IMG/VR virus record: IMGVR_UViG_3300029957_000005
Coordinates: 128,001 to 163,358 of that record
Length of the DNA: 35,358 nt
Direction: 5' to 3' (one strand)
DNA from: a virus
Lineage: Duplodnaviria; Heunggongvirae; Uroviricota; Caudoviricetes
Below, in pieces: positions 1 to 35,358 of the stretch. Each line of letters starts with the position of its first letter. Positions within the stretch are counted from its first letter, which is position 1. The position numbers and the translations under genes were made by a program. A model generated the notes under the pieces. That model had not been told where the DNA came from. It worked only from the letters and a program-made list of their open reading frames with translations, and ran no database searches.

Positions 1-17
1 CGATCCTTTGTTAGTAC

Positions 18-115
18 TTGAGTGGGAACCATCCCCGATCGGCACAATGTGGATCGATCTTTCAGATTTTACCCAGGGAACCTAAGCTCCACAGTTGACG
101 CTACGAACCACTCAA
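18..115 (-). ncRNA. Structured ncRNA candidate
   Basis: Closing stem TTGAGTGG/CCACTCAA; inner TGTGGA/TCCACA enclosing two small hairpins; immediately 3' of tRNA-Gln. Confidence 0.5.
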
Positions 116-118
116 ATT

Positions 119-194
119 TGGATCTCCGAGTAGGTCTCGAACCTACGTTGACCTGGTTCAATGCCAGGGGTCCTGCCAATTAGACGATCGGAGA
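119..194 (-). tRNA. tRNA-Gln(UUG), A33 instead of U33
   Basis: Cloverleaf TCTCCGA/TCGGAGA, loop CATTGAA, T-loop TTCGAGA, encoded CCA. Confidence 0.9.
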
Positions 195-398
195 ATGTTT
201 CTTGTCTTCGAGAAGCTTCTGGATCTTATCCCAGACTGCGGCTGGAGCTTTCCAGACCTGCCCATTCGGGAGTCCGGTCTTCGGATCCACCAAAGCCACG
301 AAGTGATACTTCGGAAAGTAGGTTTCCATCAGAACCGTCTCGGCTGAGAAGGTGTCTTCGAATTTCTGCTTTGGCTGGCCTAGATCTGAGTTGATCAT
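180..398 (-). CDS. Hypothetical protein, 72 aa
   Basis: AAGGAAG RBS; fills gap between tRNAs; stop overlaps tRNA 5' end. Confidence 0.7.
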   Translation of the reverse strand: MINSDLGQPKQKFEDTFSAETVLMETYFPKYHFVALVDPKTGLPNGQVWKAPAAVWDKIQKLLEDKKHSPIV

Positions 399-414
399 TT
401 GCTTCCTTTGAAAT

Positions 415-501
415 TGGAGTACCGGGCGAGATTCGAACTCGCGGTGTCCTTTCGGAATCGGATTAAAAGTCCGACGTCGTCGACCGCTTGACTACCGGTA
501 C
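415..501 (-). tRNA. tRNA-Lys(UUU) with long variable arm, U73
   Basis: GTACCGG/CCGGTAC, loop CTTTTAA, variable arm TTCCGAAAGGACACC, CCA. Confidence 0.9.
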
Positions 502-504
502 ATG

Positions 505-873
505 TTACTTGGAGTGAGCCCTGCAGAAGGCGAGTGACTCACTCAAATTCGTGGAGATGATGTCCGTCTCCGTGAAGATCTTGTGCCTCAGTTCCCGGAC
601 TCCTTCCGGTTCATCGAAGGCAGTTCTGAAGTCGACCTGAGCCAGCTTTCCCAGTCTCGAGAGTCTTCCTTCGAGCTGAGCGATCTCAGCCCTGAGTTGG
701 AGCTCGATTGGATAGGAATGCAACTCGTCGAACTGAGACTGAACACCGAGAAGATTTTCGCGAAGGACTTGAGGGTCCACGCCTGGAACGTAGTCAACAT
801 GGACCTTCGTAGCTCCAATCAGCTTTCTGTATTCCTCGACTACGGCTTCGCAGTCCAATTCATTCTGAGTCAT
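505..873 (-). CDS. Hypothetical protein (start MTQNELD, 122 aa)
   Basis: ATG at 873 with GGAAGAAG upstream; the longer ORF start runs into a tRNA-like gene. Confidence 0.75.
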   Translation of the reverse strand: MTQNELDCEAVVEEYRKLIGATKVHVDYVPGVDPQVLRENLLGVQSQFDELHSYPIELQLRAEIAQLEGRLSRLGKLAQVDFRTAFDEPEGVRELRHKIFTETDIISTNLSESLAFCRAHSK

Positions 874-888
874 TTCACTTCTTCCATA

Positions 889-978
889 TGGCGCGCTCGG
901 AGGGAGTCGAACCCCCATTGATGCAATCTCCTCCGATTACGGTTACTGCGGGGTAGAAACCCGGACCGGTACGAGCGC
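889..978 (-). tRNA. Non-canonical D-armless tRNA-Arg(UCU)-like RNA
   Basis: Acceptor GCGCTCG/CGAGCGC, T-arm with TTCGACT, CCA, anticodon hairpin CGGG-TTTCTAC-CCCG, no D-arm, long 3' insert. Confidence 0.7.
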
Positions 979-985
979 TTGTCGA

Positions 986-1126
986 TTAGGACGCAGAACG
1001 AGCAATTGCCGAAATGTCAGCTCTTGCAATTCCGATGTCCGATAGTTCTCTGTTGGATAGGCTTGCAAGTTCGCTGACGGTGTGTCTGTAAACTTTCCAG
1101 GCCCTATACTTACGCATCAAATTCAT
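986..1126 (-). CDS. DUF1127 (YjiS-like) small Arg-rich protein, 46 aa
   Basis: Hand translation MNLMRKYRAWKVYRHTVSELASLSNRELSDIGIARADISAIARSAS fits the DUF1127 pattern W..YR.T..EL..LS.REL.DIGI.R.DI; AAGGAAG RBS; absent from ORF track. Confidence 0.9.
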   Translation of the reverse strand: MNLMRKYRAWKVYRHTVSELASLSNRELSDIGIARADISAIARSAS

Positions 1127-1191
1127 GTTTCTTCCTTTCGATTTGGTACTGTCTTATACTATACCAAAGAGGTAGAAATTAGAATTGATGA

Positions 1192-1396
1192 TTTGGAATA
1201 CCTAGTATTCCGAAATTCGATCGACTCCGTTTGCCGTTCCTTTCTTAGGGCCCGACTGCCTGTTTTCTAGAATGAACCAGATGACCACGGAGTCCGAGTA
1301 CGGTCACAATGCGTTGCGTGGCGCATTGTTTTCTGGTAGGTCACACCTTAAAGCCACCTAGCTGATGCATCTCCCGAGCTAGGTAGGACAGGTGGA
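1192..1396 (-). ncRNA. Multi-stem structured ncRNA candidate with possible pseudoknot
   Basis: ACCTAGCT/AGCTAGGT, ACCAGA/TCTGGT, ACAATGCG/CGCATTGT, GACTCCGT/ACGGAGTC, terminal GGAATA/TATTCC hairpin. Confidence 0.6.
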
Positions 1397-1398
1397 TA

Positions 1399-1484
1399 TG
1401 GAGGCGTGGGTGAGAATTGAACTCACTCTCATTGCTGAGACCTTGGCTTTGCAGGCCAGTTCGTTGCCGGTCCGACACCACGCC
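1399..1484 (-). tRNA. tRNA-Cys(GCA) with long variable arm
   Basis: GGCGTGG/CCACGCC, U73, loop CTGCAAA, variable hairpin TCTCA-GCAA-TGAGA. Confidence 0.9.
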
Positions 1485-1491
1485 TATAATT

Positions 1492-1581
1492 TGGAGTACC
1501 TGGAAGGATTCGAACCTTCGACGTCCTTACGGATCCGGATTAAGAGTCCGGCGCCTTCGACCAACTCGGCTACACAGGTAC
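1492..1581 (-). tRNA. tRNA-Lys(CUU) with long variable arm, U73
   Basis: GTACCTG/CAGGTAC, loop CTCTTAA, variable arm ATCCGTAAGGACGTC, 2 extra nt after acceptor 5' strand. Confidence 0.9.
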
Positions 1582-1600
1582 ATTTAGAGATTGATTGTCC

Positions 1601-1762
1601 TCAGAGCGTTTCGAGCTTCTTGTTCGGAAGGATCTTGCACCAGTTGAGGAGCGCACCACCTTCGACGAGAGCGCGAGACATCAGCATCTTTCCACGATAG
1701 ACTCCACCAACTTGAAGATGGGAGAAATTCCTGGAACGAACTTCTGAGGTAATCTTCAGCAT
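1601..1762 (-). CDS. Hypothetical early protein, 53 aa (MLKITSEVRSRN...)
   Basis: GGAGA RBS just downstream of an early promoter; hand translated; absent from ORF track. Confidence 0.65.
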   Translation of the reverse strand: MLKITSEVRSRNFSHLQVGGVYRGKMLMSRALVEGGALLNWCKILPNKKLETL

Positions 1763-1785
1763 ATCTATCTCCATTTGTTAGAAGC

Positions 1786-1813
1786 ATACTAACACATCAG
1801 GAGGAGATGTAAA
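1786..1813 (-). promoter_or_regulatory. T4-type early promoter
   Basis: TTTACA-N16-TAGTAT with TGTG upstream of -10; motif recurs five times in the window. Confidence 0.75.
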
Positions 1814-1822
1814 CTGAAAAAT

Positions 1823-1898
1823 TGGATCATCCACTAGGATTCGAACCTAGATTCTCCGACTTCAGAGGACGGCGTTCTACCAGTTAAACTACGGATGA
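1823..1898 (-). tRNA. tRNA-Gln(CUG)
   Basis: Cloverleaf, loop CTCTGAA, TTCGAAT, CCA. Confidence 0.93.
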
Positions 1899-1906
1899 AT
1901 ATGACC

Positions 1907-2401
1907 TTACTTCAGGTCTTTCGCCTTGACCCACTTGTCGTCGATGAAGACTTCAGAGAGGGACTCAGCTTGGTTTTCTGCCACGATCACGGACTCGTGG
2001 GGTCTTGGATTGGCCGAAACGTTCTTCGAAACGACCTTGACTTGAGACACAGTGCGAGAGATCCTGATGAAGGACCTATCGTCTGGATGGATCTTCCGAA
2101 ATTCAGCCAGCTGTCTGTTGTACTCTTCGTAGTACTTCTCGCGGTTCTCACCGTATGGACGGAAGGAGATGTCTGCTTCGAATTCGATGTAGTCCGGATT
2201 CTTATAGGAGACTTCGGCAAATCGATCCATCTGGACGACCTCGAGAACCTCTCTCCAGTAGGCCGATCCCTTGTTGGATCTCGAACCGGCAAAGCGGACT
2301 CGCATTCCTGGACGAAGGTTTTGAAGAACCCAGGTGGTTATCCGATCTTCACGATCTATGGTTCTCTGGGCCTGAGCCTGTGTTTCGTTATACCATGCCA
2401 T
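1907..2401 (-). CDS. Hypothetical protein, 164 aa
   Basis: TAAGGA RBS; fills inter-tRNA gap; phage-like codon use. Confidence 0.8.
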   Translation of the reverse strand: MAWYNETQAQAQRTIDREDRITTWVLQNLRPGMRVRFAGSRSNKGSAYWREVLEVVQMDRFAEVSYKNPDYIEFEADISFRPYGENREKYYEEYNRQLAEFRKIHPDDRSFIRISRTVSQVKVVSKNVSANPRPHESVIVAENQAESLSEVFIDDKWVKAKDLK

Positions 2402-2422
2402 TCTATGTTCCTTATTTCAAAT

Positions 2423-2494
2423 TGGTCCCTCTGCCGGGTAACGCTCCTGGAGAATCAGCCTTATGAGAGCCGTTCGACCACTTGATCCAGAGGG
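2423..2494 (-). tRNA. tRNA(CAU), Met or Ile2, atypical T-loop
   Basis: CCCTCTG/CAGAGGG, loop CTCATAA, T-loop AGCGTTA, CCA. Confidence 0.8.
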
Positions 2495-2500
2495 ATGTTT

Positions 2501-2574
2501 TGGTGCGGGTACAGAGACTCGAACTCTGGACTCCTGGTTGGAAGCCAGGCACGTTTCCTCTACGCCATACACGC
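2501..2574 (-). tRNA. tRNA-Gly(UCC), A73
   Basis: Loop CTTCCAA, T-loop TTCGAGT, CCA. Confidence 0.9.
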
Positions 2575-2581
2575 GTTGTTT

Positions 2582-2657
2582 TGGTGCGACTTCTTGGTTT
2601 CGATCCAAGCTCCCTGGTTTTTCAAACCAGCGCTTTCACCAGATTAGCTTAAGCCGC
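2582..2657 (-). tRNA. tRNA-Phe(GAA)
   Basis: Loop TTGAAAA, T-loop ATCGAAA, CCA. Confidence 0.9.
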
Positions 2658-2665
2658 ATGTTAGT

Positions 2666-2772
2666 ATTCGACCTCTTAGTCCTGCACGTCTCGGGAGAGA
2701 ATTTATCGGTTTTACCAGCAGTCCATGTTAAGTTAGTCCACGTTGTCCCGTTGCTCGTGGATTAGGTCGAAT
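2666..2772 (-). ncRNA. Structured ncRNA candidate
   Basis: 9-bp closing stem ATTCGACCT/AGGTCGAAT, hairpin TCCACG/CGTGGA, possible CGGGA/TCCCG long-range pairing. Confidence 0.55.
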
Positions 2773-2774
2773 TA

Positions 2775-2868
2775 TGGCGGAAGACGGAGAGCCCGAGTCC
2801 CATACGTGGTCTTAGCACGTACGCATCGCTTTCCAAGCGAGCCCAGCACCCTGTCTGGTTCATCTTCC
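2775..2868 (-). tRNA. tRNA-Ser(GGA), 8/4 fold
   Basis: 8-bp acceptor GGAAGATG/CGTCTTCC, 4-bp T-stem, long variable arm, G73. Confidence 0.85.
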
Positions 2869-2873
2869 ATATT

Positions 2874-2973
2874 TGGCGGACACTGTGAGGTTCTCACTCA
2901 CCATAGAGGTCGACAGCTTCTATCCATTAAGTTTCATCACGACCCGGACTGGGCAGGATGAAACTCCGTGTCC
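2874..2973 (-). ncRNA. Ser-like tRNA mimic with no canonical D or anticodon arm
   Basis: GGACAC/GTGTCC + GCCA, T-like arm TGAG-TGAGAAC-CTCA, long hairpin AGTTTCATC/GATGAAACT, variable-arm-like ATAGA/TCTAT. Confidence 0.7.
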
Positions 2974-2981
2974 ATATTCAA

Positions 2982-3070
2982 TGGCGGAAGGCAGAGGTCT
3001 CGATCCCCACACCCGTGAGGGTGCTCACTGCTTTCGAAGCAGGTCCAGAACCCCGTCTGGTTTACCTTCC
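2982..3070 (-). tRNA. tRNA-Ser(CGA), 8/4 fold
   Basis: GGAAGGTA/TGCCTTCC, loop TTCGAAA, long variable arm, G73. Confidence 0.87.
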
Positions 3071-3073
3071 AAT

Positions 3074-3166
3074 TGGCGGAAGACTGAGGTCACGCTCCCC
3101 ACACGTGGTACTAGCACGTGCCCACTGCTTTCAAGGCAGGTCCGATCCTCGACCGGTTAGTCTTCC
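3074..3166 (-). tRNA. tRNA-Ser(UGA), 8/4 fold
   Basis: GGAAGACT/AGTCTTCC, loop CTTGAAA, T-loop AGCGTGA, G73. Confidence 0.87.
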
Positions 3167-3172
3167 ATGTTT

Positions 3173-3249
3173 TGGTCCCGCCATCGGGATTTGAACCCGA
3201 GTCGCCTACCTTGAGAGGGTAGCATTCTTGACCACTAAACTACAGCGGG
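3173..3249 (-). tRNA. tRNA-Glu(CUC)
   Basis: Canonical cloverleaf, loop CTCTCAA. Confidence 0.93.
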
Positions 3250-3255
3250 TAATCT

Positions 3256-3332
3256 TGGTCCTCTTGAAAGGATTCGAACCTTCAACCTTGGCGTTAGGAG
3301 TGCCGAGCTCTGTCCGGTTGAGCTACAAGAGG
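3256..3332 (-). tRNA. tRNA-Arg(CCU)
   Basis: Canonical cloverleaf, loop CTCCTAA. Confidence 0.93.
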
Positions 3333-3337
3333 ATAAT

Positions 3338-3414
3338 TGGTCCGGCTGATGGGATTCGAACCCACATTGGACTCCTTGAAAGGGAGGCTTCCTAGGCCAT
3401 TAGAAGACAGCCGG
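3338..3414 (-). tRNA. tRNA-Glu(UUC)
   Basis: Canonical cloverleaf, loop CTTTCAA. Confidence 0.93.
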
Positions 3415-3422
3415 TTAATAAA

Positions 3423-3496
3423 GAGAGGCTCAGGAGTGTATGCCTGACTTACGCTGTCACCTCCGCTTGGTGACAGACCTAGGCTCCGAGGAGCAA
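3423..3496 (-). ncRNA. Small structured RNA candidate
   Basis: Hairpins CTGTCACC/GGTGACAG, TCAGG/CCTGA and GCTCC/GGAGC fill the spacer. Confidence 0.45.
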
Positions 3497-3498
3497 AT

Positions 3499-3573
3499 TG
3501 GCTGCAGAGGCTGGGTGTGAGCCAGCACCTCCGTCCCACAACGGGACGGCGCTCTCCATTAAGCTACTCCACA
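3499..3573 (-). tRNA. tRNA-like RNA, undetermined anticodon (7-bp stem, 5-nt loop GTTGT)
   Basis: Acceptor, D-arm and CCA present; anticodon arm CCGTCCC-GTTGT-GGGACGG; T-loop CTCACAC. Confidence 0.7.
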
Positions 3574-3574
3574 A

Positions 3575-3650
3575 TGGCGAGGATGACGGTATTCGAAACC
3601 GCAACTATTCCGCAGACAACGGAGCACCCTTCCCAGAGGGTCCCATCCCC
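3575..3650 (-). tRNA. tRNA-Asp(GUC), U37
   Basis: GGGGATG/CATCCTC, G73, loop TTGTCTG. Confidence 0.85.
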
Positions 3651-3652
3651 AT

Positions 3653-3803
3653 TAAGCTCTGTTCAAACCTCTCTCTTCGAGATACCGGATGGAGGGTGAG
3701 GACCTACATCTTTCCCCTCCCTCACGAAGAGCGGCAGCCATATTGGACCGCAGCCACATTGGACCGTAGCCGTCTTGAAGAGAAGAAGTTAGAACAGAGC
3801 TTA
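3653..3803 (-). ncRNA. Promoter-proximal long-stem ncRNA with internal 16-nt repeats
   Basis: Ends pair over about 30 bp (TAAGCTCTGTTC/GAACAGAGCTTA and beyond); begins 7 nt after an early -10 box. Confidence 0.7.
3734..3771. repeat. 16-bp tandem repeat x2.4 (GCAGCCAYATTGGACC)
   Basis: gcagccatattggacc gcagccacattggacc gtagcc. Confidence 0.85.
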
Positions 3804-3810
3804 CTGTGTT

Positions 3811-3839
3811 AGTCTATCATGCTTGTGAAGGCATGTAAA
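3811..3839 (-). promoter_or_regulatory. T4-type early promoter
   Basis: TTTACA-N17-TAGACT with TGn extension. Confidence 0.75.
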
Positions 3840-3842
3840 CTG

Positions 3843-3873
3843 AAAAAGTGGAGAAATGACCATGTTTCTCCGC
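3843..3873 (-). terminator. Intrinsic terminator
   Basis: GCGGAGAAA/TTTCTCCAC stem followed by TTTTT. Confidence 0.75.
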
Positions 3874-3889
3874 GAAGCAATTAAGAGCT

Positions 3890-3966
3890 TAACCTTTTGC
3901 AGACCGACAGACTTTCGTCTGACCTTATGTTTATCCACCGTGGGTCTATAGCGCAATCACGGTGCG
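3890..3966 (-). ncRNA. Pseudoknot-type RNA candidate
   Basis: CACCGTG/CACGGTG stem whose loop AGACC can pair with downstream GGTCT; inserted CAGAC-GAAA-GTCTG hairpin. Confidence 0.45.
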
Positions 3967-3974
3967 TTGGAATA

Positions 3975-4066
3975 TGGTGGGCCCCGGGACGTATCGCACG
4001 CCTTGCCGCATAGGGACCTGGTTTACAGCCAGGCAACCGGACTTCCGATTCTTACTTGCGGGGCCC
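3975..4066 (-). tRNA. tRNA-Tyr(GUA), atypical (8-bp acceptor, enlarged D region)
   Basis: GGGCCCCG/CGGGGCCC, loop CTGTAAA, T-loop TGCGATA, A73. Confidence 0.8.
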
Positions 4067-4072
4067 ATATGA

Positions 4073-4180
4073 AGGATTTTGCATTCTGCACGAATGAGAG
4101 TCGAACTCAATCGTTCCGGGACTTACACCCGTCTGCATCCTACTGGGAGAACCCATCTCCCTGCCCTTGTCGGGCATCTC
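4073..4180 (-). ncRNA. Structured RNA with two T-loop-like hairpins
   Basis: CGGG-TGTAAGT-CCCG and TGAG-TTCGACT-CTCA inside AGGAT/ATCCT, plus TGCCC/GGGCA and GGGAGA/TCTCCC; no CCA. Confidence 0.6.
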
Positions 4181-4185
4181 TGATT

Positions 4186-4261
4186 TGGCACGGGAAGCCA
4201 GATTCGAACTGACTCTAAACGTTTTGGAGACGTTTGTGCTAGGCCATTACACCATACCCGT
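4186..4261 (-). tRNA. tRNA-Trp(CCA)
   Basis: Canonical, loop CTCCAAA, G73. Confidence 0.93.
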
Positions 4262-4265
4262 ATGT

Positions 4266-4502
4266 TCACTTCACGAAGTGAGGCTGACCTTCCTTGGCCT
4301 TCCACTTCAATCCCTTCCAACCAGACGGGATGTAGTGAGAGATGCCAAAGGCATCGAAGAGACGATGACCACCTGACTTGGAGACGTTGAGCCAGAGAGG
4401 CTCCTCGATCCTGATAGTTTCGCCTACGAACTTGTATTCGCGCCATTCCTCCGAAGAGATATCCACGAATTCCAATCCCGACTTATTGTTGAAGTCTGAC
4501 AT
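4266..4502 (-). CDS. Hypothetical protein (start MSDFNNK, 78 aa)
   Basis: AAAGGA RBS before ATG at 4502; fills inter-tRNA gap. Confidence 0.8.
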   Translation of the reverse strand: MSDFNNKSGLEFVDISSEEWREYKFVGETIRIEEPLWLNVSKSGGHRLFDAFGISHYIPSGWKGLKWKAKEGQPHFVK

Positions 4503-4528
4503 GATTGAATTTCCTTTCTCTGTCAAAT

Positions 4529-4604
4529 TGGTACCAGTACTAGGTTACGCTCCTAGCTATACACGGTTATCGGCCGCGCCTCGTCACTAGCTGAGTCTAC
4601 TGGC
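4529..4604 (-). tRNA. tRNA-Ile(GAU), A18/G55 type, C33
   Basis: Loop CCGATAA, D-loop AG, T-loop AGCGTAA. Confidence 0.87.
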
Positions 4605-4610
4605 ATATTA

Positions 4611-4686
4611 TGGTGCTCTATCCAGGTATCGCGCCTGGTGCCTCCTGGATGTCGACCAGGCGTCTTTACTAACTGACCCATAGAGC
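4611..4686 (-). tRNA. tRNA-Val(GAC), A18/G55 type, C33
   Basis: Loop TCGACAT, T-loop CGCGATA. Confidence 0.87.
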
Positions 4687-4692
4687 ATTAAT

Positions 4693-4767
4693 TGGAACTA
4701 GAGGAGAGGCTCGAACTCTCAATTCCGGGGACACAACCCAGCCGGTTACCATTACCGTCACTCTAGC
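4693..4767 (-). tRNA. tRNA-His(GUG), no G-1, G1-U72, U37
   Basis: GCTAGAG/CTCTAGT, loop TTGTGTC, position -1 is T. Confidence 0.85.
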
Positions 4768-4777
4768 ATGTTCGTTT

Positions 4778-4869
4778 TGGTACGCGATCTGGGTTTCGAT
4801 CCCAGTCAAGAACGGTCATCTACCGCTAAAGGCTTTATAAGGGCCTCTCATGTCCCAACATCATCGCGT
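4778..4869 (-). tRNA. tRNA-Ile(UAU) with long variable arm
   Basis: ACGCGAT/ATCGCGT, loop CTTATAA, variable hairpin AGCGGT-AGATG-ACCGTT. Confidence 0.8.
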
Positions 4870-4877
4870 ATTCTAAT

Positions 4878-4954
4878 TGGTAGGCCTAGAGGGAGTTGAA
4901 CCCACAACCACTACGTTCTAAGCGTAGCCGCTTTGCCAATTTGCGTATAAGCCC
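4878..4954 (-). tRNA. tRNA-Leu(UAG), short variable loop
   Basis: Loop CTTAGAA, 5-nt variable loop, A73. Confidence 0.9.
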
Positions 4955-4960
4955 ATATTT

Positions 4961-5037
4961 TGGTGCTCTGAGAGGGAGTCGAACCCTCACTGTACGGCAT
5001 CTCAGTCCGCTTCCTCTACCAATTGGGATATCAGAGC
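4961..5037 (-). tRNA. tRNA-Leu(GAG), short variable loop
   Basis: Loop CTGAGAT, 5-nt variable loop, A73. Confidence 0.88.
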
Positions 5038-5045
5038 AATTCGTT

Positions 5046-5121
5046 TGGAGCCCACATCGGGTAACGCTCCCGCTTCACCGGTTTACAGGACCGGACCTCA
5101 TCTAATAAAGGCGTTGTGGGC
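5046..5121 (-). tRNA. tRNA-Thr(UGU), A18/G55 type, C33
   Basis: Loop CCTGTAA, T-loop AGCGTTA. Confidence 0.83.
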
Positions 5122-5128
5122 AGATAGG

Positions 5129-5182
5129 AAGGAGAGGCTCCGTCTTGATCACCGATCAGACCACCGAGTAGTTCCTCTCCTT
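5129..5182 (-). ncRNA. Irregular hairpin RNA candidate
   Basis: AAGGAGAGG/CCTCTCCTT closing stem with inner GTCT-GATC/GATC-AGAC. Confidence 0.4.
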
Positions 5183-5185
5183 GAT

Positions 5186-5260
5186 TGGAGCTTCCTGTCA
5201 GTAACGCTCTGACTTCTCACCCTTACGAAAGGCGCACATCGCTTTTAATGCTTAGGAAGC
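5186..5260 (-). tRNA. tRNA-Thr(CGU), A18/G55 type
   Basis: Loop TTCGTAA, T-loop AGCGTTA. Confidence 0.85.
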
Positions 5261-5267
5261 ATGAATT

Positions 5268-5330
5268 GATCGAGGCCTTGCACCTCGCCAGCCGTAGCAT
5301 TGTTAGAGACCTATGACGCGGCTCAGGTCT
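5268..5330 (-). ncRNA. H-type pseudoknot followed by a T-loop hairpin
   Basis: AGACCTG/TAGGTCT, loop AGCCG pairs with downstream CGGCT, then CGAGG-TGCAAGG-CCTCG. Confidence 0.55.
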
Positions 5331-5332
5331 TT

Positions 5333-5408
5333 TGGTTGCGGGGGCTGGGTTTGAACCAGCGTCTCCGGCTTATGAGGCCAGCAAGGAACCGGGCTCCTCT
5401 ACCCCGCA
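5333..5408 (-). tRNA. tRNA-Met(CAU), initiator-like
   Basis: TGCGGGG/CCCCGCA, A11-U24, loop CTCATAA; lacks the full three G-C anticodon-stem pairs. Confidence 0.88.
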
Positions 5409-5421
5409 ATATTCCGGTTGT

Positions 5422-5477
5422 TGGTATCAGGGCGAATCACCTCATGAAAGCGATTCCGTCGGCCGACTGACCCTGAG
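5422..5477 (-). ncRNA. 56-nt CCA-ended, T-armless mini-tRNA-like RNA with CAU loop
   Basis: TCAGGG/CCCTGA + TACCA; GAATCGCT-TTCATGA-GGTGATTC hairpin. Confidence 0.55.
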
Positions 5478-5479
5478 AA

Positions 5480-5554
5480 TGGTGGCCCCTCTCCCTTGCA
5501 AGGAAAGATCCTCTCCCTCAACGGGAGCGCTTTGTGCCTTTAAGCTAAAGGGCC
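5480..5554 (-). tRNA. tRNA-like RNA, undetermined anticodon (5-nt loop GTTGA)
   Basis: GGCCCTT/AGGGGCC + ACCA, D-arm, CTCCC-GTTGA-GGGAG, T-loop CTTGCAA. Confidence 0.7.
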
Positions 5555-5559
5555 AAACT

Positions 5560-5633
5560 TGGTGCTCTCAATAGGTTACGCTCCTATCTCTGCTCCTTAC
5601 CAAAGAGCTATTCTACTAATGAAATATGAGAGC
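5560..5633 (-). tRNA. tRNA-Thr(GGU), A18/G55 type
   Basis: Loop TTGGTAA, T-loop AGCGTAA. Confidence 0.87.
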
Positions 5634-5638
5634 AAATA

Positions 5639-5713
5639 TGGTACTTCCTGAGAATTCCGAGATCTCGACCTTCGGTATGTAACACCGCTGCTCTGCCTCT
5701 GAGCTAAGGAAGT
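5639..5713 (-). tRNA. tRNA-Val(UAC)
   Basis: Loop GTTACAT, atypical T-loop CTCGGAA, A73. Confidence 0.85.
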
Positions 5714-5725
5714 ATGAATTCTTCT

Positions 5726-5799
5726 CGACGAACCTGCAAGGAATCGAACCCTGTGTTTCCCTCTGCACGAGAGCGTCCTATCCACTAGACGAAGGTTCT
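5726..5799 (-). tRNA. tRNA-like RNA or pseudo-tRNA (5-nt loop GTGCA, no encoded CCA)
   Basis: D-arm GTCT/GGAC, T-arm with TTCGATT, acceptor GAACCT/AGGTTC. Confidence 0.6.
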
Positions 5800-5800
5800 C

Positions 5801-5906
5801 AGACAAAGACCGATCCGGCAAGACCGGCATAATCGTCTGCGAGTCAACAAGGCCCGAGTGGATTGCCGTCCAACCTTCCTTGTTCGAAGAGGGTAACAAT
5901 CTCTTC
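5801..5906 (-). ncRNA. Three-hairpin structured spacer
   Basis: GAAGAG/CTCTTC, AACAAGG/CCTTGTT, AGAC..CCGG/CCGG..GTCT. Confidence 0.4.
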
Positions 5907-5910
5907 TTAA

Positions 5911-5987
5911 TGGTGCCTAAGGAGGTATTCGAAACCTCATACACCTCTTTTTGAGGGAGGCCGCTTTGCCTCTTTGCGTACTCAGGC
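5911..5987 (-). tRNA. tRNA-Leu(CAA), short variable loop
   Basis: Loop CTCAAAA, 5-nt variable loop, A73. Confidence 0.9.
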
Positions 5988-5992
5988 TTATT

Positions 5993-6067
5993 TGGTGGAG
6001 AAGGTGGGTAACGCTCCCACTAGGCTGGAATCTTGCAAGGATTCCCCGGGTATCTCACCCCATCCCC
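5993..6067 (-). tRNA. tRNA-Ala(UGC), reduced D-arm
   Basis: G3-U70, loop CTTGCAA, T-loop AGCGTTA. Confidence 0.83.
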
Positions 6068-6078
6068 AATTCTTGAAT

Positions 6079-6142
6079 TGGTGCCACCGATAGCCGAAGA
6101 GACAACAATGATTACCGCTCGGTGGCAACACGGGTCATTGTA
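6079..6142 (-). ncRNA. CCA-ended pseudoknotted small RNA
   Basis: GCCACCGA/TCGGTGGC + ACCA; 5' ACAATGA complementary to loop TCATTGT. Confidence 0.6.
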
Positions 6143-6144
6143 TT

Positions 6145-6218
6145 TGGAGCGGATAGTGGGGATCAAACCCACCTCAACGGCTTGGAAGGCCGAGGCACAG
6201 TCACTATACCATATCCGC
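6145..6218 (-). tRNA. tRNA-Gly(UCC), second copy, U73
   Basis: GCGGATA/TATCCGC, loop CTTCCAA, A19/U56 swap. Confidence 0.9.
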
Positions 6219-6224
6219 AGTAAT

Positions 6225-6314
6225 TGGCTCCTATCGCAGGTACCGCCCCTGCCCCACCTTTCGATGGCCTTCCGGTTAACAGCCGGAGACTTTCACTATG
6301 CCAGTCCGATAGGA
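6225..6314 (-). tRNA. tRNA-Asn(GUU) with long variable arm
   Basis: TCCTATC/GATAGGA, G73, loop CTGTTAA, variable hairpin CCATC-GAAA-GGTGG, T-loop GGCGGTA. Confidence 0.85.
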
Positions 6315-6317
6315 ATA

Positions 6318-6606
6318 TTGCTCTTTCGAGCAAAACGACTAAACCGATATTTGGTCAGAATGGCCTCGGTTAAAGGGCAGCAGAAAATTCGATGGGTCCA
6401 CGTTTTGAAAGGACCGGACCCTTTACGCTTGGAGTTAAGTGGGTAAGTCCACCTCCAGAACGACTCGTATACCTTCTTTGGAGTCCGACTCTTACTGCCG
6501 GATACCTGTAAAGGACAATCTTCAATTGTCTAAGAACCCGAGCTTTCTTAGGCTCGTACCTTCCGGAGAAGGATTTCTGACCGAGCCCAGTTGGTCTCAA
6601 GGTCGT
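6318..6606 (-). ncRNA. About 290-nt highly structured ncRNA, unknown family
   Basis: Ten or more stems incl. ACGAC/GTCGT, GGTCAGAA/TTCTGACC, CCTTTAC/GTAAAGG, GGGTCC/GGACCC; no credible ORF; bounded by tRNAs. Confidence 0.65.
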
Positions 6607-6608
6607 AT

Positions 6609-6683
6609 TGGTCAGGATGGTTGGTAACGCTCCAACTTTGCGGACTTCCAAGGTCCACCGATGATCTTATCTCTTACACCCTG
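6609..6683 (-). tRNA. tRNA-Pro(UGG), A18/G55 type, A37
   Basis: CAGGGTG/CATCCTG, loop CTTGGAA, T-loop AGCGTTA. Confidence 0.85.
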
Positions 6684-6757
6684 TTTATGCACTCGGATCT
6701 TTATCCTATCACGTTTTTCGGTCGTCTGAAACTCTTTTTTCGGTTTCAGTTAAAATT

Positions 6758-6840
6758 TGGAGCTCACGACAGGCTTCGAACCTGCATCTACCTATCCAGT
6801 TACCTTTGTCCTCGTTCGTAGCGAGGGGGGATACGTGAGC
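6758..6840 (-). tRNA. Non-canonical D-armless tRNA-Arg(ACG)-like RNA
   Basis: GCTCACG/CGTGAGC + TCCA, CCTCG-CTACGAA-CGAGG, T-loop TTCGAAG, no D-arm. Confidence 0.75.
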
Positions 6841-6914
6841 ATGTGGTCTATATATGACGATCTTCAGATTTCCAGGAGGATTTTTTCGGATCGTTTCAAC
6901 TTTTCGATAATGAC

Positions 6915-6943
6915 ACTCTACTCTAAGATGGAAAGCTTGTAAA
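6915..6943 (-). promoter_or_regulatory. T4-type early promoter at the head of the tRNA array
   Basis: TTTACA-N17-TAGAGT. Confidence 0.75.
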
Positions 6944-6971
6944 CAGAAAAATTGAAGAATGTCGAATTTTT

Positions 6972-7136
6972 TTAGAGATCGGGAATTTCGATGACTTCGT
7001 AGTAAATCGGGTTCTCTCTATAATAGACGAGATGGCGATAGGTCGGATCGAACTTCATCGCCTTCTCGATTGAGAAACCCCAGGTCCCATTCTCTTGACG
7101 ATACTTCTGGGTGTGGACACTCTTGACGATGATCAT
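6972..7136 (-). CDS. Hypothetical protein, 54 aa (MIIVKSVHTQK...)
   Basis: ATGA overlap with upstream stop; hand translated. Confidence 0.65.
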   Translation of the reverse strand: MIIVKSVHTQKYRQENGTWGFSIEKAMKFDPTYRHLVYYRENPIYYEVIEIPDL

Positions 7137-7840
7137 AGGTCGATGAACTTCGCGTGGTAGCCTGAGTAGTTGTCTTCACGCGGATAGCCTCGCGGATGAC
7201 AGAGGATCCTGGTCGAGCCGATCATGTAGTCGAATGACTGATGAACGTGACCGTGGATTGCGACTTCGATGTTCGGACACTGAAGGATCCAATCGTCCAG
7301 ATCGTTGACGAAGGAGCCGTTCAGGGGACCACCAGCGAATCTTGGAGAGATAGATTGCTTGGACAGACCGTGGTGCGTCAGGAGGATGATCCTCTTGTTC
7401 CAGTTGGTGCTGACAATTCTACGAATTTCAGTGAACTGGGTCTTGAAGCAGTTCAGGGCTCTCTGGGCGTTCCAGTCCTTGATGTAGTTCTTGTCGTTCA
7501 GGAACTTGTACTCGTCGATCTCCTTGGGAGTCTCTCCGAAGTAGTTCGTCCAGAGGGTGGCCGAGACGACAAGGAAATCTCCGATCGTCGTCTCTTCGAC
7601 ACCCCAGTCCTCTGGAGTCGTATGCCAATTCTGATAGAAGTCGTGATTGCCCATGACCTTGACATACGGACCGAGGTCCTCCAAGGCCAGGATGAAGTCC
7701 GGGTTGTAGATGTTCGAGAAGTCCCCGGCATTCAGAATCAGATCTGGCTTTTCGTCAGCTGCCTGTTTGAAGAGGCGAGCTTGAAGGACCTGCTGCTCCA
7801 GTCCGGAGACATGCAGGTCCGAGAAGTACATGACTTTCAA
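7133..7840 (-). CDS. Calcineurin-like metallophosphoesterase
   Basis: SDLH, AGD, GNHD, THH and HGHVH motifs. Confidence 0.92.
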   Translation of the reverse strand: MKVMYFSDLHVSGLEQQVLQARLFKQAADEKPDLILNAGDFSNIYNPDFILALEDLGPYVKVMGNHDFYQNWHTTPEDWGVEETTIGDFLVVSATLWTNYFGETPKEIDEYKFLNDKNYIKDWNAQRALNCFKTQFTEIRRIVSTNWNKRIILLTHHGLSKQSISPRFAGGPLNGSFVNDLDDWILQCPNIEVAIHGHVHQSFDYMIGSTRILCHPRGYPREDNYSGYHAKFIDL

Positions 7841-7845
7841 GGTGA

Positions 7846-8544
7846 TTAGCCCTTTTTGGCTGAAGCTTTCTTGGCCGGCTTCTTGAATTCTTCTTCGGCC
7901 TTTTCGATGATGGCTGCCGTCTCTTCATCCACATTCGGGATGGAGATAACGACCTCAGACTTCACGTCCTCGTCGCCGAAGGTTTCGGTCTCGTCGATCT
8001 TGGCGACCTTGACCACATCAGCTTCTGGATCGTAGTCACCAGGCTTGATCACACGTGGTTTAGCAGGTACGGATCCCTGATCGTCCACTCCAGCCTTGGA
8101 AGAGGCTTTGCCCTTCTTCTGAAGAGCTTCAATATCCTCTGCAGAAAGTTCGGGGAAGAGAGCCGGAAAGATCTTCTGGACGTCGGCGAAAGTGAGGCCG
8201 ATTTCCAGATCCTTGTCCTTCAGAGCAGTGATGAGGATGACCTCTTCCTTGGACAGCGGCTGGAGAATACGGAGCCAGGACTTCTCGAGCTTCGGGCCGG
8301 CTTCGAGGGTGACCAGCGGTGGAATTGAACGGATCATCTTCTCGAGCGAACCGTACGGGTGGGTGTTGAACTTGTAGTCCACCGGAAGGCCGGCCGGGAG
8401 TTCGAACTTGATGGATGGGTCGAAGAGCATCTTCAGGCATCCGGCGAGGGACACCGAGTATTCCTCATTGATGATCTTGGTCTTTTCCTGGATCGTCTCT
8501 GCCTTAGCGATGGCATCGAAAACTTCTGGTAGTGATTTCTTCAC
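7846..8544 (-). CDS. Conserved T4-like hypothetical protein
   Basis: FDPSIKFELP.G motif; position next to rnh as in exo-T4 phages. Confidence 0.8.
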   Translation of the reverse strand: MKKSLPEVFDAIAKAETIQEKTKIINEEYSVSLAGCLKMLFDPSIKFELPAGLPVDYKFNTHPYGSLEKMIRSIPPLVTLEAGPKLEKSWLRILQPLSKEEVILITALKDKDLEIGLTFADVQKIFPALFPELSAEDIEALQKKGKASSKAGVDDQGSVPAKPRVIKPGDYDPEADVVKVAKIDETETFGDEDVKSEVVISIPNVDEETAAIIEKAEEEFKKPAKKASAKKG

Positions 8545-8555
8545 GTATCTTCCTT

Positions 8556-9497
8556 TTACTTGTTTCTAAAGTCCCCAATCACATCGAGCATGTTCTTCAT
8601 TCTGTTTGCGATGAAGGCTTGACGCAGGGTTTCGAGGTTGCCCCTCGGAGTTTCGGTCTCTCTTATATACACCTCTTCGATGGAGGCTTCCACGTCCTTC
8701 GGAATTCCGTGGATCAGATCGATCAGCTTCTTGTTTCGATCGAACCTCTGAAGGAAGAGTTCCTTGGAGATCTTCTTGACCTCGATGGTCTCCGGGTTCT
8801 CGAAGCCGGCCTTGAACTCGGTGACGAATTTCTCCATGATCGGAGTCTGACGGATCTTGTCGATCAGGCAGTTGTCGGCAGAGAGGACATTCGGGACTCC
8901 ATCTCCGGCGTCTCCACGAGCGATGTGCTCCATGAAGAATCCACGAGGGTCTTTGCACTTCAGGTTCTTCTTGAGGGTCGGAGAGTACTGATCCACGTTC
9001 GGAAGGATCTGGAGCTGCTGGAAGTCCTTGTCTCCGGAGAGGATCAGGACCTTCTCAGGCTTTGCTGTCTCCTGACCGAAACCACCGAAGTCGTCATCGG
9101 CGGAGTCAGGAGCGGCAAACTTGCGAGTCAGCCAGGCGATGATGTCGTCTGCTTCTGCTCCAGGCACCCGGATCACCGGATACGGAGAGAACTCGTCCAG
9201 CAGGTCCGCGGTCTCCTTGACCGTCTGATAGACCAGCTTCCAGAACTCCTCGTCGTCCTTCCTGTCCTCGGCCCTTCGAGCCTTGTAGAGAGGAAAGTAG
9301 GACTTCCTCCAGGAGGTGGAGTCCACACAGAGGTAGACCTTACCGTATTGTCCCTTGAACTTCATGGTGTTCATTCGAAGGGAGTTGATGATGAAGTGCT
9401 TGGCGAGCGCCGGTTCCAGAGGAACGTTCGGGTTCGCAGCTTTCTCGGCAGCGATGCCGGCGAGAGAGATTTGTGAGAAGTCGACTAGAATTGGCAT
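8556..9497 (-). CDS. rnh: T4-like RNase H (5'-3' exonuclease)
   Basis: ILVDFSQI, WRK.YFP.YK, EADDII, SGDKDF.QL, GD.GDGVPN. Confidence 0.95.
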   Translation of the reverse strand: MPILVDFSQISLAGIAAEKAANPNVPLEPALAKHFIINSLRMNTMKFKGQYGKVYLCVDSTSWRKSYFPLYKARRAEDRKDDEEFWKLVYQTVKETADLLDEFSPYPVIRVPGAEADDIIAWLTRKFAAPDSADDDFGGFGQETAKPEKVLILSGDKDFQQLQILPNVDQYSPTLKKNLKCKDPRGFFMEHIARGDAGDGVPNVLSADNCLIDKIRQTPIMEKFVTEFKAGFENPETIEVKKISKELFLQRFDRNKKLIDLIHGIPKDVEASIEEVYIRETETPRGNLETLRQAFIANRMKNMLDVIGDFRNK

Positions 9498-9541
9498 GAT
9501 CTGATACTATCTCTTCTTGAGAGGAAAGGACACTGAAAAGT

Positions 9542-10594
9542 TCAGAAGACCTTCATGAGGAGAGTCTCCTCGTTGATCCGGCAGTTGTGAACGCTCGGAG
9601 TGGTCTTGATCTCTTCAAACAGTCGGTCCATGGCTGCTTTGGTCGTTCCGAAGAAGTTCTTCATGATTTCCGGCTTTCGGATCCTCTTGCGCTCGGACTT
9701 GTCCACATTCTGGAGGGTGGTTCCCTTGAGGTCGAACCCTGCCTTGGACTCGAACCTGGTCAGCTCACGATACTTGGAGTTGAAGGTCCAGAGCACATTG
9801 GCTCCGAGCATCTTCTCCGGATCGATCGAGGCGAGGGACAGGTCTTGATCGGTCTTCTTGAAGCGGAGGTGCTTGAGTTTCTTGTCGACCGGAACCGCTT
9901 TCTTCTTCCTCGGAGACAGGATCTTCTTGGCCGCGTGGATGAAGTCCAGGGTGTTCAGACAGGACTCGTAGAAATCGATCATGGCTCTCTTGTCCTTGAC
10001 CGTCATGTGAGAGAAGGCTTCCTTGACGTCCCGATCTCGGCTCTTGAGTTCCTCGAGACGCGGTCCGATCAGGTCCTTGAGTTCCTGAGCAGCATACTTC
10101 GGGATCGAGGCAGAGAAGGTGGCGAAGGTCGCTTCCGCTGCTTTGTAGTCCCCGTTCCGGAAGATCATGTCCTCGATGTCGTCGAAGTCAGCGACGTGCT
10201 TGCGCTCCTTATAGAGAGGAACGATCTCCTCGACCACGGCCGCAACCACCGGCTCCGGCTTCTTCTTGGACTTCGGAAAGTCCCGCTCGAGCTCGGCGAA
10301 GTACTTCCGCATCTTCTTGAGGATGAAGTCCGGGAAAATGCAGTTCACATCGATCATCATCCCGATCCAGGCGTAGGTCAGGTTCTGTCGGCTGTGGGGT
10401 ACTTCGGTCCATTCAATCTTGCGATTGTTCTTCTCGAGATAGGTCCGGGCATCCTTTTGGGAGTAGACATAATTGTACCAATTGTAGGCTTTAGCGATTT
10501 CCGCACCCGTTGATTCGGTGAAATCCAGATCGGCCGGAGCTTCACCCATCCCAAGCATCTTGACGCTTGCGGGTCTCGTTTTCTTCTTTGACAT
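9542..10594 (-). CDS. Conserved T4-like hypothetical protein
   Basis: YNWYNY, LWTFN.KYR.L, KGTTL and RINE motifs typical of the gene upstream of rnh. Confidence 0.85.
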   Translation of the reverse strand: MSKKKTRPASVKMLGMGEAPADLDFTESTGAEIAKAYNWYNYVYSQKDARTYLEKNNRKIEWTEVPHSRQNLTYAWIGMMIDVNCIFPDFILKKMRKYFAELERDFPKSKKKPEPVVAAVVEEIVPLYKERKHVADFDDIEDMIFRNGDYKAAEATFATFSASIPKYAAQELKDLIGPRLEELKSRDRDVKEAFSHMTVKDKRAMIDFYESCLNTLDFIHAAKKILSPRKKKAVPVDKKLKHLRFKKTDQDLSLASIDPEKMLGANVLWTFNSKYRELTRFESKAGFDLKGTTLQNVDKSERKRIRKPEIMKNFFGTTKAAMDRLFEEIKTTPSVHNCRINEETLLMKVF

Positions 10595-10600
10595 GTCAGC

Positions 10601-10963
10601 TCAATTCTTTGGTTCGAAGAGGTGATTATTCTCAAAGTACGGGAGTTCCTTGGCCTTTGCGAAATTCGTGGTTCTGTTGAGATAGTCCATAAAGGCCACT
10701 GCATGAGTCGTGCTCAGTTGAGCGACTCCAATCACTCGGTTTTTCTGAATACTCTGATTTTCTTCGGATGTAAACAGAAAAATGTCATAGTACCCCATTT
10801 GTGAACCATTCGTCTGAAGTCCACGGAAGAAGGAGACATCGAGAGCCAGGACGTTTGGATCATTCATGTCTTTCTGGAGATCCGATCCGTAGGCAATTCC
10901 CTTGACGATTCCAGAGACTCCCATATCGATCAGGATCATATAGGCGGTGGCGTTCTGCTTCAT
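10601..10963 (-). CDS. Hypothetical protein (start MKQNATAY)
   Basis: ATGA overlap with uvsW stop. Confidence 0.75.
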   Translation of the reverse strand: MKQNATAYMILIDMGVSGIVKGIAYGSDLQKDMNDPNVLALDVSFFRGLQTNGSQMGYYDIFLFTSEENQSIQKNRVIGVAQLSTTHAVAFMDYLNRTTNFAKAKELPYFENNHLFEPKN

Positions 10964-12477
10964 AGTGAGACCTTCTTGTAAATTATCTTGAGTTTTTCTT
11001 CGGTGTAGTACTTGAGACGCATCAGACCGTGAGTCCACGTGTGATTAGCATTCTCTCCAACCTTTATATCATCGATCAGATCGAAAAGGTAACCTGATTT
11101 TCCATCTCTCGAAGGACGAAGTAGTCTTCCGAGGGACTGAAGAATTCTGATGCGTCCTTTTGCCGGAGCAGCCAGGATCCCGTTGTGCAGGTTCCTGATG
11201 TTGATGCCGAGCTGAAAGAGCTGATAGGTCGACAGAACGACGACGCCTGAGTGTGACTCCACATAGGCCCTGATCGCATCTCTCTCCTCGGCGCTCATGG
11301 TCGAGGACATCCTCTGGACGTCGATGCCGGCCTGAGTCAGGATCTTCTCGATCTTGTCGATGTGCTCAATGTTCCTGAAGAGGATCAGGGTGTTGGTGGT
11401 CTTGAGCTTCTGACAGAGCTTGATGATGACCTGATTTCTGCGACGATGCATGATCAGGAACTTGAGTTCGAGGGCGAAGACCTTCTGGTTCTGCTGCTTC
11501 TTCTTGAGTTCCTTGACTGCCTGCCAGAACGTCTTCCGATCGCCTTCCGGGTATCCGAGAATCATGGCCACGATCGGAGTGTTGGACAGGAGTCCTTCCT
11601 CCATGAGCTCATGAGTCCTTTTGGTGTAGATCAACTCACCGAACAGGCCGACCAAGGCCAGAGGGTTCATCTTGGATTCCTTGAGAGTCCCGGTGGTGCC
11701 GATCTTATAGAGAGCGTTCACGGACCCTTCGACGATCCTGGTGATTCCCTTGGACTCGGCCAGATGGACCTCATCGACGAAAGTTCCGTCGAACTGCTCA
11801 AAGAACTTGAGGCCTTTGATCTGGTCCATGGACTGCCAGGTGGTGATGTTGATCTTCTTGACCGCGTCCTTGTCCTTGCCGCCGTAGATCTGATGGCACA
11901 TCTTGTCCACGTCGAAGCCAGGATCCTTGGCCGAGTACTCTCCGAAGTCCTTGTACATCTGAGTGACCAGGTTGATGGTCGGAACCACAAGAAGAGTCTT
12001 GCGAAACAGGGCCCTGGACAGCCCGTACCTCAGGATCAGGTAGAGAATGAAGGACTTGCCGGAACCAGTAGGAGATATTACGATCGCTCTCCTCGTCCTC
12101 AGGGACTCTAGGACCGCCGCCTTCTGATAATCCCTGAGCTCTATCTCCGGTGGGAGAACTAGCCCAGAATAGAAGCGATCGAAATCTGCTTCGAGAGACA
12201 CAGGATCTACATCGTCCGGGAACCCGGTCTTCTCTATCTCACATCCGGCTTCGTTCAGGAGTTCTTCAAGCTGAGGAGCAAGGCCGAGTGGAAGGGTGTT
12301 GAAGCGTGAGTTGAACAGCCGAATACGGCCGTCCCACATCCGGGACTTGACCTTTGGATGCCACTTGTATCCTTCTGCGAAGAATGAGAAATGCTCGGAG
12401 ATCGTCTGACACAGGGAGGACGAGGCATTCACGTACACATAAGTCTCATTCAACTTCTTGAGTTGAACCTGTTCCAC
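10960..12477 (-). CDS. uvsW: UvsW SF2 helicase (start uncertain; ORF open to 12534)
   Basis: WDGRIRLF, SPTGSGKS, DEVH, QSLGRLLR. Confidence 0.95.
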   Translation of the reverse strand: MEQVQLKKLNETYVYVNASSSLCQTISEHFSFFAEGYKWHPKVKSRMWDGRIRLFNSRFNTLPLGLAPQLEELLNEAGCEIEKTGFPDDVDPVSLEADFDRFYSGLVLPPEIELRDYQKAAVLESLRTRRAIVISPTGSGKSFILYLILRYGLSRALFRKTLLVVPTINLVTQMYKDFGEYSAKDPGFDVDKMCHQIYGGKDKDAVKKINITTWQSMDQIKGLKFFEQFDGTFVDEVHLAESKGITRIVEGSVNALYKIGTTGTLKESKMNPLALVGLFGELIYTKRTHELMEEGLLSNTPIVAMILGYPEGDRKTFWQAVKELKKKQQNQKVFALELKFLIMHRRRNQVIIKLCQKLKTTNTLILFRNIEHIDKIEKILTQAGIDVQRMSSTMSAEERDAIRAYVESHSGVVVLSTYQLFQLGINIRNLHNGILAAPAKGRIRILQSLGRLLRPSRDGKSGYLFDLIDDIKVGENANHTWTHGLMRLKYYTEEKLKIIYKKVSL

Positions 12478-12499
12478 CTCATATGTATCGTCCTCTAGG

Positions 12500-12946
12500 T
12501 CAGCCGTTTCCAGAGGTGAACCTATCCCACTCAATGGCTGACTTGATGTGATCCTTCCTGTCTCGGATCATCCAGAGTATCGAGGTCAAGAGTTCCTTGA
12601 GGGAGTCGTACTCCGAGATCTTTTCCAGGACCTTGGCGTAGTCGTCATCCGCTTTGATGTAGACATCCAGATCGGACTTCTGAACCTTGAGGTGGAAGTT
12701 CTTCTCGCGATACTCGTCCGGGTCACCCTTCCCATTATAGAAGAGAGACTTCTCGAGGAACATCTTGTCCTTGCGCCTCTTGAGCTTGGCCAACTGGGCG
12801 TTGGTCTGCTTCATGAGGTTTAGGTATTTGAAGTGAAGCTTGGAGATGTTCACGGCTTCTTGACTGAGATTGTACCGATCCAGCTTGGAGTCGGCTTCCC
12901 AGAAGACCATGATCTTATCGGTGATGGACTGTTCTTCTTCTGACAT
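12500..12946 (-). CDS. uvsY: UvsY recombination mediator
   Basis: WEADSKLD, LHFKYL, YNGK, IKSAIEWDRF; synteny. Confidence 0.92.
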   Translation of the reverse strand: MSEEEQSITDKIMVFWEADSKLDRYNLSQEAVNISKLHFKYLNLMKQTNAQLAKLKRRKDKMFLEKSLFYNGKGDPDEYREKNFHLKVQKSDLDVYIKADDDYAKVLEKISEYDSLKELLTSILWMIRDRKDHIKSAIEWDRFTSGNG

Positions 12947-12982
12947 GGTTACATTCTACCATCCCAGACGAGGATCTGCTAC

Positions 12983-13519
12983 TTAAATGTCGCAGACCGT
13001 CTTCTTGGTGAAGTCAGGCTTGTAGGTCGAATAGTCGAAGTTCGCATTGAACTTGAGGTTGCCTGGATTCGGATCGTTGTTCGCATAGGACAGGGACCCC
13101 ATGGAGATCGGATAGCAGTGAGCGAAGTTGAAGGTTCCTACCTCCTCGGTCTTCTCATTGTTCAGGATTACAATCCTGGCGTCCGAGGTGATCTGCTCGA
13201 AATCTCGATTTGGATCGATCTCCGGATCGGCAATGAGCGACAGCCAGTTCCAGATTTCCTGGAGGGCCCGATAGTTCTCGTCCAGGATGATCTCGAGAGC
13301 GAGCGGCTTCTCGAACTCCAGGTTCTCTCCGGGCCTGGAGAAGCTTCCGGTCCTTCCCTTGAGTCCGACAGTCCCGAGGCCTACCGCTGGAAGAGTGAAC
13401 CTTTGGATCTGAAACTCAAATGTCGGGATGCGGGCGAAGACCAGCTTGGCATTATCGGATCTGGTGAATGTTCCGAATTGCTGCGGCTTATCGTAAAAAA
13501 GTGTGGTTGAGGTGTCCAT
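12983..13519 (-). CDS. gp3: Tail completion / sheath stabiliser gp3
   Basis: Tube-fold motifs (LPAV.LG, ILDENY..L.EI..W, F..CYPISMG.L); next to uvsY; ATG after late promoter. Confidence 0.8.
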   Translation of the reverse strand: MDTSTTLFYDKPQQFGTFTRSDNAKLVFARIPTFEFQIQRFTLPAVGLGTVGLKGRTGSFSRPGENLEFEKPLALEIILDENYRALQEIWNWLSLIADPEIDPNRDFEQITSDARIVILNNEKTEEVGTFNFAHCYPISMGSLSYANNDPNPGNLKFNANFDYSTYKPDFTKKTVCDI

Positions 13520-13523
13520 GAGG

Positions 13524-22143: not shown

Positions 22144-23030
22144 GAGAACAGTATATCACTTATGGTTGGAATGTTGAACGGAGAAACGATGTCGCAGCCA
22201 AAAAATATCAGTTCGCCGAGACCTGGATGGAAGCAGAATTCCGGGTCCTCGAGGTAGATGATGGTCGGACGAGACATGAGGATGGCATAGTACTCATACT
22301 TGGACGGCTTGATCTTCCGGACGAAGCGATCGTCAGCCAGGCTCTCATTCGGGTCGGTGACCACCAGCTTCTTGCCCATACGGACTGCGAGGCTCTGGGC
22401 CTTCTCGAAACGGTAGCACGGATCTGAAATCCGAAATGGGAAGAAGATCTCATTCGATGCAAGTCTCTGGATCTGAAGAGTCCTTGGAACAAGGCTCGAT
22501 AGGACTTCGGTGTTGACCACCTTCTGATTGACCACGATCTTCTCAGGATCAGCTCCTATGTGAGTCAGTCTGTCTTTCTGCCAGGTGTTGAAGACTTGCG
22601 CCTGCTCCGTCCTTCCGCTGTTGATGGACGCTACATCTCGAGCCAGGAACTCGTCTACGTACGGACGAGAGATCAGAGGATGGGAGGTGATCTCGAGGTA
22701 GTAGACGATCGGAAGATCGATTGGACAACCAGTCATATTGGTCACGATCCGATCCACACCTTCCGGGATCTGGAGTCCCGGGTTCAGGTCCCAGAAGCTC
22801 TTCCGATTCTCATAGGCGTTCAGACCGTACTTGGCCTTGATGATCCGATCCCACCTGATCAGGCCAAAGGCTACGAACACATCGATGCCGATGGAGTTCT
22901 CCGGGATGACGATGAAATCATCCCTCTTCATCCGATGAAGGTGGACTTGAAAATTGCCGTCCTTTGAGACGTCGTAGAGATTCGTCTCATAGGAACGCAT
23001 AGAGTATATCGGAACGTGTAGGGTGCTCAC
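22140..23030 (-). CDS. Putative glycosyl(arabinosyl)transferase of the modification cluster
   Basis: PIYSMRSYET..Y...DGN start recalled from RB69-type cluster genes; GT-B-like C-terminus; context. Confidence 0.55.
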   Translation of the reverse strand: MSTLHVPIYSMRSYETNLYDVSKDGNFQVHLHRMKRDDFIVIPENSIGIDVFVAFGLIRWDRIIKAKYGLNAYENRKSFWDLNPGLQIPEGVDRIVTNMTGCPIDLPIVYYLEITSHPLISRPYVDEFLARDVASINSGRTEQAQVFNTWQKDRLTHIGADPEKIVVNQKVVNTEVLSSLVPRTLQIQRLASNEIFFPFRISDPCYRFEKAQSLAVRMGKKLVVTDPNESLADDRFVRKIKPSKYEYYAILMSRPTIIYLEDPEFCFHPGLGELIFFGCDIVSPFNIPTISDILFS

Positions 23031-23770
23031 AGGCGGAGTCCTAGCGGCTCTGAGGCTGGTCTAAAGGTGTTGACGTATGCTTCATCTCTCTCGAAGACGT
23101 GAGCGTTCTGAAGGAAGCCAGTCCAGTGTGTCCTCTCGATCTCGACTCCAGCCTCGTCCAGTTCGTCGGCCAGCTTTTTGAGGAGCTTGCCTTGAAGGTA
23201 GATGTCGAGCTGGAATACGGTCGCCAGATTTTGGGATCGCATCACAGTGGACATGAACAGAGTCTTGTTTCTGATCTGGAAGGAATACGAGATCGTGCAC
23301 GGGTATTCGAGAGTCTCATCCTTGTCCAGGAGGGCTGCGTCGCCTCCATCCAGAATTGTGATCACAGCACGTCTGGTGTTCGGAGAACGAACCATCTCAT
23401 CGAACATCATCGGGTACTGCTCCGCAATCCTCGGCCCGTAGAAGGTGTTGAAGTTTGCCGGGAGCTCAGTGGACTTCGGCTTATCCAGGAACTTGGAGAC
23501 CTGCGGATAGGCCTTGAATGCCTCCTGGGCATCGGTTCCGCCGGAAATCATGAAGCTCCAGAAATCCTCTGCATACTTGTACGAGATGCGATTGATCTCC
23601 GGATCCTGATTGAACACGAACGTTCTCGGATCGTTGACCACAATGCCGAGGTTCAGGATCTCATAGGCCTTTCCGATCCTGGTCTCTGAGACAAAGTCCG
23701 GAGTCAGGATGGCGTGGGTGTTCGCCATCTTGAAGGCATTTGCAAAGGTGGATGCGTATATGGTTCTCAT
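23027..23770 (-). CDS. Thymidylate-synthase-like dCMP-modifying enzyme (probable hydroxylase)
   Basis: YGPR, TRRA, EYPC, MRSQN...QLD; Asp at the specificity position as in T4 gp42. Confidence 0.85.
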   Translation of the reverse strand: MRTIYASTFANAFKMANTHAILTPDFVSETRIGKAYEILNLGIVVNDPRTFVFNQDPEINRISYKYAEDFWSFMISGGTDAQEAFKAYPQVSKFLDKPKSTELPANFNTFYGPRIAEQYPMMFDEMVRSPNTRRAVITILDGGDAALLDKDETLEYPCTISYSFQIRNKTLFMSTVMRSQNLATVFQLDIYLQGKLLKKLADELDEAGVEIERTHWTGFLQNAHVFERDEAYVNTFRPASEPLGLRL

Positions 23771-24144
23771 CTATTTGGTTTCTCACTTTCGATTTCTTCA
23801 ATTATAACATCAAGCTCGCCTCGATGGTACAGTTCTTTGAACGCCCATGGGTCCATAGCCTTGTCGTCGATGATCATATCGTAGGTCGGCTTGTGGGTCA
23901 GGAGCTCGTGGTACTTGAGTCCGATCTTGGCCAGGTTCTCGAGGAGCGGAGGGATGATCGCCTCCTTGATTCCGTCCGGACCCACCGAGTTCATGCCTCT
24001 GGCAGTGAAGAGCTTAATGTAGTGCCCGTCCTCATAGAGGCCATTGATGATCCGAACCATCTCCTTGTCAGGAGCGAAGTTGGCGTAGTCTCGGTTTGGG
24101 TTCCAATGGACGATGGTGTCATCCACATCAAAGCAAAAGATCAC
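23767..24144 (-). CDS. HAD-family phosphatase
   Basis: FDVDDT, FTARG, KP, IDDK; GTGA overlap start. Confidence 0.87.
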   Translation of the reverse strand: MIFCFDVDDTIVHWNPNRDYANFAPDKEMVRIINGLYEDGHYIKLFTARGMNSVGPDGIKEAIIPPLLENLAKIGLKYHELLTHKPTYDMIIDDKAMDPWAFKELYHRGELDVIIEEIESEKPNR

Positions 24145-25673
24145 AGATTCTTCCTCATCAGGTAGGTGCCGTACATGTAGGCTGCAAGGCTCTTGTATGG
24201 GTTGTTCTTGAAGTAGCCGGCAAGGGCCATCCAGATCACTCCGACCATGAGCTTGTGCTGACGATCGAAGAACAAGGACGTGTCCCAATTGGGCAGCTTC
24301 GGCTCGATGTCCACAAAGGCATATTCACCTTCGACTCTGAACCCTGCCCAGTCCGGCTGACTATTGAACTTGTCGTATCCGGAACAAGCATACATGTACT
24401 TGGCGATGTCGTAGTCCTTGGGACCGAAGAGCTTGGTCGAACCGAAGTAGCCTCTTGGATCGATCAGAGCCAGGGTCTCGTCCGGCTGGACGATGATGTT
24501 TGAGAAGTTCGGATCTCCGTGGATCAGATGATACTCGGTCGGGAGGAACTTGGAGATCTGTTCGAACGTCTCGCAGATGAGACCCATCTCGGTCATGTCG
24601 ATCCGAAGGCCGTTGATGACCTTGATGTGCTCGAACTGGTCGATCAGATATCGGATCGAGTGATTGCGGACGATGACCTTGTCCACGAACTCCTTCTGAT
24701 AATCCCTCTGAATCTGGTCCAAGTCCATCTCTATGGAGAGCGAATTGTTCCGAGTGTATGTCAAGAGGTCGTGGACATAGGACTTGATCATTGGCTCGCT
24801 CTGGAAGGAGGCCAGCGGGCGTCCTTCTATCTTCTCGAGAGCGATGACGTTGTCTTCTCCGTAGACGCCGAGGAGCTTGGCCGGTCGAACTATGTTCGAG
24901 AGAGTTTGGTACTTGGCCATTTCTTCGTACCAGGCGACCTCGTTCTTCTGGAGTTCGATGGCCGGTTCGGTTAGAGCAGTCTTGACCACATAGTCCGCGT
25001 GGATCTCGACCGTATTGAAGCTCCTCGAGACCTGTTCATGGTTGTGGACCTTCTTGAGCTTGACCATGTCTCCGATGTCGACCACCATTCCGAGAGGCTC
25101 TTCGATGTGTTTGTCTAGATCATAGACCTCGACGAGATCGCCTTCAGAGTCGATGCACTTGAAGTTCTTGAACTGGAAGACGCCGATGACGTTGCCTCCG
25201 GTCTTTCCTACGTTGTGCATCTCGCCTTCCTTGAAGAAGTATCGAGACTCATTGCCGTGGGTGTAGACCGCATTCTTCTTCCAGAACGTCTTGTCAGTGA
25301 AGAGCTTTGTCTGCCCTGAAGGGAAGGCGATCACATCGGACCAGTTGAAGACAACGTTCTCGCCGTCCAGGTTCCTGACTCGATTGAGCTCATTGATCGC
25401 ATAGGCCGAGCCGAGTGGCTTGTCCACGCCGATGGCATAGACTCCCTGATCCACGAAGCCATTGTCCTCGAGGTATCCTTCGACCATGGCCAGCTGATGC
25501 TTTGGTACAACGACCCAGACCTCATTGGCCTTGAGGACGCTTTTGTATATTGAAATCTGATACTTAAGTGCTGGGTCGTTGTACCAATTGACCAGGACTT
25601 TTGGAATGACCGAAGAGATTGGGTGGAGGCGTGTTGCCAAGCCTGCCCCGACGATGACTGCTATTCTGCTCAA
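24141..25673 (-). CDS. Nucleotidyltransferase fused to APH/choline-kinase-like phosphotransferase
   Basis: GAGLATRL.P...PK.L; HGDPNFSNI, LIDPRG, YDIAK. Confidence 0.88.
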   Translation of the reverse strand: MSRIAVIVGAGLATRLHPISSVIPKVLVNWYNDPALKYQISIYKSVLKANEVWVVVPKHQLAMVEGYLEDNGFVDQGVYAIGVDKPLGSAYAINELNRVRNLDGENVVFNWSDVIAFPSGQTKLFTDKTFWKKNAVYTHGNESRYFFKEGEMHNVGKTGGNVIGVFQFKNFKCIDSEGDLVEVYDLDKHIEEPLGMVVDIGDMVKLKKVHNHEQVSRSFNTVEIHADYVVKTALTEPAIELQKNEVAWYEEMAKYQTLSNIVRPAKLLGVYGEDNVIALEKIEGRPLASFQSEPMIKSYVHDLLTYTRNNSLSIEMDLDQIQRDYQKEFVDKVIVRNHSIRYLIDQFEHIKVINGLRIDMTEMGLICETFEQISKFLPTEYHLIHGDPNFSNIIVQPDETLALIDPRGYFGSTKLFGPKDYDIAKYMYACSGYDKFNSQPDWAGFRVEGEYAFVDIEPKLPNWDTSLFFDRQHKLMVGVIWMALAGYFKNNPYKSLAAYMYGTYLMRKNL

Positions 25674-26299
25674 GCTGCTTCCTCTCTGAGCATTGCTCCC
25701 AATGCTCCACCTGGATGATACTTCAGAAAGTCTTCTCGTGTAAACCCAATTTTTTCAGAAAGTTGGGTTCCGATCAAATCCAGAAGAGTCAAGAGAATTG
25801 TGGTGGATGTGGTCGGGGCCAGGGCATGGAGATCGATCTCGGTGACCTTGCCGGTGTAGATGATCCAATCGAAGATGCGATGGTTGAAGGAGTTCAGAAA
25901 GAATTCGATCGGCTGACAGGTCAGGAGTACCTGAACCACATTCGGCTTGATCTTGTCCAGGTGGGCAGCAGCCGAGAGCATCTCGATGGTCTGCCCGGAT
26001 CTGGACAGATGGATAACGATGTCCTCGTCTCCGATGAAGCCGAAGTCTCCGTGGGAGAGGTGGCTCGTATTCAGATACGCCGATCGGAGACCGAGAGATG
26101 CAAAGGTTTCTGACGCCTTCATGGCCAAGGAAGCGTTCTTCCCGACGCCCGTGATGCAGATCTTGCCTCCAGGATACTGAAGGTGTCGATTGTGAATTCG
26201 GGTGATGAGGGTTCGGAACTCTTCCTCTTGGAAGCCTAGAAATCCGGAAAGTTGTGTGAGATAGGCCTGGACGAGAGAGATCTGATTTTCATAATTCAT
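25670..26299 (-). CDS. kdsD: SIS-domain arabinose-5-phosphate isomerase (KdsD/GutQ-like, no CBS)
   Basis: TGVGKN, HGDFG, SRSG.T.E, APTTST, HPGGALG. Confidence 0.9.
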   Translation of the reverse strand: MNYENQISLVQAYLTQLSGFLGFQEEEFRTLITRIHNRHLQYPGGKICITGVGKNASLAMKASETFASLGLRSAYLNTSHLSHGDFGFIGDEDIVIHLSRSGQTIEMLSAAAHLDKIKPNVVQVLLTCQPIEFFLNSFNHRIFDWIIYTGKVTEIDLHALAPTTSTTILLTLLDLIGTQLSEKIGFTREDFLKYHPGGALGAMLREEAA

Positions 26300-26337
26300 C
26301 TAGCGATCTTATCATATTTACATCCTCCGTGTACATC

Positions 26338-26345
26338 GATAAATA
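26338..26345 (+). promoter_or_regulatory. Late promoter NATAAATA
   Basis: GATAAATA before gp2. Confidence 0.7.
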
Positions 26346-26354
26346 CGCTAGATC

Positions 26355-26963
26355 ATGGCAAAAAGAATAGCATCCGTCAATACCCGAAGGGAACGATTCC
26401 GTGAGAAGGAAGTCCAGAGAGACGCCATCAAGTGGTTCATCGGGACTCTTCGTGGAACCCAGCAGAACAACGTCGGATCCGGAGATCTCGATCCCAACCT
26501 GCTCCTCCAGAACAGGCGCTCCACAGTCAATCTGATCCCCGGTCAGATCTACTTCATGAGGTACGATCCGAAGCACAAGGATACCCTTCCTTACTACGAC
26601 ACGGCACCTCTCTTCATCCTTCTGGACATTCGAGAGAACGGTCTGTTCGGGATCAACACCCACTACCTTCCGTACCGTCTACGCATCCAGTTGATCAATG
26701 CCCTCCTGGACACGATCACCGCAAAGAAGTGGGATCACAAGACCAAGGCTCAGATCAACTACCAGATGGTCAAGAGCATGTCGAAGTACGGCATCTGCAA
26801 GCCGGCCCTCAAGTCCTATCTGTTCGACCACATGCGATCCAAGCTGGTTCGTGTTCCAGCTGAGAACTGGAAGAGGGTTGCATACCTACCAATCGAAACC
26901 TTCGTCAAGGCCAGCAAACAGCGTGTGTGGCGCGAAACAGAGCGAGCAACAAAGAGAAGTTAA
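26355..26963 (+). CDS. gp2: DNA end protector gp2
   Basis: YDPKHKDTLPYYD.PL, GIN.HYLP, KSYL..H. Confidence 0.92.
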   Translation: MAKRIASVNTRRERFREKEVQRDAIKWFIGTLRGTQQNNVGSGDLDPNLLLQNRRSTVNLIPGQIYFMRYDPKHKDTLPYYDTAPLFILLDIRENGLFGINTHYLPYRLRIQLINALLDTITAKKWDHKTKAQINYQMVKSMSKYGICKPALKSYLFDHMRSKLVRVPAENWKRVAYLPIETFVKASKQRVWRETERATKRS

Positions 26964-27505
26964 TGTTTCATTTTGTGTACAAGACCACCAATCTAGAGAA
27001 CGGTCGTTACTACATTGGCAAGTGTACTACGAAGTATCTCAACAAGAAGTATCTGGGCTCTGGTAAAATTCTTTTGGAAGCGATCAAGAAGTATGGAGAA
27101 GAGAATTTCAAAAGAGAAATTCTAGCCTTCACTGATTCTCCAGAAGCCAATGCAGAAAAGGAAAAGGAGTTGATAGGAGATTTGTGGGAAACAGATCTTC
27201 TTTGCTACAACCTCAAAGCTGGCGGACTAGGAGGCAGGCCAAAAGGAATGCCTTTGACTCGAATCGCAAGATACAAAATCTCCATGGCTCTAAAAGGCAA
27301 AGCTAAGAGTCCAGAACATGTTGCTAATCTCAAGAAACGAGTCTTTTCAGAAGAGACCAGACGACGCATATCAGAAGCAGCGAAGAATAGAGCTCCTATG
27401 ACTGAAGAGCATAAAAGAAAGCTCGGTATGATTCACAAAGGAAAGCCTTTGTCTGAAGAACACAAGCGTAAAGTTTCTGAAGGGGTCAAGAGGGCGTTGG
27501 CATGA
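26963..27505 (+). mobile_element. Free-standing GIY-YIG homing endonuclease (Seg-like, NUMOD3-like repeats)
   Basis: FVYKTTN..NG.YYIG, YLGSG, YNL, SEETRRRIS/SEEHKRKVS; more A-rich than neighbours. Confidence 0.92.
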
Positions 27506-28095
27506 AGCTCTACCACGGTTCCCCACTAGACTTCGATCACTTTCGACAAGAGTTGTCTCGCTCTCCAAACGATTACTACGGAGGCGGTCTCGCGTATCTG
27601 ACCACTTCCTTTGATGTGGCTGTAACCTATGCCAAGGCCGGAATGAAGAGACAAACTGGAGCTGGTCTCGAACCCACGGTCTATACGATCGATGCGAACT
27701 TCAAGAAAACCTTCGACGTGGACATGGAGATCACCGGAGACGATCTAGTGGACTTCATCCCTTCCCAGAAGGTGGACGAGTTCGCCCGTGGTGCTGGCCT
27801 CATCAAGTTCTCTGATTCTCCGTATGAGGTCAAAGCCAAGCTGACCTCCGGACGACTCAAGATCTCAGGAGACCAGATCTTCAAGGGACTGGACAAGGCC
27901 CTCGGTGGATCCGCAAAAGCCAGAGACTACCTGATCAAGATGGGATACGATTCCCTACGCTACAACGGAGGAGCCAACATGAGCATGGCCACTCGTCACG
28001 ACGTCTACATTGCCTATAAGGCATCGACCCTGAGGATTGTTGACAAGACACCTCTCGAAACAACTTTCAAGAATATCATGAAGAGAGCAGCATAA
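27502..28095 (+). CDS. ADP-ribosyltransferase-like protein (ART-PolyVal type)
   Basis: LYHGS...F, YGGG.AYLT....A..YA, GYDS. Confidence 0.65.
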   Translation: MKLYHGSPLDFDHFRQELSRSPNDYYGGGLAYLTTSFDVAVTYAKAGMKRQTGAGLEPTVYTIDANFKKTFDVDMEITGDDLVDFIPSQKVDEFARGAGLIKFSDSPYEVKAKLTSGRLKISGDQIFKGLDKALGGSAKARDYLIKMGYDSLRYNGGANMSMATRHDVYIAYKASTLRIVDKTPLETTFKNIMKRAA

Positions 28096-28096
28096 A

Positions 28097-28633
28097 ATGA
28101 CTAAAACCCTCGTAATCGGATCAGCCGGTAATGTCCTCCAGGACATGGCTCGAGTGGACATCAAGGACTTCGATTACGTCATCGCGGTGAACAAAGCCAT
28201 CCTGATGTATCCGTCCGCAACCCACTGGGTAACCCTACATCCGGAGCGCCTGCCTGAATGGGAGACTGAACTGCGTGAGCCTCTTCCGGAGGAGTGCGTG
28301 GTTGTCTCATTCGATCGAAAGGTCAATCTCCTAGGAAACGAGATCCGTTACCAGGTGGATGACACTCTGGACTATCTGTTCCCGAACACAGCCAACTCCG
28401 GATCCTCTGGTCTCTTCGCCGTCAAGTACGCCCTTGAGAGATTGAACTCGGACTCGGTAGTTCTGGCCGGAGTTCCGATGGATCCTGTTCTGTGTCACTA
28501 TTCGGACTCGGAGTTCTGGTCAGAAGGCGAAACCTTCTGGGATTCCTGGATGCAGGTCAAGAACCTACTGATAGATAAGGGTGTGAGATCGCTCTCAGGT
28601 CGCACGTCAAAACTCCTCGGACTCCCTGATTGA
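28097..28633 (+). CDS. Sialyltransferase/Maf-like (GT42/GT29-related) putative glycosyltransferase
   Basis: LVIGSA, VIAVN, SGSSGLFAV..A, VVLAGV.M....HY. Confidence 0.55.
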   Translation: MTKTLVIGSAGNVLQDMARVDIKDFDYVIAVNKAILMYPSATHWVTLHPERLPEWETELREPLPEECVVVSFDRKVNLLGNEIRYQVDDTLDYLFPNTANSGSSGLFAVKYALERLNSDSVVLAGVPMDPVLCHYSDSEFWSEGETFWDSWMQVKNLLIDKGVRSLSGRTSKLLGLPD

Positions 28634-29160
28634 TCAAGCCATCCCAGTTCCTCGAAACTCTCGTTAAGTCCAAGGGCTTCGCTCGTCCGAACCTCTTTGC
28701 TCTGGAGATCTTTCCTCCGGAAGGACTTCAGATTGGCTCGACGACCCTCGAACAACTCTGCAATAACGTCCTGTCTACCGAACTGCCTGGGAGAGCCATC
28801 GACGCACAACAGAATGTGAACGGTGGCTATATCCCAACTCAGCTCCCATTCAATACTTCCTATCAGCCTCTCCCTGTTACCTTCAGATGCTCCGGAGACC
28901 TTCGGGAGAAGCGCTTCTTCGAGGAGTGGCAGAAGCTGATATATAATGAGACTACGAATACCCTCGGCTGGTACGAAGACTTCATCGGATCGGCTGAAGT
29001 CTCTCAGTTGAACAGAAACGGAAAAGTACTAGCCACGTACCATATGTACGAAGTATGGCCGGGACCTATCAATTCTATCACAGTGAGTCACGATACTACG
29101 GACTCGATCTCCGAGATCCAGGTGTCACTGTACTACCGAAACTATAGATTGGTGAAGTGA
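28630..29160 (+). CDS. gp54: Baseplate tail tube initiator gp54-like
   Basis: GFARPNLF, ELPGR, R.FFE.WQ, WP..I; synteny. Confidence 0.8.
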   Translation: MIKPSQFLETLVKSKGFARPNLFALEIFPPEGLQIGSTTLEQLCNNVLSTELPGRAIDAQQNVNGGYIPTQLPFNTSYQPLPVTFRCSGDLREKRFFEEWQKLIYNETTNTLGWYEDFIGSAEVSQLNRNGKVLATYHMYEVWPGPINSITVSHDTTDSISEIQVSLYYRNYRLVK

Positions 29161-29167
29161 GAACAAT

Positions 29168-29866
29168 ATGATGAACCTACCTAAGATTACGTCGACCATC
29201 CACACCTATACGACTCTGGAAGGACAGAAGATCCTGTTTGCCCAGTTCACCGGAGGTCAGGAGAAGGTCCTCCTGGAGGCCAAGGAATCAGGTGATGATG
29301 ATCTCATCGTCCAGACGGTCATTGAGGTCCTGAAGTCCATCGTTCGAAAGGGTGATGTCGAGAAGCTTCCGACCTTCGAAGTCGAGAACCTGCTTCTCCG
29401 CTCTCGCATCGTCTCGGTTGGATCGGACGTCGAAGTGGTCATCAAGGATCCTGAGACAGAAGAGAAGATCAACATCCACATCGATCTGTCCAAGGCCGAG
29501 TTGACCAAGAGTCGTCCGGACAAGAGAGTCCTGCTAGGTCAGTCCGAAGACGGATCCGGGGAGGTCTTCCTCAATCTCAAGTATCCGACCTTTTCCGATC
29601 TGGCCGACTACAAGAAGGTCTCGGATGATGCCAAGATTCGTCTCTGCCTGGACAACATTCAGGTCGGAGACAAGTACACCGACATCTCAGAAGTTCCGGA
29701 CAAAGAACTCACCGCCTGGCTCCTGACTCTCGAGAAGAGCACCCTCAAGAAGCTCGGTGAATTCATCCAGAACATTCCGAGACTCGAATTGCCACTCACC
29801 TACCATCTCAAAGATGGAACTGAAAAGACCATTATCTTGAAGGATTTCAAGGATTTTTTTATGTAA
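29168..29866 (+). CDS. gp26: Baseplate hub assembly gp26
   Basis: LPKI, EKVLLEA.ES, LP.FEVE.L.LRSR..SVG, KYP, C-terminal DFF. Confidence 0.88.
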   Translation: MMNLPKITSTIHTYTTLEGQKILFAQFTGGQEKVLLEAKESGDDDLIVQTVIEVLKSIVRKGDVEKLPTFEVENLLLRSRIVSVGSDVEVVIKDPETEEKINIHIDLSKAELTKSRPDKRVLLGQSEDGSGEVFLNLKYPTFSDLADYKKVSDDAKIRLCLDNIQVGDKYTDISEVPDKELTAWLLTLEKSTLKKLGEFIQNIPRLELPLTYHLKDGTEKTIILKDFKDFFM

Positions 29867-30045
29867 TGCTGGGGCACAGCTCCCTGGCAACATTCATCAA
29901 GCTTCGATTTCTGATGAACGCTGAATATTCTTGGTCATACGATCACTACGAAAGCCTAAGACCATGGGAGCTCGAAGCCCATCTGATCCTACTGCAGCAG
30001 CATCTGCAAGAAAAAGAGGCCGCAAGGGCCAAACAGAAAAGGTGA
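29866..30045 (+). CDS. gp51: Baseplate hub assembly catalyst gp51-like, 59 aa
   Basis: Hand translation MLGHSSLATFIKLRFLMNAEYSWSYDHYESLRPWELEAHLILLQQHL...; PWE motif; follows gp26; absent from ORF track. Confidence 0.82.
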   Translation: MLGHSSLATFIKLRFLMNAEYSWSYDHYESLRPWELEAHLILLQQHLQEKEAARAKQKR

Positions 30046-30350
30046 GTGACATTGCCCGTCGATGGAAGAACCGTCGATGGATGGCATGGATCACTTTCGT
30101 ATTTGATCACCTGATGATCATGTACATCGTCCTCTATACTCCTTCTGTCCAGGCCTATGAAGGCATCATCAATACTTTCTTCATGCTCTCAGGCGCCGTC
30201 CTTGGCGCCTACATTGGCTTCTCTACGTGGGACGACGTGTCCGCCAAAAGGTCCGGTGTAGGGATAGATACGGAAGAAGATACGATAGAACCCGATGGAC
30301 CTCACATGGCACCTCCGCCTGAGGCCCAAGCGGATACAGACGAGAGATAA
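30042..30350 (+). CDS. Two-TM membrane protein (possible holin-like)
   Basis: GTGA overlap start; WKNRRWMAW followed by two hydrophobic segments. Confidence 0.65.
   Translation: MSDIARRWKNRRWMAWITFVFDHLMIMYIVLYTPSVQAYEGIINTFFMLSGAVLGAYIGFSTWDDVSAKRSGVGIDTEEDTIEPDGPHMAPPPEAQADTDER

Positions 30351-35358: not shown

What the first reader, a model, noticed from the sequence alone, without database searches (positions are those of the whole stretch)
18..6840. tRNA array doubles as a cassette of about ten unknown structured RNAs
Seen: nearly every spacer over 50 nt that lacks an ORF is filled with stems, often closed by paired ends (18-115, 1192-1396, 2666-2772, 3423-3496, 3653-3803, 3890-3966, 4073-4180, 5129-5182, 5268-5330, 5801-5906, 6318-6606). 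Known: T4 has two RNAs of unknown function (RnaC, RnaD) in its tRNA cluster. Inference: tRNA processing punctuates the transcript and releases a panel of early small RNAs, possibly decoys or anti-defence RNAs. Best candidate for an undescribed system in this window.
Basis: partly seen in the sequence, partly recalled or inferred. Interest (0 to 1): 0.8.

Follow-up and report, generated by a model that had tools for sequence, protein, structure and literature searches.

The report
Conserved structured RNAs between phage tRNAs
The gaps between tRNA genes in this T4-like phage hold at least nine conserved folded RNAs that match no described RNA family, and one of them also sits in the tRNA arrays of unrelated phages, including a cultured Pseudomonas putida phage where it could be tested.

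Summary
All tRNAs lie on the minus strand. They form an RNA island driven by four look-alike promoters.

**Conservation.** Nine of the 11 listed spacers have homologues in three to four related uncultured phages. Identity is 72-92%, as good as core genes (65-86%) and better than the ORFs inside the array (61-70%).

**Structure.** Seven families show compensatory base changes: 6318-6606, 4073-4180, 3653-3803, 3423-3496, 2666-2772, 1192-1396 and 5843-5906. Three have weak support (18-115, 5129-5182, 3890-3966). 5268-5330 has none.

**Strand and coding.** G.U pairs outnumber A.C 108 to 16, which puts the RNAs on the tRNA strand. No reading frame is conserved.

**Known families.** Nothing matches Rfam. 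Covariance models of three families find nothing in T4, so homology to RnaC/RnaD is not detectable.

**Best case.** 2663-2777 is a roughly 100-nt junction RNA with 41 invariant positions in its 87-nt core and a possible pseudoknot. It occurs in 10 phage lineages, once in each of the four larger records searched. It usually starts 1-5 nt after a tRNA's CCA. One carrier is the cultured Pseudomonas phage vB_PpuM-Amme-3.

**Reading.** These are autonomous small RNAs released by tRNA processing. Their function is unknown, and nothing supports the decoy or anti-defence idea. The scan had notes only on this same window, not on other DNA.

The parts
6915..6949 (-). Promoter of the first RNA transcription unit (TTTTTCTGTTTACA-N17-TAGAGT).
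   Evidence: It is one of four copies of this motif in the genome, all on the minus strand within the tRNA/tmRNA island (D15, 103).
6318..6606 (-). Multi-hairpin RNA of about 290 nt, lying between tRNA-Pro and a type-II Asn tRNA.
   Evidence: 85% identical to L015:11467-11747 and 75% to L013:11650-11919. 98.9% of cells are paired against 28-49% when the partners are slid, and 9 of 72 pairs changed on both sides. No Rfam match even at E<=10.
5801..5906 (-). Two conserved hairpins at 5843-5906. The 3' part (5801-5842) is not conserved.
   Evidence: 78% identical to L015 over the first 64 nt. 4 of 18 pairs changed on both sides in two sequences. z = -1.2.
5268..5330 (-). Spacer with no support as a structured RNA.
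   Evidence: z = -0.2. No homologue in any relative.
5129..5182 (-). Single hairpin with a 9-bp closing stem and a conserved inner sequence.
   Evidence: 81% identical to L008:1404-1452. One double change (GGAGAGG/CCTCTCC to GGAAAGG/CCTTTCC). z = -2.3.
4066..4186 (-). RNA of about 120 nt between tRNA-Trp and tRNA-Tyr. It has two 5' hairpins, then a domain closed by a 5-7 bp stem that holds a 7-nt-loop hairpin and an 8-9 bp stem capped by a T-loop (TTCGAYT).
   Evidence: 93% identical in L145, 85% in L015 and 75% in L008. 7 of 29 pairs changed on both sides, 94% paired. Model R3 finds a single copy in the genome and none in T4.
3890..3966 (-). 3' trailer after tRNA-Tyr, ahead of the terminator. 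Support is weak.
   Evidence: z = -0.6. Only a 68% match in L145, with 3 of 16 pairs changed on both sides in two sequences.
3811..3871 (-). Intrinsic terminator (3871-3850) followed by the second promoter (3839-3811).
   Evidence: The stretch 3804-3889 is 81-87% identical in L145, L015 and L008.
3653..3803 (-). 5' leader RNA: a stem of about 31 bp that begins just after the promoter's -10 box and ends at the 5' end of tRNA-Asp. It encloses an invariant purine-rich core (GTGAGGRAGGGGAAAGA...GGTCCTCACCC...TCCGGTATCTC).
   Evidence: z = -6.6. 72% identical in L015 and L145, with 10 of 49 pairs changed on both sides.
3423..3496 (-). Two covarying hairpins with the invariant run GCGTAAGTC-GGCATACACTCC.
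   Evidence: 91% identical in L145 and 77% in L015. 6 of 17 pairs changed on both sides in three sequences.
2663..2777 (-). Motif 1. P1 is a closing stem of 6-10 bp. P2 is a hairpin with the invariant 13-nt loop AGCAACGGGACAA. P3 encloses P4 (U.G plus 3 bp, AAA loop) and the invariant run GAUAAAnnCUCUCCCGAG. A pseudoknot CGGGA:UCCCG is possible.
   Evidence: Ten lineages carry it: the window group (window, L012, L145), L008, L015, L063, L069, L142, L143, L144 and Pseudomonas phage Amme-3. 93.7% paired against 21-48% slid, and 10 of 21 pairs changed on both sides. P1 is present in all nine distinct sequences scored, with different sequences. Model R1 scores 77-99 bits.
1786..1819 (-). Third promoter of the same class.
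   Evidence: (D15).
1207..1398 (-). RNA of about 190 nt after the type-II Cys tRNA, always upstream of the DUF1127 ORF (986-1126). It has a hairpin with the conserved loop CGGGAGAUGCAUCAG, a variable hairpin, and a domain closed by the invariant pairing GACUCCGUGGUC...GGCAAACGGAGUC.
   Evidence: 92% identical in L145, 89% in L012, 80% in L015 and 73% in L008. 22 of 51 pairs changed on both sides, 93.4% paired against 31-39% slid. DUF1127 assignment by Pfam, E = 5.7e-15.
14..118 (-). RNA of about 100 nt that begins 3 nt after tRNA-Gln(UUG) in every relative. It is closed by the invariant 9-bp stem UUUGAGUGG/CCACUCAAA.
   Evidence: 85% identical in L008 and 78% in L015. 99% paired against 24-50% slid, but only one double change. 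Model R2 finds a single copy per genome and none in T4.

Best explanation
The 7-kb stretch is part of a dedicated stable-RNA island on the minus strand. Four promoters of one type (TTTTTCAGTTTACA-N17-TAGAGT) drive polycistronic precursors. These carry canonical tRNAs, non-canonical tRNAs, a few small ORFs, a tmRNA, and at least nine non-tRNA segments that selection keeps folded.

The folded segments abut tRNA ends. The cuts that mature the tRNAs (RNase P at 5' ends; endonuclease plus trimming after the encoded CCA at 3' ends) therefore also define the ends of these segments and free them as discrete small RNAs. This is how T4 RnaC and RnaD arise.

The segments are independent modules rather than aids to a particular neighbouring tRNA. 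Each is single-copy where whole records could be searched. Each has its own invariant loops, and the neighbours differ between relatives. Motif 1 (2663-2777) travels alone into unrelated phages.

Their most likely role is as trans-acting RNAs that bind a protein or ligand during infection. Motif 1 has the look of an aptamer or ribozyme core: four covarying helices, 41 invariant positions in its 87-nt core, and a possible loop-to-internal-loop pseudoknot. 3653-3803 is different. It is a promoter-proximal leader whose stem of about 31 bp is a likely RNase III or stability element.

Shown: conservation, covariation, strand, non-coding nature, absence from Rfam, and position. Inferred: co-transcription, release by processing, stability, and action in trans.
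For: Strand and setting:
- All tRNAs are on the minus strand.
- The promoter class occurs four times in the genome, only in this island. A terminator lies at 3871-3850.

Conservation:
- Spacers are 72-92% identical to relatives.
- Array ORFs are only 61-70% identical at the DNA level in the same relatives, and core genes 65-86%.

Structure:
- Covariation counts far exceed slid and shuffled controls.
- G.U cells outnumber A.C cells 108 to 16.

Non-coding: no conserved frame, and most indels are 1-2 nt.

Not a known family:
- No Rfam match.
- Models R1-R3 each give one significant match in the window's own genome; R1 also gives one in each of three other viral records.

Independence of the modules:
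- Motif 1 is in 10 lineages, including two other T4-like contigs and a P. putida phage in which the Gp23 profile found no match.
- It starts 1-5 nt after the CCA of Ser, Asp, Phe or Ala tRNAs.
- The 4073-4180 family sits exactly between Trp and Tyr in L008 but after Leu in L015.

Precedent: T4 RNAC/RNAD (PMC3014915) and GOLLD/ROOL near phage tRNA islands (PMC12286853).
Against: - No transcript or end-mapping data exist, so release and stability are untested.
- Five of 11 spacers fold no better than shuffles.
- Most families rest on only 3-4 lineages, so several helices are invariant and untestable.
- The shuffle control does not correct for relatedness.
- No partner, ligand or target is known for any element.
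- 1207-1398 always precedes the DUF1127 gene and could be its 5' UTR.
- 18-115 is followed within about 20 nt by an ORF in this genome.
Confidence: 0.6

Rival explanations
1. The elements act in cis as processing, folding or stability devices for the array. They would serve as structured insulators that stop neighbouring (often non-canonical) tRNAs from misfolding, as entry sites for RNase III or RNase E, or as protective 5'/3' stems. They would have no function once excised.
For: The elements are flush with tRNA ends. 3653-3803 is a 31-bp leader stem right after a promoter. Several are simple hairpins (5129-5182, 5843-5906). Many neighbouring tRNAs have odd T-loops or shapes.
Against: Long invariant single-stranded loops are more than an insulator needs: the 13-nt loop of Motif 1, CGGGAGAUGCAUCAG in 1207-1398, and blocks in 6318-6606. 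Neighbouring tRNAs differ between lineages. Motif 1 occurs alone in unrelated arrays.
Confidence: 0.22
2. The elements are descendants of tRNA genes: tRNA-like RNAs or decayed tRNAs. They would still be recognised by tRNA enzymes and may act as mimics or decoys.
For: 4066-4186 keeps an 8-9 bp stem with a T-loop (TTCGAYT) and an acceptor-like closing stem. Relaxed ARAGORN gives weak calls inside 3653-3803, 4073-4180 and 6318-6606. T4 rnaC and rnaD have tRNA-like 3' parts. The array is full of non-canonical tRNAs.
Against: None of the 11 ends in CCA, has a D arm, or has a conserved 7-nt anticodon loop. L008 has a 10-nt loop at that place in the 4073 family. The covariation-supported folds of Motif 1, 1207-1398, 3653-3803 and 6318-6606 are not cloverleaves. 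The Rfam tRNA model gives no match in them at E<=1.
Confidence: 0.1
3. Some elements are cis-regulatory 5' UTRs of the small ORFs embedded in the array. 1207-1398 would serve the DUF1127 gene and 18-115 the ORF that follows it.
For: The 1207-1398 family lies upstream of a DUF1127 (YjiS-like) ORF in the window, L012, L015 and L008. An ORF with a ribosome-binding site starts about 20 nt after 18-115.
Against: In L008 a 51-aa ORF and about 250 nt separate the element from DUF1127. The gene after the 18-115 family differs in L015 and L008, whereas the upstream tRNA-Gln is constant. An extended -10 box lies between 1207 and the DUF1127 start; this is read from the sequence and was not tested.
Confidence: 0.08

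Closest known systems
T4 RnaC and RnaD (species 1 and 2 RNAs)
   Same: Small non-tRNA RNAs encoded inside the tRNA cluster of a T4-type phage, on the tRNA strand and next to tRNA ends. Their function is unknown (PMC3014915).
   Different: No detectable homology. Models R1, R2 and R3 find nothing in the whole T4 genome. Short word matches between 18-115 and rnaC/rnaD fall in parts that the relatives do not keep. T4 has two such RNAs, whereas this array has nine or more. T4 rnaD ends in CCA and rnaC has a T arm. Most elements here have neither.
GOLLD and ROOL large ornate RNAs
   Same: Phage and prophage non-coding RNAs of unknown function, often located in or beside tRNA islands (PMC12286853).
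   Different: Those are about 500-800 nt or more and have Rfam models, and neither model matches here. The present elements are 55-290 nt with unrelated folds.
RNase III processing stalks of rRNA operons and T7 early transcripts
   Same: 3653-3803 pairs its 5' and 3' ends into a duplex of about 31 bp at the start of a stable-RNA transcript. The comparison with RNase III substrates rests on general knowledge.
   Different: The stem encloses a conserved purine-rich core rather than an rRNA. Cleavage was not tested.
Rhodobacter ccaF1 (DUF1127) with its co-transcribed CcsR small RNAs
   Same: A DUF1127 ORF sits beside conserved structured RNAs.
   Different: Here the RNA is upstream of the ORF, shows no Rfam match, and lies in a phage tRNA array.

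Membership tests
Any Rfam 15 family (4227 models) | Covariance-model score at or above the family's gathering threshold. | tested here: not met
   The only matches over threshold are tRNAs outside the 11 spacers. At E<=1 nothing falls inside the spacers. For 6300-6615 there are no matches even at E<=10.
tRNA | Cloverleaf with a 7-bp acceptor stem, D arm, 7-nt anticodon loop, T arm, and discriminator plus CCA (encoded throughout this array). | tested here: not met
   My CCA-anchored cloverleaf scans find the canonical and non-canonical tRNAs but none of the 11 spacers. Only 4066-4186 has a T-arm-like hairpin, and it lacks a D arm, a CCA and a conserved anticodon loop.
T4 RnaC / RnaD | Sequence and structure homology to T4 rnaC (NC_000866 70908-71046) or rnaD (71053-71171). 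| tested here: not met
   R1, R2 and R3 give no hit in the whole T4 genome at E<=1. Local alignments are significant only for the window's copy of 18-115 and not for its relatives. The families 6318-6606, 1207-1398 and 3653-3803 were tested only by local alignment.
T4 RnaC / RnaD | Location inside a T4-type phage tRNA cluster, on the same strand, adjacent to tRNA ends. | tested here: met
   UvsW, RNase H, RNR; Gp23.
GOLLD / ROOL | Match to the Rfam models; size above 500 nt. | tested here: not met
   No match. The largest element is 290 nt.
Self-cleaving ribozymes (hammerhead, twister, twister-sister, pistol, hatchet, HDV-like) | Match to the family model; self-cleavage in vitro. | tested here: inconclusive
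   No Rfam match. Catalysis by Motif 1 or the others cannot be tested with these tools.
Protein-coding small ORF | One reading frame kept open across homologues; indels in multiples of three. | tested here: not met
   The longest open frames differ in frame or strand between homologues, and most internal gaps are 1-2 nt.

The most novel reading that the evidence does not exclude
Motif 1 (window 2663-2777) is a new class of catalytic or ligand/protein-sensing RNA that spreads horizontally with phage tRNA arrays. More broadly, phage tRNA arrays would be general expression platforms for a hidden repertoire of functional small RNAs, some of which act on host tRNA metabolism or defence.
Probability: 0.2. 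Interest if true: 0.85.

Novelty: new variant of a known kind. Interest (0 to 1): 0.72.

Why it matters
Phage tRNA clusters are usually annotated as tRNAs plus junk spacers. Here the spacers are kept as well as core genes and carry covarying helices and invariant loops, so one array encodes about as many non-tRNA RNA families as T4 has tRNAs.

This turns the 50-year-old puzzle of T4 RnaC/RnaD into a comparative problem with many families. It also supplies one motif (Motif 1) with enough lineages to define a consensus.

That motif has a cultured carrier, Pseudomonas phage vB_PpuM-Amme-3 on P. putida KT2440/PaW85. In the deposited record the motif is overlapped by an antisense 'hypothetical protein' call. 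Function therefore becomes directly testable.

The finding also warns that gene callers place spurious CDSs over such RNAs.

Tried and rejected
- **Close relatives in public phage sets.** There are none in INPHARED or IMG/VR by DNA or by UvsW. Relatives came only through array-ORF and Metallophos protein look-ups.
- **A bare 14-mer scan for the Motif 1 loop.** It gave mostly chance hits. Only 2 of the 80 loci returned were real, so I switched to a two-anchor pattern.
- **An 18-mer from 6318-6606.** It hit only an unrelated coding region in IMG/VR.
- **A two-anchor pattern for 1207-1398.** Nothing in IMG/VR or in 185,579 prokaryote genomes. The Motif 1 pattern is also absent from prokaryote genomes.
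- **Homology to T4 RnaC/RnaD.** Rejected.
- **rRNA mimicry.** Only 4073-4180 resembles E. coli 16S 1086-1105 (18 of 19 nt plus one gap, score above all 100 shuffles). The L008 copy does not keep it, and 22 comparisons were made. I keep it as a lead only.
- **Distant relatives L020/L021** (38% Metallophos identity, 27 canonical tRNAs). None of the three modelled families was found there.
- **BLAST of the whole 7-kb array against the two T4-like contigs that share Motif 1.** It finds only tRNAs, the Arg-ACG-like element and Motif 1. The other families are therefore clade-specific or too diverged to detect.
- **Published rhizobiophages RL38JI and RL2RES.** They are reported to have no tRNAs and are not this clade (PMC7067960).

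Full report
**Setting.** The window is bases 128001-163358 of a single 163,358-bp virus contig with 52.6% G+C. It encodes UvsW, RNase H and ribonucleotide reductase and a Gp23-type capsid protein, so it is a T4-type phage. ARAGORN finds 23 tRNAs in window 119-6683, all on the minus strand. One more tRNA and a permuted tmRNA lie just outside the window.

A promoter of one type (TTTTTCAGTTTACA-N17-TAGAGT) occurs four times in the genome. All four are on the minus strand and all lie in this island: at window 6949, 3845 and 1819, and at genome position 126202 ahead of the tmRNA. A terminator lies at 3871-3850.

Relaxed ARAGORN runs and my own CCA-anchored cloverleaf scans show that many gaps hold non-canonical tRNAs with odd T-loops such as AGCGTTA and with type-II shapes. 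The 11 intervals in this finding are what remains. Each lies within 2-9 nt of a tRNA end, a promoter or a terminator.

**Is the structure more than chance?** By folding energy alone the answer is mixed. Minus-strand z-scores against 300 dinucleotide shuffles are:
- -6.6 for 3653-3803
- -3.1 for 4073-4180
- -2.9 for 1192-1396
- -2.5 for 6318-6606
- -2.3 for 5129-5182
- -2.0 for 2666-2772
- between -0.2 and -1.4 for the other five

**Relatives.** No close relative exists in INPHARED or IMG/VR. A 164-aa ORF inside the array (window 1907-2401) and the Metallophos protein upstream of it led to metagenomic contigs of three related lineages and two near-identical ones:
- L015/L002 type
- L008/L013 type
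- L012 and L145, close to the window
- L020/L021, distant

**Conservation.** In these relatives the array ORF protein is 57-58% identical. At the DNA level the array ORFs are 61-70% identical and core genes 65-86%. Nine of the 11 spacers align at 72-92%. 3890-3966 has only a 68% match in L145. 5268-5330 has none.

**Covariation.** RNAalifold consensus structures were scored with pair counts and controls.

| Family (window coordinates) | Sequences | Cells paired | Paired when slid | Pairs changed on both sides |
|---|---|---|---|---|
| 1207-1398 | 6 | 93.4% | 31-39% | 22 of 51 |
| 2677-2763 (Motif 1 core) | 9 | 93.7% | 21-48% | 10 of 21 |
| 3648-3812 | 3 | 93.8% | 43-55% | 10 of 49 |
| 6310-6612 | 4 | 98.9% | 28-49% | 9 of 72 |
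| 4066-4186 | 4 | 94.0% | 35-63% | 7 of 29 |
| 3423-3496 | 3 | not scored | not scored | 6 of 17 |
| 5843-5906 | 2 | not scored | not scored | 4 of 18 |
| 14-118 | 4 | 99.1% | 24-50% | 1 of 27 |
| 5129-5182 | 2 | not scored | not scored | 1 of 14 |

The 14-118 family is too conserved to vary, so its fold is compatible with the data but not proven.

Across the six large families, G.U cells number 108 and A.C cells 16. That is expected only if the RNA is read from the tRNA strand. It argues against a DNA-level feature. No frame is kept open across homologues, and most indels are 1-2 nt.

**Known families.** Rfam 15 gives nothing but tRNAs at gathering thresholds. At E<=1 nothing falls inside the spacers. 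For 6300-6615 there is nothing even at E<=10.

T4 rnaC and rnaD were fetched. Covariance models R1 (Motif 1), R2 (14-118) and R3 (4066-4186) find their own relatives at 77-145 bits, but they find nothing in the whole T4 genome. Short word matches between 18-115 and rnaC/rnaD fall in positions that its relatives do not keep. The T4 RNAs are therefore the right analogy (PMC3014915 says their roles are unknown) but not detectable homologues. GOLLD and ROOL, also found near phage tRNA islands (PMC12286853), do not match either.

**Motif 1 (2663-2777).** This is the best-defined element.
- P1 is a closing stem of 6-10 bp. It is present in all nine distinct sequences scored, with unrelated sequences.
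- P2 is a 5-7 bp hairpin with the invariant loop AGCAACGGGACAA.
- A variable linker follows.
- P3 (4-6 bp) encloses P4 (U.G plus 3 bp with an AAA loop) and the invariant run GAUAAAnnCUCUCCCGAG.
- The P2 loop CGGGA could pair with UCCCG as a pseudoknot. Both are invariant, so covariation cannot test this.

Two-anchor pattern scans found Motif 1 in three IMG/VR contigs and three metagenome contigs. BLAST found it in the cultured Pseudomonas phage vB_PpuM-Amme-3 (PP496413.1 92327-92410; R1 gives 82.4 bits). There it lies 3 nt after the CCA of an unannotated Ala-like tRNA and 18 nt before tRNA-Ile, under an antisense 'hypothetical protein' call.

Two carrier contigs are T4-like. The Gp23 profile finds no match in Amme-3. 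The motif occurs once in each of the four larger records searched. By pattern it is absent from 185,579 prokaryote genomes. In 8 of 10 lineages P1 starts 1-5 nt after an encoded CCA, and the upstream tRNA varies (Ser, Asp, Phe, Ala). A BLAST of the whole 7-kb array against the two T4-like carriers finds Motif 1 and tRNAs but none of the other spacer families.

**Other elements.**
- 3653-3803 starts just after the -10 box of the second promoter. It forms a stem of about 31 bp, 7 of whose pairs changed on both sides, around an invariant purine-rich core, and it ends at the 5' end of tRNA-Asp. It is a leader. From general knowledge of RNase III substrates, it is a likely processing or stability stalk.
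- 4066-4186 has two covarying 5' hairpins and a tRNA-like domain: a closing stem, a hairpin with a 7-nt loop, and an 8-9 bp stem with a TTCGAYT T-loop. In L008 it fills exactly the gap between tRNA-Trp and tRNA-Tyr.
- 1207-1398 always precedes a DUF1127 ORF.
- 14-118 always follows tRNA-Gln(UUG), while the gene after it differs between relatives.

**Interpretation.** The data show a set of independent, conserved, folded, non-coding RNAs on the tRNA strand. Their borders coincide with tRNA-processing sites. The best reading (confidence 0.6) is that tRNA maturation releases them as discrete small RNAs with functions of their own.

The main rival (0.22) is that they serve only in cis as processing or insulating structures. 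The long invariant loops, the changing neighbours and the solitary spread of Motif 1 speak against that for the complex elements. It remains likely for the simple hairpins and for the leader. A tRNA-descendant or mimic reading (0.1) fits only 4066-4186. A 5' UTR reading (0.08) is possible for 1207-1398. Nothing tested here speaks to decoy or anti-defence roles.

**Limits.**
- No expression data exist.
- Most families rest on 3-4 lineages.
- The shuffle controls ignore relatedness between sequences.
- E-values from the short model calibrations are rough.
- Pattern scans need exact anchors and will miss diverged copies.

Noticed in passing
window 2427-6840, minus strand (e.g. 6609-6683, 5993-6069, 5560-5633, 5186-5260, 5046-5121, 4529-4604, 2427-2495): About a dozen CCA-ending cloverleaves carry a non-standard T-loop (AGCGTTA, AGCGTAA or AGCGTGA) in place of TTCGAAT. 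Default ARAGORN or the Rfam thresholds miss most of them. Their anticodons (Ala TGC, Thr TGT/CGT, Ile GAT, Ser TGA/CGA/GGA, Tyr GTA, Asn GTT, Val TAC) fill gaps in the canonical set.
   Followed up: partly
window 415-501, 1399-1484, 1492-1581, 4778-4869, 6225-6314, minus strand: tRNAs with long variable arms (type-II shape) carry Lys (TTT, CTT), Cys (GCA), TAT and Asn (GTT) anticodons. This is unusual, because in bacteria the type-II shape is normally limited to Leu, Ser and Tyr.
   Followed up: no
window 889-978, minus strand: A 90-nt tRNA-like element just after the DUF1127 ORF. It is 95.6% identical to a stretch of Sinorhizobium jumbo phage Phosso and 88% identical to Ochrobactrum phage vB_OspM_OC, where it lies under a 'hypothetical protein' call. 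It is 92-97% identical in L008 and L012.
   Followed up: partly
window 6758-6840, minus strand: An Arg(ACG)-anticodon RNA with acceptor and T arms but no evident D arm. It has a 75% match in the unrelated T4-like contig G001 at 84865-84966.
   Followed up: no
window 6684-6757, 6070-6144 and 5409-5479, minus strand: Further spacers that the finding did not list are also conserved: 85%, 72% and 88% identity to L015. 6070-6144 is a 7-bp minihelix ending in ACCA. 5409-5479 is a hairpin ending in TACCA.
   Followed up: partly
window 4113-4132, minus strand (hairpin within 4066-4186): GGGTGTAAGTCCCGGAACGA matches E. coli 16S rRNA 1086-1105 at 18 of 19 positions plus one gap. The score exceeds all 100 shuffles. 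L015 keeps the match but L008 does not.
   Followed up: partly
L152:2297-2533 (PP496413.1 92127-92363): In Pseudomonas phage vB_PpuM-Amme-3 an antisense 'hypothetical protein' CDS overlaps an unannotated Ala-like tRNA (G3:U70, anticodon TGC) and the start of Motif 1. It is probably a spurious gene call.
   Followed up: partly
window 1197-1213: A perfect palindrome GGAATAC-TAG-GTATTCC lies between the 1207-1398 RNA and the DUF1127 gene. It is kept in L012 and in L015/L004 but absent from L008. It could be an operator or a hairpin.
   Followed up: no
genome 127597-128017 (just outside the window, minus strand): After 18-115 come an ORF of about 90 aa and another Ser-type type-II tRNA-like gene ending in CCTTCCGCCA. 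The RNA island continues to the tmRNA at genome 125406-125794, which has its own promoter of the same class.
   Followed up: no

Follow-up and report, generated by a model that had tools for sequence, protein, structure and literature searches.

Long-armed tRNA-Lys, -Cys, -Asn and -Ile genes and armless tRNA-Leu genes in a phage tRNA array are members of recurring phage families

Eight tRNA genes of a phage array depart from the rule that long variable arms in bacteria are normally limited to tRNA-Leu, tRNA-Ser, tRNA-Tyr and tRNA-Sec: Lys(UUU), Lys(CUU), Cys(GCA), Asn(GUU) and Ile(UAU) carry long paired arms, and three Leu genes carry none. Chance folding does not account for the arms: each of the designs recurs as a phage tRNA family, and the arms covary. 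In the reading that we prefer, and to which we would give a probability of about 0.45, the eight genes encode working decoding tRNAs that are charged by the host with their cognate amino acids and whose bodies have been rebuilt, the arms of Lys, Asn and Cys blocking nucleases, that of Ile aiding IleRS, and that of Leu having been deleted. Save for the type I tRNA-Leu of Streptomyces coelicolor, our literature search returned no paper describing the long-arm Lys, Asn, Cys and Ile or the armless Leu families, which thus seem to be undescribed so far.

The source phage, 163 kb in size, has an alphaproteobacterial host, and the genes with altered bodies lie on the minus strand at positions 415-6314 of the window, that is, the whole 35,358-nt stretch of DNA that was analysed. 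Six of them (both Lys, Cys and the three Leu genes) were called by ARAGORN and by the Rfam tRNA model, all with an encoded CCA. Asn(GUU) was visible to ARAGORN at a relaxed threshold only, and Ile(UAU), missed by default ARAGORN and by Rfam, was recovered with a custom scan for a 7-bp acceptor stem, a T-arm and CCA. Variable regions were defined by a custom cloverleaf parse and unconstrained RNAfold, and the long paired arms of the five non-Leu genes, as well as the U73 of both Lys genes, all first reported in a sequence-only reading of this DNA, were recovered by this means (the arms by both methods, U73 by the parse). Lys(UUU) (415-501; 87 nt; Rfam 59.1 bits) has a 15-nt variable region, U-UCC-GAAA-GGA-CACC, and a 3-bp D stem, and Lys(CUU) (1492-1581; 90 nt; 51.2 bits) has one of the same length, A-UCC-GUAA-GGA-CGUC. 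The acceptor and D stems of Lys(CUU) are linked by an odd 4-nt connector (UGUA). Cys(GCA) (1399-1484; 86 nt; 46.5 bits) bears U73 and a 16-nt variable region with the hairpin UCUCA-GCAA-UGAGA; Asn(GUU) (6225-6314; 90 nt; also found by the custom scan, with homologues) bears G73, an 18-nt region with the hairpin CCAUC-GAAA-GGUGG, a U1-A72 pair and a non-canonical T loop, GGCGGUA. All four have a paired arm exceeding 10 nt, a long D loop and a D stem of 3 bp, as expected of type II tRNAs. The 24-nt variable region of Ile(UAU) (4778-4869; 92 nt), AGCGG-UAGAUGA-CCGUU, is an anticodon-type hairpin unlike the mini-arm of the Lys type, its loop displaying GAU, and position 73 is A. The D arm of this tRNA is atypical for type II. 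In the custom scan, the acceptor stem measured 7 bp and the T stem 5 bp in all five armed tRNAs, with zero mismatches.

The Leu genes, Leu(UAG) (4878-4954; Rfam 57.3 bits), Leu(GAG) (4961-5037; 51.5 bits; with relatives in isolate phages) and Leu(CAA) (5911-5987; 47.3 bits), are each 77 nt long. Both ARAGORN and the parse bore out the earlier report of 5-nt variable loops (UGGUU, ACAGU and UGUAU, respectively), which, together with a Leu anticodon, make the three genes type I tRNA-Leu by definition, the loop of that type being 4 to 5 nt long. All three have A73; Leu(UAG) has a Leu-type D arm (CGC-AAAUUGGCAAA-GCG) and the D loop of Leu(GAG) reads CAAUUGGUAGA. As comparators, we used Ser(GGA) (2775-2868), Ser(CGA) (2982-3070) and Ser(UGA) (3074-3166), found by relaxed ARAGORN, the custom scan and the parse, and a 92-nt Tyr(GUA)-like gene (3975-4066) found by the custom scan and RNAfold, all on the minus strand and all long-armed, the Ser genes with arms of 17 to 22 nt and G73. 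In the Tyr-like gene, the acceptor stem has 8 bp and the D arm is odd. Among the Ser genes there is also a Ser-like RNA of 100 nt (2874-2973, minus strand) in which no anticodon arm can be recognised. Since the three Ser genes and the Tyr gene stay long-armed, the exchange is one-sided. The earlier description of the two tRNA classes as swapped was thus right about the arms on Lys, Cys, Asn and Ile and their absence from Leu, but overstates the case in implying reciprocity; the traits are independent families that occur separately in other phages.

The Lys family was delineated by a pattern in which a CU-NUU-AA loop (UUU or CUU) is combined with a variable stem of 3 bp capped by a GNRA loop, the T stem being preceded by a CRYC linker. 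It comprises 28 IMG/VR contigs, two isolate phages and 14 bacterial genomes, most copies in the latter being inside dense tRNA arrays. Both Lys genes fit the pattern and align with 22 further members. All three pairs of the arm covary, with two-sided changes in 13, 10 and 2 sequences (GC10/UA9/CG4, GC13/CG7/AU2), and the stem, GNRA loop and linker are constant across phages with quite different acceptor stems. The long-arm Cys family, whose arm also covaries, was found on 50 IMG/VR contigs (38 distinct sequences). Long-armed Lys, Thr and Asn tRNAs recur in related phages, and armed versions of Cys, Ile, Met, Asp and Glu exist too. Members keep their cognate anticodon and discriminator (G73 in 16/16 Asn, U73 in 15/16 Cys and A73 in 47/47 Leu genes, counts drawn from related phages picked for armed Lys and thus not independent samples), the exception being Lys, with U73 as opposed to the A73 of host tRNA-Lys.

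How arms of this kind might protect a tRNA is suggested by the defence tRNase AriB. Its cut falls between positions 40 and 41 of Lys(UUU), Thr(UGU), Asn(GUU) and Thr(CGU), while its second monomer contacts the D loop by reading positions 16 and 17 (PMC12409363). The isoacceptors armed in this phage group (Lys, Thr and Asn) coincide with that target list. In two array-carrying bacterial genomes, host tRNA-Lys is 75-76 nt long with A73, and its UUU isoacceptor has the AriB site UAAUC|A; the phage Lys family, which keeps U39, has C41 at this site, as does T5 Mut2. The phage also encodes an Rnl1-type RNA ligase and a PNKP phosphatase, which together form an Rnl1/PNKP repair kit. From these features and from the bias of the Lys arm toward the UUU isoacceptor (below), nuclease escape by the armed tRNAs, as proposed in the sequence-only reading, is plausible. 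Lys, Asn and Cys would each have gained both the 3-bp D stem and long D loop of a type II core and a short hairpin capped by GNRA, with the anticodon loop and the cognate discriminator retained (Lys U73 excepted) and selection maintaining the hairpin. Placed at the hinge where the D loop meets the 3' strand of the anticodon stem, the surface proposed to be recognised by AriB, the hairpin would sterically block AriB-like nucleases, and isoacceptors destroyed by the host would therefore stay available to the phage. A close precedent is that of the PARIS-resistant T5 tRNAs, likewise phage copies of isoacceptors destroyed by a defence tRNase and sharing C41 (in T5 Mut2) with the Lys family. Those tRNAs, however, are ordinary short-loop molecules of 75-78 nt whose resistance stems from point changes (at 39, 41 and 16; PMC11464382), whereas here the core is rebuilt and a hairpin added, making these tRNAs candidates for resistance only. 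The D stem, the long D loop and the paired arm (at least 13 nt) are those of canonical bacterial type II tRNAs (Leu, Ser, Tyr, Sec), from which the phage genes differ in their anticodons (UUU, CUU, GCA, GUU, UAU) and in discriminators that follow the amino acid of the anticodon or are U73. Against nuclease escape, we know of no phage-defence nuclease shown to target Cys, Ile, Met, Asp or Glu tRNAs, which can be armed as well.

The Ile arm most likely does a different job, that of a GAU anticodon mimic, judging from its sequence and that of its relatives. Ile(UAU), with its loop UAGAUGA, matches a two-arm pattern in which a UAU anticodon arm precedes a hairpin whose loop has GAU at positions 3-5; among seven homologues the stem covaries, and GAU is found in the loop of five. 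Rather than blocking a nuclease, the GAU-displaying hairpin more likely aids the acceptance of a UAU tRNA by IleRS. The TilS-independent tRNA-Ile(UAU) of Mycoplasma mobile shares the UAU anticodon for the AUA codon, but the phage gene adds a second hairpin showing GAU; in M. mobile, the solution reportedly lies in the synthetase.

As for Leu, the arm would have been deleted, a loss that may be neutral or may aid escape from arm-reading factors. The deletion would be tolerated because proteobacterial LeuRS makes no use of the arm and relies on A73, A15-U48 and the D loop; the phage Leu genes retain A73, A14, A15-U48, G18G19 and A20a, the identity set of E. coli LeuRS (PMC9976931), an enzyme that requires A73 (PMC7609411, PMC9976931). 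Armless Leu tRNAs are found in Felixounavirus and Bixzunavirus isolates as well, with hosts ranging from E. coli to Mycobacterium. Animal mitochondrial tRNA-Leu and the type I tRNA-Leu(CAA) of S. coelicolor (Fan et al. 2019, PMC6614811) share the Leu anticodon and the 4- to 5-nt loop. The latter, the sole natural bacterial type I tRNA-Leu to have been assayed, is not charged by E. coli LeuRS, a result that counts against the preferred reading, and makes no use of A73 as an identity element (PMC6614811), as opposed to the phage genes with their A73 and E. coli-type Leu D loop.

Tolerated drift with module shuffling, in which recombination between neighbouring genes spreads a D-arm/variable-arm module that has no role in defence, is unlikely but deserves serious weight. 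Position 73 and the anticodon are the chief elements read by LysRS, AsnRS and CysRS, and the arm of tRNA-Leu is ignored by LeuRS. With synthetases disregarding the variable region, indels there would therefore be nearly neutral. Identical modules do occur in different isoacceptors of one genome: Lys and Thr carry the same one in genome G010, and Thr, Asn and Ile(GAU) all have GGC-GAAA-GCC arms in genome G021. Drift would also fit the independent distribution of the traits (contigs with armed Cys have mostly plain Lys and armed Leu), the presence of armed Lys in hosts with either LysRS class, and the graded series of Leu arm lengths (14-17, 10-13 and 4-8 nt). A neutral 10-nt insertion, however, would be expected to decay as the Leu arm does, yet the Lys arm is retained in the very same arrays, with compensatory changes at every pair and its stem, GNRA loop and CRYC linker kept. 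The arm is, moreover, biased toward one isoacceptor: in 11/11 records holding both Lys shapes (again related, non-independent phages picked for armed Lys), the armed tRNA was UUU and a plain one CUU (Fisher p = 8e-4).

It is improbable, though worth considering, that the arms serve as binding sites for some non-nuclease partner, be it a host synthetase, a modification enzyme, or the phage's own CCA-adding enzyme or repair ligase marking its tRNAs. Both phage enzymes are encoded, GNRA loops, a type that often makes contacts, are favoured by the arms of Lys, Asn and Cys, as opposed to UUCG in the Leu mini-arms, and the Ile(UAU) loop keeps GAU while its stem covaries. Against a dedicated partner, the letters of the arm apart from GNRA vary freely, and the families span phages of very different gene content (contigs of 6 to 500 kb). 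We give still less credence to the arms being decoys, long-armed RNAs that titrate host tRNases or toxins in place of or alongside decoding, despite the suggestion by the AriB authors that some overexpressed viral tRNAs could inhibit AriB (PMC12409363) and the retention of a host-like U36-A-A-U-C stretch beside C41 in the Lys family. Anticodon loops, acceptor stems, discriminators and CCA ends are canonical and conserved (Lys having U73). Over the whole 163-kb record, ARAGORN found no further Leu, Lys or Asn gene, and the sole other Cys call was a weak, 70-nt one at 5729-5798; decoding is therefore favoured over a decoy role for what are the only Lys and Asn genes and nearly the only Cys gene of the array.

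Cognate charging, on which the preferred reading depends, would be the work of the host. No match to the class IIb (Lys/Asn/Asp), class Ia (Ile/Leu/Val), CysRS or Ser/Thr/Pro/His synthetase families was found in the 93%-complete phage record, and host enzymes therefore most likely charge these tRNAs correctly. Because bases other than the LysRS determinant A73 reduce charging in E. coli (PMC9976931), U73 carries a cost. Mischarging, whereby SerRS, LeuRS or TyrRS would charge the armed tRNAs so that Lys, Asn and Cys codons were partly read as Ser, Leu or Tyr and another enzyme charged the short Leu tRNAs, had rightly been ranked low by the sequence-only reading and is very improbable. In its favour, SerRS is guided mainly by a long arm (PMC7373986, PMC7609411), the Asn tRNA combines G73 with an arm of 5 bp, and natural Ser-charged allo-tRNAs with other anticodons exist (PMC5389517). 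However, SerRS recognises the long arm plus G73 (PMC7609411, PMC9976931) and the Lys arms have 3 bp and U73 compared to at least 6 bp in the phage's own Ser tRNAs, the LeuRS identity set is intact in all Leu genes, Leu codons of the phage CCA-adding enzyme fall at conserved Leu columns (12/15), and the RNA ligase gene of the phage has a normal Lys codon for the catalytic lysine, which aligns with K99 of T4 Rnl1. Allo-tRNAs and selC* tRNA-Cys (Mukai et al. 2017, PMC5389517; PMC7609411) also carry long arms on anticodons other than those of Leu, Ser and Tyr, one class being Cys, but differ from the phage genes in identity, which is like that of Ser or Sec, and in acceptor/T stems, which are 8/4 or 9/3, as opposed to the cognate discriminators (U73 in Lys) and 7/5 layout found here.

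A bolder form of the preferred reading, which we regard as rather unlikely, holds that the array is a deliberately reshaped set, with hairpins on the isoacceptors attacked by tRNases, the arm removed from Leu, the only long-armed tRNA whose synthetase can do without it, to evade an arm-reading nuclease, and the elbows of a dozen more genes rewired. Vertebrate SLFN11 reads the arms of type II tRNAs. If this were true, bacterial immunity would read the shape of tRNAs, and phages would answer with a full parallel set that is still charged by the host.

The window spans positions 128,001-163,358 of a 163,358-bp IMG/VR phage record estimated to be 93% complete, and its first 6.8 kb, on the minus strand, are the terminal part of a very large tRNA array. 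ARAGORN called 23 tRNA genes in this array at default settings, and a custom scan requiring 7 bp in the acceptor stem and 5 bp in the T stem, with a discriminator and an encoded CCA, yielded approximately 39. Lys(UUU) (415-501, minus strand, 87 nt), Lys(CUU) (1492-1581, minus strand, 90 nt) and Cys(GCA) (1399-1484, minus strand, 86 nt) were recognized by both ARAGORN and Rfam, well over threshold. Some designs escape gene finders: Asn(GUU) (6225-6314, minus strand) was detected by ARAGORN at a relaxed threshold only, and Ile(UAU) (4778-4869, minus strand), with A73, CCA and perfect acceptor and T stems, was missed entirely by ARAGORN and Rfam and came from the custom scan. The sequence-only reading had assigned long, paired variable arms to these five tRNAs, and both a cloverleaf parse and unconstrained RNAfold returned the corresponding five-arm fold for each of them. 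Also borne out were the U73 of both Lys genes and, by ARAGORN and the parse, the 5-nt variable loops of Leu(UAG), Leu(GAG) and Leu(CAA), which are 77 nt each, have A73 and were the only Leu genes detected by ARAGORN in the whole record. The swap of tRNA classes proposed in that reading stood in part, in that Lys, Cys, Asn and Ile are armed and Leu is armless, but Ser and Tyr are still long-armed; the "swap" is therefore one-way, for Leu only.

Each of these designs recurs in other genomes, where compensatory changes are seen. A Lys pattern consisting of the anticodon loop, a 3-bp stem, GNRA, CRYC and the T arm was found in 28 IMG/VR contigs and in 14 of 185,579 bacterial species genomes, mostly in dense tRNA arrays of Alphaproteobacteria, with covariation at all three pairs of the arm (24 distinct sequences). 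The isolates Cp1R7A-A1, a Mesorhizobium phage, and RcXuper, a Rhodobacter phage, each carry two armed Lys genes annotated merely as tRNA-Lys. The acceptor-D stem connector of Lys(CUU) in the window is 4 nt long (UGUA), versus 2 or 3 nt in 23 relatives. A single 85-nt armed tRNA-Lys(UUU) with A73 lies outside arrays at each of four loci from Actinomycetota and Frankiales MAGs (L054, L055, L058 and L062), whose genomes contain a class II LysRS; these genes may represent the phage design copied into a chromosome. For the Cys gene, BLAST yielded no useful match among isolate phages, and its family came from a pattern scan that returned 50 IMG/VR contigs (38 distinct sequences), all of them with an ARAGORN tRNA-Cys call of 82-92 nt; the U73 of this family was imposed by the search pattern. 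Seven homologues of Ile(UAU) were found, in which the arm stem covaries and the arm loop reads GAU (5/7) or GAC (2/7). Asn arms, capped by GNRA in nearly all cases, have stems of varying length (CCAUC/GGUGG, CCAUC/GAUGG, CCCC/GGGG and GGC/GCC) and were compared by eye only, since these differences precluded alignment by MAFFT and RNAalifold. Armless relatives of the Leu genes are carried by coliphages of the genus Felixounavirus and mycobacteriophages of the genus Bixzunavirus, annotated as tRNA-Leu only.

An ARAGORN census of the tRNA regions of 19 phage records, all carrying armed Lys, counted 26 long-armed and 15 short Lys genes, the corresponding figures being 18 and 29 for Leu, 5 and 11 for Asn, 4 and 26 for Thr and likewise for Met, 2 and 14 for Cys, and 2 and 19 for Ile. 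Asp and Glu were each represented by one armed gene, and arms were present in 11 of 11 Tyr and 14 of 15 Ser genes. Leu variable regions formed a graded series of 14-17 nt, mini-arms of 10-13 nt (typically GCUUCGGCGU) and 4-8 nt. A coupled Lys/Leu swap was rejected, as the traits occur separately: Felixounavirus has armless Leu alongside ordinary Lys, without armed Lys; RcXuper has armed Lys with all Leu armed; and most armed-Cys contigs have plain Lys and armed Leu. The window, where families co-occur in one array, Cp1R7A-A1 and several alphaproteobacterial arrays are combinations of several such families. In two other phage records, a near-identical D-arm and variable-arm module is found on Lys and Thr (G010, locus L040) or on Thr, Asn and Ile(GAU) (G021, locus L047); its presence on different tRNAs of one phage suggests that the module moves between genes.

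As judged from its two-piece tmRNA, its nearest tRNA matches and the homologues of its CCA-adding enzyme, the phage most likely infects an alphaproteobacterium. The permuted tmRNA (tag peptide ANDNVSYEGVALAA), located by ARAGORN upstream of the window (G000:C1:125406-125794 of the whole record, minus strand), is of the alphaproteobacterial type; the closest tRNA matches were in phages of Mesorhizobium, Rhodobacter, Sinorhizobium, Ochrobactrum and Caulobacter; and the named homologues of the CCA-adding enzyme (L053:1303-2655, own genome) belonged mostly to the Paracoccus-Roseobacter group. Searches of the phage record for four synthetase families, namely class IIb (Lys/Asn/Asp), class Ia (Ile/Leu/Val), CysRS and Ser/Thr/Pro/His, returned no match, and host enzymes therefore most likely charge these tRNAs. 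Examined against published identity rules for Asn, Cys, Leu and Lys tRNAs (PMC9976931), the census genes had GUU with G73 in 16/16 Asn, GCA with U73 in 15/16 Cys and A73 in 47/47 Leu, the latter also displaying A14, A15-U48, G18G19 and A20a. E. coli LeuRS requires neither the arm nor the anticodon (PMC9976931); a caution for armless Leu is that S. coelicolor has a natural type I tRNA-Leu that the E. coli enzyme could not charge (PMC6614811).

Lys is the exception to these rules, with U73 in 18 of 26 armed versus 3 of 15 plain genes (p = 0.003). That U73 was copied from host tRNA-Lys was rejected, the host gene having A73 in two carrier genomes, and a general anti-determinant role against LeuRS and TyrRS is a weak explanation because armed Thr, Met, Ile and Glu retain A73. 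Also rejected was a requirement of armed Lys for a host with class I LysRS, which would leave the variable side free; LysRS was of class I only in 5/5 alphaproteobacterial carriers and of class II only in 5/5 carriers from Actinomycetota and Verrucomicrobia. Mischarging of the armed tRNAs by SerRS or LeuRS, already ranked as less likely in the sequence-only reading, is indeed unlikely in view of Lys arms of 3 bp against at least 6 bp in the Ser tRNAs of the same phage, a U73 unsuited to both enzymes, 7/5 stems as opposed to the 8/4 or 9/3 of allo-tRNAs (PMC5389517, PMC7609411), and normal codon use in phage genes. Compared with 25 bacterial homologues, the phage CCA-adding enzyme had 12 of 15 Leu codons at conserved Leu columns; conserved Lys columns are too scarce in this family for the same check to be informative on Lys.

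We infer that the arms may serve in the escape from tRNA nucleases. AriB, the tRNase of the PARIS defence, cuts between positions 40 and 41 in Lys(UUU), Thr(UGU), Asn(GUU) and Thr(CGU); the authors' model assigns the reading of nucleotides 16 and 17 in the D loop to its second monomer (PMC12409363). Because the variable region lies between this cut site and the D-loop contact, an extra hairpin combined with a rebuilt D arm should disturb AriB docking. Lys, Thr and Asn are the recurrent armed isoacceptors of armed-Lys phages, and wherever both Lys shapes occur in one record (11 of 11), UUU belongs to the armed gene and CUU to a plain one. The AriB site UAAUC|A is present in host tRNA-Lys(UUU); the phage Lys family has C41, a change common to it and to the T5 point variant Mut2. 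Counting against nuclease escape, the PARIS-resistant tRNAs of T5, unlike armed Lys, are devoid of arms (they measure 75-78 nt, and the experimental support that long arms on them would have given falls away), and arms are found on Cys, Ile, Met, Asp and Glu as well. A different function is likely for the Ile arm, as it resembles a second anticodon arm displaying GAU. An Rnl1-type RNA ligase (L052:3149-4411) and, ~1 kb away, a PNKP phosphatase-domain protein (L052:5363-5821), both on the minus strand of this locus of the phage's own genome, look like a tRNA repair kit; such a pair is the kit used by T4 against PrrC. Alignment of the phage ligase with T4 Rnl1 (PDB 2C5U) extends over the catalytic Lys.

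The absence of an arm in Leu is compatible with relaxed constraint or, alternatively, with evasion of a factor that reads arms. We know of no bacterial counterpart of SLFN11. This vertebrate protein cleaves type II tRNAs and contacts their arm (PMC12215978).

The array shows another form of core remodelling as well, in its T loops. About eleven tRNAs (2423-6683, minus strand), including Pro, Ala, Thr (three copies), Ile(GAU), a Met-like tRNA, Ser(UGA) and others, have AGCGUUA or AGCGUAA in place of UUCGAAU; the T loop is GGCGGUA in Asn and CGCGAUA in Val. A 90-nt tRNA-like gene (889-978, minus strand) has a perfect acceptor stem, a T arm, G73 and CCA, but no clear D or anticodon arm; it matches part of Sinorhizobium phage Phosso at 95.6% identity and part of Ochrobactrum phage vB_OspM_OC at 88%. 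A 100-nt Ser-like RNA (2874-2973, minus strand; acceptor GGACACG, G73, CCA) has a single 8- to 10-bp helix in place of the D and anticodon arms, and a 92-nt tRNA-Tyr(GUA)-like gene (3975-4066, minus strand) combines an 8-bp acceptor stem with a 6-bp hairpin at the place of the D arm.

The long-armed class is described as consisting of Leu, Ser and Tyr, with Sec, only (PMC7609411), a rule that phage genes repeatedly violate in both directions. No account of phage Lys, Asn or Cys tRNAs with long arms or of phage Leu tRNAs without one was found in the literature searched, and the only published bacterial type I tRNA-Leu found there was that of S. coelicolor. The armed and armless designs are ready-made orthogonal tRNA scaffolds and, if correctly charged, natural experiments on the tolerance of LysRS of either class, AsnRS, CysRS and LeuRS to tRNA class. 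Should the arms block defence nucleases, they would be a counter-defence of a new type, working through shape rather than point mutation, and this would partly explain the near-complete tRNA sets of large phages.

What the first reader, a model, noticed from the sequence alone, without database searches (positions are those of the whole stretch)
889..6840. Two Arg-anticodon RNAs share a novel D-armless fold with covarying stems
Seen: 889-978 (UCU) and 6758-6840 (ACG) have normal acceptor and T arms and CCA, but only about 7 nt between the acceptor and anticodon arms. That strand can pair with a long insert 3' of the anticodon arm, and the pairing covaries (TCC/GGA plus CC/GG in one; CC/GG plus GGT/ACC in the other) around a shared GTAAY bulge. 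No canonical Arg(ACG) or Arg(UCU) gene is in the window. Known: ArgRS reads D-loop A20. Inference: the D-loop has been moved to the other strand, giving a topologically rewired but functional tRNA-Arg.
Basis: partly seen in the sequence, partly recalled or inferred. Interest (0 to 1): 0.85.

Follow-up and report, generated by a model that had tools for sequence, protein, structure and literature searches.

The report
Rewired phage arginine tRNA genes
Two unannotated genes in this T4-like rhizobial phage's tRNA cluster belong to a large, almost phage-only class of arginine tRNAs whose D-arm parts lie after the anticodon arm, so they cannot form the textbook cloverleaf, yet they keep the sequence features a working tRNA needs.

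Summary
Both RNAs are real: 978..889 (-, UCU, 90 nt) and 6840..6758 (-, ACG, 83 nt). Each has a 7-bp acceptor stem, a normal anticodon arm, a normal T arm and an encoded CCA, but only 7 nt between the acceptor and anticodon stems. ARAGORN and Rfam's tRNA model miss both.

They belong to a family of at least 194 distinct sequences. These sit in phage tRNA arrays and almost never in cellular genomes. Every anticodon is an Arg one (ACG, UCG, CCG, UCU, CCU). A separate scan found one Ile relative.

Covariation defines the fold. The 5' linker pairs with the nucleotides on both sides of a bulged D-loop-like motif, U-A14-R15-Y-N-G18-G19-A20, which lies 3' of the anticodon arm. R15 covaries with the base before the T stem, as in a Levitt pair.

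Its pairing register does not, because it paired the invariant D-loop GG.

The genome has no canonical ACG or UCU tRNA. The codons these two would read make up 54% and 19% of its Arg codons. Charging and use in translation are inferred, not shown.

I found no paper describing this class. This scan has noted it before on other DNA.

The parts
6758..6840 (-). Rewired tRNA-Arg(ACG) gene, 83 nt, CCA encoded
   Evidence: Sequence. Scores 90.2 bits with family model R1. Row 1 of alignments A1 and A2.
6834..6840 (-). ACG gene: acceptor stem 5' strand. It pairs with 6762-6768; 6761 is discriminator U and 6758-6760 is CCA.
   Evidence: 7/7 pairs. Family acceptor stem is 100% paired and all 7 pairs show compensatory changes.
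6827..6833 (-). ACG gene: 7-nt linker UAUCCCC (nt 8-14). C11 and C12 pair with G38 and G37.
   Evidence: Columns 11-38 CG 80/80; columns 12-37 CG55 GC18 AU5 UA2 with 0 unpaired.
6810..6826 (-). ACG gene: anticodon arm, 5-bp stem, loop CUACGAA, anticodon at 6817-6819
   Evidence: Stem is 97.8% paired with compensatory changes in all 5 pairs.
6803..6809 (-). ACG gene: segment ACAAAGG. Its last two G form the 3' strand of the trans D-stem.
6795..6802 (-). ACG gene: bulged D-loop-like motif UAACUGGA (A14, A15, G18G19, A20 equivalents)
   Evidence: Motif is invariant in type across 194 members. Its R15 covaries with the base before the T stem.
6786..6794 (-). ACG gene: variable-region equivalent UAGGUAGAU, ending in the U48 equivalent
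   Evidence: The last two nt are AU in all 82 ACG members.
6769..6785 (-). ACG gene: T arm
   Evidence: 100% paired in the family.
889..978 (-). Rewired tRNA-Arg(UCU) gene, 90 nt, CCA encoded
   Evidence: Scores 49.6 bits (E 2e-11) with R1, which was built without it; canonical tRNAs score 39 bits or less. 95.6% identical to Sinorhizobium phage Phosso and 88% to Ochrobactrum phage OC, while the flanks do not match.
965..971 (-). UCU gene: linker UACCGGU. C11, G12, G13, U14 pair with G39, C38, C37, A36; C10 pairs with G48 just after the D-loop motif.
   Evidence: Sequence. Same columns as the covarying family pairs.
948..964 (-). UCU gene: anticodon arm, loop UUUCUAC, anticodon at 955-957. Position 27-43 is a C.C mismatch.
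   Evidence: C28-G42 becomes A28-U42 in the OC, L130 and L131 copies.
932..947 (-). UCU gene: AGUAACCG (3' strand of the trans D-stem) followed by the D-loop-like bulge UAAUCGGA
917..931 (-). UCU gene: 15-nt variable-region equivalent. It may form a 3-bp mini-hairpin (GAU/AUC) and ends in the U48 equivalent.
   Evidence: The loop of the mini-hairpin varies among the five copies. No covariation, so the hairpin is unproven.
889..916 (-). UCU gene: T arm (900-916), acceptor 3' strand (893-899), discriminator G (892), CCA (889-891)
   Evidence: Compensatory changes in the acceptor and T stems among the Phosso, OC, L130 and L131 copies.
6915..6943 (-). Promoter-like site TTTACA-17-TAGAGT, about 75 nt upstream of the ACG gene, which is the first gene of the array
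   Evidence: Similar TTTACA..TAG sites lie at 3839 and 1813 (-). The total site count is not above the shuffled expectation, so this is weak evidence.

Best explanation
Both loci are genes for arginine tRNAs of a widespread, nearly phage-specific class with a rewired core.

There is no D hairpin. Instead, a 7-8-nt strand (U8, A9, then 5-6 nt) runs straight from the acceptor stem into the anticodon stem. It base-pairs with the nucleotides on both sides of a 7-8-nt bulge placed after the anticodon arm. That bulge reads U-A-R-Y-(N)-G-G-A and carries the usual D-loop residues: A14, R15, G18, G19 and A20, the main bacterial ArgRS determinant.

In canonical numbering, the order 9-[10..21]-[22..44]-45 has become 9-[22..44]-[10..21]-45. 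A D-stem-like helix can therefore still stack on the anticodon stem. The D-loop can still reach the T loop and pair R15 with Y48, which should give an L-shaped molecule.

Inferred steps: the RNAs are cut out of the array transcript, charged by the host ArgRS through A20, C35 and G/U36, and used by the phage. The ACG tRNA would have A34 deaminated to inosine and read CGU/CGC/CGA. The UCU tRNA would read AGA.

Shown here: the genes, the family, the pairing pattern, the conserved residues and the gene-set complementarity. Inferred: expression, 3D fold, charging, decoding, and why phages prefer this wiring.
For: 1. Family size. At least 194 distinct members lie in 172 loci.

2. Covariation.
- Acceptor, anticodon and T stems are 96-100% paired with many compensatory changes.
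- Linker nt 12 with the second nt before the D-loop motif: 194/194 Watson-Crick (CG106, GC68, AU12, UA8), against 47% after shuffling. In alignment A2: CG55 GC18 AU5 UA2, none unpaired.
- Helix on the other side of the bulge in the 8-nt-linker subclass: 10-48 GC18 AU9 CG1 UA1; 11-47 CG19 UA4 UG3 AU2 with 1 unpaired; 9-49 AU29. RNAalifold found this helix on its own.

3. Tertiary pair. A15 goes with U48 in 190 of 191 members. G15 goes with C48 in 6 and G48 in 3, and never with U.

4. Anticodons: ACG 86, UCU 80, CCU 14, UCG 13, CCG 1. None would misread Ser AGY codons.

5. Identity elements. A20, C35, G/U36 and an A/G/U discriminator (193 of 194) match the bacterial Arg identity set in PMC9976931.

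6. Slot filling.
- The whole 163-kb genome has only canonical Arg(CCU).
- In 215 loci, a canonical Arg tRNA with the same anticodon accompanies the rewired one in only 17 of 236 cases.
- Arrays in cellular records carry canonical UCU, CCU and CCG plus a rewired ACG.

7. Codon use in the phage. CGU+CGC+CGA make up 54% and AGA 19% of Arg codons.

8. CCA is encoded in 137 of 194 members and absent in the rest, as is usual for real tRNA genes.

9. The UCU gene is 95.6% identical to the Phosso copy, while the surrounding 8 kb shows no other similarity to Phosso.
Against: - There are no expression, processing, modification, structure-probing or aminoacylation data.
- RNAalifold leaves the region unpaired in A2 and pairs part of it into the D-loop in A3.
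- In the window's ACG copy the trans D-stem has only two Watson-Crick pairs, and nt 10 faces a U.U mismatch.
- In the ACG subclass, C11C12 and the two G are nearly invariant. Their register therefore rests on the other subclasses plus single variants such as L219:1175-1253 and L025:9488-9566.
- The search patterns fixed GGA and the G before UAA, so invariance of those letters is partly built in.
- Some phages also carry a canonical Arg(ACG), for example DLP_6 and Zooman. The rewired copy is therefore not always needed to fill a gap.
Confidence: 0.7

Rival explanations
1. The RNAs fold as described but are not used for decoding. They act as tRNA-Arg mimics, for example as decoys or sponges for a host tRNA-directed nuclease, modification enzyme or other tRNA-binding factor during infection.
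For: - Some phages carry the rewired ACG gene next to a canonical Arg(ACG) gene, which suggests a non-redundant role (17 of 236 cases).
- The class is almost confined to phages.
- The anticodon loop is kept identical to that of host-type tRNA-Arg.
Against: - A decoy would not need a perfect 7-bp acceptor stem, discriminator and CCA.
- It would not need the ArgRS determinant A20, nor anticodons limited to correct Arg decoders.
- In most arrays the rewired gene is the only gene for its anticodon.
- It matches codons the phage uses heavily.
Confidence: 0.15
2. The fold is. The linker pairs with the GG(A) of the ..GGA motif and with the GG/CC further upstream, around a GUAAY bulge. No D-loop equivalent is left single-stranded.
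For: - For the window's ACG copy this is close to the minimum-free-energy structure.
- It scores about 1 kcal/mol better than my model.
- UAUCC/GGAUA complementarity exists in this one copy.
Against: - Across 80 homologues, pair 12-44 breaks in 23, 10-46 in 25, 13-38 in 27 and 14-37 in 30.
- Helix 10-12/44-46 has no compensatory change.
- The GG of GGA is invariant while its proposed partners vary through C, G, A and U.
- Position 10 covaries with the nt after GGA, not with its A.
Confidence: 0.05
3. They are decaying tRNA pseudogenes, or rearrangement scars in a recombination-prone tRNA array, with no function.
For: - tRNA finders reject them.
- The window's array also holds other odd or weak tRNA-like genes.
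Against: - There are 194 distinct sequences with the same architecture, from phages of Alpha- and Gammaproteobacteria and Actinobacteria.
- All stems are kept by compensatory changes.
- Loops and tertiary residues are invariant.
- The UCU gene is 95.6% identical between phages whose flanks do not align.
Confidence: 0.02
4. The genes are precursors that are spliced, trans-joined or otherwise processed into an ordinary cloverleaf tRNA, like intron-containing, split or permuted tRNA genes.
For: The extra length lies in one block after the anticodon arm. Some members carry a further hairpin there.
Against: - ARAGORN's intron mode finds nothing.
- Removing any single block cannot create a D hairpin between nt 9 and the anticodon stem.
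- The 5' acceptor strand and the 3' CCA are in the normal order.
- The 'extra' block holds the most conserved residues of the family.
Confidence: 0.03

Closest known systems
Canonical bacterial and phage tRNA-Arg (e.g. E. coli tRNA-Arg ACG; Rfam RF00005 cloverleaf)
   Same: 7-bp acceptor stem, discriminator and CCA. Anticodon arm with the loops CUACGAA or CUUCUAA. T arm with a UUCRA loop. U8, A9, A14, R15:Y48, G18G19 and A20. Arg-only anticodons. Location in tRNA arrays.
   Different: There is no D hairpin between nt 9 and the anticodon stem. The D-loop residues and one D-stem strand lie 3' of the anticodon arm, and the D-loop is a bulge rather than a hairpin loop. RF00005 gives no hit to either window gene. 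ARAGORN calls only 6 of 194 members, and only 2 of those as Arg.
Metazoan mitochondrial D-armless tRNAs, e.g. mt-tRNA-Ser(AGY), Ascaris mt-tRNA-Ser(UCU) (review PMC7609411)
   Same: A short connector replaces a D hairpin between the acceptor and anticodon stems.
   Different: Those tRNAs have lost the D-loop and its contacts with the T loop, and they work with co-adapted mitochondrial factors. Here the D-loop residues are all kept but relocated, the T loop is canonical, and the setting is a bacterial cytoplasm.
Synthetic D-arm-less 'mini HisT' accepted by E. coli translation (PMC11551756)
   Same: It shows that a bacterial synthetase, EF-Tu and the ribosome can use a tRNA without a D hairpin. 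This makes function of the phage RNAs plausible.
   Different: Mini HisT is artificial and simply lacks nt 11-25. It needed a pnp mutation to persist. That paper states that all known bacterial tRNAs are cloverleaves.
allo-tRNAs and tRNA-Sec with 8/4, 9/3 or 9/4 acceptor/T branches (PMC5389517)
   Same: Natural non-standard tRNAs of bacteria and phages that were found by dedicated searches, often with long extra arms.
   Different: Those are still cloverleaves with a D hairpin and differ only in arm lengths. The present class keeps 7/5 arm lengths but changes strand connectivity.
Circularly permuted and split tRNA genes (red alga Cyanidioschyzon; Nanoarchaeum); named from my own knowledge, not checked in a paper here
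   Same: The order of tRNA segments in the gene differs from the textbook order.
   Different: In those cases processing restores a normal cloverleaf. Here the ends are in normal order and the internal segment swap must persist in the mature RNA.

Membership tests
Canonical cloverleaf tRNA (Rfam RF00005) | 7-bp acceptor stem with discriminator and 3' CCA | tested here: met
   Both genes have 7/7 pairs and an encoded CCA.
Canonical cloverleaf tRNA (Rfam RF00005) | Anticodon arm (5 bp, 7-nt loop, U33, purine 37) and T arm (5 bp, UUCRA loop) | tested here: met
   The UCU gene has a C.C mismatch at 27-43.
Canonical cloverleaf tRNA (Rfam RF00005) | D hairpin between nt 9 and nt 26 | tested here: not met
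   Only 7 nt separate the acceptor and anticodon stems. ARAGORN finds no tRNA in any mode.
Canonical cloverleaf tRNA (Rfam RF00005) | Score at or above the RF00005 gathering threshold (29 bits) | tested here: not met
   No RF00005 match at E<=1 for either locus. 22 neighbouring tRNAs match, 21 of them at 38-61 bits and one (5729-5798) below the threshold at 22.8 bits.
   UAUCCCC and UACCGGU. The family has 146 members with 7 nt and 48 with 8 nt.
   UAACUGGA...AU and UAAUCGGA...AU.
   ACG gene: C11-G38 and C12-G37. UCU gene: four pairs plus C10-G48. Family covariation.
   ACG and UCU. All 194 members carry Arg anticodons. One Ile(GAU) relative exists.
   90.2 and 49.6 bits, against 39 bits or less for the window's canonical tRNAs. 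The ACG gene was in the training set; the UCU gene was not.
Functional tRNA-Arg (substrate of bacterial ArgRS) | A20, C35, G/U36 and A/G/U73 present | tested here: met
   Sequence. Identity set as listed in PMC9976931. Whether the relocated A occupies the position-20 pocket in 3D is not known.
Functional tRNA-Arg (substrate of bacterial ArgRS) | Expressed, processed, arginylated and used on ribosomes | not testable with these tools
   Needs RNA sequencing of infected cells and charging assays.
Mitochondrial-type D-armless tRNA | Loss of the D-loop G18G19 and of the canonical D/T-loop contact residues | tested here: not met
   GG, A14, R15 and the canonical T loop are all retained.
tRNA-Sec (RF01852) | Gathering score of 47 bits, 8/5-type acceptor/T branch, UCA anticodon | tested here: not met
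   22.4 bits at E 0.8 for the UCU gene only. It has 7/5 arms and an Arg anticodon.
Class II (long variable arm) tRNA | Normal D arm plus a self-contained variable-arm hairpin | tested here: not met
   No D arm. The extra segment pairs with the linker. Only some relatives (X1, BUDD, DLP_6) add a true 5-bp extra hairpin.

The most novel reading that the evidence does not exclude
These are members of the first natural class of non-cloverleaf, segment-swapped tRNAs that work with bacterial ribosomes. Phages keep this wiring because it lets their arginine tRNAs escape a host tRNA-directed defence, a host turnover pathway, or the phage's own attack on host tRNAs, while host ArgRS can still charge them.
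Probability: 0.25. Interest if true: 0.92.

Novelty: new variant of a known kind. Interest (0 to 1): 0.8.

Why it matters
The cloverleaf is treated as universal for cytosolic and bacterial tRNAs. A 2024 paper still states that all known bacterial tRNAs adopt it (PMC11551756).

A class of hundreds of phage tRNA genes with a different strand topology but the same tertiary residues would have several consequences:
- The L-shape could be reached through more than one secondary structure in nature.
- Standard tRNA finders would be shown to under-count phage tRNA sets. ARAGORN of 194 members. None of the 9 isolate phage records examined here annotates its copy.
- Codon-supply analyses of phages would change.
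- It would give a natural scaffold for orthogonal tRNA design.
- It would raise a testable question: why arginine, and why phages?

Tried and rejected
- ARAGORN in standard, intron, relaxed and mitochondrial modes gave no usable call. The mitochondrial mode only reported a 48-nt internal fragment of the ACG gene.
- Rfam at E<=1 gave no family except a sub-threshold tRNA-Sec hit.
It gives an unrelated fold for the UCU copy.
- Energy evaluation cannot separate the models.
- RNAalifold did not recover the lower part of the trans D-stem. The model therefore rests on pair counts, not thermodynamics.
- MAFFT misaligned members with a 7-nt D-loop motif in A1. I therefore counted pairs on length-homogeneous subsets A2 and A3.
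- My first parsers failed: one crashed and one used too narrow a length window. Both were corrected.
- The genome-contig scan gave 60 pattern matches. Only 10 of these loci hold real members; the rest are chance matches.
- The Ile(GAU) scan gave 5 matches, of which 4 are chance and 1 is real.
- The G15 scan confirmed G15:C48. It also revealed a G15/G48 subgroup with a G7.G66 mismatch that I cannot explain.
- Explanations rejected: pseudogene, intron or split precursor, tRNA-Sec, class II tRNA.
- Four literature searches found no description of the class.

Full report
**What is at the coordinates.** The window opens with a tRNA array on the - strand. ARAGORN finds 23 tRNAs between 119 and 6683. 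The rest of the window encodes a T4-like replication module: RNase H, a UvsW-type helicase, NrdA/NrdB and gp32. The genome is a single contig of 163,358 bp with 52.6% G+C.

The two reported elements read on the - strand as 978..889 (90 nt) and 6840..6758 (83 nt). Each has:
- a perfect 7-bp acceptor stem, a discriminator and an encoded CCA;
- a T arm with a UUCGA-type loop;
- an anticodon arm whose 7-nt loop carries UCU or ACG.

Only 7 nt (UACCGGU, UAUCCCC) separate the acceptor stem from the anticodon stem. A further 31 or 24 nt follow the anticodon arm before the T arm.

No detection tool recognises them:
- ARAGORN finds neither gene in any bacterial mode.
- Rfam at E<=1 gives no tRNA match to either, while 22 neighbouring tRNAs do match. 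The only hit is tRNA-Sec at 22 bits for the UCU gene.

**They are members of a large family.**
- BLAST against isolated phages matched the UCU gene, and nothing else in the 8 kb queried, to Sinorhizobium phage Phosso at 95.6% identity and to Ochrobactrum phage vB_OspM_OC at 88%.
- The ACG gene matched unannotated gaps in the tRNA clusters of Rhizobium phage RHph_I1_18, Xanthomonas phages X1, XacN1 and BUDD, Stenotrophomonas phages DLP_6 and RAS14, and Microbacterium phage Zooman.
- A covariance model built from 82 ACG sequences (R1) scored the UCU gene at 49.6 bits, although that gene was not in the model. Canonical tRNAs scored 39 bits or less.
- The same model picked up further UCG, UCU and CCU members in the fetched loci.

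A parser with no restriction on the anticodon gave 194 distinct members in 172 loci: ACG 86, UCU 80, CCU 14, UCG 13, CCG 1. The four other anticodons it returned were mis-parsed ordinary tRNAs. ARAGORN calls only 6 of the 194, and only 2 of those as Arg. A separate scan found one clear relative with an Ile(GAU) anticodon, so the design is not strictly limited to Arg.

**The fold.** Numbering follows the 83-nt ACG gene.
- The acceptor, anticodon and T stems are 96-100% paired with abundant compensatory changes.
- After the anticodon stem come 5-8 nt and then a motif U-A-R-Y-(N)-G-G-A. UAACUGGA occurs 96 times and UAAUUGGA 71 times.
- The two to four nt just before this motif pair with linker nt 11-14.
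  - Pair 12-37 is Watson-Crick in 194 of 194 members, using all four pair types (CG106, GC68, AU12, UA8). After shuffling it is 47% paired, with a maximum of 58%.
  - In the tool's count on alignment A2 the same pair is CG55 GC18 AU5 UA2 with none unpaired.
- The nt after GGA pairs with linker nt 10. In the ACG set this is U-A 24, A-U 17, G-C 7, C-G 2 and U.G 5 of 82.
- In the 8-nt-linker subclass this upper helix has three pairs: 9-49 AU29; 10-48 GC18 AU9 CG1 UA1; 11-47 CG19 UA4 UG3 AU2 with 1 unpaired. RNAalifold predicted this helix independently.

The linker is therefore the continuous strand of a helix. The opposite strand of that helix is interrupted by the 7-8-nt bulged motif.

**A Levitt-type tertiary pair.** The R of the motif covaries with the last nt before the T stem. 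A goes with U in 190 of 191 members. G goes with C in 6 and with G in 3, and never with U. This is the behaviour of the 15:48 Levitt pair. Together with the invariant U8, A9, GG and UUCRA T loop, it identifies the bulge as a relocated D-loop. The identification of the bulge is inference.

**Canonical numbering (inference).** The order 9-[10..21]-[22..44]-45 has become 9-[22..44]-[10..21]-45. The D-stem-like helix can still stack on the anticodon stem.

**The window's two copies.**
- UCU gene: C11-G39, G12-C38, G13-C37, U14-A36 and C10-G48.
- ACG gene: only C11-G38 and C12-G37. Position 10 faces a U.U mismatch.

Its other pairs use the GG of GGA. On 80 homologues those pairs break in 23-30 sequences, and helix 10-12/44-46 has no compensatory change. 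That GG is invariant while its supposed partners vary through all four bases. This is what one expects of G18G19 rather than of helix residues. The G of 'GUAAY' is paired; the bulge is UAAYNGGA.

Thermodynamics cannot decide between the models. For both genes the three alternatives lie within about 1.5 kcal/mol of each other.

**Evidence that they act as arginine tRNAs.**
- All anticodons are correct Arg decoders, and none would read Ser AGY codons.
- The bacterial Arg identity set listed in PMC9976931 is A20, C35, G/U36 and A/G/U73. It is present in the family: the A follows GG, and the discriminator is G 77, U 77, A 39, C 1.
- The whole genome has one canonical Arg tRNA (CCU) and none for ACG, UCU, UCG or CCG. 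CGU+CGC+CGA make up 54% and AGA 19% of Arg codons in its long ORFs.
- In 215 loci (median 9 kb, median 9 canonical tRNAs), a canonical Arg tRNA with the same anticodon accompanies the rewired gene in only 17 of 236 cases.
- In arrays found in cellular records, canonical UCU, CCU and CCG sit beside a rewired ACG.
- CCA is encoded in 137 of 194 members and not in the others, as is usual for real tRNA genes.
- The UCU gene is followed within about 15 nt by a likely ribosome-binding site and an ATG at 873-871 that opens the ORF ending at 505.
- The ACG gene heads the array, about 75 nt downstream of a weak promoter-like site.

Processing by RNase P, A34-to-I34 editing by TadA, charging and decoding are inferences from what those enzymes are known to need. 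None was tested here.

**Distribution.** Hosts of isolated carriers include Rhizobium, Sinorhizobium, Ochrobactrum, Xanthomonas, Stenotrophomonas and Microbacterium. None of the nine isolate records examined annotates its copy as a tRNA.

In one genome for each of 185,579 prokaryotic species, the ACG motif matched 60 places. Only 10 of these loci hold real members. Eight of those ten lie in dense tRNA arrays (7-20 tRNAs per locus) typical of phages and prophages, or of phage contigs binned into MAGs. The other two are L280, which has one neighbouring tRNA, and L286, a 641-bp contig with three.

**Literature and earlier notes.** Four full-text searches found no description of such tRNAs. The 2020 review of non-canonical tRNAs does not mention phages. 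[quoted passage not shown]

This scan has reported the same class before on other DNA: Felix O1-like phages, a Seunavirus, Streptomyces phages and marine phages. I reached my reading before consulting those notes. They are unchecked AI notes and not independent evidence. I tested their mention of Ile relatives and confirmed it once.

**Rivals.**
- Decoy or mimic role without decoding: not excluded. It is suggested by phages that also carry a canonical Arg(ACG). It explains the intact aminoacylation features and the slot filling poorly.
- Pseudogene, intron or split precursor, tRNA-Sec and class II readings: contradicted by the data above.

**Open questions.** Expression, 3D fold and charging are untested. 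The register in the nearly invariant ACG subclass rests on a few variants, such as L219:1175-1253 with A12-U37 and L025:9488-9566 with G11-C38. A G15/G48 subgroup carries a G7.G66 mismatch that I cannot explain. It is also unknown why phages favour this wiring and why it occurs almost only for arginine. A single origin, locked to Arg by A20 and C35, is a simple possibility. That last point is inference.

Noticed in passing
window 415-501 (-), 1492-1581 (-), 1399-1484 (-): tRNA-Lys(UUU), tRNA-Lys(CUU) and tRNA-Cys(GCA) are 86-90 nt long. ARAGORN draws each with a long variable-arm hairpin. From my own knowledge, bacterial class II tRNAs are normally only Leu, Ser, Tyr and Sec, so long-arm Lys and Cys tRNAs are unusual. 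Rfam still scores them as tRNA at 46-59 bits.
   Followed up: partly
window 5642-5713 (-): Rfam finds a tRNA (40.6 bits) that ARAGORN misses. By eye it has a normal acceptor stem, D arm and CCA, an apparent UAC (Val) anticodon, and an abnormal T arm.
   Followed up: partly
window 5729-5798 (-): A second tRNA-Cys(GCA) call is only 70 nt long and has no CCA. It scores 22.8 bits, below Rfam's threshold of 29. It may be a degenerate copy.
   Followed up: no
genome contig C1:125406-125794 (-), about 2.2 kb before the window: ARAGORN reports a permuted (two-piece type) tmRNA gene with the tag peptide ANDNVSYEGVALAA in this phage genome.
   Followed up: no
L308:5180-5275 (- strand of locus): One viral contig carries the same rewired architecture with an Ile(GAU) anticodon loop, CUGAUAA. 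Its linker is UACCAGC and pairs with ..CUG before UAAUUGGA. The design is therefore not strictly limited to Arg.
   Followed up: partly
L314, L316, L317 (viral contigs): A subgroup of rewired UCU genes has G at the R15 position and G, not C, before the T stem. It also has a G.G mismatch at acceptor pair 7-66. I have no explanation.
   Followed up: no
window 6943-6915, 3839-3811, 1813-1786 (-): Three similar promoter-like sites (TTTACA, 16-17 nt, TAG..T) lie on the tRNA strand and may divide the array into transcription units. The overall site count is not above the shuffled expectation.
   Followed up: no
L003, L006, L007 and about 20 viral loci (e.g. L013, L032, L033): Some ACG members carry an additional covarying 5-bp hairpin between the D-loop motif and the T arm. 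This is a true extra arm, giving genes of 92-94 nt.
   Followed up: partly
L002 (Rhizobium phage RHph_I1_18, record 15116-15206): The rewired ACG gene lies where locus tag EVB91_035 is missing between EVB91_036 and EVB91_034. The neighbouring tRNA-Ile carries a stray 'transfer-messenger RNA, SsrA' note.
   Followed up: no

Follow-up and report, generated by a model that had tools for sequence, protein, structure and literature searches.

What occupies the long spacer between the tRNA-Pro and tRNA-Asn genes of an uncultured phage, in a tRNA array where neighboring genes are mostly separated by gaps of 1 to 10 nucleotides (nt)? We analyzed a DNA stretch of 35,358 nt, referred to here as the window, which forms the final 35 kb of an IMG/VR phage record (163 kb) with an estimated completeness of 93%. 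The record carries the T4-type markers UvsW helicase, gp32, T4-type RNase H, and NrdA/B (both ribonucleotide reductase subunits). Judged by its genes, the source is a distant T4-type phage that is uncultured, and the nearest cultured phages by UvsW (about 36% identity) infect Pelagibacter, Synechococcus, and Sinorhizobium. The tRNA array covers positions 119 to 6840, with 23 tRNA genes called by ARAGORN at its default threshold and up to 28 at a relaxed one, all of them on the minus strand. An earlier note, made from the letters of this DNA, had placed a structured RNA with nine stems between tRNA-Pro and tRNA-Asn. ARAGORN confirmed this location, with tRNA-Asn called at the relaxed threshold. 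The element, as we call the spacer RNA, starts with AUACGA directly at the CCA of tRNA-Pro and adjoins both tRNAs. Its coordinates and those of its parts are collected in Table 1.

Relatives were reached via the metallophosphoesterase gene at positions 7133 to 7840, 500 nt upstream of the element. The related metallophosphoesterases, at 75% and 60% identity, lay on ENA/Logan contigs that shared with the window the gene order RNase H, DUF6433, phosphoesterase, and then the tRNA array. The element was found in four lineages on ENA, Logan, and JGI contigs: the window itself; L041, a close relative of the window that came from one metagenome pattern scan; lineage A (L029, L030, and L032 with the near-identical variant L031); and lineage B (L033 and L034). 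Full-length homologues were recovered by nhmmer and cmsearch from L029, L031, L033, and L041, and in all three further lineages they occupied the same position, directly after tRNA-Pro. Contigs L036, L037, and L042 stop short of the array.

Across the collections searched, the distribution of the element is narrow. Among cultured phages, a “distant” blastn search with positions 6219 to 6700 gave no match, and megablast with positions 7000 to 27000 gave none either, which indicates that the phage is without a close relative in culture. In IMG/VR, RNase H led to relatives of at most 39% identity, all of which lacked the element, and the L002 record had no match to it. Five conserved blocks used as exact patterns against viral contigs returned one chance match, in a coding region; two exact patterns against the genome collection returned nothing, and a neighboring 74-amino-acid open reading frame (ORF) used as the query led to no further lineages. 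No paralogues were detected in the genome. The element is present in a single copy per genome and lies outside all repeat families. L038 was rejected as a homologue: its 170-nt spacer after tRNA-Pro shares a few similar short motifs by eye, and nhmmer and cmsearch found no relationship. In the more distant relatives L039 and L040, which lack the element, a putative homing-endonuclease ORF fills the site after tRNA-Pro. In L039 this ORF (12409 to 12927, 172 amino acids) has an N terminus that looks GIY-YIG-like by eye, and L040 is likewise. The arrays of these two contigs also hold a tRNA (L039 15199 to 15273, likewise in L040) whose UUA anticodon would decode the stop codon UAA.

Compared across the lineages, the element is non-coding, with no frame conserved. 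Two mechanically called ORFs overlap it, one at 6370 to 6651 on the minus strand (93 amino acids) and one at 6033 to 6446 on the plus strand (137 amino acids); both also overlap tRNA genes, and the overlapping ORFs had no PHROG match. Every reading frame contains stops in every lineage, and the indels between homologues are of 1, 2, and 4 nt. No terminator or sigma-70-like promoter consensus was found within the element or at its borders, and ARAGORN at the relaxed threshold detected nothing tRNA-like within it. Only on the minus strand can the UNCG-type loops and several of the G-U pairs form. Since the consensus fold energies of the two strands are similar (−65.5 kcal/mol for minus versus −63.5 kcal/mol for plus), the strand was assigned from genomic context: all neighboring genes are on the minus strand, and the element is probably transcribed from it as well.

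Pairwise, the window's copy of the element was 96% identical to that of L041 and 83% identical to that of lineage A, and comparisons with lineage B gave 68 to 70%. When the parts of the array were set side by side for the window and lineage B, identity was 64% for the element, compared with 56% for tRNA-Pro, 35% for tRNA-Asn, and 53 to 54% for neighboring non-tRNA spacers; the proteins beside the array were 60 to 68% identical. Invariant columns made up 178 of the 285 in the core, and the longest invariant runs were 20 nt (6398 to 6417), 18 nt (6513 to 6530), and 17 nt (6362 to 6378). Purifying selection acts on the element no less strongly than on the tRNAs. One invariant loop contains UCCUUUC, which presumably resembles the 3′ end of 16S rRNA (an anti-Shine-Dalgarno idea).

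Single-sequence folding of the element is not beyond chance, and the support for a fold comes from the four-lineage comparison. The minimum free energy (MFE) z-score against dinucleotide shuffles was −1.5 for positions 6330 to 6608 and −2.3 for 6219 to 6608, and the plus strand of the single sequence folded about as well as the minus strand. From five sequences, RNAalifold produced a consensus fold with 68 pairs; counting the consensus structure and one candidate tertiary helix, 95.9% of cells were paired. Ten pairs had changed on both sides, compared to 4.2 ± 1.4 in shuffles (0 of 500 shuffles reached 10), although this statistic is weak because only four lineages are available, among them two close pairs, and related sequences may beat shuffles without any structure. 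When partners were slid by 1 to 3 columns, at most one compensatory pair appeared. The compensatory changes were spread over five helices, and the counts support a conserved RNA fold without proving each helix. The structured non-coding RNA suggested by the earlier note was thus borne out, at a length of about 280 nt, by conservation and covariation over four lineages, and the homologue alignment that it had proposed contained conserved pairing.

Table 1. Positions in the window of the element, its flanking tRNA genes, and its structural features
Feature	Position	Strand	Remarks
tRNA-Pro(UGG)	6609-6683	minus	ARAGORN; encodes CCA
Whole spacer RNA between tRNA-Pro and tRNA-Asn (the element)	6315-6608	minus	core common to all lineages, 6338-6608
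5′ domain, extended hairpin	6534-6604	minus	RNAalifold
H1	6596-6604 with 6534-6542	minus	C/U changes opposite G
H2	6582-6588 with 6550-6556	minus	first pair G-U, U-A, or G-C by lineage
Apical hairpin of 5′ domain	6559-6572	minus	5-bp stem, UNCG-type tetraloop
Invariant 7-bp hairpin	6514-6530	minus	inside the 18-nt invariant run
Variable hairpin (CCGGC/GTCGG)	6480-6506	minus	three compensatory pairs
Two-tier hairpin	6426-6462	minus	outer TGGAG/CTCCA-type stem; inner 4-bp stem, 6-nt loop
Hairpin GGNNCC/GGNNCC	6394-6421	minus	loop within the 20-nt invariant run
3′ region	6342-6376	minus	6-bp hairpin, 6366-6371 with 6342-6347; 17-nt invariant run
Candidate loop pairing	6355-6359 (3′ hairpin loop) with 6576-6580	minus	predicted
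Candidate long-range helix	6472-6476 with 6372-6376	minus	predicted
Extra 3′ hairpin, GAAA loop	6318-6333	minus	window's lineage only; absent from L041, L029, and L033
tRNA-Asn(GUU)	6225-6314	minus	90 nt; ARAGORN at relaxed threshold only

In the 5′ domain, MFE folding gave H2 and the apical hairpin in all lineages and H1 also in the window, L041, and lineage A. The apical tetraloop reads UCCG, UUCG, or CUCG across the three main lineages, on an invariant stem. The invariant 7-bp hairpin never varies and so says nothing on pairing, either way. The variable hairpin is replaced in lineage B by one with another sequence. The two-tier hairpin holds four compensatory pairs, and its inner stem changes from GUGG/CCAC in the window to GCUG/CAGC in lineage A. 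The GGNNCC hairpin adds two compensatory pairs: the window has GGGUCC/GGACCC, L041 has GGACCC/GGGUCC, and lineages A and B both have GGGCCC/GGGCCC. The 3′ hairpin and the long-range pairings are predicted only, since their bases are invariant or nearly so.

All nine stems listed by the earlier note are present in the sequence when it is read on the minus strand, and in the four-lineage comparison six of them were kept or covaried and three were not conserved as listed. The first group comprises CCTTC/GAAGG, GACAAT/ATTGTC, CCGGC/GTCGG, TGGAG/CTCCA, and GGGTCC/GGACCC, together with CGAGC/GCTCG, which is kept though it competes with a second pairing. The outer closing stem ACGAC/GTCGT is absent in lineages A and B and has a changed 3′ copy already in L041, while GACTC/GAGTC fails in lineages A and B. 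Of the 8-bp stem GGTCAGAA/TTCTGACC, lineage A retains a core of 5 bp, and an additional base breaks up the stem in lineage B.

Rfam 15 (4227 models, including RNase P, tmRNA, group I/II introns, ROOL, GOLLD, HDV-like RNAs, Y RNA, 6S, and SRP) gave no match over positions 6315 to 6608 at the gathering threshold, nor at E ≤ 10 with permissive filters. The homologues of L041, L033, and L031 also had no match at E ≤ 10. The Rfam search that the earlier note had proposed therefore returned no known family, in agreement with its view that the RNA is not an RNase P, tmRNA, or group I RNA; its guess of a new or little-known class is consistent with the finding that no described family matches.

Taken together, we believe, with a probability of roughly 60%, that the element is a stable minus-strand accessory non-coding RNA of about 280 to 294 nt that is cut from the tRNA precursor and acts in trans. 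Conservation, covarying helices, the absence of coding capacity, and the absence of a known-family match are the observations from which this reading starts. The element would be co-transcribed within the polycistronic tRNA array. Maturation of tRNA-Pro at its CCA end would create the 5′ end of the element and an RNase P cut at the 5′ end of tRNA-Asn its 3′ end, with host enzymes doing the processing. The predicted fold begins with an extended hairpin at the 5′ end, which carries a UNCG-type tetraloop at its tip, and continues through four central hairpins to one at the 3′ end. Once released, this folded RNA would persist at about 280 to 294 nt; we infer release and persistence from the anatomy of the locus and the precedent of T4 rnaC/rnaD, ROOL, and GOLLD. 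The invariant loops and joining strands would most likely contact a partner (protein or RNA) or make tertiary or oligomer contacts. In trans, the element could serve as a stable accessory RNA of the unusual tRNA set of the phage. Among possible partner systems, Ro60 (TROVE, PF05731) was absent from the 163-kb record in a search that detected the control genomes, YrlA had no match in the element, and RtcB is not encoded by the phage.

A complementarity was observed at the far end of the array, in the 27-nt spacer 5′ of tRNA-Gly(GCC) (G000:C1:127602-127619, left of the window). This spacer is complementary to positions 6508 to 6525 of the window, with 17 matches in 18 positions and an unbroken run of 13, and the target is a strand of the invariant hairpin with the CCUUUAC that follows it. 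The blastn-short E value was 0.14 genome-wide, and a 12-nt core of the complementarity is kept in lineage A. This could be pairing in trans, pairing within the precursor, or chance.

The array itself is unusual in several respects. The variable arm of tRNA-Asn(GUU) is long and paired, with a GAAA loop at its end, and the T-loop of this tRNA is odd; the tRNA-Lys and tRNA-Cys genes (ARAGORN) are also 86 to 90 nt with long variable arms. In the window and lineage A, the T-loop of tRNA-Pro is AGCGUUA, not the usual UUCGAAU type, and this tRNA has no Rfam tRNA match; lineage B tRNA-Pro (L033 11562 to 11640) has a canonical T-arm and an Rfam tRNA score of 58.6 bits. The odd T-arm of tRNA-Pro recurs in several tRNAs of the array (repeat families D2, D3, and D9). 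Three tandem tRNA-like repeats (families D6, D7, and D10), which ARAGORN did not call at its default threshold, lie at positions 2774 to 3160 (minus strand) and 3975 to 4179. The spacer at 3975 to 4179 shares 88% identity with lineage A, compared with 75 to 80% on average over the array, so other spacers may hold further conserved RNAs. Between an Arg(ACG)-like RNA and tRNA-Pro, a conserved hairpin with an A-rich loop (6726 to 6749, minus strand) has a stem that covaries over three lineages: CUGAAAC/GUUUCAG, CGGGAAC/GUUUCCG, and GAAAAC/GUUUUC. Further upstream, an ATATA-rich motif (about 6846 to 6858, minus strand; TATATAG, TATAGATA, or TATATAAAG) stands 10 to 20 nt before the first tRNA-like gene of the array and recurs at the same place in L029, L033, L038, and L039; we take it to resemble the T4 late-promoter box TATAAATA.

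Outside the window, ARAGORN found a separate phage tmRNA on the minus strand (G000:C1:125406-125794) with the tag ANDNVSYEGVALAA. We took the ARAGORN asterisk on this tmRNA to mean the permuted (two-piece) form. Tags like ANDNVSYEGVALAA and permuted tmRNAs are typical of Alphaproteobacteria, and these two features may hint at an alphaproteobacterial host.

The element might instead work only in cis, as a processing or folding spacer whose structure exists in the precursor, spaces or orders the cuts of RNase E, RNase P, and 3′ trimming at the unusual tRNA-Pro and tRNA-Asn, and is then degraded. The direct contact of the element with both tRNAs fits such a role, and so does the covarying hairpin upstream of tRNA-Pro; neighboring tRNAs with odd T-loops or arms might need processing help. 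However, most tRNAs of the array manage with gaps of 1 to 10 nt, and invariant loop runs of 17 to 20 nt in an architecture of about 280 nt far exceed what a cleavage platform needs. We consider a purely cis-acting spacer unlikely.

Could the element be a bistable switch? The earlier note had suggested a pseudoknot or switch from the pairings of TAAAGG with CCTTTA and of CTCGG with CCGAG. In all lineages, the strand CGAGCC can pair either upstream, forming H2, or downstream, forming CGAGC/GCUCG. In addition, three AAAGG-like purine segments and four CCUUU-like pyrimidine segments could swap partners on a signal. Each of the two CGAGCC pairings has one compensatory pair, which over four lineages is anecdotal, and the MFE fold of the 5′ domain chooses H2 in every lineage, with H1 also in three. 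UAAAGG, several CCUUU segments, CUCGG/CCGAG, and UCAGA/UCUGA consist of bases invariant in the four lineages, so the comparison speaks neither for nor against a switch or pseudoknot built on these pairings. Because the next genes are tRNAs, a switch would have no expression platform or downstream ORF to control, and we regard this idea as improbable.

The description “ribozyme-sized” in the earlier note holds as a statement of size only, as nothing indicates catalysis. One could think of a self-cleaving RNA that makes the 3′ end of tRNA-Pro, or of a much-reduced RNase P-like RNA for the non-canonical tRNAs of the phage; the 5′ end of the element does lie directly at the CCA of tRNA-Pro. Theta ribozymes, which are HDV-like RNAs of gut phages, hold exactly this position and begin directly at the 3′ end of phage tRNAs; they are double pseudoknots of about 50 to 60 nt that start with G, mostly after tRNAs without an encoded CCA (PMC10879173). 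Their fold nests P1, P1.1, P2, P3, and P4, with a catalytic C in J4/2. In contrast, the element follows a CCA-encoding tRNA, and the first base of its AUACGA start is A, not G. By eye, no HDV-like P1/P2 nesting was found, nor any P1 partner within the first 90 nt or so, and HDV-type, RNase P, and other ribozyme families gave no match in the element even at E ≤ 10. By eye, a short segment of the 3′ part resembles the RNase P RNA motif ACAGAA...CGGCUUA, but in the RNAalifold structure the putative P4-like strands are a simple local hairpin. A catalytic RNA at this site is therefore very improbable.

We assign a similarly small chance to the idea that there is no RNA function at all and that the element is what is left of decayed tRNA genes, of an intron, or of a mobile insertion, or else a site acting at the DNA level, conserved through the closeness of the lineages. 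The family is very narrow, and the differing content after tRNA-Pro, with a GIY-YIG-type ORF in L039 and an unrelated 170-nt spacer in L038, implies that the locus is changeable. Against this, the element is more conserved than its flanking tRNAs at a distance where proteins are only 60 to 68% identical, it shows compensatory changes in five helices, and it contains no tRNA-like unit. A small protein or a plus-strand RNA is hardly credible: ORFs overlap the element on both strands and the plus-strand consensus energy is similar, but the ORFs are unconserved, run into tRNAs, match no PHROG, and are broken by stops and by the small indels, the neighbors are all on the minus strand, and the UNCG loops and G-U pairs exist on that strand alone.

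Returning to the stable accessory RNA that we prefer, the element is a candidate new RNA family, defined by comparison of four metagenomic lineages, of a kind (structured RNAs in phage tRNA arrays) that is already known. It offers a compact, testable architecture in which the strongly conserved loops look like binding surfaces. If expressed and stable, it would be a tractable handle on whether such RNAs help to mature tRNAs, control translation, or evade host defense. A bolder version, which we consider a long shot, makes the element the founding member of a new “ornate” phage RNA class with an activity of its own (catalysis or RNA-only assembly) that co-evolved with a re-engineered tRNA set. 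If that were true, the RNA could process, protect, or deliver phage tRNAs, such as the long-armed Lys, Cys, and Asn tRNAs and those with altered T-loops, and would help where the host tRNA machinery fails or anti-phage tRNA nucleases attack.

How does the element compare with known systems? RNase P RNA, tmRNA, and group I introns share with it a similar size range, several helices, and a link to tRNA biology. They differ in that their models have no match at E ≤ 10 in the window or its homologues, and the phage has its separate tmRNA. Structured RNAs in tRNA clusters have been known since T4 RNA C/D, followed later by ROOL and GOLLD, none with an established function. The T4 RNAs rnaC (species 1, 139 nt) and rnaD (species 2, 119 nt) lie at the end of the T4 tRNA cluster. 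They are stable and expressed late, and their function is still not known (PMC9697503). Like the element, they are non-coding RNAs that a T4-type phage encodes within its tRNA cluster; they share the strand of the tRNAs and lie directly beside one, but they are half the size of the element. T4 rnaC has a T-arm-like GGUUCGAAUCC and rnaD a CCA end, whereas the element has neither tRNA-like feature. Homology to the T4 RNAs was rejected: with the covariance model of the element (R1) and cmsearch filters off, the best score in the T4 cluster was 3.2 bits (E value of 0.3).

ROOL (about 580 nt) and GOLLD (about 800 nt) are large, intricately folded phage or prophage RNAs that often lie near tRNA islands, have no known protein partner or function, and assemble into RNA-only cages (PMC12286853). 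The element has in common with them that it is phage encoded and near a tRNA island. It is two to three times smaller and matches neither at E ≤ 10. By our comparisons, its likeness to T4 rnaC/rnaD, ROOL, and GOLLD is one of genomic setting only. Alongside these RNAs, the element would stand as a family of its own, unrelated to them and intermediate in size, in a T4-like phage with unusual tRNAs.
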